Assembly (NCBI RefSeq): GCF_000143415.4
Contig: NW_003314282.1
Coordinates: forward strand, 35,700-99,699
Direction: 5' to 3'
DNA length: 64,000 bases
DNA from: Selaginella moellendorffii
Taxonomy: Eukaryota > Plantae > Lycopodiophyta
In this document: positions 1-64,000 of the stretch, piece after piece
How positions within the stretch are numbered: position 1 is the stretch's first letter
Layout of the letters: each line of letters begins with the position of its first letter
The notes under the pieces: generated by a model
Database searches by the model: none
Told to the model about the DNA's origin: nothing
The model's input: the letters and a program-made list of their open reading frames with translations, nothing else
Position numbers and translations under genes: made by a program

Positions 1-1200
1 CCCTACCTGTGCTGACTTTCTTGATAAATGTGGTCTGTACTAGCAAGTGAGTTGCTCTTCGGCCAAGGTTAGTCTCATACTAGAAGAATCCTTTGCAATC
101 CTTCCATTCCCATTCTACCAAATCCCATTTCAGTTTTTTTAGTGTTTGGTGGTGCAACCACTAGAGTTTGGCATATTGTCATTCTGGTATTGCCAAGTCT
201 ATGCATGTTGTCTTCTTCTCCATCTGAATGATGTAAACTAGCTTGGCACTGCTCATATCCAGGAGTTCCTCATATTAGGAGTGATTATAGGGAGAGGCTA
301 TTCAGCATATCCCGCCTTGAAGATTAGTCTGGAAACCCTGTTAGGAAGTGCATAGATGATAGGGTCATTTAGCTTCCATCAGCAATAGGCTGGCATCTCA
401 GATATCTATAATGTCTTTGGGCATGCCCACTTGGCTTTGTGGAAGGCAGTTTGAAATTTTTGCATCCTATGTTCCAAGGCATCTAGGCTGTAGAAGGCTT
501 TAATCCAATCGTAGTTGCTAATCCTTTATTGTTCTTGGATTATAGTATCAACCTCTGTGGAAGTGCATAGTCCTACTTTGTTTAGGTCCCTTTAGGTTTG
601 GTCTAGGCCTCGTTCTTCCATTTCGCTAAGCATTTTCCCATTCACTTGGAACCACTTGTTAAGGAAGAGGGGTGCTAGTCAAGCTATTCTTTGGAGTGGG
701 GCCATTTTTGCACTAACTTACATTTGAATTGATTCTAGATTTTGAAGAGCTTTCCCAAAATTGTGTGGGCTAGCTTTTTATTTGAAACAGCTATTGTTCA
801 TCTGGTGTCCAGTCTTGTTGAGTGTGTTCTTGATGATCTAGAAGGACCTTGAGGAGTTAGTCACGTATTAGCAATTTTGAGCACTTGCATGAAGATTTTG
901 AATAGGAGTGCTTTGCATTGTTCTTTGATGTCTATGATATTAAGGCCAACTTCATGCTTAGGTAATGTGAATAATTGCCAATTCACTTTAGCTCCACCAT
1001 GCAAGACACATAAGGAGCCTTTCCAAACATATACCCTAATGAGCTGATTCATTTCATGGATTGTCCAAGAACCAGATTGCACCAAGTATAATGTTGTTTG
1101 TGACAACGCAACATGCCAAGATAAATAGGTTCTTCCTTGCCCAAAACTTAAATTAGTCTCTTAGTTTTGTCACTACCTTTTAGTTGTCTAAATTGAAATC
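1..1200 (-). mobile_element. Degenerate non-LTR retrotransposon (L1/Tx1-like LINE) ORF2 fragment, region C-terminal to RT
   Basis: Minus-strand translation across stops and frameshifts gives KLRD*FKFWARKNLFILACCVVTNNIILGAIWF, then VWKG...AKVNWQLFTLPKHEVGLNIIDIKEQCKALLFK. This matches the plant LINE ORF2 pattern W..K.LS..GR...N / W...LPK..GGL.I.D...ALL.K. Confidence 0.7.
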
Positions 1201-1299
1201 TAAGGTAACAAGTTGTCTCATCCGGGTCCATCGTGCCCTAGGTCAGTATTTGGCCAAGAGGTAGCCAAAGTCTTATGGATTTAGACTAGTTTACTTTTG

Positions 1300-2000
1300 A
1301 GACAATTACATTATTGAAGAAGTCTAAGTTTTGCTTGAAGTCTTGAAAATTTGCATTCCTAGACTAAGAGTCATTCTTTCTTTAAGTTGGAAATCTTAGA
1401 CTTTTGCAATGGTTGATCTATTAATCATTTTGCTTAAAAATCATTCTATTTTCAAAAGCCATTGCAAACTAGTGAAGGGGTTGGAGTTAACTTTGTTAGC
1501 TTGGACCTTAGTAAGTAGTTTGTATGATGCAAAAATTTGGGGTTAAGGCAATTGAGTTGATAATATTTGGTGTTGGCATAAAAAAGTGGCTATTGCCCTT
1601 TTTTAGAAAAAAATGACCTTTGTGCCTTTTTTTTATAGTGTTATATTTAGTGGCAAGTTGCACTTTGCATTTTATTAAACTCTATAAGAGTAATGAACTC
1701 TCACTGATTTTGATTTTGTTTTAGTGGCCCTACATCTTAGCCAAGGATAGTGATATCCAACTTAGTATTTTGTGGTTGAAATGTTAGTACCTATACTATA
1801 ACTTTGTCTATTAAAAGGTTGTGTACTATATGAGTTTATATTATGATCTTCACTTTAGTTTCAACTGAGTGTTGATCATGTATGGCTAGCCTCTTTGATT
1901 ATGCTCAAAATTATTGGCTATATGTGTTATTGAGCTTATCGTTGTTTGATCATATTTGAGTAGTTATTTTATTTATACTTATACTAAGAGCTATTTTTTT
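1300..2000 (+). mobile_element. Decayed fragment of the family-B LTR-element internal domain
   Basis: GTCTTGAAAATTTGCATTCCTAGACTAAGAGTCATTCTTTC and downstream sequence align by eye with 38421ff and 46778-47400. Confidence 0.7.
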
Positions 2001-2049
2001 GTTGGACAAATCCATAGTTTTAACATTCTTAGCCATGTTTAGCTAGTGA

Positions 2050-3160
2050 CATTTTCTCTTGAATAAGCCCATCATTTTGAGCATTCCCCTATGTCCCACA
2101 AGAGGTCCATCATTACACTCTTTTAAAGCTACCTTCCTTAGTTCCCCTTATGGAACATACACCCTTATCTATTTATGATATATGAGTCCATTGTATTCCA
2201 TATATCTTGTTTTCTTTTCCATAGGTGGCTCATTTCTCTGATGAGCATGCCTCTTGGTTCTTTAGCAACACTTCTTGTGCTAAACTATTATCCTTATATG
2301 CCATTTGCACATCATCCCAAAAAGTTGTTGTCACGCTAAATATTGCCAACTTTAAGTTTGCTCACCACTAAACTCCTATTTAGAAGTTTCTTCATTGGAA
2401 TCCTCCTTATACAAGGATTCCTTATCCATAATTTCTTGTTTGACTGGAAGCTCCATCTTCAAAGGAGATTTTATCTCTACCTTAGTTTGCTTATGCTTTG
2501 CATTAGCCATCTCTCAACAATATGCCTTTATTCTTTGTTAGAACTAAGGAAAAAACTTCAATACCATATTGTAAGTTACAAAATTTTCCTTTCCAATTTG
2601 TTATTTTACTTTGTTTATCTGACTATCACTACCTTGGCCTTACTTAAATCCTTTGCCAAGGTTCTCACCTATTGTACTAGCTCCTACTTGGTCTTACTTA
2701 GTTTCAACTACTCATTGCATGAACAACATAGTGTTAATTATCCATCCACAGGTTCCCAAATTCTCTCCCAATCCCTCTCTCTATGTTAAATTGGATTTAA
2801 AGTTTGGTTACACTTCCCGCATGCATAAGCAGTTAAACACATTAAACCTCTAGGTTTCTAACATCCATTGGTACAACAAAACTTGATTATAGAAGCTTTA
2901 AATTTTTCTTTTACTTGGGACCCCTAGGGGAAACACTATGGCATAATGGCCTGATATGCCCCCACTTCCATCTTAAAGGGAAGGCCCAAGCCCTTAAGAA
3001 GGAGTAAGGAAAAATGAATTACATAGTACTCAAGTGGGACATCACTCTATTTGAGTTGGGAACACTACAGTTGGTTTCCTTTCTAAAAGTGGGAGTTGTT
3101 CTTGAGCATTTTTTTGAGTGGCCTTTCTAGCACCACTTGAGTCTATACTCACTCCCACTT
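2050..3160 (-). mobile_element. Decayed Ty3/Gypsy-derived element (family D): LTR about 2569-3160, PBS, integrase Zn-finger remnant
   Basis: On the minus strand ...GGAAAATTTTGTAACTTACA-ATATGGTATTGAAG resembles the family-A LTR end plus Met PBS. About 2060-2230 translates NGLIYHK*IRVYVP*GELRKVALKECNDGPLVGHRG, a chromovirus-type integrase HHCC region. Confidence 0.6.
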
Positions 3161-3169
3161 AAAGCCCCT

Positions 3170-3944
3170 AACTTACCTTTGCTGTTTAGAATAAGACTAA
3201 CTCAATTTACCATTTAGTTTTTCTGAACACCAATATAGTTGCTAACTAACAAAATGCACGAATGCCAATAACACAAAGGTACAACCAACTATCAACACCA
3301 TCTTTATTAAGAAGTGAAATAAAATGTTAATTTTCATTGAGCCCAACTATTCACCAACTATTTGAACCACCACAAATGGAAAATCCAACTTCCATAATAT
3401 GCCCATAGAGATAATCTCACTTCACTCTCAACTCCAATAATGTTAATATTAAAGCATCATTTCAATATCATCAACACCACAACAAAGCTAACAGAAAGCA
3501 AGAGTGAATCACCACTCAGATAACACCTTATCAAGGAATGAATCACCATGTCCAAGACTCAATAAAATCTAATACAAACTAAACACAACTAAAAAATATT
3601 AACTAAGATGGAATCAAAATGGTAACATAAAGAAACCATGCAAGACTAACAACATGATCCTTTGCAACACTATATAGTAATGAGCTCATCATTACTAAAT
3701 TATTAACAAAATGAGTAAAGTGTTAATATTTTTTGAAGAAATTTACAAGCGATCATTAGTCACAAAGCAACTAATAATCACTTTTCTACTTAGTTACCCA
3801 TAATGGAGGCATTTATGGCGGACAGACTCACCATTTAGAATGTAGTGAGGGATTCCTTGGAATAGGCTCACCAAAGGTCATTTAATTTTGCAACCTAGAA
3901 GCGTCGAGACGTAGAATCCTACCTTGGGGAGGTGTGGTTGACCC
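3170..3944 (-). mobile_element. Decayed LTR-element internal sequence related to family B (inverted)
   Basis: The reverse complement of about 3170-3340 aligns with about 47950-48130. Confidence 0.55.
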
Positions 3945-4488
3945 NNNNNNNNNNNNNNNNNNNNNNNNNNNNNNNNNNNNNNNNNNNNNNNNNNNNNNNN
4001 NNNNNNNNNNNNNNNNNNNNNNNNNNNNNNNNNNNNNNNNNNNNNNNNNNNNNNNNNNNNNNNNNNNNNNNNNNNNNNNNNNNNNNNNNNNNNNNNNNNN
4101 NNNNNNNNNNNNNNNNNNNNNNNNNNNNNNNNNNNNNNNNNNNNNNNNNNNNNNNNNNNNNNNNNNNNNNNNNNNNNNNNNNNNNNNNNNNNNNNNNNNN
4201 NNNNNNNNNNNNNNNNNNNNNNNNNNNNNNNNNNNNNNNNNNNNNNNNNNNNNNNNNNNNNNNNNNNNNNNNNNNNNNNNNNNNNNNNNNNNNNNNNNNN
4301 NNNNNNNNNNNNNNNNNNNNNNNNNNNNNNNNNNNNNNNNNNNNNNNNNNNNNNNNNNNNNNNNNNNNNNNNNNNNNNNNNNNNNNNNNNNNNNNNNNNN
4401 NNNNNNNNNNNNNNNNNNNNNNNNNNNNNNNNNNNNNNNNNNNNNNNNNNNNNNNNNNNNNNNNNNNNNNNNNNNNNNNNNNNNNNNN
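3945..4488. other. Assembly gap (544 N)
   Basis: Run of N. Confidence 1.
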
Positions 4489-4604
4489 GGGGGGGGGGGG
4501 GGTTACAATATGGTAGGGATAATGAGGTCCATGATCAATCTTGAAGGAATTCTTCAATGGCACTTCTAAATCAACTTGAGGTTGGGATTAGGGTTAATGG
4601 CCTT

Positions 4605-5263
4605 GGATAGGAGTGAATATGGACTCAAGTGGTGCCAAAGAGGCTATTCAAAGAAATGCTTAAGAGAAACTCCCACTCCTAGAAGGGAAATCAACTATAG
4701 TGCCCCTAGCTCAAGTGGAGTGGTGCGCCACTTGAGTGCCATGTGGCTCATTGGTCCTCACTCCTTCTTAGGGGCTTGGGCCTTCTCTTTGGGGGGGGAA
4801 TATGGGTACCCATATTAGGCTGTTAGGCCACGGTGTTTCCTCTAGGGTCCCAAAGTAAGAGAAGCATCCAAGGCTTTGGATTAAAAAGGTCCCATAATCA
4901 AGTTTTATTGTACTAAGGGATGTTAGAAACCTAGAGGTTTGGTGTGCTTAGTTACTTATGACTATGAGAAATATAACCAAACTTTAAATCCAATTTAACC
5001 TAGGGAGGGGGATTGGGACAGAATTTAGGAATTTATAGATGGATGATTAACACTTTATTGTTTATGCAATGAGTATTTGAAACCAAGTAGGACTAAGTAG
5101 AAGCTAATATAATATATGAGAACCTTGACAAGGGAACTTAACTAAGGGGGGTATAGGGGTACCCATATTTGGCTGTTAGGACACAGTGTTTCCCCCTGGG
5201 GTCCCAAAGTAAGAGAAGCACCCAAAGCTTTAGATTTAAAAGGTCCCATGATCAACTCTTATT
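4605..5263 (+). repeat. Second family-D LTR-like copy (inverted relative to 2635-3160) with an internal duplication of about 120 bp
   Basis: 4607-5146 is a diverged reverse complement of about 2635-3160. 4791-4911 recurs at 5146-5263. Confidence 0.7.
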
Positions 5264-5425
5264 TGTAGCGCATGTGATCATGAGATGAGATTTAGATATA
5301 CTGTCACCATGGATCCTTGGAACCTTGGGGGATAAATGGGGATAAAATAGCCATTAAGGGCTCTCTCATCAAGCAATTGCCCCTTTTCCAGTTGGCTTAA
5401 GAGGAGAGAGATAAGGTGCGCTACA
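5264..5425 (+). mobile_element. Short (162 bp) LTR of a TRIM-like family
   Basis: Perfect 9-bp terminal inverted repeat TGTAGCGCA...TGCGCTACA. Homologous to 35125-35278, which is followed by a Met PBS, and to 41881-41981. No TSD seen. Confidence 0.8.
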
Positions 5426-5469
5426 GTATAATGGAAATATATTCTTCAAATTTCCATAAGGAATAAGGA

Positions 5470-6930
5470 AATTGCAGCTGGTTTGCATTTTTAGCATGCC
5501 AGATAGCAATCCAGCTTACTCAAGGTGATTAGGGAAGCTCTGTTGGTGGCCTTTGCGGATGATACTCGGACGTGCAACTGGTTATGCTACATTAAAGATT
5601 GGAAGGAGATGGTGGAGGTGGTGACATGGTTGAAAGACACCAATGATTTGTTCTTTATGATCGACGAGTACAATGTTTTGGACAATAGGACATCCAACAG
5701 TTCCCTTATGGAAGTTTGGCTTCATTTGGAAACTCTGGAGGAAAGCTCAACCTACTTGCATGGTGGTTTTGCAAGGTGGAATGAAGCTTTTAGCAGAGCT
5801 TTTAAGTCCACTTACACTAGCACCTACCATTGCAAATACACAACCTTCAGGCTTGAGGAGATCAAGCAGTACATCACCCAGAAGGACTTGCTGTCTGAGC
5901 CTAGTGGAATGTAGCCATTGACGGGAGGTTTGCCACTCATAATACGTGTTTTTGTGGATTGCTACATTGCAATAGTGAGTTCTTCAGATCATGATAACAA
6001 GGCTATAGAGAAGTTCCTATCTACCAAGGATGTTGAACAACAACAAAGGACTTTGGAACAGTGGGTGATGGACATAGCTGCCTTGGAACCTATTAGGAGG
6101 AGAAAAGTGGCAGCTGCACTATCGGATCTAATAGCTGGCAGAGACAGGATCAACTCTAATGGGTTCAATCCTCGGTGGATTATACAAAATGGAGACAAGT
6201 TTGCGCTGGTTTTTGATCTTGTGAAGGAAATGGTTGTGGCCACCGTTGGAATGCATTTCGGTAAGGTAGATAGAGATGCCTTAATGATGAAAGTGGCAGA
6301 GCAGCTCATTGAAGAATGCATGGCCACACACCTTGTACCATCATTGGTTGGACTTATGGTGGAAATGATCGTAATCCACATCGCAAAACAGTGGGTCCAT
6401 TGAAGGGAAAAAAGATTGAAGCTTTTCATTACTTCGACTCGAAGCTAGGATCAGTCCTAACACACTTGCCAACAACTATCCCCAACAGCTAGCAACATTG
6501 CTATGTTGACTTTCCGACTAAAAGAGTAGAAAGTGATTTGCTCTTCATTGATGTGTTTCAAGTTTCTATTGGGCCACAAAAGGGGATAAAAAAATGGTAG
6601 AGTGTAGACAAGTTCTTCAAGCTGGAGGATATGGGTCTTTATATAGGTGGCTATGTTCTAAAGAGTATTAGATGTGGTTTTCACTGGATTGGTGGAGAGG
6701 ATGATAAGCTAGATTGGTTTCCCTCAAGGCAGTCATCTGCTGGTAGTGTCAGCTACAATGAAATATATATTGTTTTCTTGGCAGTTGCAAGTCCCAAAGA
6801 TGTTGATGGTGTTTTCATAAAAGCACTTGAGCTGACATCTTTCCTGAAGAGGCAGTCAAAGAGCAACTGGAGAAGAGAACATGCTTGCTATGATCAAAGT
6901 AAAGTGTTCTATGCTAGTTACATGATATAA
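5470..6930 (+). pseudogene. Crinkler/RHS (CR)-type P-loop NTPase + PD-(D/E)xK restriction-endonuclease-like protein, 5'-truncated pseudogene
   Basis: NTPase part: ALLVAFADD, Walker-B-like LFFMIDEYNVLD, TGGLPLII (GxP). Nuclease-like part: GLMVEMIVI...DLLFIDVFQVSIG...SVDKFF...FHWIG. Motif order resembles CR-NTPase + CR-REase proteins. Contains stops and frameshifts; no Walker A seen (truncated by the LTR at 5264). Confidence 0.6.
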
Positions 6931-6999
6931 ATAAAAGCTAATCTTTTTGGTGATGATTTTTCCAAGGACCTTGGTGTGTTATGTTTATACAAGTTCTCA

Positions 7000-7804
7000 G
7001 CAAGCATGAAATCAAAGGATTCATATTGGTGTTGTTGAATGGCCAAATTCCTCCACCAATCGTGTTTTCTTACGGCTTGCCTTGACCCCTCTTTCGCTTG
7101 ACACCCACTTTGCACTAGGGAAGAGGTTGACAGGTCATGGCTGCAAGTGCATGCATCATCCCTACAATCAAGTCTTGGCGCTGTGCCACCCAAGAAACGC
7201 GCATTGCTTAGTGTAAGCTCACCTTTGCCAAGTTTATATGTACATGCCATTATTTGCGGGGCAACTCATTATATTGTAGCTTGTGAGCTAGCTACCTCCA
7301 AAGAATCCTATGCAATATTCAACACATATACACAAGCTATTGGTCAATTTGGAAGGCCCAAGCGCATCCGGAGCGACAATGCTCCAGAGCACAATGAGGT
7401 TGAGAGGGACATGGTCCACTATTGGGGTCCTATAGCTAGGAGCTTCATACATGGGACATCAACACATAACTAGGTACTCATAGCATTAGAGTTTTTCCAA
7501 ACAAGGACTAAATCAAATTTGTTTTGCAGCACATAGAGCATTTGTGGAGAGAACTCTTTGAATGTGTGGTGTGGTTTTATAAGCATTTTTTTGAGTCCAT
7601 GGAAGACATAGGAATTCTTGATGTATCTAATCCATGACACAACCAGAGTCTACATTGTGTCTTTGCTCCGTACCTCAAGAAAAATATTTCACACTGGGTT
7701 GCAACATAGAACCTCCATGAGATCCGTCCATATTGATGTGGTGATTACTTTAGACCATCTTATGTTCTTGCAAATTTATTGCAACCGATGGAACGAGAGT
7801 TTGG
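7000..7804 (+). pseudogene. IS3EU/IS481-like (rve integrase-core) DDE transposase pseudogene with a spliceosomal intron
   Basis: LYVHAIICGATHYIVAC...AIGQFGRPKRIRSDNAPEH...SFIHGTSTHN*, GT-AG intron 7474-7529, then HIEHLWRELFECVVWFYKHFFESMEDIGILDVSNP*HNQSLHCVFAPYL. Matches the eukaryotic consensus IHGxIDG...P.RVRSD.G.EN...G.S.HNQRIERLWR...E..G.LD..N...LH.VF.P. Confidence 0.75.
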
Positions 7805-7925
7805 TGTAAGCAACCAAAAAGAACGATTCGAGAGACGGTCCATAGGGTTCAAATATAGAGGGAAAGGGCTCATGAATAAGAGTGCACCCCCTTTTCCAAT
7901 CGGTTAAGGGTCTTAGGATAGTTGG

Positions 7926-7981
7926 AGTTAAGTGTCCTTGAGTTTGAATAGTACTGGGTTGGGTAACCTCCCAGAAAGTCC
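7926..7981 (+). promoter_or_regulatory. 5S rRNA-derived Pol III internal control region (A box, IE, C box) in the Cassandra LTR
   Basis: AGTTAAGTGTCCTTGAGTTTGAATAGTACTGGGTTGGGTAACCTCCCAGAAAGTCC is collinear without gaps with plant 5S AGTTAAGCGTGCTTGGGCGAGAGTAGTACTAGGATGGGTGACCTCCTGGGAAGTCC. Confidence 0.85.
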
Positions 7982-8007
7982 AAACTTAGGAGCTTACATT
8001 TGGTATT

Positions 8008-8250
8008 AGAAAGGTATCAGGTCCGACTCTGTTGGTTGGCTTAGGGGAATCGCACCACATGTTGATTGACATCTGGCAGATCCAGTTTACTCCCATTGGG
8101 CTCAATCCGTTGGGGTAGGGTGTCAAGAGAAAGGTATCAGGTCCGACTCTGTTGGTTGGCTTAGGGGAATCGCACCACATGTTGATTGACATCTGGCAGA
8201 TCTAGTTTACTCCCATTGGGCTCAATCCGTTGGGGTAGGGTGTCAAGAGA
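8008..8250 (+). repeat. Tandem duplication, 2 x 120 bp, in the Cassandra internal domain
   Basis: 8008-8127 and 8128-8247 are identical except for one C/T. Confidence 0.95.
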
Positions 8251-8399
8251 GCGGGGCTCTTAGGAGAGCTACAGCTCTTAGCTTCCATTCATGAGGGTGT
8301 GTAAGGAAGCATGGTGGATTGTAAGCAACCAAAGGGAACGACTTGAGAGATGGTCTATATGGTTCAAATGGGGTTCAAATAATTCTTCCAATTGATTCG

Positions 8400-11300
8400 C
8401 GTCATTTAACCTGAGGCAAGGCTTCTAGTGCACACTCCCCCAATCGCAGGACCACCGCCCAAGCAAGAGCGCTACAGCTGTAATGGTGGGTAGCTTCTCC
8501 TTGATCAGGTTTGCATAACCAATCCCTTGTGGTTTCTAGGCTCGAAACAAGAATGCCGCACACCTCAACAGCAGTAGACACTATGCAGGAAACACCTTGC
8601 AAACACGCAGCCAAGCACTCAATGTTCTACAATCAGTACAGCAAACAGTCCCATGAGACACACGCCAGCCACTTGATTTTCCAAGCTCTGTAGCAGGGAC
8701 ACCAACTCCAACAGCATCCCATCCACAACTCCCGACTACATTTGAGCAAGCAAAGTGCCGCCTATCATTGCATACACTGCAACATATGCCGAACCTCTAG
8801 CATGTTTCGTTCTCCTCGTCTTCCCTGGAAAGCAGCAACCCGAGCATCCGAAATGAGCAAGTCCAAATGCCTCATGCCCACGGTGTTGTCCAATCTGGAA
8901 TGCTACCACCAACAACAACTACAGGAGGTACTCATGGAAGCCCATATAGTGCCACTAATACCAGCCCCGCAACTCTACCAGCCATTACAACTCTCGCAAC
9001 TCCATCTACCGATACAAGTGCCAATACCTGGCCATCTACCTCCCGAAGCAACAAGCGGTCTAGCTCAGTAAGTTTTTCATTTGTACCCATCTTTTTTTCA
9101 TGTGTTTTTCTGTGTAGGGTGAGTTGACAATGCCGTCACACCAGTGAGCTTATAGTTCCCCATCAGCATTCCACAACTACTCCCAAGGATCGACATCATC
9201 ATCTAGTGGAGCTTCAACATCTAGATATGTTCAAGCTGACCCTCAAGGCGGGCTGCCATGTGAGCCACAGGTATAACATGACCTTATACACTCTTCAAAT
9301 TTTTTTTCTTTGGATTTGTTTGACTCATTTTCATTTCACTGTGCCAGACTCTCTCACCACTTATGGCTGCAGTGCACACCTATGCCAATAACAATCGGCA
9401 GTCCTTATTTTGTTGTCGTGGATATTGTGGTAGTTGATCCAAAGTCATTGGTGGGATGTCGTCTATGACACCCTTGGTGCCCCGGCCGTTCATCACAGTT
9501 CCTGTCACCAAGTGGATTGCAATCCCGAAGACTTGGCATGTAGACTTGTATGGGTGGAAAAGAGAGCCATTTGTGAAGGTGGCGGAACTTGATGAGCTGG
9601 CAGTGGACCTCCTAGAGCGTCTCATACGGGGTGGCTTATACTCTAGTATTCCTTTCCAACCCGGCACGGCCCAACATGCGATTCTACTATCATTCCAAGC
9701 ATCAAGAATCCAACCTTCATCCATGACAAACCCAGGAGCATTTGTCCGGCGTGCAAGGCAGTCCAATGGTGGTGAGGCCCATGTCGAGTTTGCAAAATTT
9801 GGCCTCAGCTCTATCCAGCCTTGCTACTGGCCTCCTCAAACATTATTGGGGAGCTATAGCAAACAAGGCTAATAGCAACCGGGCAACAGTAATATACCTA
9901 TATAATGTTATGGAATATCTTACTGACAAACATTAGCTAAGTTATCAAAAACAGGCCTGAGCACTCGAGGAGAAGGATGTTTGTGAATGTAAGTTTTTTT
10001 TTTTTTTTAAGTTCCCTCCTCATAAATATATATTGTGGTCTTTGCAGTTGTAGCTACTACAAGTACCTTGAATGCAAATGATGATCCTTTGGTGATAGAG
10101 CCAGTTCTCCCAAGGCCAACCACACAAGAACCAAACTAAGATGAGAATAATGAAGAAGAAAACTATGTGGATGAAAAAGACATTCTTCCATTACTGGAAG
10201 AAATTCTCCCCACGCAAGACAACATGGATATCACCGGAGTCGAAGAACAAGGTGATAGTGGGGATGAACTACACCAAGTATCTCTGAAGACATCCTTGTC
10301 ACCAGAGATACTGGCTTCAGGCTATGCGGCTAGTAAGAAGCATTAACATAAATGAATATTTCCTTCATTTTCTAATTTCTGAATGGTAGTGTATGACAGT
10401 GACGGCAGAGGTCTTAAAGGCCATGGTGTGCCTCCACCCCCCTTTCTAGAGGGAAGTAACATTTTAGTCCTATTGAATATTTATAGAAAGTGTCTAAATC
10501 TACTCATAATATAGAGATTGTTTTAAACATGATGATATTATTTTTAAATTTACAATCTAAAACAATTCTATATTTAGTAAATTTTCATAATTATCCTAGT
10601 TGCTTAACAGCTTTTCTACAGTAGAGTAAGATAATTGAAAATTGTGCCATTCGAAATTGAACTAATGTTTGCATATAGATTATTAGAGTGTTAACAACAA
10701 TGGATTGATGCCACCAATGCATTTAATGAAGTTGTTTAGTTAACCACTCAGGATAGTGCCAACTTCATCATGTTGCAGCATGAGGAGGTTTCTGCCTTAC
10801 AGGATGCCACCACAACTCTTGAGGTGAGGGCATAAGGGGATGTTGAAGTTCTCTCACAGGTGCAGTGGTTGAAACACAAGCTTCTTGGTTTCTTTGGCAT
10901 GGAGAGCACAAGTGACGAAGAGAAGCTAGATGTTATTGCTAAACACCTTGAGTTCCATTAAGCTGGTGGTGAAATATTTCTTCGGCACGTACTTTTCAGC
11001 CAAGCCATGCCTCATTGGCAAGATTGGGAGAGTGTTCTCCTTCAGCTTGGCCTTTTAGAAACACAATATGAAGGTGTGTTTTATGACAACATAATTTAAT
11101 AGCTCCTTGTTGAAGGAAGTATCAATATGCCTCTTTTAATTGTTGAGTCCACAATAGCATGGTTCATTGGGAAGAAGTACATGTATCTATTTCTTAGCAC
11201 TTAGTACCACCTTATTATTTTGTGCAAGGACCTACGTAGGAATTGGGGGGGCTGCACAACAATTAAAAGAACTATTTGACACTGCTGAAACACTATATTG

Positions 11301-12722
11301 TAAATTTTCCCATTTTTGCATTGAGAAGGCCATACTTTGGCCATACAGACTTGCTCGTACATATTTAAAGCCTTCTTGCATTCTGGTAAGCAATGGATTG
11401 CCTATGAATTAGAGTTCCCTCACTTGTTCTTCCAGATTGCACCAAACAATGAATTTAGTTATTTTTAATTCACCTTCAATACTAATCTCCACACACCAAA
11501 TTACAAAGTGGTCTATGTGTCTGAGATTGGAGGAGCTTTGGTGTTGGAGGAAGCCACAATAGATGTGGCTGGGCCATATGCAAAAGCTATTAGGGAGGTT
11601 GTTTGCCAAATTCCAGGATCAGTAAGTCTAATTTTCATTTGGCTCACTAGGGTAGCTTTGTGTTACAAACGTGTGGACTATTTATGCTTAGGGAAGGAGC
11701 TATGTATTGGCATCCCAAGATGAAAGTGCATTCTAGGATGTTGCGACAAGAAGAGTAAGATGTGGTAAGTTAAGTGTAAAGCATAAGTTTTATATGCTCC
11801 TCATTTTTATATGCACAAGCTATCTTTGTAGGATGGTTGCTATTCTAAGCATCCAAATGCACAGGTATCTCGCGGGTGTACAATTGCAACATTGGCAATT
11901 GCAACTAGAGAGGTTCCAAACGAGAATAACTGACGACTTGCCCGAGGAGGACTGTATGAGATGGACCTCAAGGCATGCACACCACATATTTGGAATGCAC
12001 TCAACCAATTGCAAGGTGCATCAAGCCTAAAGAAGGAGGGCAATCAATGCAAGTCTGTGGATTCCATCCTAAAGGACCTTGCAATTACCAACTACAACAC
12101 AATACTTGAGTCTAGACTCACCAAACTTGATGAAGGTTATGAGTAGGCTATGGAGGCATGCGTGGCTACGGTGGCGTTACCTATTCATCGAGCCAAATGT
12201 AATGGGAAATTTACTCTAAGATGGCTTCCAACACTCAATACGCATGGAAGCTCATCAGAAGCCTTACAAGAGTCCAGCATTGTTAGGTGGGCTTTCATTC
12301 ATTGGGACAAATGCTTTGTTACAGGTCTTCTAGGTAAAGACAATTATTCCTCCCACGGAGTTCATCAACTGCTTAATCTTTGATAAGGACTTTGGAGAGA
12401 ACTTCCGTAGCTGGATTATGGACATCATTCGAGATAACTATTTACTTTCACAAACAACTAAAACTCTTGTATGTTTGAACATTTTATAGATATGAGCCCG
12501 AAAGAGTTATCCAAGTTCCATCACTTTGCGGTTGATTCTCTAGAGTTCTAACTGGGAGAGCCTATTTGGGTCCAAGTTGAAAGACAAGGTACATCATCTA
12601 CTCAATTTCCCAGGTTCTCCACATGCATATGAGAAGTTTTCTTCCCTTTAACATACCCATCAATGGAGTGGACCAAACACAAGGCACTCCAAAATCCAGA
12701 GAGCTTGTATGGATTAGGCTAA
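8400..12722 (+). pseudogene. Multi-exon pseudogene with S/T-rich and acidic regions and a C-terminal HECT E3 ubiquitin-ligase domain
   Basis: HECT motifs in order: EEATIDVAGPYAKAIRE (about 11548), MSPKELSKFHHFAVDS (about 12492), FPRFSTCI*EVFLP with Cys at 12624-12626, YPSMEWTKHKAL...YGLG* (stop 12720-12722). GT-AG introns and many stops. Linkage of the 8.4-11.4 kb exons to the HECT part is inferred. Confidence 0.6.
10460..10590 (+). repeat. Fragment of a family-B LTR
   Basis: TATTTATAGAAAGTGTCTAAAT...AAATTTACAATCTAAA...TATTTAGTAA aligns with 32750-32900. Confidence 0.7.
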
Positions 12723-12799
12723 TGTTGTGGAAGTACCATAATCTAGACACTTTCACAATAAAAATAGATAATTGTCTTGAAATATATTTCACACTTTGA

Positions 12800-13437
12800 A
12801 AGAGACTCTTTCCAATTTATTAGCAAAGCTAAAGGTAAGAAAATTCAAAATATTCCACAAATGCCCATTAGCCCTTGGTACCCTTTTAGCTTATGCCAAG
12901 GGTAATCACTATAGCTTTCAAAGCAGCTCCCAATTTAGGATCTAGGTCAAAACTATCGAGCTTGGGTGTTATATGATGCCCATCGACAGTTGAGGAACTT
13001 TTAACCTGTTTCATGGTAAAACCAAAATCACCCTCTGAGTTTATGAACTCATCCTTTCTTGCATCTCAAGCAGTAATATATCCCTTGCTATCACTGTCTT
13101 TAACAAAAATTTTCCCCTCGGTGATTGGCACAACATTAGAAGTAATTTTGGGCTTCTTTGTCGGAGGGATTGTTGAGCCTTGAGAGGAGGCATCATATAG
13201 AATCCTTGGTGTTGTCCCTTGTTGGATCCATTGTTATGCCTCAAAGAAGTCATAGAATCCTCTCTAGTTTGCCATGCTAGGAGGAAACCCAGAAACCTCA
13301 AATATTGCAAAAGGGTTAGAGCATATAGGAAACTGTCACAAATCTACTCTTACCAAAGTGAGCATGAGCTTCCAATCTCTAAAAACTTTAGTTCTTCGGC
13401 TGCAACGCACAACATACATTGGATAGTTTTGCCTCAT
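12800..13437 (-). pseudogene. Pseudogene with an N-terminal RNase H1 hybrid-binding (Cauli_VI-like) domain
   Basis: ATG at 13437. Exon 1 MRQNYPMYVVRCSRRTKVFRDWKLMLTL, 57-bp intron (GTAAG, 13353-13297), exon 2 VSGFPPSMAN*RGFYDFFEA*QWI. Compare consensus YYAVR.GR..GVY..W..C..QV.GF....YK.F....EA..W. The 3' extent is uncertain. Confidence 0.55.
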
Positions 13438-13482
13438 GCTTGGAAACCTTTTTTACAAATTTCAAAATTAATAATAATTTTA

Positions 13483-13746
13483 CAATTATTATTAGAAAAT
13501 GTTGAAAGTGTCCATTGTAATTGCTCTTCTCACCTGAATGTTAATGCATGCAATTGCAACTTCCATATTCTCAAATCTCCTTCAGCAAGCTCCTCTTGAG
13601 AGAACTCCAGGTCCAATTTGAAACAATTATAATTGGAAAATGTTGAAAGTGTTTATTGTTATCCTAAATGTTACTACATGCAATTGCAACTTCCACATTC
13701 TCAAATCTCCTTTAACATGCTCCTCTTGAGAAAATTCCAGGCCCAA
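13483..13746. repeat. Diverged tandem duplication, 2 x about 130 bp
   Basis: GAAAATGTTGAAAGTGT...CATGCAATTGCAACTTCCA..TTCTCAAATCTCCTT...CTCCTCTTGAGA occurs twice. Confidence 0.8.
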
Positions 13747-14701
13747 ACATCAACACTATGCACCTTTGTGTAGTACACAATTGAAGTATGAACCCCACCA
13801 ATTCATCGAATTGGTTAGACTTTAACCTACTTTTGAGTCATATGCAAATTTTTTAGGCATCATGGTACAAAACTAAAGTGTTGAGAGAGCTACACTAGAA
13901 ATCAATGGTAATGAAGGATAAACTCAATAGGATGCATTAAATACATAACTCCAAACAATATATATCTATGGTTTTGCAATGGAGCTAAATGGAATTCACT
14001 TACACTAGCTATGAACACTATGTTAAAAAAGGTGTGCCAAAAAAGGATAATTCAGTTCTTTTGCCATAAGCGCCAAGAGCAAGATGTGAGAATATAGTGC
14101 TCTAGATAAAGTAATATAGTATGCAATTTGGTCAATTGTCCATTTGGTTTGCAACATTAACAACTTGCTAGAATGCATGGGATGAATGGGTCTATGCGCC
14201 ATGAATGGCTCCATTCCATACATAGCATGGGTCATTGTTATGGGCATGATGCCCCATCCGGGGCATAAGGATTGGATATTCGCAAAATATTCTATGCCTG
14301 TGTTTCCATTGTAAAATCCACCTTTTTACAAATTGCACGCCATAGGTTGTTCGCAATTAGGAGAATGTCATCGGCATAAAGGAGTTGCAAGATCATCCAC
14401 TTATTTTCTCTTATTATTTTCGGAGAAGTAACGGAAGACTCCAGCTACATGTTTGCCAAGGTGAAACAGAGAAAATTATATTCTTGCGGCTTGTAGCTTT
14501 TACATAGCAAGTATTCTCGCGCAAAGGAAGAAGCCCTGCTGGAAAAGAGAAAACTTATTGGATGTGATCACGAATTCATCGAAAAAGAAAGATGACGGAT
14601 CAAAGCTCGCTCATTTGCTCCACTCACTCACCCCGACTCTCGGATTGGAAGCAAAACAAACGAGAGCAAACCTGGAACAAGCAAGAAAACCTGGAAAGCA
14701 G

Positions 14702-15745
14702 CTACGGCTGCTGGTGAGAATCGATAAACCCGTGCTCCACAAGCACCTTCTCACGCTGTGCTTTCTCCAGATCCGAGTCCACCATCATGGCCACCAGCTG
14801 CTTGAACGACACCTTGGGCTTCCATCCCAGCGCACTCCTGGCCTTGGCCGCCGAGCCGCGGAGATTATCCACCTCGGTGGGCCGAAAGTACCTAGGATCA
14901 ATCTCGACGTGCTCCCTCCACTCGAGACCAACGTAGCCAAACGCCTCCTCGAGAAACTCCTCCACGGTGTGCGACTCCTCGGTGGCCACCACGTAGTCAT
15001 CCGGCGTCTCCTGCTGGAGCATGAGCCACATCGCCTGGACGTAGTCACCGGCGAATCCCCAGTCCCTGCTCGCCTTGAGGTTGCCGAGGAAGAGCTTCTT
15101 CTGGAGCCCGACTTTGATCCGCCCGACTGCGCGAGTGATCTTGCGGGTGACGAAGTTCTCGCCGCGCCGGGGGCTCTCGTGGTTGAAGAGGATGCCATTG
15201 CAAGCGAAGAGACCATAGGCCTCGCGATAGTTGACGGTGTACCAGTGCGCGGCCACCTTGGCGGCGGCGTAGGGGCTCCGGGGGTGGAACGCGGTGGCCT
15301 CGTCCTGGGGCGGCGGCGTGGAGCCATACATCTCGGAGGATCCGGCCTGGTAGTAGCGGATCTGGCGACCCGTGGTGGAGCAGTGGGTCTTGACGGCCTC
15401 GAGGAGGCGGAGAGCTCCAGTGGCGACGACGTCGGCGGTGTAGTCGGGATTCTCGAAGGAGACGCCGACGTGGGACTGGGCGCCCAGGTTGTAGACTTCG
15501 TCGGGGAGGATGGCGTCGACCCACTTGCGCAGGGCGGAGGCGTCGGCGAGATCGCCGTAGTGGAGCTTCATCCGGGCGGCGGAGATGTGGGGGTCGATGT
15601 AGATGTGATCCAGGCGCTGGGTGTTGAAGTTGGAGGAGCGGCGGATGATCCCGTGGACCTCGTAGCCTTTGGAGAGGAGGAACTCGGTGAGGTAGGAGCC
15701 GTCCTGGCCTGTGATGCCGGTGATGAGCGCCTTCTTGCAATCCAT
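14702..15745 (-). CDS. GMD: GDP-mannose 4,6-dehydratase (GMD/MUR1 family), intronless
   Basis: [24 protein letters not shown]...AQSHVGVSF...SSEMYG...PRSPYAAAK...[21 protein letters not shown]...[13 protein letters not shown] is at 15745; the track start at 15790 is TTG. Confidence 0.97.
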
Positions 15746-16059
15746 CTTGAGCGAGCGCGATCCAAATTTTCCAGATCTACACTCTACCAAGGAGGGATGG
15801 AGCCCTAAACACTTTCTTTCTCTTTTCTTCGTTAACAGTTGCGTAACCAGAAGGGGATGTTATACTACATCCAGAGATGCTGGAATTTTTCTCCGGCCTT
15901 CCCGCGTGGTTGTAATGTGATTCTCTTGCGGTAGGCGCAAGTTAGGAGATTTTGGCTGGCAATTTTGACTTTGCCTTGGCCGAGATCATGCATGCCATAT
16001 TCTCGCTGAACCCAACAACTTTACTTTAATGCTACCCGTAATCTAAAGGGGAAGCGAGA

Positions 16060-16480
16060 TACTTTCCTGTCTAAGAGCTGAAGTCATGATCTTTAACCTA
16101 TGATCGAGCAGAGAAATGGAGTGTCATGTCCCTGCCACAACTATCTAAAATTCATATGGTTTGTCTGGAAATTTTGCTGCCCATGTGTAGAGAGGCTTCA
16201 TCTAGTTTGTGAGGATGTGAATCCACGATGGTTTCAAACAATCGATTTGGTCAAGTCTGAATGCTTAGCAACAGGGAAAAATTAGGAAAAAGAAAACGAT
16301 GGCAATGCCAAATGAGCTCAAAATTGAGAGGAGGGATGAGGGTAGCATTGGTATCTGAAACAAAATCATGTACATATGATTTCGTATATATTGCTTGATT
16401 ACAGTAAATCTCTCTTGTTCTGCTTGTAAAAAAAAACGACGGTATGTGCATTGTATATTATAGACATGTTTTTGGGCAAT
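16060..16480 (-). pseudogene. Highly decayed GRDP paralog (exons 1-3 remnants)
   Basis: LIPPLNFELIWHCHR, RLFETIVD, WAAKFPDKPYE and ALRQE are collinear with the intact GRDP (PPLDCEWIWHCHR, RLFGKIVD, WTSSFPDEPYE, VLRQK). Confidence 0.65.
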
Positions 16481-17274
16481 TCCAGCTGGAGGCATTAGAT
16501 AACTGGTGAATCCAAGCTAGGGGCCCCCCTCGCCCTACTCTCTCGGCCTTCTCTTGAGCTCGTTGCTCCCTAAACTCCTCCGAGCGCAGCAGAAACGTTG
16601 TGAGAGGCTGGGCAATCGTGCTGTCAGGGAGGCCGATGAGATCCAGGTCCCCCCTGGCTGTCCATGTCCAGGTCTATTGAACTTTGAACAGAAAGATGGT
16701 GAAATACAACATGCCTATTCCATGGATGGATAATATGTTAAGTTTTCATTAGATTTGCATAGTATTACCACCAAATTGCATGTGATTTCAAAGTTGGCAC
16801 TCTCAACTAGCTTTAAGCATTGCAAGTCTATAGTAATGCAGTTCAAGCTTACTAGAAATATTTACAAGATTGTCAAGATTTTTTCAATGATATTTTTATT
16901 TTCACTCTGCAAGGGTAGTGATTGGGAGGTGGGCCAAAGTTGAGTTCAAGGTTTACAAAGGAAATTTAAATTGAAAAAATAAGGAAATAAATGATTTATT
17001 TACATCTTATTTTATATTTTAACAAACATCCTTATTATGGCATGTAATAAATATTTAAATTGTTAAAACAAAAAGTGTCCTTTAGAATATTTTTATCTAT
17101 ATAATGGAAATTATTATGTTTGCCATAACTTTAATATTTTAAAGTTTATAATGTTTGTATTAAAATATAATTGAAATTTAGAGCTCAACTCATGAACTCA
17201 ACTCTTCAACTCATGAGCTCAAAAATAATCTATGCTTATTTAGAAAGTTTGGAGCACAAGTATTGGCACTATTG

Positions 17275-17683
17275 GCACTTTGTTAACGATCGCTTTCGCC
17301 CTTCACCAAATAAGGTCCATCCACAATTTTACTGAACAATCTCTTACAGTCCTCAGCATATTGAACCTTGTCAAACAGGTCACTTTAGTAAATTGGCAGT
17401 GGACAGATAATGAATAGCCACAAGGGATGGCAATGCCATATCCAGCTGCAATCAAGTGGCAATACAAAGGTTCCAGAAGAATTTGTTAGCAGTGGAAGGC
17501 AGTAGTACTGGTATTTAGAATCCAAGAAGAAATCAGCAAACCAGATCAAACAAGTAAATATCTTACCTGTCCAAAACTGCCCTCTCAAACAGCTTAAAGC
17601 TGGCATGTACCAGCCAAAGAAACGTGATTTTGCAGCTGGCAATTGAGCCATTCATTCACTTGATTCCCAGAAAGCGATGCCAT
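17275..17683 (-). pseudogene. GRDP paralog pseudogene (exons 1-3)
   Basis: MASLSGNQVNEW...LVHASFKLFERAVLDR|GTAAG, YQYYCLPLL...LPLDCSWIWHCH and VQYAEDCKRLFSKIVD match GRDP exons at 19138-19600, with deletions. Confidence 0.8.
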
Positions 17684-17689
17684 TGCTTA

Positions 17690-18660
17690 GTCTGTGAGTT
17701 GATGCTTAAATGCTCTCGCCTGAAGCGGGAAGAAGCTGCATGTTTTGACTCTTCCAAGGATGCGTAGAGTGTTCGGAAGTATGTGTCTTAGAGATTTTGG
17801 ATACTTCACTCTAGTTTCTAGTGACCGCCAATGATCTTGAAATCCACGCGAGGCTCGCAGATAATTGACTAGCGTGGCAGGATAGTCGAACTTGCTTTTG
17901 TCGTTCGGCATCCACGTTTCCCCTGATACAAAACGTAGAAAGAAATAGATAGTTTAAATGCACAACTGTACCTTCAAGGGAAATCCAAGAGAAGCAGCAA
18001 GAAGTACTCTTCCATGTCCTTTACACTTCGTGTGAAAACAACACAGAATTAGAGAGATTGTTTTACAGCCGGTAATGTTGCTCACCATGGAGGATGAATG
18101 CATAGAACACATACGACTTGTACATTGGGAGAAAGGCTGTCGAAACTAGCGGTGACTACTTGAAAGGACTTTAAAACCTCGCACTTCGTGGATGTGAGAT
18201 GTGCCAAGTGAGAGAACCATCTAAAGCAAGGATCATGTCAAGAGAACAAAACAAGGAAAGACATACCAGCTGGTTTCATGTTTGAGATCAAGTGATTGGC
18301 GCCCTCCCAGTTGTGCCAAGAGCGCTTCAAACCTTTACGAAACAAAGAAAAGAAAAGCCGTCAGATGCTAAGCACGACATGGAAGAGAACTTTGACGAGG
18401 TTTCTGCTGGAAGATCGTCATCCTCGCTGCTAACCTCTTGGAAGCTCTTGCACAGAAAGCTTGCTCAAGGATTCATCATAGAAAAATATATCAATGAGAG
18501 GAGAAGAAAGAGTCACCTCGGACGTGGTATCACTATCGATCGGATCAATGCTAGAATCCACCCTGGAAGAGAATGATCGCTAGAAGCAAAGAATAATCAC
18601 CGGAAATGCAGCTACCTCGTGCTTGCCTTCAACGTCGTCGTCGTCGTCGTCGGCATCTGA
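17690..18660 (-). pseudogene. Short-exon gene relic, possibly a DEAD-box helicase fragment
   Basis: Several GT-AG-bounded short exons. Peptides GGRQSLDLKH, MVLSLG and LSPNVQVVCVLCIHPP weakly resemble the region around helicase motifs II-III, but no DEAD or SAT motif is intact. Confidence 0.25.
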
Positions 18661-19137
18661 TATACCACTGATCTTATGTTTTCAGTCTCTGATCAGGGCA
18701 GAGCATGCCCTATCCAATCAAACAACCCTGATGCGTGTGCTACAACAATTTAGCTTTCAATAGATGAATTATAACATTTTCCCCAAGAGCCAGTCTAATT
18801 TCTCGTCTTCTTGGTGTCTTCTACGCTAATCTCCAAGGCGTGGATTGAGTTGTCTGGATCATCTTCCAAAGCTGCGCCGAAGATCTCCGGACAAATCTAA
18901 AATGTTGTTTGATGTTGTTTAGGTGGTCGTTCCAAGGATGATTTATAAGGAGTCTAAGCCTTCTCAAGGTGCGACCTATTTTGTTTCAGAGTGGACTTAG
19001 ATAAGTTCCTCGCTCCTTCTTTTTTTCCCACTAGGCCATGATCTATTTGAATAGATCTATAGAGAAGTTTCTTCTCGTGAGATGAGAAGCATTGCTGTGT
19101 TTAAGCGTTTCTTCTCGATTCGCGAACTCACAAACCA

Positions 19138-21854
19138 ATGGCAGCATCGCCGCCCCAAGTGAATCGCGAATGGTCCGGCGCTCAAGAGATTTCACTCTCT
19201 TTGGATGTTGTAGCGGCTGCGAGAACTCACCTGGAGTTTCTATCGGTGGTACACGCGAATTACAAGCTTTTTGAGGAGCCTGCTTTAAACAGAGCGATTG
19301 AGAGGTATATCTTCTACACTTTGTAAGCTTGTGATTAATTTTCTTTGTCTCTCCCAAAACTAGATACCAATATTGTTGTCTTCCATTGCTAGCCAGTTCT
19401 TCGTCAAGACTCCTTCCACCACTTGACTGCGAATGGATTTGGCACTGCCATCGCTTGAATCCAGTGAGTTTTAAAAGGATACTTCCACCAGATTGCTGAT
19501 ACTTGTACGCTGGAGTAGATCCAATATGCCGAGGATTGCCAAAGACTTTTTGGAAAAATAGTGGACGCACCTTGCCTGGAGAAGTCCGAGAATGCTCTTC
19601 AACAAAGTATGGTTGCTTGGACTTCCAGCTTTCCAGATGAACCGTATGAACTCGACCTTTCTGGCGAAGAGAAAATCTCTTTGACTAGACCATCGTACTC
19701 CGGAAGATCGAGTGGCATCTCCTACAACTTGGCCGATGCGGTTCTCAGGCAGAAAAAGTTTTACTATCAGGTACGTGATGGTTTGCTTTTAGACCTATGA
19801 AACTCGGAACTCATCGCCATACCTATAACAGGTTTCCGGGCCGCACTACGTTGACGAGAACTTCTTACGCGCTGCGGTTGCTCGATACAAGGCGTTTCTC
19901 CATCTCGTCGTCCGACACACATCCGCAGCATCGGTGTTCTTAGTTCCCACTTACGACATTGATTTGATATGGCACACGCATCAACTTCATCCTATGAGTT
20001 ACAGCAGCGACCTCACACGGTTATTTGGAAGGATCTTCGAGCACGATGATACGGACAGTAACAGAGATCCCGGAGGAAAATTGGACAAAGGATTCGCAAA
20101 AACTCTTTCTCTGTGGGAATCTTTATATGATTTGCCATACGAGAAGGCAGGGTGCATGTATAGAGGGGAGCCGCCAGCAGCGATTTCGGGAACGATTGCT
20201 TATGATCCCACCAAGCTCGCGAGTCTCTCTTGCAGAACCAAGGTTTCACTGAAAGCCAGGAACACTATCCAGGTATATGGTCAGAACTTTTGCAAGTTCG
20301 ATATGAATCACTGATCGTTCAAACGCAGGTTCGTCTCTCCGTGCGAGGTTCCAAAGGTTTACCGCAGGATGGCAGCGTCTCTTTCGTTTTCAGCATGCTA
20401 AAGCAAACAAGTTTTGAGCTCCATAGCAAAAAGCGCGAAGGCTCATCGCCGAGGAATGTAGTTTCGTCCATGACACCCGAGCTATCCACCGAGGGGCTTG
20501 TGATCACAGCTCGGCAGAAGGGGATGTTCACGTCCAAAACGCTGGGACGACTCGTCATTCCGTGGAAAAACCTCAGCGATTCCGAGACGCAGTCGCTTGG
20601 CGGCTGGTTTCCAATGCAAGACACAAAGAAGGACCGAGAAGTGTCGGTGCTGGTTTATATCTCCGCTACTCCTCCGGTCACTGCGAATTATCTCTTGAGA
20701 AGCGTGAGAGTGAGAGACACTGGAGAAGATGGAGCCACTCGCAGCAGTTTTAGTTCTCAAGGCGTGTGGATAACAAGGACTGTCTTCGATCATGCCAACA
20801 AGGAATGTTTCGTCATTCGTTGCCGGTGAGTTTGCCAAGCTTTTCTTTTTTGTGGATGACATGAATCGCTCGATCTCTCCTTTGCTGTCTAGATACAAAC
20901 GTGAAGGAGGTAAACGTCTCGCAGACGCTGATAAAGTCGTGAATGTTCATCGGACATACAAAGGCTCCCACTCCGTTGATGGTAATACAACGATCGCAAA
21001 GTTTTCACTCTTCTTTTTTTCTCAATTCTTCCTAGGTGAGGTTCTTGGATCTGCAAGGCAGCTCGAGAGACCATCCAAGGACTCACGAAGGTGGTCTCTT
21101 CTGGACGATGCCATAGTTTTAGTCGTGGAAAAGGACGCGAGTGACAAGCAGTGGAACACGAGACCAGGAATGAGCTTGAATATGGAGATTAAGTCCGAGG
21201 ACTGTCCAGTAAGTTGTCATGTTCGAAGAACATGATCATTAACCGAGTTATCTCTTTTTGCATATTAATAAGATCGCGCTTCTTCCCGGTCGGCACTTGG
21301 AGTTTTCTGTGCCTGGATCATCGGACCAAATGGAAGCATGCTTTGTGACAATGGTGAGATTCACAAGCGACGCACCTCAAGGGAAAGCAACAGCGCTCAT
21401 CAACTGGCGCTCCGGTGGCATGGAGGTGAAGTTTCTTCCATTTTTTCTTTCCATTCTAGCAAACTAAGTGTATAGATTGATCCCAACGAGGATGTGCTAC
21501 TTGTGCTCCTTTTTTCCGCAACCATAAGCATGTCCGTGTCTGATATTCTTGGCAAAGGAATTCCTCCGTGGGCAAAACCAAGAGCTTTGGAAGAAGATCA
21601 AGATCACTGGGGTGGGCCACGAGAGTATGCTTGTCGAGTCTAAATTCTAAGTGCATTGTTTAACAGGTGCCGTGAAGATCGACCATGATGGTCTTGGTGG
21701 TGAAATCTATTCTTGGTACAATGATGGTTTCTCCTATGTTGGTGGCTGTGGTATTAGTGCTGGCGGCGGTTGTGGTGGTGGTGGCTGTGGCGGTGGTGGA
21801 TGTGGAGGTGGTGGTGGTGGTGGATGTGGTGGTGGATGTGGTGGTGGTGGGTAA
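19138..21854 (+). CDS. GRDP1: Glycine-rich domain-containing protein (GRDP1-like, DUF1399), about 10 exons
   Basis: LPPLDCEWIWHCHRLNP, FLVPTYDIDLIWHTHQLHP, EHDDTDSNRDPGGKLDKGF, PYEKAGCMYRG, ALLPGRHLEF, GKATALINWR, C-terminal GGCGGG repeats. GT-AG introns of about 50-70 bp. Confidence 0.92.
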
Positions 21855-23277
21855 TTCTAAAGCATTAAGTATAAACACTTTCATTAACCGCAAATAATAT
21901 CAATATATTTCATGATTAATGAATAACATTAGTTTAAAAAATAATGTATGTTTTTATGTATCAGATATTTATAACAATATATAATTTAGCAATTAGCTCA
22001 TGGAAAACATAAAATTAATTTTAACTTGAACAAGTTTTGATAAACTTGGTGGGGTTTATTTTATATATATTTCATATCTTGTTACAAAAATGCAATAAAA
22101 GAAACTAAATCAGTGAAAAGCCAAAGACAAGAAATTAAACTATTCGCTGGAAAAAAAATGTTAGTATAATATAAAATAAATAAACCCTAAAAGAAAGAAG
22201 TCCAAACCTCTCATATTTCATGGAGGAAGTTCTTTCTTAAACTGTATGATAAAATTCACAAAATATCTTTGAATGAAATGTTTTGATACATTTGTGAGGT
22301 TTCTATAATATGTATTATATCTATGTAGATATAAATAAGACTAAACTTTATTAATTAAGATAATCTTAGTTATAATTTTAATATAAGAATTATAAAAACA
22401 TATAATTATTAATATAAAATAAACATTTTCATATAAAACATTTGTGGTTATTTTATATTCATTCTCAAGTTTTCCGTGCCTCATATAATTAACAATATAT
22501 AATCTATATTCATTTGGTTCATTATTCAAATTTTTTGAGATTTATGCCATTACCAAAAGTGTGGTGTGTGAGTGTATGAAATATGGAAAGAAAATACAAA
22601 AATGTGCATATCAATTAACCCAAAAACCTTAGCTTATATACAAGAGCGAGTGGTCTGAATTGAAATTAATCCAACAACTATCAAAATCCCACTACACTAA
22701 TATTAATATATAGCATTGTAGTTGTACATTTGGACCTCATATCATCCCCTCCTTTCAGAATGATGGAAGACTATTAGAGTTCTCTTGTGGATGGGCCGGG
22801 ATCTGGAAGAACATCAAAAGGACATTGTTGCATCTGTAGGTGGTGCCAGTTCATGATCCCTTTGTATAAAGTGTCTCAGTTGTTGCACATGCATAATTTC
22901 TAGAGGAATGACCTGTTGGAAATCATATTAAACCTTATAAACTTGCAATCCAACTTGCCGCAACATTTCATACAGTCCTTTCCACTGAGCAAGGAACCCC
23001 TTAGATAAACCACATACCATAAGATAAGGAAAACAAACTAACATTAAGTCATTTATTTTGTACTCTATAAATGAACAATAATAGGAGTTGTAGTGTTGTT
23101 ATTGTCCCACTTGTATATAGCCCAAGTGTTTGTTAGAACCTACTCGAATAAGTGGAAGAATGCTTGTCAAATATTAATCCCAAGACTTAGCATTGGCAAC
23201 TTGTAGCAATTGTGAAGGTAAACCTAACTTTGTTGGTAGTATTGACTCATAACCATATAGAAATTTATATAGTGAAG

Positions 23278-26200
23278 TGTGAGACACAAAATCCCTAGGC
23301 CCCAAAGTGGAGCCGGAAAGGGTGCCACGTGGTAGTGGCCGAAGCGAAAGCCAAACGAGCATAACACGTTTGGACTAAAAGCTCCGACTTGGAAGGTTGA
23401 GAGCAGGAGTGAAACTCTTAACAAAATGCTCAAGGAGTGAGCACGACGCGAGCAATAAGCAAGGCTCCAAAAAGGGACCCAAAAAGGACCAACACATGAC
23501 ACGTGGAAGTGTCCGAGATGGAGTCCGAGATGGACCCGAAGTGGAGTCCGAGATGGAGTCTGAGATGGACCCGAAGTGGAGTCCGATATGGAGTCCGAGA
23601 TGGAGTTTGAGATGGAGTCCGATATAGAGTCCGAGATGGAGTCCGAGATGGACCGAGATGGAGTCCAAGATGGACCCGAGGTGGAGTCCAAGATGGACCC
23701 GAGATGGAGTCTGAGATGGACCCGAGATGGAGTCCGAGATGGACCCGAGATGGAGTCCGAGATGGAGTCCGAGATGGACCCGAGATGGAGTCCGAGATGG
23801 AGTCCGAGATGGACCCGAGATGGAGTCCGAAGTCGAGACTGAGACCGGGACCAAGACCGGGACCGAGACCGAGATCGGGACTGAGACCAGGACCGAGGCC
23901 GAGGCCGAGACCGAGACCGAGACCGAGTCCGAGTCCGAGTCCGAGTCCGAGTCCGAGTTCGAGTCTGAGAGGGTGAAAGCCCAAAGCGTTCGTCTCCCAG
24001 ACCCTGGGGGGTTTGGTGAGCTCCAAAAGTATAGTAGGGGGAGGACTGCAGTGGAGCCAGTTTGGCCAGGAAAGGCCAGTTTGGCCCAGGAAGGCCGGAC
24101 CCAGTGTTGGGTGATGAGCTGCCCACTGGGAAGTCCAAGACTAGAGTGAACACGGACCGACAAGTGGGATAGCTTCGTGAAGTGTTCAAGAGCTGGCTCT
24201 AGTTCCTCCGGGAGATCGACTGGCCGATGCTCCTAGTCCAAGTGTGGGTGGCACTACCTACTTGGATACCTGTCGTGGCTCAACGGAACCTCGCTCTAAG
24301 CCCATGGCTAGAGCACCTAAAGGCGGAAGGCGGGGAGAGTACCCAGGTGGCTCGCGTAAGGCCACGGTGTTTCGAAATGTTGTCCCAAAGGCCCAGACTG
24401 TGGAAAGGAAGAGGAGCAGTCCTCTGGGGTAGTGAATAAGGACACAGTCGTGTGGTGAGGAAGTCCCAGAGGACCATGGGACTTAGTGGTCGGGCCTGTG
24501 GGCCTCGATCCAGTGGCAGTGTCGGCAAACACGGCCAGGGGTAGAAAGGGACTTAGTGGGGACTGACAGAGGGATATTGGGGAAGGCTATTCCCCTTGTT
24601 GGTGGGCATCCTAAGGATGCTAAGGAGTGGATCTGAGATGACCACTCACGGATGGTTTGCCTAGTCTTGGAGAGCCAAGACTGTGATGCAAGTGGTATTG
24701 GACTACCAGTGTGGCAAAGGTGATTGGGCATAGCCTTAGCGTAACAGGCTGCCATGTCGGTGGTACCTTTGAGTGTCGGTCGTGGGATCTGACACGTGGA
24801 GCACTTGGACCAAGTGCAAATGTTGAGTGGCATGGATGCCATTCTAGGGGCTAGCAAGTCCCAAGTCCTGAATTGGACTTATGGAGGTTGTGATTGAGAC
24901 TCCTCCAAGTGGTCGGAGGTGTGGTTAAGTGACTAAAGTAGAATGGAAAATTTAGTCGCTTACAATTTGGTATCGGAGCCGTTCCTTAGTCTGACTTTTA
25001 TTGGTGCTCAAGTATATCACCATTGATGTTGGCATCGGAAGGTCCTAGGAGTGGGCCTATCCTGGAAGAGTAGCATGTCGAGAGGACATGGCTCTCCACT
25101 CAAGTTCATGCGTGAACTTGGGCACAATGTGGTGGATAGAAAATGGCCAATAATGGAATGACTTTGGGATCTTGGGAACAGTATAAGGTCTCCTCAGAGA
25201 GCTGAGGATGTGATCCAAATGAGCGTTTGACACAGCAAACGGGCTAACGTAGTTGTGGTAAATAACTATAGTTGGGATCACGGGAAAGATGTAGACTCCA
25301 AAACAATAAAGGAGTCACAAGATTATCCTTATATAGTTGAGGTTGGTGCTCATAAATGTGAGACTAGAGGTAATGACCATGGGAGGTCAAATACGGGAGA
25401 GGACTCAAGTCCTTGAAATGGTAGCCGGAGCTACCTTTAATAAATGCTGGAACAATCCAAGGAGTTGGGGGGTGTACTTAGAGATGAGTTGGTATTCTCA
25501 TCATATGGACAAGTAGTCCTAAAGGGCAAAGGTTGCCCCAGAGAACAAAATCAAGTGTCAGAGTAACACTTGTGAAAATAGTCCTTTTGAGTAGGACAGG
25601 AATGCAATAAGTGTATTCCAGTGAGCTAGTGCCTCACAAGTAGGACCTTACAGGTTTGTGGATTAACCAAGTCCAAAACTGTTGGATGACTCAAGTAGAG
25701 TCAAGGGATGGTCCTAAAAGGACTGATGGAAGCATTTGGACTGAAGTGTGTTGTACCCCACGAAGGATGGGGGGGGGGGATCATAGGATCCAAGGATGAG
25801 AACAGAGGGTACTTCATCGATGGCAAAATGTGCCATGCTAAAGTCGTGGGAAAGGTGTTCCCAAAAAGAAAACAACTTTGACACAAAGTTGTGTGTGACC
25901 TCTATAGTGTAGTGCTAACGGATGGTTGGCATGAGAAAGAGTGGTATTGGTCTTGACAAAGACTTAAACACAAAGAAGAAGTGTCATAGAGGTAGGCTCA
26001 TGAAGCTGATGGTGTGGAGACACCAAATGTGCCAAGGTGTGATACCTTGAGGCTATGTTGGTGAGTTCAAGAGAACCCCTTGCCAAAGGAATCCCAATAG
26101 AAATGGGAATGGCATAGCCTAAGCTGCAGAGCATGTAGTTAGAGTGTGGTGACCCAGATAATGATGGAGGTGTGGAAGCACCAGCAATGAGTTGTAGGAC

Positions 26201-29200
26201 TTGACAACTACGAGGCAACTAAGCAAGAGGTGCAAAATAATTGGTTAAACGGGTAGAAGGTAGTTACCCAAGCCTTCTTAATGGCATAGGGAAGTGAATA
26301 TACCCTTACGGGGGATAAGTTGCTTATGTTGCGATATAGTAAGTCAATGTCATAAAAGGAAATACTCATTGTTAAGGAAGCCGTTATTGGGACACCCAAA
26401 CACTCTAGAACACCAGAAGGTGGTGTTTGATGTCGCGAGGGTAGTAGATAAGGCCCAAGGGACTAAGTCCCTAGCAAATGATGGATAGTAGGTGTTATCC
26501 AAATGTCCAAGGTGGCGGAGACAGAAAAAGACTGTCTACTCGAATTGGACAAAGCCAAAAATGGAATTTTGGCAAGGCTAGCAATGGGCATGCAAAGGCC
26601 CGTAAGCAACAACGTAATCCCGGTGTGTGGGATTATAGGGTGAGCATACCTGGATTGAGGAACCACTCCCTAGGCTATTGGGTAGGTTCATCCCTAAGAA
26701 TACTTGCTAAGGCATGATAGAAAGTGTAAAGCTATCTTCCTGGTCTGGAGGGGAATGACCGAAGGAAAGGTGTGAAGCCAAAAGCAAGAAGTAAGGGGAT
26801 AGAACCGAACCATAGGAATCGAAGGGCATAACCAAGGTTGGTTATGCCAGCTGGGAGTGGAAAATCAAGTGGGGGCTCGAGGGTGTTGCTGCTAACAACC
26901 GTGATGCCATGGAGAGTCTAAAATATGGAATTGTCCATATTAAACTATATAGTAATTGGAAAGCTTGCAAAAAGGGAGGCCTTAGCAAGCTAAGGGACAA
27001 AGTTCCTTCAAGGTTCCCAAAGAGGATTCTAGGTAACTTAGTATCTAGAAAGGCCAAGCGTAAGTGGTTCAAGGAACGCGCGAAATCAGAGTGGCGCAGC
27101 AGAAGCGTGGTCTTGAAGCTTGCCATGAGGCAAGGCTATCAAGGTTAGGGAAGTAGTTCCTGAGTGTTCAAAGAGAGGGCTTTGAACGAAAGTCGATGAC
27201 CAAGGGCTTTCACGCTTGTGCAGGAACCATGTTACAGTGGTCGGAGGACTTGCCAAAGCGAGATTGGCAAGTCAGGGGAACAAATACCCTAGTTGAAGGT
27301 AATAACTTCAAAAAGGGTGGGCTATGGGGCCAAGCATGGAGGAGTCCATGCATGATCACAGGCTTGTCAAGTGAGAGGACTTGGCAGTGGGGAGGAACTA
27401 GGTTCCTAAGCTGTGATCTATAGCGCGCTTTGAGTATAAGTTGGTGCACCGGCGTGGGGAGTCACGCTAGGCATCTTAGGTGATGCTGTCCGTAGATGCA
27501 TATACGGAGGTTGGGTTCAAGTCCCGACCCTCTAGTGCTTGGGTTTGAGTCCCAAATCATTAGGGCATGGTGAAGGTTTGGAATATGAGGACACTCATAT
27601 TTCGGTGGTCATGGACTCTCAATAAGGATATTGGCTTGGGCACACCGCCAAGCGGGGGATGCCCCGGAGTCGTGATGCACAGTTAGATTGCTTAGTGTGG
27701 CTCAACATATCTAACTTGAACACTTTGGTGCAAGTGGCACCAAGGACGTGGTGAATGAGATGGGGACACCCAGTCTCAGTTGCTATGGACCCTTGGCTGG
27801 AAGGGCTGGCTTGGGCGCACCGCCAAGTGTGGGGGATGCCCCCGGGGTCGTAGTTAACAAGTTAAAGGTCTGGAAGACCTAGTACCTATTGGCAAACCTG
27901 TTAAGGTGCCGAGGTGAGATCACTAGGTGATCTTGTGGCTAAATAAGGACAAGGTCCTTGTTTAGGCTAAGGAATAAGGTTCCTAGTTCAAAGTGTTGAT
28001 TTGAACTATTGATGATGGTGTGGCTTGGTCAAGGTGACCAAGTGGGAAAAGCACCTTAGGGAAATGAGCTATGTCATTGCGATGGTGTAGTGTGTCCAAG
28101 GAAAGTAGTCTCTAAAGAGACCCATGGGAGGGTCACAAAGTTGGGCCGTGGATAGAGCCCACAGCAGAAGATTACCTCAAGAAGGGGGGTAAAGATTTGG
28201 TGTTGTTTGGTGCAACAATCAACGGATAGGAGCAAACGATGAGTGGCCAAAATAGGGCCGTGGAATCCCTTGGAAGGAATCCAAGTGACAAAGTTAGGCG
28301 AGGAACACTAATGTGTTGGACGCTAACAAATTGCGGGAAAGGAAGTGTGTTTCCAAGGATGGATTCCGAATTGCTCCGATTTGGCGAAAGTGGAAGCTCC
28401 AAAGAAGGGAGTGGTAAGGTAGCCAAATGATAGGGCCATGGACAGCCCTAGCACAAAGTATGATAAATGGAACTTAGTGCCTAAGGGGGCACGAAATAGA
28501 AGAGAGGATGATGGTGCCCTCAAATAATGAACTTCCTAGGATGGGGAAGTGGAGTTGCACAATCTGTGCAATGCAAGGTGTTGGAGACACCTAGGAAATT
28601 GACTTCCAAAAGTCAAAAGAGTAAAAGTTCCAAGGTGCAAACGTTCGATAGATGGAAATTGAGACTATTCGAGAAGGAGTAGTGGGATTGACTTAGAGAA
28701 GGGGTCTCTAAGAGGTTTAGCGAGAACTAAACCAATAAAAGGAAAGAACCACTACACGTGGTCCAATCAGTCTCTAAGTTGGAGAGACTACCCTCCTTAG
28801 AGGATGGGCAAGGCATAGTGAGCCTTTAGTGTCAAACCATTGACGAATATGGAAAAGGCATGGTGAGCTTTCAATGTCAAATTATTGACAAATATTGGCT
28901 AGGTGCCAAGGATGGAAATGGTAACACATGCAGGTGTTACTTTATAAAATAGTTTATCGTTCGATGAGGACATCAAACTTCGTCTATGGGTGGTGGAGTT
29001 GTGAGACACAAAATCCCTAGGCCCCAAAGTGGAGCCGGAAAGGGTGCCACGTGGTAGTGGCCGAAGCACGACGCGAGCAATAAGCAAGGCTCCAAAAAGG
29101 GACCCAAAAAGGACCAACACATGACACGTGGAAATGTCCGAGATGGAGTCCGAGATGGACCTGAAGTGGAGTCCGATATGGAGTCCGAGATGGAGTCTGA

Positions 29201-30565
29201 GATGGAGTCCGATATGGAGTCCGAGATGGAGTCCGAGATGGACCGAGATGGAGTCCAAGATGGACCCGAGGTGGAGTTCGAGATGGACCCGAGATGGAGT
29301 CCGAGATGGACCCAAGATGGACCCGAGATGGAGTCCGAGATGGACCCGAGATGGACTCGAGATGGAGTCCGAGATGGAGTCTGAGATGGACCCGAGATGG
29401 AGTCCGAAGTCGAGACTGAGACCGGGACCGGGACCGAGACCGAGACCGAGATCGGGACTGAGACCAAGACCGAGGCCGAGGCCGAGACCGAGACCGAGTC
29501 CGAGTCCGAGTCCGAGTCCGAGTCCGAGTCCGAGTCCGAGTCCAAGTCCAAGTCCGAGTTCGAGTCTGAGAGGGTGAAAGCCCAAAGCGTTCGTCTCCCA
29601 GACCCTGGGGGGTTTGGTGAGCTCCAAAAGTATAGTAGGGGGAGGACTGCAGTGGAGCCAGTTTGGCCAGGAAAGGCCAGTTTGGCCCAGGAAGGCCGGA
29701 CCCAGTGTTGGGTGATGAGCTGCCCACTGGGAAGTCCAAGACTAGAGTGAACACGGACCGACAAGTGGGGTAGCTTCGTGAAGTGTTCAAGAGCTGGCTC
29801 TAGTTCCTCCGAGAGATCGACTGGCCGATGCTCCTAGTCCAAGTGTGGGTGGCACTACCTACTTGGATACCTGTCGTGGCTCAACGGAACCTCGCTCTAA
29901 GCCCATGGCTAGAGCACCTAAAGGCGGAAGGCGGGGAGAGTACCCAGGTGGCTCGCGTAAGGCCACGGTGTTTCGAAATGTTGTCCCAAAGGCCCAGACT
30001 GTGGAAAGGAAGAGGAGCAGTCCTCTGGGGTAGTGAACAAGGACACAGTCGTGTGGTGAGGAAGTCCCAGAGGACCATGGGACTTAGTGGTCGGGCCTGT
30101 GGGCCTCGATCCAGTGGCAGTGTCGGCAAACACGGCCAGGGGTAGAAAGGGACTTAGTGGGGACTGACAGAGGGATATTGGGGAAGGCTATTCCCCTTGT
30201 TGGTGGGCATCCTAAGGATGCTAAGGAGTGGATCTGAGATGACCACTCACGGATGGTTTGCCTAGTCTTGGAGAGCCAAGACTGTGATGCAAGTGGTATT
30301 GGACTACCAGTGTGGCAAAGGTGATTGGGCATAGCCTTAGCGTAACAGGCTGCCATGTCGGTGGTACCTTTGAGTGTCGGTCGTGGGATCTGACACGTGG
30401 AGCACTTGGACCAAGTGCAAATGTTGAGTGGCATGGATGCCATTCTAGGGGCTAGCAAGTCCCAAGTCCTGAATTGGACTTATGGAGGTTGTGATTGAGA
30501 CTCCTCCAAGTGGTCGGAGGTGTGGTTAAGTGACTAAAGTAGAATGGAAAATTTAATCTCTTACA
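23278..30565 (+). mobile_element. Non-autonomous (LARD-like) LTR element, family A, full length
   Basis: TSD TGAAG (23273-23277, 30566-30570). 5' LTR 23278-24964, 3' LTR 29000-30565 (TG...CA). PBS TGGTATCGGAGC at 24968, PPT GGGTGGTGGAG before 29000. The 4-kb internal region has no gag/pol ORF. LTRs are nearly identical outside the repeat array and a deletion of about 96 bp. Confidence 0.95.
23510..23965 (+). repeat. Minisatellite/microsatellite array in family-A LTR U3 (GAGATGGAGTCC, GAGATGGACCC, (GAGACC)n, (GAGTCC)n)
   Basis: Seen directly. Also at about 29137-29566 and 42986-43600 with different unit counts. Confidence 0.95.
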
Positions 30566-32388
30566 TGAAGCACTAATAAAACTTTGCACCCCTGTGATAT
30601 ATACATATCAAAGAGATGGTAAATAACCATCCAATCCAAATGTTGAAAGTTCATGTACGTCACAATCATCCCTTTGAAGGTTTAAACGAGCCATTCCACT
30701 CAACTATCTGACTATGAATGATAAATACTCATGAAAGTGTGGCATATCCTCAACCAAGATATCAAAACATGAAATGCCTTAATTATAAATGCAAGATGAT
30801 TATCTGAAAGAATCCACTCCAAACAAAAATGTTGGAATACCACTCGATTGAGGAGGAAGTACCTAACAGTAGTTGCAAATTCGCTAGCAAGAGCACCAAT
30901 TTCTACTCAAGGAGTCAAGTAATCAGAAGCAATAATAACATACTCGTTACTAGTGATTGATCGTGGAAAAAGTCTTATTAAATCAAACACCATCAACTCA
31001 AATGAATGGGAAATTGCAATTGACTCTAACCATCCTTCTGCAACATGAGGGAGAGTATTACGAGCTTGGCACCAAATGCAACTACACATATATCAGATAA
31101 CGTCATATTGCATTTCCAGCAAATAGAAAGATCTATACAGTTTCTCAATCACAAGACGATGTTTTAAATACCCACATAAAATAGGAGAATTATGGTAGGC
31201 ATAGAGAAAATATGGAATAAAGATTGAAGACACCACCAACTGTAAATAATCATCAGGATTCATCCCCACAAAAAAAAGACCATCCTCAAAGTGATATTGA
31301 GAATGTAAATATCAAAATGGTAAGCCATTAGCAAGTGATGTAGAATTTTCAAACCCATTGTGAAGCTATCAAATCCATGGCTCAATCTTTTGAGCATCAT
31401 GAACTTTATAAAGAGAAGGTAAATTTTGTTTTGCACCTTATGGACACTAAATGTCAAGGACAACAACTGTTGATGGTATGGAATTTTTGTCCAAAAAATC
31501 CACATATGCTGGAATAACAAACTCGTAAAAAACATAAGAAGAGAGTGAAGAAGGAAGAGAAGTTTGAGAAAGGGCATCAACATCAGCTATAAAACTCTCC
31601 AGGCGATGAACAATATCAAAATTATATATTTGAAGCTTCAAAGCTCACCAAGTAGTATGGCTAACTAAATTCTTCCGCTTCAATAATGAAATAATTGTAG
31701 CATGATCACCTTTTAGTAACATCCGAGAACCATGTAGATTTGCATGAAGTTTCTCAAAACCCCAACTGCTATTAAACATTCTTTCTTTGTTGTGGAGTAG
31801 TTCACCTCCACTAGTTGTAATGTACAGTTAATATATGTAATAGGATGGCATTGATTAAGCATACTCGGGCTCTCTTGCATCAACATCTAAGACCGATATC
31901 AGAAGTATCCACACGCAAAATGAAAAGTTGAATATAATCAGGATATACCAAAATCAGAGGAGTCGTCAATAGCCTTTTGAGATCTACAAACGCCCACTCA
32001 CAATCCACAGATTAGATGAAAGATGATGTTGACAACTTCAACAACACTCGCAACGGTGCAGTGTGATCAAAAAAATAATCAACAAAATGACTGAGATACT
32101 GCATCTTGCCTAGGAAGCCCTGTACATCATTTTCACACTTCGGAGTAGGAGACTTTAGAACAGTTAGAAGTTTGTCAAGATCAACTTGGAAACCTTCACA
32201 AGAAATAAAGTATCCAAGATAAGTCATATTTTTGGACCCAAATATGCATTTCGATCATTTCAGCTTTAAACCAACTTCTCGTAGTTGATCCACAGACATA
32301 TTCCTCCCATGTCCCCTCCAAATGAATGAAAATATCATCAATGAAGTCAACAGTCATCTCTAGCATATCGTAAAGAACCTTATCCATC

Positions 32389-33535
32389 TGTCGTGAATGT
32401 GACTTCAAGTATCGAAATTACCTGTCGGTCAGTCTTTACGAACACTCTTTCCTTACTACCACGACGGCAGAAGGTCGGTATTGCTGGACCCTTTATTAGT
32501 CCCTCTTGTGCTAGTGGAGTTAATTGGGCATTTCGAGTGTATTTAGACCGGACGAGCATAAGGACGGAATTCTTATGTGTTATTAGCTAAGCATACTTAG
32601 CCCAGTAAGGAGTTCCCGTCTTGTTGTGTCTTGCATTTGCTAGTGACAAGAACCCCCACGATATTGAGATTGGTCCCTCAATATTCGCTAAATGATAGCT
32701 TACCATGTCTACCAAACACCCTCGCTATCATGCCCTTTGTGTTAGTTTCATTTCAGTCCCAAATGCTATTTATAGAAAGTGTCTAAATTTGCTCATTTGG
32801 CATATTTATGGAATGTAGAGATCGTTTTAAACACAATGGTGTTCATCTCGTATCCAAATTTGCAATCTAAAGACATTCCATATTTAGTAAGTTTCAAGCT
32901 TGTCCTAGAGACTAACTTCTGATATTAAGGGAGGCTTGGGGTGAAAGCCCAAAGCGTGTGTTCCTCAAGGGGGGGGGGGCTATGGGGGGTTCTAAATGTA
33001 TAGTAGGGATAGTGGGTAGGTTGGGCATGGCTGACCAACCTAAGGCATAGTTTAGCTCCCACTTGTATGCTCGTCTTTGTTTGGCATCTAGCTTAAATCT
33101 AAGCCCAAGTTCCATTCCATGCTAGCTAGTGGAGTACCTATGTCCTTATGTTAAGCCACCGGTATGCCGAAATAGCACTAGACTCTGTTTGGCTCCGTTT
33201 TGCATGCTGATCCTGGCATTGAGATGTTGGTTGCTCTAGGATTGTTCCAAGTTGCTCTAGGCTCCTATCCCTTCACTCCTTGGGTTATATGCTCAGGAGT
33301 CGTTCTGTGCTTTAGTGCTAATGCTCCTTGGCTCCATGCTTGGGAGTTTTGCACCGTTCCTTTGTTCAGTGGCCCAAGGCCCTGAACCTCGGGTTCTGCA
33401 CCATTGTCCTATAAACACGTGGCATGTGACACATGGCATATAAAATGTGGCATATGGAGGGTTTAGGTTTTGCTTGATGGTGTTATCTTATGATAAATCA
33501 TCATAATATAAAGGGTAAAAACCATGTATGCTACA
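32389..33535 (+). mobile_element. Solo LTR, family B, inserted in the RT of element C
   Basis: TG...CA termini, TSD CCATC (32384-32388, 33536-33540), homologous to 35537-36686. Splits the RT motif FQQMM|DKVL. Confidence 0.95.
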
Positions 33536-35124
33536 CCATCATCTGCTGGAAAGTTGTTAAAGCATTGTTCAAACCATACAATATCACCAAGAATTAGTAC
33601 AAACCAAATAGTGTACAAAAAGTAGTCTTAGGAATATTTTCTTCAACTATCGGTACTTGCTAGTACTTAAAAGCAAGATTTAACTTGGTGAACTAACAAT
33701 TTTTCTCTAGACAATCCAAGAGATCAGTAGTGTGAGGAAGAGGGTACACATTCGGGATAATCACTTTGTTTAATAAACAATAGTTGATGCAAAAATAAAT
33801 ACTCTGATCAGGCTTTGTCACAAAATGGGGTTTATATGCCCAAGGACTCCACAACTTTTGGATAACATCATTTTCCAACATTTCCTTGACGTTTGCATGT
33901 AAAATCTTGATTTTTTTGAGTGACTAATGATGAATTAAAACCTTGATTGGACGAACATCCCTAGTTAGAATAGGATGACGTGTTACAATCTTGGCCCCAA
34001 ACGACAAATCAAATTCAAAGAGATTGGCATACTCCTTCATGAGCCAATCAACTGATGCAATACAAAGACTGTCAGAGGGATTGGAAATGGGAAGAGAGGA
34101 ATAAATGGAAATATAAGATAAAGTAATAGGGAGACAAAAGTGATAGAAGTAGAAGGATGAAGAAGTACAAAAATGAGAGGAATAGAAGAAATATAAAGAA
34201 ATATGACATAAGGGGGAGAAGCCTCAAAGTCACATTTGGCATGATTGTGCCACAACCAATTTATATCAAGGATGAGGTCAAAAGCTTAACTTAGCATCAC
34301 CCACAATGTTTGTAACTCAAGCTTAAAATCACCTACATACACAATTAGGTTTGCCTCATCCCATGCACATGTTACCATAAAGAATGAAAATTGGCTTTAT
34401 TGCACGACACAAATGTAGATGGCAATGTCAAGCAATAGAAGGTAAACTCAAACTTATATCAACCAACACAGAGAAAATAATAGAAGATTTTTTGTTATAA
34501 AAATGAGCTTGGAAAGTAATCATTGAATGAATTGATGTTGAGTGAGCCCCTTGATGATACTCCCGAAAGAAAGATAGAGGGGTCATTGACTTATTCGTGC
34601 AAGGTCCTTCCACAATTGTTTGTATGTCCAAATGCATGTTTAAAGATGTCTGAGAGAATATTTTAATTTTTACGAGTGGTTGTGCTCAAACCATTATATG
34701 AATGCAGTGCCATCCCTTGGAGACACATGGGAAACTCATGTAAACCTCAAGCATCATCCTAAGAATGATATATGGCAATTACCGTGAAGTGATCAAATCA
34801 ATAGTACATATTATCCCAAGATTCCCATGGAAGAATTCTGGTTGGATGCAAGGATTGGTAGCAAGAGTAGAATGAGATGTACCATATGCTGTAAATGTTG
34901 CCATTAACTGAGTCTGATTGTTTAGTTACAACCATATAGCATCGAGCAATTGCACCAATTACTACTCTAGAATCAAAGGAGGAGGAGGCTGCTACTCTAC
35001 TATGAAGATGAATAAAAAGAAGTTGAGAAAAAGTTAGAAGAAAAAGAAGATTTAGACAATGTAAAAGCTAGATCTAAACCAAAAATATTAAATCCTAGCA
35101 CTCCTCAGGGACAATTAAAGTTAT

Positions 35125-38100
35125 TGTAGTGCATGTGATTATGGGATGAGATTTGGATATACTATCATTATGGATCCATACGATTTTGGGGGATAAATGG
35201 GGATAAAATAGCCACTAAAGGCCAAATAATTACTCCTTTTTCAGTTGGTTTAAGGGGAAAAAGATAGGATATGTTATATGTGGTATCAGAGCAAATGGCA
35301 TGATTCCTATTGATTAGTGGTTACTTAAAAATATAATATATCCTTGAGCAAGGTAAGTCCTTCCTTTTGATTGGTGGAGCATCCACGGACAAAAGTATCC
35401 ATTGTAGGACTATGGTATAGGTGGATAATTAATTGCCTCATATGGAATAGCTAGTTTACACAATGGAAGGATTGGTAGATTCAATGTAGAAATGGAAGTG
35501 TTGGTTCCTCTAAGCTTACTAAAGGTTGTTAGTTAATGTTGCGCATGTGACTTCGGGTATCGAAAGTTACCTGTCGACCAGTCCTTACGGACACTCTTAC
35601 CTTACTGCCACGATGGCAGGAGGTCGGTATTGCTGGACCTGTTATCAGTTTCCCACTTGAGCTAGTTGAGAAACTGGTCAATGACCATGAACTTAGATTA
35701 GATAAACATAAGGTAGGAACCCTATGTGTTTCTTGCTGAGCATACTCGGCCTGGTTTGAGAAACTTGAGTCATTGGCTTGCACTTGCTAGTATCAAGAAC
35801 CCCCGCGATATTGAGTTTGGTCCCTCAATATTGCTAGATGATAGCTTACCGTGTCTGCTAAACACCCTCGCTATCATGCCTTTTGTGTTAGTCTCATTTC
35901 GGTCCTAAATGCTATTTATGGAAAGTGTCCAGATTTGCTCATTTGGCATATCTGCGGAATGTAGAGATTGTCCTGAACACAATGGTGTTCGTCCCGTGCC
36001 CAAATTCGCAATCTAGGGACATTCCATATTTAGTAAGTTTCGAGTTTGTCCCAGAGACTAACTCCTGATACTAAGGGAGGCTTGGGGTGAAAGCCCAAAG
36101 CGTGTGTTCCTCAAGGGGGGGGGGGGGGGCTGTGGGGGGTTCCAAATGTATAGTAGGGATAGTGGGTAGGTCGGGCATGGCTGACCAACCTGAGGCATAG
36201 TCTAGCTCCCGCTTGCGTGCCTGTCCTTGTTCTGCGTCCGGCTTGGGTCTAATCCCAAGTTCCATTCCATGCTAGTTGGTGGAGTACCCATATCCTCACG
36301 TTAGGCCACCGGTATGCCGAAATAGCGCCAGACTCCATTTGGCTCCGTTTTGCGTGCTGGTCCTAGCATTGGGATGCTGGTTACTCTAGGACTGTTCCAA
36401 GTCGCTCTGGGCTCCTGTCCCTTCGCTCCTTGGGCTTCATGCTCGGGAGTTGCTCCGTGGTTCGGTTCCGTCACTCCTCGGCTTTAAGCTTGGGAGTTTG
36501 GCACTGTTCCTTCGTTCAGTGGCCCAAGGCCCTGAACCTCAGGTTCCTATGGACACGTGGCATGGACACGTGGCATGTGACACGTGGCATCTGTCACGTG
36601 GCACAAAGAGGGTTTAGGTTCCGCTTCGTGGTGTTATCCTATGGTAAATCACCATAGGATAAAGGGTCAAAACCACGTGCGCTACATTTGGTATCAGAGG
36701 TTGAGCCTCAGCGAGTACTATACAATGAGATTGGGCAACTAGTCTCGTTGCATACGCAGAGATGAAAACGATGATCTGAGTGGGTACATGTTTGGTGCAA
36801 AAGGCTTTGCAATCGTTTCTCGGGTATGGATCTTGGTTACCTTATTGTACTTTATGACGTGAGCTTGAGCTTGGGCTCACAAGAGGGATTGAGTTGTTCC
36901 ATTCGCACGAGTTTGAGATTGGGCTCGTGAGTGAGGCACATTAGCAACTCGAGGATACACTTTGAGTTGGCAGGATTAATGTTAGCTTATCGGTCGTTCC
37001 ATGGGTTGTTCCAATGGTTCCATGAGTTGTTCCTTGTACCATGGGTAAAAGCAAACCTTCCATGAGTTTGCTATGAGTGGCAAATAGGCTGGTCTGTAGC
37101 TATTTAGCACGGCACTAGTGGATCCTACCTAGGCATGATTATAAGTGGATCAATCAAGACTATAGGGATTAGTCTATTGATTTAAGTAGTCATTGCCGTG
37201 CTCTCTCATAAACTTTTCTTGGATTGAATTGAAGGCAGTGCGAACGCAAGCTTGAGGTTTAGTCAAAGATGAGACCGAAAAGAGAGTCATCGGGGACGAA
37301 CACGTAAATCATCTTCTCTTTTTGGAGAGATGATTTGCAACGAGGTGTGACTCATTGCTCGTGTTCACATCATGCAATCAAGAGTCCCTACCTTGATGCA
37401 TGTTGGAGATGAAGATCTTACAAATGGTGAGTTGTGGGATGGATAGCGGTGAAATGTTATACCATTTTGTCTAGGCTTGCTATAGAAGACTAGGGCTGCA
37501 ATGCTCAATTCTTTTCCGAGGAACCTTGCTATTGCTCCTTGAGTAGCTTGGTGTTGGATTAGTGTTGAGTTTAGTCAAAAAGAGAGTGGCATGAGTTTGT
37601 CCGTGTTATGAACAAAAGTTAGTGATGTTGGTGTTGTAAATCTCTATCGGTGGAGTGTGGCATTTATGTTGCATTTTGTCGAATTGAGTTGGCACTTGAT
37701 ACTCACATAAACTTTTGAAGTAATGACATTGGCATTGCTCGTGGTGTTGCTCAATTGATGATTAAGTCATTGTGATTTCCATATCATATCCATATGATAA
37801 TGAGCAATGTGTTTACGAAGTTGCTTGGTTAAATGATAATCAACCCCAAAGTGGTTGATGGTGAAGCTAGTCTACTTGCAAGTAGTAGCATTGTAGTAGC
37901 TTTGACGGAATTCTCAATAATGGTCCATTATGCTAAGCTTAAATTGGTATGTTGTTCCTTTGAGAGTTAGCCCATAAGGTGTTGGAAAGGGTTATAGCAT
38001 TCACTTGCTATGCCTTGTCGGTTTTTCCATTAGCACTTGGAGTAGATTATTGGATGGAGAAGGTGTGTAGTTGAGGCATTGACATCGCTAACACTTGTGT

Positions 38101-41100
38101 TAGTGGGAATGGCATTATTATTTCGAGTGATGAGGAATTTTCCTTGAGCTTGATTTTCCATGTCATTTTTCTTGTTAGTGTTTTGGCTTCACATTGGATC
38201 TTGAAGGTGATTGAAGAAGAGTGTTAGTGCAATGTGGATATCCAAAGATGTGGTCTTTGTGATCAAGCTTTAGATGTTCATTTTGCATTTTGTGGATGTC
38301 GGTGTTGGATGTCAGAAGTATGGGTAGAAAGATGTTCGAGGCTTAAGCATACTATGGGTCATGAGAATTTGTGTTGAGGTGAGCCTATGTGAAGTTGTTA
38401 AGTAGGAGGAAGTTGGTTGAGTCTTGAAAGTTTGCATTCCTAGACTAAGAATCATTCTTTCTCTAGGATGGAAAATTTTTCACAAATTTTCTTAGACTTT
38501 TCCAATGGCTGATCTGTTATCACTTTGTTCGAAAACCATTCCGTTTTCGTAAGCCAGTACAAACTAGTGAAGGGGTTGGAGTTTTGCTAAAGGATTGGTC
38601 TCGGATACTAACTAAAGTATCTTCGACCTTGGTTAGTTTAGTTGCTAGAAAGCTTTGAGTGGTGATACACTCGTGCTTTCTTCTAGCTTTGTTCTAGTGT
38701 TTATGGCATTGAAGTGATGCCTTGTCATTGACATTGTTGATGTTGAGATTTTAGTGAAATGAGATCTCTCTCCACAAGATTGATGTCACGTTCAAATGAA
38801 CTGAGTGGCAAGTTTGAGTTAATTGTGTTTTAGACGAGATTGTTTAGTAGAGGTTGAGCTTTGACTTTTCCTTGAAAAATGACTTAGTCATGGACTATGC
38901 TAACTCTACAAGCGGAAGAGTTAGTGATTGATATTGGAATGTTTGAATCTTTATTGGATTTGAATTGAGATATATCAATCATTGATGATTCTTCTTGTGC
39001 TTGTTATGACGTGAGTTACGTCTTGCTATGGAAGGAATCATGGAGGATTGATTAGATGATCACTTGTTGAGCATAACTTCGTTATACTTAGCTTTTGGAT
39101 TGATGCAGAAATGCTCTTCATTAGTTTTGGCATTATGAAGTTTAGCTTATGGATGTGTTGAGGAGGATATTGTGGGTTGTACCATAATTTCTTCTTTAGC
39201 ATTGAAGTTAGTTCATGCGAGACTTGTGATCATTGTTAAACAAGGCTTAGCTATAAACTTCTTCGAACTTTTGGTTCTTTGAGTTTTCATGCTCATTGTA
39301 CCATTTGCTTAGGAGTTGTTGGGGGAAGGCATTTTGGCTCATTCGCTTCGATGTTGACGTTAGTATTTGCATCTAGCAATCATTGGTGATGATTGACTAT
39401 CATCTAAGATAGTTGATTATCCTTGTCAAGAGTTTTGCTTGATTATTGTTGATATCGAATGATTTGCCGTTCTTCGGGATGGTGGATTCCTTCTTTGACA
39501 ATGATTATGCATTACTGCATTGATGGGATGATTGATGATCTTTCATGATAGTTAGTTGTTTTCTTTGATAGCTTATGGCTTTTCGCAATATCACATGTTC
39601 TTTGTGATTTGCTCTGGATTGGTCTCTTGGGTTTGAGATATCAGTAGGATGTTGCTGACACTTGCTTAGGCAACTTGAGTTCCTTGGTATTGTTGGCTGG
39701 GATCTATTTGGATTAGCTTTTGTGATAGTTGGCAGGAATGAGTGTTTGTTGGTCTTACCGCATTCATTCTCTTTTGTTGATTGTTGCTCAAGTTTGTTCT
39801 GATAGATTGGAATGTTATTTCCTCCGGGTGATACATTCGCGAGCATTTTGCTTGTTAGTCAATGATACTTTGTGTTCTTTAAGTTTTCTTTAGTAAGTTG
39901 TTTAGCATTCTATCTGCAATCTTTGATAGTTAAGTTTGGTCATTGAGTTTTCTTGATGATACACTTGCTATTGAATTTTGTTGGATGGTTATTCTTGTGT
40001 TTGCCAAATTATGATGATCTTGGTGGTTCCTGTACTATTATACTGGTTTATCAGATGATAACTTGCTTGGAATACTATTGTGTTCTACTATAAGATTTAC
40101 TCACTGATAATACAGTCTCTAAGATATCATTGTCTATGACTTTGATATTATCCATCTATTGATCTATTGATCTTTGAACTTGGGCCAGTATAGGCAGACT
40201 GGCTTCGGCACTTCGTGTGCATGTTGAAATCTCTAGTCATGGGGTAGCTACTGTCGACTGGTCACATAACCCACCTCTCTGTTGATGTTCCTTATTCCAT
40301 TCAAAAGGGCGTGACCGTGTAAACAACTCTAACTGCCTATTTACAGTAGTCTATCTAAACCTTATCGACGGGTTTGGTTTCTTTGCTCAGGAGGGTTGGG
40401 GCCTCTGGCTTCTCTCTCTATGTTCCTGCGGGCAGGGCATATCACACTTTTGTAAGCTGGGTGACTCCCAGAGCAGCAGGGGTGGCTGACTCCGTTGGTC
40501 ATTTCCTTGTCGGCGACGGCCGGAAGGTGTCTGAGCTGGTAGCGCATCTGCGTTAGACAAAGAGGTTGCCCCCTAACTCATTTAAGTTGGTGCATTTCTC
40601 ACATAGTGTGAGTACCGTGAACTTTTTTCCGGAGTTGTTTCCTTGGTGGTATTCTAGACTCGAGTGTGCATCAACGAGGACGTCGATCTTCCCTAGGGGG
40701 GGAGAGTGTCGCGCATGTGACTTCGGGTATCGAAAGTTACTTGTCGACCAGTCCTTACGGACACTCTTACCTTACTGCCACGATGGCAGGAGGTCGGTAT
40801 TGCTGGACCTGTTATCAGTTTCCCACTTGAGCTAGTTGAGAAACTGGTCAATGACCATGAACTTAGATTAGATAAACATAAGGTAGGAACCCTATGTGTT
40901 TCTTGCTGAGCATACTCGGCCTGGTTTGAGAAACTTGAGTCATTGGCTTGCACTTGCTAGTATCAAGAACCCCCGCGATATTGAGTTTGGTCCCTCAATA
41001 TTGCTAGATGATAGCTTACCGTGTCTGCCAAACACCCTCGCTATCATGCCCTTTGTGTTAGTCTCATTTCGGTCCTAAATGCTATTTATGGAAAGTGTCC

Positions 41101-41981
41101 AGATTTGCTCATTTGGCATATCTGCGGAATGTAGAGATTGTTCTGAACACAATGGTGTTCGTCCCGTGCCCAAATTCGCAATCTAGGGACATTCCATATT
41201 TAGTAAGTTTCGAGCTTGTCCCAAAGACTAACTCCTGATACTAAGGGAGGCTTGGGGTGAAAGCCCAAAGCGTGTGTTCCTCAAGGGGGGGGGGGGGCTG
41301 TGGGGGGTTCCAAATGTATAGTAGGGATAGTGGGTAGGTCGGGCATAGCCGACCAACCTGAGGCATAGTCTAGCTCCCGCTTACGTGCCTGTCCTTGTTC
41401 TGCGTCTGGCTTGGGTCTAAGCCCAAGTTCCATTCCATGCTAGTTGGTGGAGTACCCATATCCTCACGTTAGGCCACCGGTATGCCGAAATAGCGCCAGA
41501 CTCCGTTTGGCTCCGTTTTGCGTGCTGGTCCTAGCATTGGGATGCTGGTTACTCTAGGACTGTTCCAAGTCGCTCCGGGCTCCTGTCCCTTCGCTCCTTG
41601 GGCTTCATGCTCGGGAGTTGCTCCGTGGTTCGGTTCCGTCACTCCTCGGCTTCAAGCTTGGGAGTTTGGCACTGTTCCTTCGTTCAGTGGCCCAAGGCCC
41701 TGAACCTCAGGTTCCTATGGACACGTGGCATGGACACGTGGCATGTGACACGTGGCATCTGTCACGTGGCACAAAGAGGGTTTAAGTTCCGCTTCGTGGT
41801 GTTATCCTATGGTAAATCACCATAGGATAAAGGGTCAAAACCACGTGCGCTACAGTTAATAAGCAATAAATCAATTAAAACCTTAGAGGATAAATAGGGA
41901 CAAAATAGCTACTAAAGGCTCTTTCATTAAACAATTGCCCTTTTTCCAATTGGCTTAAAGAGAGAGAAATAGTGTGTTATA
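35125..41981 (+). mobile_element. TRIM-like/internally deleted short-LTR element, interrupted by a family-B element
   Basis: 5' LTR 35125-35278, PBS TGGTATCAGAGC 35281-35292, partial 3' LTR 41881-41981. Flanks GTTAT/GTTGC are a possible decayed TSD. Sits next to the PBS of element C. Confidence 0.75.
35537..41854 (+). mobile_element. Non-autonomous (LARD-like) LTR element, family B, full length
   Basis: TSD GTTAA (35532-35536, 41855-41859). LTRs 35537-36686 and 40707-41854 differ by about 16 substitutions by eye, nearly all transitions. PBS TGGTATCAGAG at 36689, PPT AGGGGGGGAGAG. The 4-kb T-rich internal region has no long ORF. Confidence 0.96.
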
Positions 41982-42107
41982 GTTGCTCTTATCTCCACCA
42001 ATGTGAGTGCATGAAATATGGAAAGAGAATACAAAAAATATGTATATCAATTAGTCCAAAAATCTTAGCTTATATACAGAAGTGAATGGTTTGGATTGGA
42101 ACCAATT

Positions 42108-45100
42108 TGTCGCAAATGTGATTTTGGGTATCGAAAGTTATTTGTCAACTAGTCCTTATGAACACTCTTTCCTTACTGCCACGATGGTAGGAGGTGGGTA
42201 TTGCTGGACCCTTTATTAGTCCCTCTAATTTAAGTCTTAGTAAACTAGACTTTGCATCTGTACTTGGCCAGATGAGTATAAGGAAGGAAATCCTAAGTGT
42301 CTATTTAGCCAAACATACTTGGCCTAGCTTATTAGTTCTCTTTTGCTTTGTCTTGCACTGGCTTGACAAGAATCAAGATACATGATAGCTTACCATGTTT
42401 ACCAAACACCCTCACTATCATGCCCTTTATGTTAGTCTCATTTCGATCTCAAATACTATTTATGGAAAGTGTCTAGATTTGCTCATTAAATTTGGCATAT
42501 TTACATAATGTAGAGATTGTCTTGAACACAATGGTGTTCGTCTCGTGTCTAAATTTGCAATCTAGCACCATTCATATTTAGTAAATTTTAAGTTTGTCCC
42601 AAAGACTAACTCTTGATACTAAGGGAGGCTTGGGGTGAAAGCCTAAAGCGTGTGTTCTTCAAGGAAGCGGGGGGAGGGATGTGGGGGGTTCCAAATGTAT
42701 ACTAAGGATAGTGGGTAGGTCGAGCATAGCTGACCAACCTGAGGCACAGTTTAGTGTGAGACACAAAATCCCTAGGCCCCAAAGTGGAGCCGGAAGGGCG
42801 CCACATGGTAGTGGCCGAAGCGAGAGCCAAACGAGCGTAACACGTTTGGACCAAAAGCTCCGACTTGAAAAGTCAAGAGTGGGAGTGGAACTCCCAACGA
42901 AGTGCTCGAGGAACGAGCACGAAGCGAGCAAAAGGCGAGGCTCCAAAAAGGGACCCAAAAGGACCAGCACATGACACGTGGGAGTGTCCGAGATGGACTC
43001 GAGTTGGAGTCCGAAGTGGAGTCCGAGATGGACCCGAGTTGGAGTCCGAAGTGGAGTCCGAGATGGACCCGAGTTGGAGTCCGAAGTGGAGTCCGAGATG
43101 GACCCGAGTTGGAGTCCGAAGTGGAGTCCGAGATGGACCCGAGTTGGAGTCCGAAGTGGAGTCCGAGATGGACCCGAGTTGGAGTCCGAAGTGGAGTCCG
43201 AGATGGAGTCCGAAGTGGAGTCCGAGGTGGACCCGAGATGGACCCGAGTTGGAGTCCGAAGTGGAGTCCGAGATGGACCCGAGATGGAGTCCGAGATGGA
43301 GTCCGAGATGGAGTCCGAGGTGGACCCGAGATGGACCCGAAATGGAGCCCGAGATGGAGTCCGAGATGGAGTCCGAGATGGACCCGAGATGGACCCGAGA
43401 TGGAGTCCGAGATGGAGTCCGAGATGGAGTCCGAAGTCGAGACCGAGACCGGGACCGAGACCGAGACCGAGATCGAGACCGAGATCGGGACCGAGACCGA
43501 GACCGAGGCCGAGGCCGAGACCGAGCCCAAGCCCGAGTCCGAGTCCGAATCCGAGTCCGAGTCCGAGTCCGAGTCCGAGTCCGAGTCCGAGTCCGAGTCC
43601 AGAGCCTGAGAGGGTGAAAGCCCAAAGCGTTCGTCTCCCAGACCCTGGGGGGTTTGGTGAGCTCCAAAAGTATAGTAGGGGGAGGACTGCAGTGGAGCCA
43701 GTTTGGCCAGGAAAGGCCAGTTTGGCCCAGGAAGGCCGGACCCAGTGTTGGGTGATGAGCTGCCCACTGGGAAGTCCAAGACTAGAGTGAACACAGACCG
43801 ACAAGCGGGGTAGCTTGGTGAAGTGTTCAAGAGCCGGCTCTAGTTCCCCCGGGAGATCGACTGGCCGATGCTCCCAGTCCAAGTGTGGGTGGCACTACCT
43901 ACTTGGATACCTGGTGTGGCTCAACGGAACCCGCTCTAAGCCCATGGCTAGAGCACCCAAGAGCAGAAGGCGAGGAGAGTACCCAGGTGGCTCGCGTAAG
44001 GCCACGGTGTTCCGAAATATTGTCCCAAAGGCCCAGACTGTGGAAAGGAAGAGGAGCAGTCCTCTGGGGCAGTGACCAAGGACACAGTCGTGTGGTGAGG
44101 AAGTCCCAGAGGACCGTGGGACTTAGTGGTCGGGCCTGTGGGTCTCGATCCAGTGGCAGTGTTGGCAAACACGGCCAGGGGCAAAAAGGGACTTAGTGGG
44201 GACTGACAGAGGGATATTGGGGAAGGCTATTCCCCTTGTCGGTGGGCATCCTAAGGATGCTAAGGAGTGGATCTGAGATGACCACTCACGGATGGTTTGC
44301 CTAGTCTTGGAGAGCCAAGACGGTGATGCAAGTGGTATTGGACTACCAGTGTGGCAAAGGTGATGGGCATGGCCTTAGCGTAACGGGCTGCTATGTCGGT
44401 GGTACCTTTGAGTGTCGGTCATGGGATCGGACACGTGGAGCACTTGGACCAAGTGCAAATGTTGAGTGGCATGGATGCCATTCTCGGGGCTAGCAAGTCC
44501 CAAGTCCTGGATTGGACTTATGGAGGTTGTGAATGAGACTCCTCCAAGTGGTCAGAGGTGTGGTTAAGTGACTAAAGTAGAATGGAAAATTTAGTCCCTT
44601 ACATTTAGTTCTTGCTTGTGTGCCTGTCTTTGTTCTGTGTCCAGCATGGGTCTAAGCTTAAGTTCCATTCCATGCTAGCTGATGGAGTACCCATGTCCTT
44701 ATGTTAGGCCACTGGTATGCCAAAATAGCGTCAAACTCCGTTTGGCTTCGTTTTGCGTGTTGGTCTTAGCATTGGGATGGTGGTTGCTTTAGGATTGCTC
44801 CAAGCTGCTTTGGGCTCCTGTCCCTTTGCTTTTTGGGTTGTATGCTCGAAAGTTGCTCTGTGGTGTAGTTTCGTCACTCCTTGGCTCCATGTTTGGGAGT
44901 TTGGCACCGTTCCTTCGTTCAGTGGCCCAAGGCCTTGAACCTTGGGTACCACACCACTGTCCTATGGACACGTGGCATGTGACACGTGGCATATGGAGGG
45001 TTTAGGTTTTGCTTCGTGGTGTTATCCTATGGTAAATCACCATAGGATAAAGGGTCAAAACCACGTGTCCTACATTTGGTATCAGAAGATGAGTTTCAGT

Positions 45101-48100
45101 GAGTACTATCCAATAAGATTGGGCAACTAGTCTCATTGCATACACAGAGATGAAAATGATGATCCGAGTGGGTACACGTTTGGCTGCAAAGGCTTCGCAA
45201 TTGTTCCTTAGGTATGGATTTCGTTACTTTTTTGTACTGTAATAATGTGAGCTTGCTCTTGGGCTTTTAAAAGGGATTGAGATGTTCCGTTTACACGAAT
45301 TTGTGCTTGGGCTCGTGAATGAGACACATTAGCAACTTTGAGTTGGCAAGATTAATGTTAACTTATTGATGGTTCCATAAGTTGTTCCATGTACCATGGT
45401 GAAAGTAAACCTTCTGTAAGTTTGCTATGAGTGGCAAATAGGCTGGTCCATAGTTTTTTTAGCACGGCACTAGTGGATCCTTCCTAGGCATGATTACAAG
45501 TGAATCAATCAAAACTGTAAGGATGAGTCTATTGATTCAAGTAGTCATTGTCGTGCTCTTTCATAAACTTTTTTTGGATTGGACTAAAAGCAATGCAAAA
45601 GAAAGCTTGAGGTTTAGTTAAAGATGAAACCGAAAAGAGAGTTGTCAAGGACAAAGAATCAAACACGTAAATCATTTTCTCTTCTTGGAGAGATGATTTG
45701 CAATAAAGTGTGATTCATTGCTCGTATTCACGGTATGCAATCAAGAGTCCCTACCTTGATGCATGTTAATTATGGTGGTCTTACAAGTGGTGAGTTATAG
45801 GATGGATAGCAATGAAGCGCTAAACCATTTTATCTAGGCTTGTTATTGAAGACTTGGGTTGCAATGCTCAATTTTTTTCTGGGGAACTTTACTATTGCTC
45901 CTTGAGTTGCTTGGTGTTGGATAAGTTTTGAGTTTGGTCAAAAAAAGAGTGGTATGAGCTTATCTGTGTTATGAACAAAAGTTAGTGGTGTTGGGTGTTG
46001 TAAATCTCTATCGATAGGGTGTGGCATTTATGTTGCATTTTGTCGAATCGAGTTGGCACTTGATGTTCACATAAACCTTTGAAGTAATGACATGGGTGTT
46101 GCCTATGGTGTTGCTCAATTGATAACCAAGTCATTATGATTTTATATCATATTCATGTGATAATGAGCAATGTGTTTCCGAAGTTGTTTGGTTAAATGAT
46201 AATCAACCCCAAAGTGGTTGATGGTGAAGTTAGTCTACTTGCACGAAGTAGCATTATAATAGCTTTGACTAGATTCTCGATGATGGTCCATTATGCTAAA
46301 GTTTAAGTTAGTACGTTGTTTCCTTGAGGGTTTGCCCATAAAGTGTTAGAAAGGGTTATAACATTCATTTGCTATAGTTTATCAGTTGATCCATTAGCAC
46401 TTAGTGTTAGATGGAGAAGGTGTGTAATTGAGGCATTGACATTGCTAGCACTTGTGTTAGTGGAGATGATATTGTTATTTTGAATGATGAGGAATTTTCC
46501 TTGGAACTTGATTTTTCATGTCATTTTTCTTGTTAGTGTTTTAGCTTCACATTAGATCTTGAAGGTGATTGAAGAAGAGTGTTAGTGCAGTGTGGATATC
46601 CGAAGATATGGTCTTCGTGATCAAGCCTTAGATGTTCATTTTGCATTTTTGGCGGATGTTGGTGTTGGATATTAGAAAAATGGGTAAAGATGTTCAATGG
46701 TTAAGCAATTGTTAGATCATGAGAATTTGTGTTGAGGTGAATTTATATGAAGTTGTAGGTAAAAGGAAGTTGGTTGAGTCTTGAAAGTTTGTATTCCTAG
46801 ACTAAGAGTCATTATTTCTCTAAGATGGAAAAGCCAATACAAACTAGTGAAGGGGTTGGAGTTGACTTTAGTTGGATTAGACCTTAGTAGATAATTTGTA
46901 TGATGCAACCCGAAAGGGATGCTGATGTTTGGGGCTAAAGCAATTGAGTTGGATAGAGTCTGGAGTTGGTGTAGAAAAGTGGCTGTTGCGCTTTTCTAAG
47001 AAGGGTGACCCTTGTGCTTTGCTTCTATAGCGTTTTGCTTGGTGGTAGGTTGCACCTTGCATTTCTTTAAACTCCATGAGAGTAGTGAGCTCTCACTGAT
47101 CTTAACTTGGTCTTGGTGGCCCTGCGCCTTGACTGAAGATGGTGATGTCCAACTTAGTTGTTTAAAGTTAAGATGTTGGTACCCATATTATAACTTTGTC
47201 GATGAGGAGGTTGTGTACTGATATGAGTCTATCTTATAGTCCTCACTTTGGTTTCAATTGAGTGTTGATTATGCATAGTTAGTCTTTTCAAGGCATGCTC
47301 AGAATTGTTGGCTAAATGCATTAGTAAGTTTATTGCAGTTGAGTTGGATTCGAGTGGTCATTTAGTTTGTGCTTGTCTATGAACCTTTATCTCGTCTAGG
47401 GTATTACATTCATATAGGACAAGTATATGACCTGATGACATAAGTTTAGTATTTAAGTCTTGTAAAGGCAAGTTGAAGAGTGATTGTTTGTTACTTTGCG
47501 ACTAATGGTTGCTTATAAACTTTATCGAGGACCTCTGATACTTGCTTCGCTCGATGATGATTTAGCGATGATGGGCTTGCTTTACCGGATGGTGTTGCAG
47601 AGGCTTGTGTCATTAGGCTTACATGGGTTTTCCATGTTGGCATATCAACTCTACCTTTGTCGATATCATTTGGTTGCATTTAGTTTGTAGTGTTGGATTT
47701 CATTAAGTATTAGATGTGGTGATTCACTCCTTGATGAAGTGTTATCTATGGCTAAGTATTGTTAAAGAACTAGTCTCGGATACCAAGTAAGGTATCTTCA
47801 ACTTTGATTAGCTTAGTTGCTTGAAAGCTTTGAGTGGTGATACACTTTTGCTTTCTTTTAGTTTTGTTCTAGTGTTGATGGCATTGAAGTGATGCTTTAT
47901 CATTAACATTATTGATGTTGAGATTTGAGTGAAATGAAATATCTCTCCGTAAAATTGATATTGAGTTTCATTAGTCTTGATGAAGATAGTGTTGATGATT
48001 TGGTCGTAATTTTGTGTTATTAGCATTTGTATATTTGCTAGTTAGTAACTATATTGACGTTTAAATGAACTAAATGGCAAACTTGAGTTAGTTATATTCT

Positions 48101-50226
48101 AGATAAGATTGTTTAGTAGGGGTTGAGCTTTGAGCTTTTCCTTGAAAAGTGATTTAGTCGTGGACAATGCTACTTCTATGAGAAGAAGCGTTAGTGATTG
48201 GTATTGAAGTGATTGAATCCTTGTTGGATTTCAGTTGGGATATATTAATCATTGATGATTCTTTTTATACTTGTTATGAAGTGAGTTACATCTTGTTATA
48301 GATGGATTCATGGAGGATCGGTTTGATGATCATTTATTGAGTATAACTTTATTATGTTTAGGTTTTGGATTGATGCAGATATGCTCTTCATTAACTTTGC
48401 ATTATAAAGTTTAACTTATAGATGTGTTGAAGAGGGTATTGTGGGTTATACCATGATTTATTCTTTATCATTGAATCTAGTTCATGCAAGACTTGTGAAC
48501 ATTATTAGGCAAGATTTGGTTATAGACTTCTTCAAGCTTTTGGTTCCTTGAGATTTCGTGCTTGTGATCCATTTGTTAAAAATTTTTGGGGGAGACATTT
48601 TTGGCTCATTAGCTTCGATGTTGAAGTTAGTATTTATGTCTGGTGATCATTGGTGATGATTGACTATCATCTAAGATAGTTTATTATCCTTATCAAAGGT
48701 TTTGCTTAATTATTGTTGGTATAGAATGATTTGCCATTCTTTGGGATGGTAGATTCTTTTTTCGACAATGATTATGCATTTCTTTATTGGTGGGATGATT
48801 GATGTATTTTAATAATAGTTAGTTATTCTCTTTGATGGCTTATAGCTTTTCACAATATCACATGTTCTTTGTGGTTTGCTCTGGATTGGTCTCTTGGGTT
48901 TGAGATATCGATAGGATGTTGCTGACAATTGCTTAAACAACTCTGGTTCCTTGGTATTGTTGATTGGGATTTATTCAGAGTGGCTAGTGCGATATTTGGC
49001 ATAGATGTGTGTTTGTTTGCCTTACAACATTCATTCTATTTTATTAACTATCGTTACAGTTGTTTTTGATAGATTGGGATGTTATTTCCTTTGGGTGATA
49101 CATTTGCGAGCATTTTGCTTGCGAATCAATGATACTTTATATTCTTTGAGTTATCTTTTGTAAGTTGTTTGGCTTACTATCTGCCATCTTCAGTAGTTAC
49201 GTTTCATCATTGAATTTCCTTAATGATATACTTGCTATTGAATTTTGTTGGATGGTCAATCCTATGTTTCCAAAAATGATGATCTTGGTGGTTCCTACAC
49301 TATCATACTAGTTTATCAGATAATAACTTACTTAGAATACTTTTGTGTTCTAATCTAAGATTTATTCACGAGTAATTAAAACTCTAAGATATTATTGTTT
49401 ATAACTTTGATATTGTTCCTCTATTAATCTTTGAGTTTGGGCCAGTATAAGTGTCTTTGGTTTTGGCACTTCATGTGCATGGTGAAATCTTTAGTCATGG
49501 GGTAACTATTGTCGACTGGTCACATCACCCGCCTTTCTGTCGATGTTCCTTATTCCATTGAAAGGGCGTGACCATGTAAACAACTCTAACTGCCTATTTA
49601 CAGTAGTCTATCTAAACCTTACCAACAGGTTTGATTTCTTTGCTCATGAGGGTTGGGGCCTCTGGTTTCTCTCTCTATATCCATGCAGGTAAGGTTGCAT
49701 CACACTTTTGTAAACTGGGTGACACCCAAAGTAACAAGGGTGGCTAACTCCATTGGTCATTTCCTGCTTGCATGCCTGTCTTTGTTCTGCGTACGGCTTC
49801 GGTTTAGGCCCAAGTTCCACACCATGCTAGTTAGTGGAGTACCCATCTCCTTGCGTTAGGCCACTGGTATGCCAAAATAATGCCAAACTCAGTTTGGCTC
49901 CATTTTGCGTGCTAGTCCTAGCATTGGGATGTTGGTTGCTCTAGGACTACTTCAAGTTGCTTTGGGCTCCTGTCCCTTCACTCCTTAAATTGTATATTCG
50001 GGAGTTGTTCCGTGGTCCGATTCCGTCACTCCTTGGCTCCATGCTTGGGAGTTTAGCACCGTTCTTTCGTTCAGTGGCCCAAGGCCCTGAACCTCGAGTA
50101 CCACACCACTATTCTATGGACACGTGGCATTTAACATGTGGCACATGGAGGGTTTAGGTTTCGCTTTGTAGTGTTATCTTATGGTAAATCACCATAGGAT
50201 AAAGGGTCAAAACCACGTGTGCTAGA
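42108..50226 (+). mobile_element. Older family-B LTR element; 5' LTR interrupted, 3' LTR 5'-truncated
   Basis: TSD CAATT (42103-42107, 50227-50231). 5' LTR 42108-45074 including the insertion, PBS TGGTATCAGA at 45077. Internal region collinear with 36687-40510. A deletion joins internal sequence to mid-LTR at about 49762. Confidence 0.92.
42755..44603 (+). mobile_element. Solo LTR, family A
   Basis: TGTGAGACAC...CCTTACA, TSD TTTAG (42750-42754, 44604-44608), homologous to 23278-24964. Confidence 0.96.
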
Positions 50227-50402
50227 CAATTTGACAGCTACAAAAATCCTATTATGCTAATATAAGTCATTATAGCTATACACTTGGACCTCATAACTGT
50301 TATATATGTTATATATGACAAAAATAAATTAATAAATAATAAATAAAACTAATATAAATATAATTTAAATTTAAGTATAATTCATATACTTTTTTTTGTT
50401 TT

Positions 50403-50822
50403 ATGATGTATATAAAATTGAAATTATTTATGTTTTATGTCATTTTATATTCATCAAATTTCTTATGTTCTTCAATAGAACTTCATGTTATTAATAGAAT
50501 AGGTGCATCTATTGATGCATCATGTGAATCAAAGGATGATCAAATAGGTCCATTTACTCTTAAAGATAGAAATAAATTTTCATTTAAATTTGGAACACGT
50601 TGGTTTGGTAGAACTCAATTTTGGTGTCAATTTAAAGTAAATGATGGGCCTTTTATAGGAAAATCAAGAGATTTTTCTGCTTATGTTCAAGATAGTAATA
50701 GTGATTATGAAGAAGCCAATGATATAGAATATTATATTTTTGGATATGGTATTTTTCGAACTTACACAACAAAGTATTATGAATGGTCTTTGCCTAAAAA
50801 GGCATATGATCAGAATTTCTAA
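50403..50822 (+). CDS. S-protein homolog (SPH / plant self-incompatibility S1 family), secreted, intronless
   Basis: Hydrophobic signal-like N-terminus, then LHVINRIG..IDASCESKDDQIG...FSFKF..RWFGRTQFWCQF. Family signature is C.SKDDDLG / F.F.F / G.T.F.C. Confidence 0.85.
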   Translation: MMYIKLKLFMFYVILYSSNFLCSSIELHVINRIGASIDASCESKDDQIGPFTLKDRNKFSFKFGTRWFGRTQFWCQFKVNDGPFIGKSRDFSAYVQDSNSDYEEANDIEYYIFGYGIFRTYTTKYYEWSLPKKAYDQNF

Positions 50823-51847
50823 TTAATAAATATTTAAAATTTAAAATATTTATTCAAAAATTTTATTATGCTTAATTAATAAAAACACTTGGTTTTCTTT
50901 GGGGTTTTATATTTTATTTTTAAAAAAAAATTAAGAATACTATAGTATATATTATTTAATGTGCTAAATAATTATAAATATAATTATAGATAATATTGTT
51001 AAAGAGGGAAAGATTGTGCACTTTTATTTATTATTCCTTTATTTTTTATATTTAAATAATAATAGAATTTTTTTTCAAATTGTTCTCTTTAATTGCTTAC
51101 AATTTACCATACTTCCTTAGTGTCTAGCTTACCTAGATTAAACTAATGGTGTGATATGGCCAACTAGTAAAGTTGGAACTAAATACCAAATATAAATTTC
51201 TGAATTTAAACTTTCTAGGATGTTTAATATTATTTAAACTCAATGATACTTAATTAAGACAGTTTTAAAGAATATACTGTTACTTATGGGCCTTTTCTAT
51301 TTTAATTCATTGTTTATTTTAAGCAAAATTTATAAACATACAGTTCATTGTTTAATACTAATAAAAATTTCATTGTTTTCACCAAATATGATAAGGAAAC
51401 CATTGTATTAAAATTCCAATATTTTCTGGTTTAATGTTTAATAAAAATATAAAATTGTGACTAAATTAGACTATAAACATGATTTTATATGAATAAAAAA
51501 TAATTATTATAAACAAATAAAAGAAAGTTTAAAAGCAGTTTTGTTTATTTAGGTAATAGTTGAAGTTAACAGAGAGTTGTTAAAAATTTAATATAATTTA
51601 ATATTAACTTCTCCTTTATGCATAGCACTTTTTCTTCTTTAAATATTAAGAGTTAAAATATCTTTTAGGAAAGCAATAAATAAAATAATATTTAAAAAAT
51701 TACTACTGTTAACTATTTATAGTTAGAGGTTTAGGGCTCTCGGTCCGTTGCATTAGATTAAACGATCCATCGTAAGTAGAGTCGCACAAGAAAGCGAGAA
51801 AGAAAGGATCCGCGCTGCGCAGCGCTAGCTCCCAGGAAAGAAGAACC

Positions 51848-52489
51848 CTAATCCAGCTCGTAGACGAGCTTGGCGCCCACGTACCCGAGCTTGGCCGCCT
51901 CCACGAAATCGTTGGTCACGTCCTCGAGCGCCCTCGACACATTGTACATCGCGAAATCATCGTCGTCGTAGGGCGTGTCCTTGACCTTGTCGCGAGAATC
52001 CGGGAAGAACTTGCGCAGCTTCTTGAGCATGGCGGCCGTCCGGACCACCAGCTCCGGCTCGATCACGGCGCCATCCTCGGACCGCCGCTGCAAATCCACG
52101 ATCGGCCCCAGCCCCTCGTCGCCGAGCAGCGTCCGCGCCGTGAGCTTCTTGAACTGCGCGTCATCCAGCAAGGGGCGCTTGGCCGGCGGGCAGAGCATGG
52201 GAATGATCTCCATGGGCCGCGGCGGAGCATCGTCGTCCTCGCTCTCGTGCTCGCCATCGTCGCCGGGCTCGAGCGCCGCCTTGGCGCGGAGGTAGGCCGC
52301 GATTACCATCTGGCGGACGTAGCAGCTCCAGGAATCCCGGGTCGCCAGAGGGATACCCAGCGACTCCATCACCGCCGATTCCCGGGGCTTGGCCTTCTTC
52401 TTGCTGCCGCTACGCCGCTTCTTCTTGCGCGCCTCCACCCGGAGCCGCTGCTTCTCCTCCTCGTCCACGTAGAATCGGAGCCACCGCAT
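51848..52489 (-). CDS. Hypothetical 213-aa protein with basic NLS-like tract; paralog of 52955-53584
   Basis: GC-rich intact ORF. Collinear similarity to the divergent neighbour (DEEEKQRL, DSW..Y.R.M.IAAYL, DL.RRS.DG..IEP.L, ML.KLR.FFP). Confidence 0.8.
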   Translation of the reverse strand: MRWLRFYVDEEEKQRLRVEARKKKRRSGSKKKAKPRESAVMESLGIPLATRDSWSCYVRQMVIAAYLRAKAALEPGDDGEHESEDDDAPPRPMEIIPMLCPPAKRPLLDDAQFKKLTARTLLGDEGLGPIVDLQRRSEDGAVIEPELVVRTAAMLKKLRKFFPDSRDKVKDTPYDDDDFAMYNVSRALEDVTNDFVEAAKLGYVGAKLVYELD

Positions 52490-52954
52490 CGCGCCGCGAA
52501 GGAAGTCCCAGGAAATCGATCGATCGAGCGCCGGAGAAGAGAGATCGGGGAGAGATTGCGAGAGAGAGGAGCTACCCTGCAGAGAAAGGGCGAGACTTTA
52601 GGGCAAGCGATCGCGAGGAAGAACAAGCACACACAAAGCACACAATGCGAGGGAAAAAAACACACGAACTCACATAGTTTGGTCAAAGATACGTTGACTA
52701 GATTAGCTGCTCGTATAAACGTCCGTCTAAGCCGTGCTGCCTACGCTAATCGGCATCGTCAAAGAGAAGTGGGAGCATAGATTTTTGATGCTTTTTTTAA
52801 GGCGGGCATATTCGCCGCGAGAATATAAAGGCGTCGCCTAGGAAGAACGAGAGATCGAGCAATCCAGCAGCGTTGGATAGATAGGCGCCAGGGTTTCTAG
52901 ATTTCTCGCTTCGACCTTTCTCTTGGATCTCTCTCTCACGATCGCGGCGCGGCT

Positions 52955-53584
52955 ATGGCGGCGGCATCCACAGCAACGCGGTATGTGATGAAGTTGTATC
53001 CGGACGAGGATGAGAAGAAGCGGCTCGAGAAGAAGCGGCGCAAGCAGCGGCAAAGCCACGGCTACCCGGCCAAGCGCAAGAATCTGGGGAAGAAGCCGAC
53101 GGAGGTAGCGCTGGACGATCTCGATTCCTGGGAGTCGTATCTCCGCGCGATGCTCATCGCCGCCTATCTAAAGGTCGAAGAGGAGTGGGAAGACGTCGAC
53201 GAGAAGAAGGAGGCGCTCAACACCATCCTGTGCTGCTGCCCGGTGGATCGCGAGCTCCAGATGAAGACGCTGCTGAATCGCAAGATAACCAAGATCCTGG
53301 ACGAGGAGTTCGCGCCGATTTGCGACCTGGCGCGGCGGAGCATGGACGGGGACAAGATCGAGCCGGCGCTCTTCCTCAAGGCCACGGAGATGCTCCACAA
53401 GCTCCGGGATTTCTTCCCGACCAAGATGAAGGTCTTGGCGGGAAGTCCGTACGATGGGCGCGCGAGCAACGTTTGCGGGGAGGCGCTGGACAATCTCTTG
53501 GCGCAGATGAAGCACGCCGCCAAGTTCCGGCACTTGGGCGCCACTGTGGACGAGAAGGACGAGAAAGACGAGAAAGAGAAGTGA
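52955..53584 (+). CDS. Hypothetical 209-aa protein with basic NLS-like tract; paralog of 51848-52489
   Basis: GC-rich intact ORF with TATAAA near 52824. Same motifs as its partner. Confidence 0.8.
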   Translation: MAAASTATRYVMKLYPDEDEKKRLEKKRRKQRQSHGYPAKRKNLGKKPTEVALDDLDSWESYLRAMLIAAYLKVEEEWEDVDEKKEALNTILCCCPVDRELQMKTLLNRKITKILDEEFAPICDLARRSMDGDKIEPALFLKATEMLHKLRDFFPTKMKVLAGSPYDGRASNVCGEALDNLLAQMKHAAKFRHLGATVDEKDEKDEKEK

Positions 53585-53737
53585 TCTTCGCAAGATCTTA
53601 GAGATCGTTCCATATGATCTATAAATATATAACACCGCTTATATTTATTAACATATAAGCTTTGACCTTTGTGACTGTAGATCTTTGTGTTGTCACGTCT
53701 TTGATCTATGGTCTCTGGATCGCAAGCTTTGATCTCG

Positions 53738-56175
53738 CTACCGGAAGGTCTCGGCGCGAGTAAAGGAGGAGGACATACATTTCCAGAGCTTCCTGTTGCG
53801 AATCCCCGAGGCCCAGCTTCTCAGCGGACTGACTGTCTCGGGGATTTCTTCTTCTTGTTTCTCGCTTTCGCGCTTGTCAACCGCTCGTTTCATTCGAGCC
53901 ACGGCTTGCGAGACTGTTCCTGCGGCCTGGATAGAGACGAGGTGAGCACGCGAGTATAGAAATCTAAAGGAGAGCTGCTTGCCTTGAAAGTCTTGAGGAG
54001 GTCGATCTTGGAGTGATCCAGTACTCTCAATCCTTTGTCGTTGATCTGGATGAAATCTACGTAGTCGGCATCCCAGACAACGTCGCCGTCGTGGACGAAG
54101 TAATCCTGCAGTTAAGTAGTACACCACTCTTGAATTCCGCCCGCCATGAATTGAGGAACTTGAATCACCTCTAGATGGAATATAGGCTGCATTGATGCTC
54201 GCTCCAGGCCCATGACAGTCAAGGAAAACGAAGCGTCGCCATCGACCAAGGATTCGTTCGTGTGTCCATAGACAGGACTTTTCTTGTCTATGATGTGCCG
54301 CACCATGAGTCCATATCTCAAGTATGAAACCTGTCACATAAGAAGATTGAGTATCGTTGAAACAAAAGCGAGAGTTCGTTTGCCTCGGGTCGTACTACGT
54401 CCAGATCTTGAGTCGAGCAAAACACGGAACCAGACGGGAGAGTGACAAATATCCTGAAAGTGAGACATATTTTAGCGTCAACAAGCTCGCACGGCGGTGG
54501 CCCTGTCAACACTAGTCGAATGCTGAGGACCCTGCATGGGAAAGTGAGAGCTGACACGGTTGTTAAACGAGAACTTACCTGAACTTTTCGCCATCTCCCA
54601 AGCTCGGGATGTAGTCATCCTTCTTTATTATCGCTTTCTTTGAACACCGGATGGGATGCGATGGCTGCGACATTCGGGCAAACACTGGGTTGACAAGAGT
54701 GTTAGCTGTTTTGCTTCTTGAAAGACAAGTCCCTGCTCACCAGCTCCACTGAGAAAGACGAACAAAAATTGTGCCATAAGGGTGTTAACGTTTGCTATCA
54801 GCAGAGAATACGGTGAGACCGCTATGACAGGAGATCCGCCAAAGGTTGTTGACAAAGACAACCTGGGAGAAGCAATCCAAAAATCAGCACATAAAATATA
54901 GGGAGCGGGGAAGATCTTACGCATAAAGGAAGACGTTTAAAACAGCTAAGCATGTTTCTTTCGCTGACGCGAGAGGGCCGATAAGTCCCTGCTCCGCCAT
55001 AGCTTCATCGTAAGTAAGCCCGTCAATGTTTAGCAGGAACAAAGGCATGAATAATAATGACAATGCCATTGGAGCAAGAAAAACTCCAACGAGAAAATAC
55101 CCGATAGACATCTGCACGAAAAACAGAAGGTAAACACGACACTTAAGTACAAAGAAGACTATTGCGGTACCTTCAAGCAAGCAACGTAAAAGTCCTGGAC
55201 GAAACCGATGAGTGACTTGTCCTGTCGCACAACGAGCCCTTCCATTCCTTTCCTCCCTTTCAAACGATGTTGCGGCCCCGTTTTCGATCCTTCAAACGCA
55301 GCCGCGCCAACGCCTCCTGCCCCTCCTTCATTCAGCTCCTCCACCCTCTTCTCCTCCAGAAGATCGTTCGGAGAATTCTTTACGTGTGCCATGTGAGTGG
55401 CAAAGGCCACAGTATGTCTGAGCCTCCGCCACCTATTGCGAGCCAGTAGCGACTCCCCTGGAGTCGAAGAATCTAGCACTCCTCCTGCGTTCTCGGTATC
55501 GGTGACCGCTTTGGAGCTGGGAAACGTCGGACTGTTTTCATCTACACTTGGGCTGGCAAGAGACGTGGAATCACTCTCGGACTTGGCAAGCACGGGCACT
55601 AGCGTCGACGAAGCGTTGTCACCCATGAATTCGTCCACTGTTAAGTCAACCTGTACACCCACGTCCTTTCCCACTTTAGCTCTGGGAGAAGAAGTAGCGG
55701 CAGGAAGAACTTCCTCCAGATTTTCGTGACCCAAGCTTGACATGGAGTCCATCTCGCAAGCCTGGCTATGCCTTCTTACTGCCTCTGCCAGCTTCCATCC
55801 CTTCCTTACTCTAAACCTCTTGGCCTTGGCATGCTCGGCAACGTCGTCTTTCTCCCCTTCCTGGAGCCGAAAGCTCGGAGACCTGAAGCTTCTAGCTCCC
55901 AGTTTCTTTCGACGCTGGTCAGGAGCAATTGTGGAAGAAGAAGCATCGGTGCCTTTCTCTTCTTCCTCTTGCTTGCTTTCTCCTCCCCAGCGATCGATCG
56001 ACATGCTCCCATCAGGAGCTAGAATGGACTGCCCCTGGTGAGCCAAATGCGGCGAGAAGAGGGAAGGGTCTTCACGGTACCTGGACGAGTCAAGGCCGGT
56101 CTCTTCGATGGATCGAGCGGAAGGAAATCTCACTCGCAGATTGTCTCGTTTCCATCCTCCAGCCTTGCTTGACAT
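53738..56175 (-). CDS. Inward-rectifier (Kir/IRK)-like two-TM channel with a long disordered N-terminus, multi-exon
   Basis: TM1 (IGYFLVGVFLAPMALSLLF), pore VFLYALSLSTTFGGSP, TM2 (LMAQFLFVFLSGA|VFARMSQP..PIRCSKKAII), cytoplasmic domain LSIRL...ELVDAKICL and VRHIIDKKSPVYG..ESL...LTVMGLE. Compare Kir FAKxSRP, FSxxAVI, HxIDxxSPLY. ATG at 56175; last-exon frame inferred. Confidence 0.8.
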
Positions 56176-56434
56176 TGACCTCCTATGGAAGAACACGTAG
56201 TAAGAATTTCTATGGTCAATCCAGCTAAGAATCACGGCAATCTAGAACCAATCCAAAGCAGAGGAAGAAAATCGAGAGAGAGGGACAGGAGCTGCGAACC
56301 TGGAGTCTGTGACCGTGCATTCTGCGCAGCGAAATCACGCGCGCGAGAGCGCCATTCCTCCCACTCCGGCGCTAGAACCCTAGAGAAGGCGCATTTTATT
56401 TCTCCGTTAGAACCCTCAACCCTAGCGCCTAGCG

Positions 56435-57530
56435 ATGGTGCTGTCTATGGTGGGATTGGGCCTGGGCGACGAGCGCGACATCACGATCCGGGGGATGGAC
56501 GCCGTGCGTGGCGCCGATCGCGTCTACTTGGAGGCGTACACATCCTTGCTCGATCTAGGCCCTGTGGAGTCCGCGATTTCTAGACTGGTAATATCCTCCT
56601 CGATCCTCGATTCTCTCTTATCTGCTAGCTCTCACAGGAAGATTTCTATGGACGAGAGATCATACTCGCCGATAGGGAGATGGTAGAACAGGCTGCCGAG
56701 GAGATTGTCGAGGCTGCGCGATCCGAGAAAGTGGCTTTCCTTGTGGTTGGAGATCCATTCGGGTATGGAATATCTTTGCTCGTTTCTATTTCGCTAAGCT
56801 CTTCGCTACAGTGCCACCACTCACTCCGACCTGGTGGTCCGTGCAAGGAGATCCGGCGTCGAAGTGGAAGTCATCCACAACGCATCGGTCATGAACGCGA
56901 TCGGTGTGTGTGGCTTGCAGCTCTATCGATTCGGGGAGACCATTTCCATTCCATTCTTCACGGAGACTTGGAAACCGGATAGTTTCTACGACAAGATCAA
57001 AGCAAACCGGACGCTTGGTTTGCACACTTTGTGCCTCCTCGGTACGTAAGCTACTGTTCTAACACCGATCGTTCTCTCGAGTTTCTCACTGTTCTTCACT
57101 AGATATTCGTGTCAAGGAGCCTTCCGTGGAGGCCTTGTGCAGGTAAGCTCCAAGTTTTTTTTACTCGTGAAACCTCTTACGCTTGAAACTTTGCTTAGAG
57201 GCTTGAAGAACACGTACGAGCCGCCGAGATACATGAGCATCAACACAGCAGTGGAGCAATTGCTGGAAGTGGAGGAGCAACGCAAAGAGAAAGGTTTGGA
57301 AAACTTTGGATCAATCAATCAAAGATCTAACTTTTTTACTTCTTCCAGCTTACAGTGACGAGACTCTGGCAGTAGGATTGGCACGCCTAGGAACAAAGTC
57401 ACAGAAGATAGTGGCTGGAACGCTCAAACAATTGGAAGCAACGGAGTTTGGCGCGCCTTTGCATTGTCTCGTCATCACCGGCAACGTTCACGTCATGGAG
57501 AACGAAATGCTTAGCTTTTTCGCGACTTGA
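56435..57530 (+). CDS. DPH5: Diphthine methyl ester synthase, multi-exon
   Basis: [20 protein letters not shown]...[73 protein letters not shown]. Confidence 0.96.
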
Positions 57531-57569
57531 GGTAGGATATTCTTATTCAAACCCGGAATATTCACTTAC

Positions 57570-58573
57570 TCACTGGAGCAGCTCGTTTCTTCCCCATTTC
57601 TTGGGCTTGCTCGCGCCGGTGGTTCTCACGATCGTGTAGCCGGCGGCACCGAGAAGACAACCAAGCGTCGGTGCGACTATGTAGACCCAGAGGCTCTTGT
57701 AGCAATTGGCGGCGATGGCAGGGCCGATAGTTCTGGCTGGATTCATCGATGCTCCAGTTGCTTGGCTGAGTGAAACAAAGAAAAGATCAAAGGTTTAGAA
57801 GGCACACACAAGTACCTTGCGGCCAAGTTGTTGACAAACACTGTAGCGCCCACTGCGACGGCTGCCATGTCTCCAACCTGGCAGAAAAGATGTGAGATCA
57901 AACCACCAAAGTGAAGAGCTCGGGAAGGAGTACCGCAGATCTATCGGTGGCGAGTGCTGTGTTGACAAACATGAGGATGAAGGATATCACGAGCTCCAGG
58001 ACGAAAGCTTGGAGGTCCGATCCAATGGGAACCGTCACTCCTGCGGCGATATCTGGATAGTAGACCCCTTTGAGAATGAAAGAGGCCAGAACAGATGCCA
58101 GGAGCTGCGCGACAATATAGACGGGAACCTGTACACTCGCGAAAGGAAAGCCATCACGACAGCTTCAAGTTACGAGCTCGATCTGACCAACCTGGATCCA
58201 AGGAAACTGTCCGAGAGCGGCGAAACTTATAGTGACGGATGGATTTAGATGCGCTCCACAAATATGGCCGGTTGAGAAGATGATGGTCGTCACGGCCAGG
58301 GCGGGAGTAGCAGACAGTGCAAAGACCGAAAGACCACCGAGCTGCTTGTTCACTATAGGAGTTGCCGCGGCGGTGAAGATGAGAATGAACGTTCCAATGA
58401 ACTCGGCACCAACCTTCAAGATGAGAACAAGGCCAAAGAAGTTAGCATGATCGAAGAGATGGATCGGATCGGTGGACCTTTCTAGCAAAAGCAGTAAAAG
58501 GCGTGAGTACGAGCTCCTCATCTTCGTAACGTTCTCGCTTGCCACTGATCAAAGGACGGGTTTCCTCGCTCAT
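57570..58573 (-). CDS. NIP: NIP-type aquaporin (MIP family), NPS/NPA motifs, multi-exon
   Basis: MSEETRPLI..., VGAEFIGTFILIF, TGHICGAHLNPSVT, QAFVLELVISFILMFVNTALATD, VAVGATVFVNNL, TGASMNPARTIGPA, LWVYIVAPTLG. Confidence 0.93.
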
Positions 58574-59175
58574 GATCTGTTACAACAACAAAGGCGAAGA
58601 GCATATATCTTAGCGACAGCAGAGAAACAGAAAAATCGAAGCAGAAGAAGATCCATACGCTAGATTCAAAGTTCGAGGAGGATTGACGTTGTGCCAAGAC
58701 GGTAGGAATTTTCAGGAGTATCTTATAGCCATTAGCTCCTGGAATGACATGGTAGAAAGCTCTGGCATGTGGTCCATGCTCGGTCATTTGAATTGACAAA
58801 GGTCCCTACCTCTTTACTTGATCTTGATGCGCTGCTGGTTCCACGAGAATCGGCTTTCCAGCTCGTGCTCCACAATCCGACGAGCCGACCAGTCCTTCAA
58901 CAATTAATGCCATGTTTTTGATACCAGCTTCCAAGCTCTGTTCCTGAAACAACGCACTAGTAACGTTAGCAAGAATGAAAAGTGGAAAGTAAATAAGGGA
59001 CTAGCTGCTACTTACAAATCGCTGTCTTCCCTGATGCAACTTGCAGAAGGAATCTGCTAAAGCGAAAGCCACAATAAAGAAGTAAGAAGCTACGAACGAT
59101 ATGTCGTTTGATTCGGGGGGCCCGAAGCCTCCCATTCCATCAGAGAAAACTTTTACAACGCGATGGCAGTGCCTC

Positions 59176-60956
59176 TTAGAGTTCACTCTGCGCATCAGCA
59201 TTCTCATCAGCAGCCATTAGTTCCTCGAGAGAGAATTCCTCTTCTGGAATAGCTTCCCCATCTTTACCATCCCAAGGATCGGTTTTGACGATCTCGTAGC
59301 CGGTGCCAAGCGGAAGGTTTCCTTTCCCACCTTGTCCTGCATCTTTCACGAAGTCCCTGCAATCGGCAAGAACAACGATATCAGTCCTTGGCGACTCAAG
59401 TGCCATTAAAGACTTACAGCACGGAGCTTGGTTCAAAAGCACTTCTTAACGGGAGAAACACCGCCTTTTTCACGTTGAGAGCGACTAATGCCGGGTAGCC
59501 ATATCCACCAACTTGAACAGCTTTTTCGAGGGATGGTTGCTTGCCAGCCTCGGCCCACAAGTACCTGCAATATCGCCGCTGTAGATCCAAAGTTCGGAAG
59601 AGAGCTAGTTACGTACCCATAGGGGTCTTTCCCAAACTTCGTGGCAAGGTTCTTCAGGATGTCCAAGTATTGGTTACGGCCGTCAGCCTTTGAGTCCAGA
59701 ATATCTGGAAGAAACGTCACAAAACAAATTGCTGCCGAAGAGCAGTGACTTTCCATGATTTCCTGCACAAGAATGTGAATCAAAGACGAGGAATGCATGG
59801 TAACAATAAGTTTCGTACCGGTCCAGTCAGCTCAGTAACTTCTGGCGGAACAGCGCTACTTTCCAGCAGCTGAAGAGCATGAGACTCAATCGCTGATGCG
59901 TCTCTCGCACCTTGGTAAACCGTCGGGTTCTGCTTATCTGCTCCAAAAACCAGAATAGTTGGAAATCCTGTGACACTGTACTTGCTCATAAGATCCTGTT
60001 TAAAGAAAGAAAACAGGTCATGGACAGCCCTCTTGTCATTTTGTATGCAAGACGAACCTTGTGCGCGTCGCCATCCACCTGTCCAAGCTTAACTTTGCCT
60101 TTCAGCCTCTTGGCAGCATTCTTCCATTCTGGCGCAAGTTTCTTACAATGACCACACCTATGGTAAAAAAGTTAAAACTTTCATCCAGAATTAATAGCAA
60201 TAAGGAGTACCAAGGCGCGAAAAACTCAACGAGCCAGATATCGTTGCTCTTTAGCACTTGCTCGTCAAAGTTCGTTGGCGTAAGCTCAATCGACGCCTTC
60301 TCCTTATCTGGGTTCTTCTTCTCCTTGTCTTGGCTCTTCTTTTTGGACTTGAGTCTATCAAGTGCAAGAGTCTTGGCCTGCTTAACCAGTTGAGAAAAAA
60401 GAAAACACGAAAGGAAATATCTCTAACCTGTTGAAGCGCGAATTCGACAATTCCCTTTGCCTCCCGTGGACCCTGATAATCGATAGGGGATTTCCCTACT
60501 CCAAAAACTTTGATCGTAGGAAATCCTTGGAGTCCATATTCCTGGAATGAATCGACATGATGGAGGAGTTGATAATTCTTATAGAAAACCACACGTACCG
60601 CTGCCAGAGATTTGTGCGTATCAGCATCAACAGCTGCGATGGTAACAATCCCTTTTAACGCTGTGGCTGCTTTGTCCCATGCTGGAGCTAGAGCTTTACA
60701 GTGACCACACCAGTTCGCGAAGAACTCGACAATTACGATTCCTTTAGCGTCGAGCACCTAGGAAGAAGAATCCTCGTCTATATGACGCCTAGAGAATGGA
60801 CAATGCAGGTGTTCATACCTTGGACTTGAAATTCGATGGATTGACAATGACAACGTCCGAGGATGCATCGTAAAGACCTTGCGCCGCTCCAGCGATTCCA
60901 AGAACAAGTAGAATCAGGAGAAGCGCGCTGCGAGAAGATCGTCGTCCCATCTCCAT
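59176..60956 (-). CDS. PDIL2: Protein disulfide isomerase-like 2 (PDIA6/P5 type, a-a-b), multi-exon
   Basis: Signal peptide, [16 protein letters not shown], second site EFFAPW|[40 protein letters not shown]-terminal QSEL*. ATG at 60956 or 60950. Confidence 0.94.
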
Positions 60957-61100
60957 TCTTCTCTCGCTCGCCTAGGGTTTATCAACCCAAGCAAAAATTG
61001 TAGGTGACGTGTGACGTGGTTTGGTATACGTGGCATAATTCCATTGGCAACATAATCCTACGTGGCTACTCTAGGGCAAGGGTTCTTGAGCTCTTTCCCA
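60957..61100. promoter_or_regulatory. Bidirectional promoter with ERSE-I, UPRE and telo-box motifs
   Basis: Minus-strand CCAAT-N9-CCACG at 61047-61029, TGACGTGG at 61012-61019, TGACGTGT at 61005-61012, TAGGGTTT at 60973-60980. Confidence 0.7.
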
Positions 61101-64000
61101 ATGGCGGAAGACAAGCGCGAATACAAGCTGCGTTGCCAGCTGATCGGACACGAGGACGATGTAAGATTTCTCTCGATTTCTTCTCAGGGAGCAAGAATCT
61201 CTCGTTTCCAGGTGCGCGGCTTGTGCATCGTCGGTGAATCGACTATCGCTACGGCGTCGAGGGACGGCACAGTGCGCGTGTGGAACGAGAAGGATCAGCG
61301 CTTCGATCTGGCGACGACTCTGAGAGGCCATTCCAGCTTCGTCGGCTGCGTTGCGTGGATTCCACCCTCGGACGAGATGCCGGCCGGCGGACTCGTCTCC
61401 GGTGGGATGGACACGAATGTGATCGTCTGGAAAATGGATTCCACAGAGCCAGTCTCTGTGTTGCGAGGCCACGACTTACAGGTGACCAGTGTGGTGATTG
61501 GCAATGGGGGAGAGATTTTTTCTACTTCTGTGGACAGGTTTTTTCTTAGAATTTGTCCTGCATTGTGATCCTCTATTCTCATTTTTGTTTTCTTTTTTGC
61601 AGCACTGTGAGAAGATGGAAGAAAGGGGGTGCCTCAGAAGTTCTCAAAGGTCATAGAGCACCAGTCCAGGCTGCTGTCATTCTTCCAGAAGACGTCCTTG
61701 TGACAGGTACCAAACTTCACCAGAATTTAATTCTTCTCATGACTTGAGCAGGATCGACCGATACAACTATCAAGTATTGGAAAGGCTCTATGTTCACGAA
61801 GTCTCTGGATGCTCATACTGGTTTGTAGTGTTAACTGCATTTTGCTGCACCTTCTCAAGTGTTCTTACTACAGATACCGTCAGAGGGCTGGCACTAATGC
61901 CGAACCTGGGATTTCTTTCAGCCTCTCACGATTGGTAAACTCCATTGATGTTTTATGAAGTGCTGTTTTGAGCTTACTCCTTTCTTACAGCACTGTCAAG
62001 CTTTGGTCATACGCTGGAGAACAGCTTCTCGAAATGGTTGGTCACACGGCTATTGTGTATAGCGTCGCGGGTCATTTATCAGGCGATGTGGCCTCTGGCA
62101 GTGATGATGGATATTGCAAAATTTGGAGAGGTGATTTTGATTTTGTGCTTTGAATTATGTGCATTGTTGACATGATGCATCCTTTAGGTGGCGTTTGCAT
62201 TCAGAGCCTGGAACATCCTGGATGTGTTTGGGATTTGCAATTTTTACCCAATGGTGATCTCGTGACTGCTTGTTCTGACGGGGTTGCGAGAGTATGGACG
62301 GTAGATTCCAGTCGTTATGCATCATCAGAAGAAGTTGCAGCCTTTGAAGCCTCAGTTTCTGCTCGAAAATTGCAAAAGTCAGCGTTTGCGCTATTCTTTG
62401 AGGTTTCCTTACATATTGTTGTATCTTTGCAGGAAGACGGTCGGAGGTGTCAAAGTTTCGGAATTGCCCGGCCTGGAAGCACTTCAAACCCCAGGTTCTG
62501 GCACCACGTCTATTCCTAGAGCGTTAATAAACATGATCTTTGAAACAGGACGTTCCGACGGCCAAAGCAAAATCGTCCGTGAAGGGGATACCGCTGTTGC
62601 GTATTCGTGGAACATGAAAGAATATAACTGGGACAAGGTATTAGGCACGGGCTTTTCTTGTGCTTCCTGAATACTCTTCGCAGGTGGGAGAAGTTGTTGA
62701 AGGTCCAGAAGATGCACTCGGTGCAAAGACACTAAACGGCGTTACGTATGACTACGGTAAATTTGCAGATTTTGTTTGCTTTTGGAGCGTAACTTTGACT
62801 GGTTTTTAAAGTTTTTGATGTTAATATTGAGGACGGGGAGCCGACTCGCAAGCTACCATACAATAGAGGAGGTAATTTAAATACTTCTTTTGTTGCATTT
62901 TAAAAAAAAGGTTTGTGCAGACAATCCATATGATACGGCAGATAGATGGCTTTTGAATGAAAACCTTCCCATGGGATACCGACAACAAATCGTTGATTTT
63001 ATCTTGAGAAACACAGGACAGCAAGCAAACAGTTTCATGCAATTAGATGACTGCTTTTACGATCCTTACACTGGAGGTAAATAATCGCTATATTCAATTG
63101 CTTGTTGATTCGAAGCATTTTAATCAGGAAATGCTTATGTGCCACGGCAAACATCACGCCCTGGTATGTGGAGGGTGTTGTTATACTCTCGCTATTGGTT
63201 TTTACGGTTTCTTTTGCAGCTTCTAAGACAGCGTCAACTTACAATCTGAAGCACATTCCAAAGGTAATAGATAACAGAAAGGATATAAGGAAATGACTGA
63301 CCTTATTCACAATGCAGACGGGAATAACACTTTTTGATACGAGAACGCAAACCGATGGAATTTTTAAAAAACTTACGGAATTCAACACTGGTTCTGTGGC
63401 TCTGTCGTTAGAAGAAATGGAAAGAATACAGGGAATGTTACAAGCTTTAAAAAGCACCTCGCATCAGTCCGTATTTGCCGATGCAGACTTCGAGATTTTG
63501 ACCAGGAAGCTATTTACGTGGCCAGTTGCAAATCTTTTCCCAGGTAACACGGTTTTTGTTTTTTTTTTTTTTTTTTTTCTTTATCGCGAACTCAAATTTG
63601 TGCAGTGCTGGACTTTCTAAGGATACTTGTCCTTGACCCGCAAGCTGCAAATTATTTCTCTCGGCAAAAAGGTATGGTCAAAAGCTCGTGGACTAGTTTA
63701 ACATATGTATTGATTCGCCAGATGTTCTTTTAAATCTGGTGAAGTCTGCCATTCAGTCTCCGGCTCCAAATGCAAACGTCTTTCTCAGTGCTCGGGCTAT
63801 GGTAAATTGCTTTCGACACGAGTGCTTCCAGAATTGGCTCCTCGATTCCAGAAGTGAAGTGAGTTTCTTTTATCTGTTTTGACGTTCTGCTACTGACGTG
63901 TGTAATTTTTGTGTTGCAATCAACAGATTATTGACATATTCTCGCAGTTTAGTACGTCACCTGTCAAGAACATCCGCAGTGGATACGCGCATCTACTGTT
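61101..64000 (+). CDS. PLAA: Phospholipase A2-activating protein / DOA1-UFD3 (WD40-PFU-PUL CDC48 cofactor), runs off the window end
   Basis: MAEDKREYKLRCQLIGHEDD|VRGL, WD repeats (GHSSFV, GHTAIVYSV, LEHPGCVWD), PFU (YDYVFDVNIEDGEPTRKLPYN, NPYDTADRWLLNENLP), start of PUL. Confidence 0.95.

Follow-up and report, generated by a model that had tools for sequence, protein, structure and literature searches.

IS3EU/GingerRoot transposons are defined by TA..TA termini and by a target site duplication (TSD) that is usually 6 bp and rarely 7–8 bp long (PMC10045372, PMC6839031), and their reported sizes range from 3.9 to 12.9 kb (PMC6839031; Kojima 2023, PMC10045372). In Selaginella lepidophylla, the terminal inverted repeats (TIRs) of GingerRoots are 100–150 nt long, and 28.6% of the intact elements contain gene fragments of 84–1654 bp, often with transposase sequence lost (PMC6839031). 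Neither HECT nor ubiquitin occurs in the text of the GingerRoot paper (PMC6839031). The transposases of this superfamily have a helix-turn-helix upstream of the core in place of an HHCC zinc finger. We found no paper in the searchable literature that pairs IS3EU with HECT, and our literature searches brought up no DNA transposon described as combining a transposase, a HECT ligase and a hybrid-binding gene.

The window analysed here is a 64-kb stretch of the S. moellendorffii genome, from scaffold GL377586.1. A preliminary description had read four decayed genes within it as one dead multi-gene transposon, extending to 13437, with an effector-type nuclease as cargo. Our comparisons indicate that the stretch very probably consists of two independent relics lying side by side: a truncated IS3EU/GingerRoot-type transposon at 7232–14344 and an NTPase pseudogene fragment at 5465–6834. 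Homology to the element starts at exactly 7232 in all comparisons and stops at 14305–14344 (against the six copies L004–L009), which moves the end of the transposon beyond that first given. Homology to the NTPase paralogues, as determined by blastn, is confined to 5465–6834 and stops where the paralogues have their stop codon. The two relics are separated by a unique spacer of 397 nt (6835–7231), which had no match among the fetched loci using blastn with a word size of 7. As already noted in the preliminary description, all the genes are disrupted, with stops and frameshifts in every relic.

Immediately 5′ of the truncated NTPase fragment, and outside both relics, is a single 164-nt unit of a satellite-like repeat (5264–5427), which forms a tandem array at 5564–7194 of locus L005 and is also present in L004, in L006 and at 35124–35266 of the window. 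An inverted repeat (4610–5147) lies between the NTPase fragment and an assembly gap of 544 nt (3945–4488); because of this gap upstream of the relics, a left end of the element could conceivably be hidden within it.

Six other copies of the element were recovered (L004–L009), with the shared ends TATGG...CCATA. The preliminary description had sought copies with TIRs and a complete copy, and these were found: L004, L005 and L008 show both ends, L006 and L007 a left end, and the window copy the right end. The intact form of the family is 8.5 kb long (for example L005 9784–18324), with TA...TA termini and imperfect TIRs of approximately 26–55 nt starting TATGGCATGCAATTTGTAAAAGGGTG. The gene models in L005 are, in order, rva_4, 733 aa (plus strand) and 151 aa (minus strand). 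At six or more other loci the transposase, HECT-like and hybrid-binding genes recur within the same boundaries, and the proposal of a multi-gene element therefore stands for these three genes, with the NTPase excluded. The 5-mers flanking the three complete copies are TTTTT/TTTTT, CAAGC/CAAAC and CACCG/CGCCG (5/5, 4/5 and 4/5 matches), while shifted 6-mers match at 6/6, 5/6 and 4/6 when the final A is taken as part of the target. With symmetric termini the best-fitting TSD is 5 bp, compared to the usual 6 bp.

The family resembles IS3EU/GingerRoot in its integrase/IS3-like DDE transposase (Pfam rva_4), its TIRs, TA...TA termini and short target duplication, its size within the reported range, its host genus Selaginella, and its numerous, old and decayed copies. 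It differs in carrying two extra genes, one HECT-like and one RNase H1 HBD-like (where HBD is the hybrid-binding domain); in its shorter TIRs; in a TSD for which 5 bp is no worse a fit than 6 bp; and in the presence of a spliceosomal intron within the catalytic core of the transposase. Since the element falls within the described IS3EU/GingerRoot superfamily (PMC6839031, PMC10045372), it does not represent a new architecture class.

The window copy is a dead, 5′-truncated member of this TIR transposon family, lying on the plus strand and identified by homology to the other copies. It corresponds to family positions 1157–8541 of the complete copy in L005, and is 85–93% identical to L004, L005, L006 and L008. 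Neither the left TIR nor the first 1156 nt of the family sequence is present: no left TIR was found in the whole window, even allowing 6/26 mismatches, and the sole match to the left end was the right-end inverted repeat. The right TIR (14306–14344, minus strand), ending ...GCACGCCATA, was identified by pattern search and from the termini of five copies. Its 26-nt core (14319–14344) has two mismatches to the family left end, and the pattern search gave one match compared to 0.00 expected by chance. Immediately inside this TIR the window copy has a 62-nt deletion; the outer flank is GGTTGT. Two subterminal tandem repeats of approximately 135 nt each (13482–13746) are conserved across other copies.

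Repeat finders identified an unrelated high-copy small repeat at 7810–8382, including a 120-nt tandem duplication at 8008–8250, which substitutes for 587 nt of family sequence corresponding to the transposase 3′ exon. There are further copies of this repeat in L002, L003, L004 and L006, and its contig word depth is 30–200 times that of the element. Within the stretch, RNA reads from three RNA-seq runs fall on this repeat only, with none on the genes of the transposon copy. A small AT-rich insertion (10459–10597) is private to the window copy, being 139 nt long as against 24 nt in L005; related stretches are found at 32749–32908 and 42504–42589 of the window. The window copy is immobile: it has a single end, the 5′ part of its transposase is lost, a nested repeat takes the place of the 3′ exon, and there are stops in all three genes.

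What remains of the transposase gene (7232–7809, plus strand) encodes an rva_4/rve DDE core. Pfam rva_4 matches on two exons, at 7102–7470 (E = 6.3e-10) and 7512–7634 (E = 1.1e-5), confirm the rve-type DDE transposase relic recognised earlier. The profile is split exactly at 102|103 by a 56-nt GT..AG intron (7474–7529), across which the profile positions are contiguous. The final codon of exon 1 (which extends to 7473) has undergone a CAG-to-TAG nonsense change, and exon 2, starting at 7530, has an additional stop and a frameshift after 7634. Paralogous transposase models (P0008–P0010) carry PF24764. The N-terminal transposase exon of L005 gives a weak match to HTH_17 (E = 0.0021); the equivalent part is absent in the window.

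The second gene of the element (8483–12719, plus strand), defined from gene models and from translations of five copies, is long and has multiple exons; the models are 387 aa long in the window and 733 aa in L005. Its first part has no Pfam matches. The HECT-like region extends from approximately 11500 to 12719 and contains an N-lobe-like motif EEATIDVAGP at about 11545, a C-lobe-like stretch MSPKELSKFHHFAVDS at 12490–12548, and a catalytic-loop pattern at 12606–12656, which is interrupted by a stop at 12630–12632 and followed by a 29-residue tail ending LYGLG-stop at 12719. In L005 the loop is FPRFSTCTREVFFPLTY, followed by a 34-residue tail with the same LYGLG-stop ending and an aromatic residue at position −4. 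The catalytic Cys loop of HECT ligases is LPxxHTCxNxLxLPxY and lies roughly 30–35 residues before the C-terminus, where an aromatic residue occupies position −4. The loop FPRFSTC..EVFFPLTY occurs once per copy and in 0/200 shuffles, using a pattern composed after the data had been seen. The HECT profile PF00632 gave no match at E values up to 10 for any exon piece from the window, L004 or L005; PDB sequence searches with exon pieces from three copies were negative; and the annotated gene models of 294–787 aa have no Pfam match on record. The AlphaFold model of a 186-aa piece (L005 15533–16090) had a mean pLDDT of 39.4 and was unusable. We therefore describe the gene as ending in a putative HECT-like domain, without statistical support for HECT identity: the HECT-like loop of the gene previously labelled as HECT is borne out in every copy, while the Pfam and PDB searches do not bear out the label itself.

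The third gene is small and convergent (12886–13437, minus strand, start codon 13437–13435), and was identified using Pfam Cauli_VI, PDB entry 3bsu and translations; its model in L005 is 151 aa long. Exon 1 accounts for the N-terminal half of an RNase H1-type hybrid-binding domain (YPMYVVRCSRRTKVFRDWK), and exon 2, after a short intron, reads ...RGFYDFFEA-QWI and is broken by two stops. Cauli_VI (PF01693) matches the window at 13339–13452 on the minus strand (E = 0.029) and exon 1 of L005 (E = 7.2e-4; 20.2 bits, where the cutoff is 21), covering profile positions 2–19 of 44. The second half of the domain, on the other exon, was not detected alone. The human RNase H1 HBD (3bsu, E = 0.77) is the sole sub-60-residue PDB match for this gene. 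The gene is thus a candidate RNase H1-type hybrid-binding gene at about the threshold of detection, its half-domain match being just below the Pfam cutoff; the convergent orientation and half of the domain reported previously are upheld, at a score that falls short of a formal Pfam assignment.

The NTPase fragment (5465–6834, plus strand), annotated as SELMODRAFT_413513, was defined using blastn, tblastn of P0002 and phmmer. It is a 5′-truncated P-loop NTPase pseudogene, equivalent by tblastn to residues 177–635 of the 639-aa paralogue P0002. Walker B (LFFMIDEY) is retained at 5648–5671 and Walker A is gone; there are three in-frame stops (5912, 6490 and 6598) and a frameshift near 6391. It has approximately 70% protein identity to the S. 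moellendorffii paralogues, and 82% blastn identity to L002, L003 and L010 over the 5465–6834 span alone. The paralogues P0002, P0003 and P0004 contain both Walker A (GNVGSGKT) and Walker B (FFVVDEY), and the family gives weak Pfam matches to AAA_22, NPHP3_N and nSTAND3 (E 0.03–0.06). A phmmer search of 1.84 billion representatives returned S. moellendorffii proteins and no relatives outside Selaginella, apart from two spurious Ig-repeat proteins, and on this basis we take the gene family to be Selaginella-specific.

Crinkler/RHS-type (CR) NTPase-REase effector modules, to which this gene had been assigned, were reportedly described by Zhang et al. in 2016. Like these modules, the Selaginella paralogues combine a P-loop NTPase (Walker A and B) with a beta-rich region on its C-terminal side, and the C-terminal D...D...QK residues of the family may be those of a nuclease. 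A member of the CR clade would be expected to show a Crinkler header or an RHS context and to have relatives in oomycetes, fungi or other eukaryotes. The family differs in having no Crinkler header, no non-Selaginella relatives and no supported nuclease fold: no match to a Crinkler header domain was found, Pfam, PADLOC and PDB searches gave no match to a PD-(D/E)xK REase domain, and the AlphaFold model of P0002 had a pLDDT of 34.3, too low to support a nuclease fold. It differs also in that the window copy has no P-loop, and in that the intact members elsewhere resemble ordinary host genes, occurring singly or in tandem and adjoining CHAT-protease and PPR genes. Thus a co-oriented P-loop NTPase relic is present as described, but the Crinkler/RHS-type and REase labels are unsupported.

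That all four genes, including the NTPase-nuclease, formed a single cargo-carrying transposon, here as a dead copy, was suggested by their adjacency and co-orientation within 8 kb and by their similar degree of decay. We consider it extremely improbable. NTPase sequence is absent from all six other element copies, and element DNA is absent within 10 kb of four other NTPase loci (five genes); linkage of homologues had been set beforehand as the test, and at all other loci the NTPase is unlinked to the other three genes, which remain linked to each other. NTPase homology ends at 6834 and element homology begins at 7232, with unique DNA between, and in complete copies the left TIR is only 1156 nt upstream of the equivalent of 7232, which leaves no space for a fourth gene. 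Capture of a host gene fragment is a little easier to envisage, but still very unlikely. Under this explanation, the copy gained the 1.37-kb NTPase fragment in place of its 5′ part, and its left end is either decayed or hidden in the gap at 3945–4488. The locus resembles the Pack-type GingerRoots of S. lepidophylla (PMC6839031), given their frequent gene fragments, in that a host gene fragment adjoins, in the same orientation, a copy missing transposase sequence. It differs in that no element terminus encloses the NTPase fragment, which therefore lies outside any recognisable element; the search for a left TIR was negative across all 64 kb, and the DNA from the gap to the fragment is made up of other repeats (the inverted repeat and the satellite unit). 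From these homology boundaries, we conclude that the NTPase fragment is a neighbour of the transposon and not its cargo, and that their adjacency is due to chance.

A separate question is whether ORFs two and three of the element encode unrelated proteins or are non-coding, their HECT and hybrid-binding motifs being chance resemblances. Such an explanation would account for the negative Pfam and PDB searches and a pLDDT of 39, and for the absence of both RNA and codon-position bias. Differences between copies are spread evenly across the three codon positions, transposase included, and conservation therefore does not indicate that selection ever acted on the accessory ORFs. We nevertheless regard chance resemblance as rather unlikely, because the motif order fits HECT over the whole length, the loop, the 29–34-residue tail and the aromatic at −4 all fit HECT and the loop is not found in shuffled sequences, the Cauli_VI score comes from just 18/44 profile positions, and the only sub-60-residue PDB match is the human RNase H1 HBD.

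Three genes would make up an intact element: a transposase gene interrupted by an intron, whose product would have a helix-turn-helix at its N-terminus as well as an integrase-like DDE core (rva_4), a co-oriented HECT-like gene, and a convergent hybrid-binding-type gene. The transposase would bind the TIRs, excise the element and reinsert it with a 5–6 bp target duplication, and both accessory proteins would act in trans, perhaps handling host chromatin or silencing proteins, and R-loops or hybrids. We see roughly even chances that the ancestral active family was a three-gene transposon that encoded its own HECT-type ubiquitin ligase and RNA:DNA-hybrid-binding protein as accessory factors, which might have tagged host proteins, such as factors of silencing or repair, and engaged R-loops during transposition.

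The analysis removes the lead of a transposon combining a transposase with a Crinkler-type nuclease, which was false. For annotation, it means that SELMODRAFT_413513 and the adjoining 387-aa model rest on dead DNA. The importance lies with the family rather than with the window copy. Should the identities of its HECT-like and hybrid-binding genes be confirmed, the spikemoss IS3EU/GingerRoot would be a rare example of a cut-and-paste transposon supplying a ubiquitin ligase of its own; and if this is true, manipulation of host protein turnover by a DNA transposon would become a testable question.

Copies of the element at six other loci were found through paralogous gene models containing the rva_4 domain. 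In every comparison with these copies, homology in the window starts at exactly 7232, and it extends to 14305–14344, interrupted by private insertions. The other copies have 1156 nt more in common at the left, for which no counterpart was found in the whole 64 kb, and complete copies are approximately 8.5 kb long, as at positions 9784–18324 of locus L005, which contains a better-preserved copy. The common ends of the copies, in inverted orientation, are TATGGCATGCAATTTGTAAAAGGGTG...CCATA. Only the right end is present in the window, at 14319–14344, where a pattern search gave one match compared to 0.00 expected by chance. Inverted-repeat searches around the limits first proposed for the element found no TIR pair, because the left end is missing. 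The target duplication was compared in three complete copies: the flanking 5-mers match at 5/5, 4/5, and 4/5 positions, and a shifted 6-mer reading gives 6/6, 5/6, and 4/6.

These features can be compared with the IS3EU/GingerRoot superfamily, which is characterized by TA..TA termini, usually a 6-bp TSD, and an integrase-like transposase (PMC6839031, PMC10045372). The element fits this superfamily in its TA..TA termini and integrase-like transposase, and the superfamily was first described in Selaginella, the host genus here. The gene models in L005 give the order of the family: an rva_4 gene, a co-oriented gene of 733 aa, and an oppositely oriented gene of 151 aa. P0013, which on protein identity resembled a divergent subfamily, was rejected as such; it is a copy from the same family, split by a 7.3-kb insertion. 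We note that in locus L004 the same sequence, at least 2 kb long, lies on both sides of the complete element (5950–7986 and 19081–21123). Each stretch starts with a right-end TIR followed by one common flank (CAAACAAAATTG), which points to tandem duplication of a unit composed of element plus flank. Locus L006 has a left flank in common with L004, and also contains a second, inverted partial copy.

The preliminary description identified an rve-type transposase, and this is confirmed by Pfam matches to rva_4 (integrase core) in two exons: 7102–7470 (E = 6.3e-10, profile positions 24–102) and 7512–7634 (E = 1.1e-5, profile positions 103–137). Because the profile continues directly from position 102 to 103, the 56-nt GT..AG stretch at 7474–7529 splits the domain exactly. 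Exon 1 ends with the codon CAG in L005 and with TAG in the window, and 587 nt including the 3′ exon have been exchanged for an unrelated, very abundant repeat at 7810–8382. This repeat is approximately 570 nt long, is bounded by 50-nt direct repeats, and contains a tandem duplication of 120 nt at 99% identity; its word depth among the contigs of the genome is 30–200 times that of the surrounding element, and further insertions of it occur within other GingerRoot copies and close to NTPase genes.

The second gene is probably HECT-like, judging from its sequence motifs. These occur as an ordered series along the sequence, and include the catalytic loop FPRFSTC(T/I)..EVFFPLTY, followed by a tail of 29 residues in the window and 34 in L005, which ends LYGLG-stop with an aromatic residue at position −4. 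The loop pattern, which was taken from the textbook consensus but written post hoc with the data already seen, occurs once at the homologous place in each of five copies, and in none of 200 shuffles. All statistical tests for HECT with the exon pieces were negative, in Pfam as well as in PDB sequence searches, the latter giving nothing relevant. The HECT assignment made previously is thus probable on the motifs and the loop, but no statistical match confirms it.

The third gene, convergent with the other two, was previously described as having an RNase H1 hybrid-binding domain. Its first exon, on the minus strand with the start codon at 13437, reads YPMYVVRCSRRTKVFRDWK, and matches positions 2–18 of Pfam Cauli_VI with E = 0.029; the second half of the domain (...RGFYDFFEAQQWI) is in the next exon. 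The L005 homologue matches Cauli_VI with E = 7.2e-4, at 20.2 bits just under the cutoff of 21, and the domain from human RNase H1 (3bsu) was also found, with E = 0.77. The convergent gene thus has a half-domain match, which in L005 scores slightly below threshold. The searches for both HECT and the hybrid-binding domain used separate exon pieces rather than spliced proteins, which is the main reason why these tests are weak.

The window copy is extensively decayed, as had been claimed. Neither the left TIR nor the 5′ part of the transposase gene is present; the copy carries a private 139-nt insertion (10459–10597) and a 62-nt deletion adjoining the right TIR, and has stops in all three genes. 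The NTPase fragment described below contains three in-frame stops and one frameshift. Substitutions between copies fall evenly on the three codon positions, including in the transposase, a pattern of neutral decay that makes the test uninformative. In approximately 12% of each of three S. moellendorffii RNA-seq runs, searched at 85% likeness, no read matched the genes of the element. Within 7441–13440, reads cover only the nested repeat at 7810–8382, and these come from diverged copies.

Several neighboring features lie outside the element. An intact GDP-mannose 4,6-dehydratase gene without introns occupies 14702–15790 on the minus strand, and only some 360 nt separate its 3′ end from the right end of the element. 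On the other side, a 538-nt inverted repeat of 77% identity (2638–3155 and 4610–5147) flanks the assembly gap at 3945–4488 and is probably a further element, of foldback-like or TIR type, whose middle is unassembled; there is also a 118-nt direct duplication at 4793–4909 and 5146–5263. The 164-nt satellite unit at 5264–5427 was considered as a lost end of the element, and rejected since in both L004 and L005 it sits beyond the TIRs. Upstream of the element in L005 it is arrayed in tandem (5564–7194; period approximately 344 nt), and it occurs also at L004 5594–5769 and L006 1245–1899. Three other GingerRoot copies have it no more than a few kb away, in every case outside the TIRs, and it may mark satellite-rich regions where GingerRoot elements accumulate.

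The "CR NTPase-nuclease" of the preliminary description holds as an NTPase relic. The full-length paralogue P0002 (639 aa) contains Walker A (GNVGSGKT) and Walker B (FFVVDEY) motifs, with weak Pfam matches to AAA_22, NPHP3_N, and nSTAND3 (E 0.03–0.06). The window fragment aligns only to P0002 residues 177–635, at approximately 70% identity, and the P-loop is therefore absent from it. No Crinkler header, nuclease family or relative outside Selaginella was found using Pfam, phmmer, PADLOC, and a PDB profile search, the last of which gave nothing relevant. The window pieces had no significant Pfam match, a word search with ORF pieces returned local gene models alone, and an ESM Atlas feature search with two pieces gave only weak, AAA-like leads. 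A phmmer search of 1.84 billion representatives with the annotated model yielded just four genuine relatives, every one of them from S. moellendorffii. AlphaFold models of P0002 (pLDDT 34.3) and of a 186-aa HECT-like piece (pLDDT 39.4) provide no basis for a fold search, because the alignments are too shallow.

ORF 5915–6400 corresponds to the S. moellendorffii gene model SELMODRAFT_413513 (236 aa; window 5606–6400), in which a predicted intron cuts out an in-frame stop along with the conserved TGGLPL motif; with this model and a 387-aa model (10221–12548), public annotation places genes on dead DNA. The contig that carries SELMODRAFT_413513, GL377586.1, agrees with the window at 100% identity over 4489–14600. 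The intact paralogues adjoin CHAT-domain and PPR genes. They are tandemly duplicated (L003 7456–20298, L010 10001–15136, and L002), and 3′ of each is a CACTA-type transposase-like fragment (Pfam Transposase_21; gene models P0003 and P0005 include it as a fusion) followed by a CHAT-protease gene. This neighborhood of NTPase and CHAT protease resembles the gene pairs of conflict or immunity systems.

The NTPase had been proposed as a fourth gene of the same element. Homology to its paralogues is confined to 5465–6834 and ends at their stop codon, and the 397 nt 3′ of the fragment are unique. The NTPase sequence is absent from all six other element copies, and no element DNA was found within 10 kb of any of the four other NTPase loci (L002, L003 with two genes, L010, and L011). 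Chance juxtaposition, the original alternative to a single element, thus applies to the NTPase, whose homologues are unlinked elsewhere, but not to the transposase, HECT-like and hybrid-binding genes, which are linked elsewhere with shared boundaries. The fragment could instead have been captured by the element, whose left end would then be lost or lie within the assembly gap; we retain a small probability for this, because capture of gene fragments of similar size is known for GingerRoots (PMC6839031). We therefore describe an element of three genes, with the NTPase fragment as a separate neighbor.

The superfamily itself is already known. The paper describing GingerRoots (PMC6839031) makes no mention of HECT, ubiquitin or RNase, and IS3EU and HECT occur together in no searchable paper; the three-gene architecture would therefore be a novel variant.
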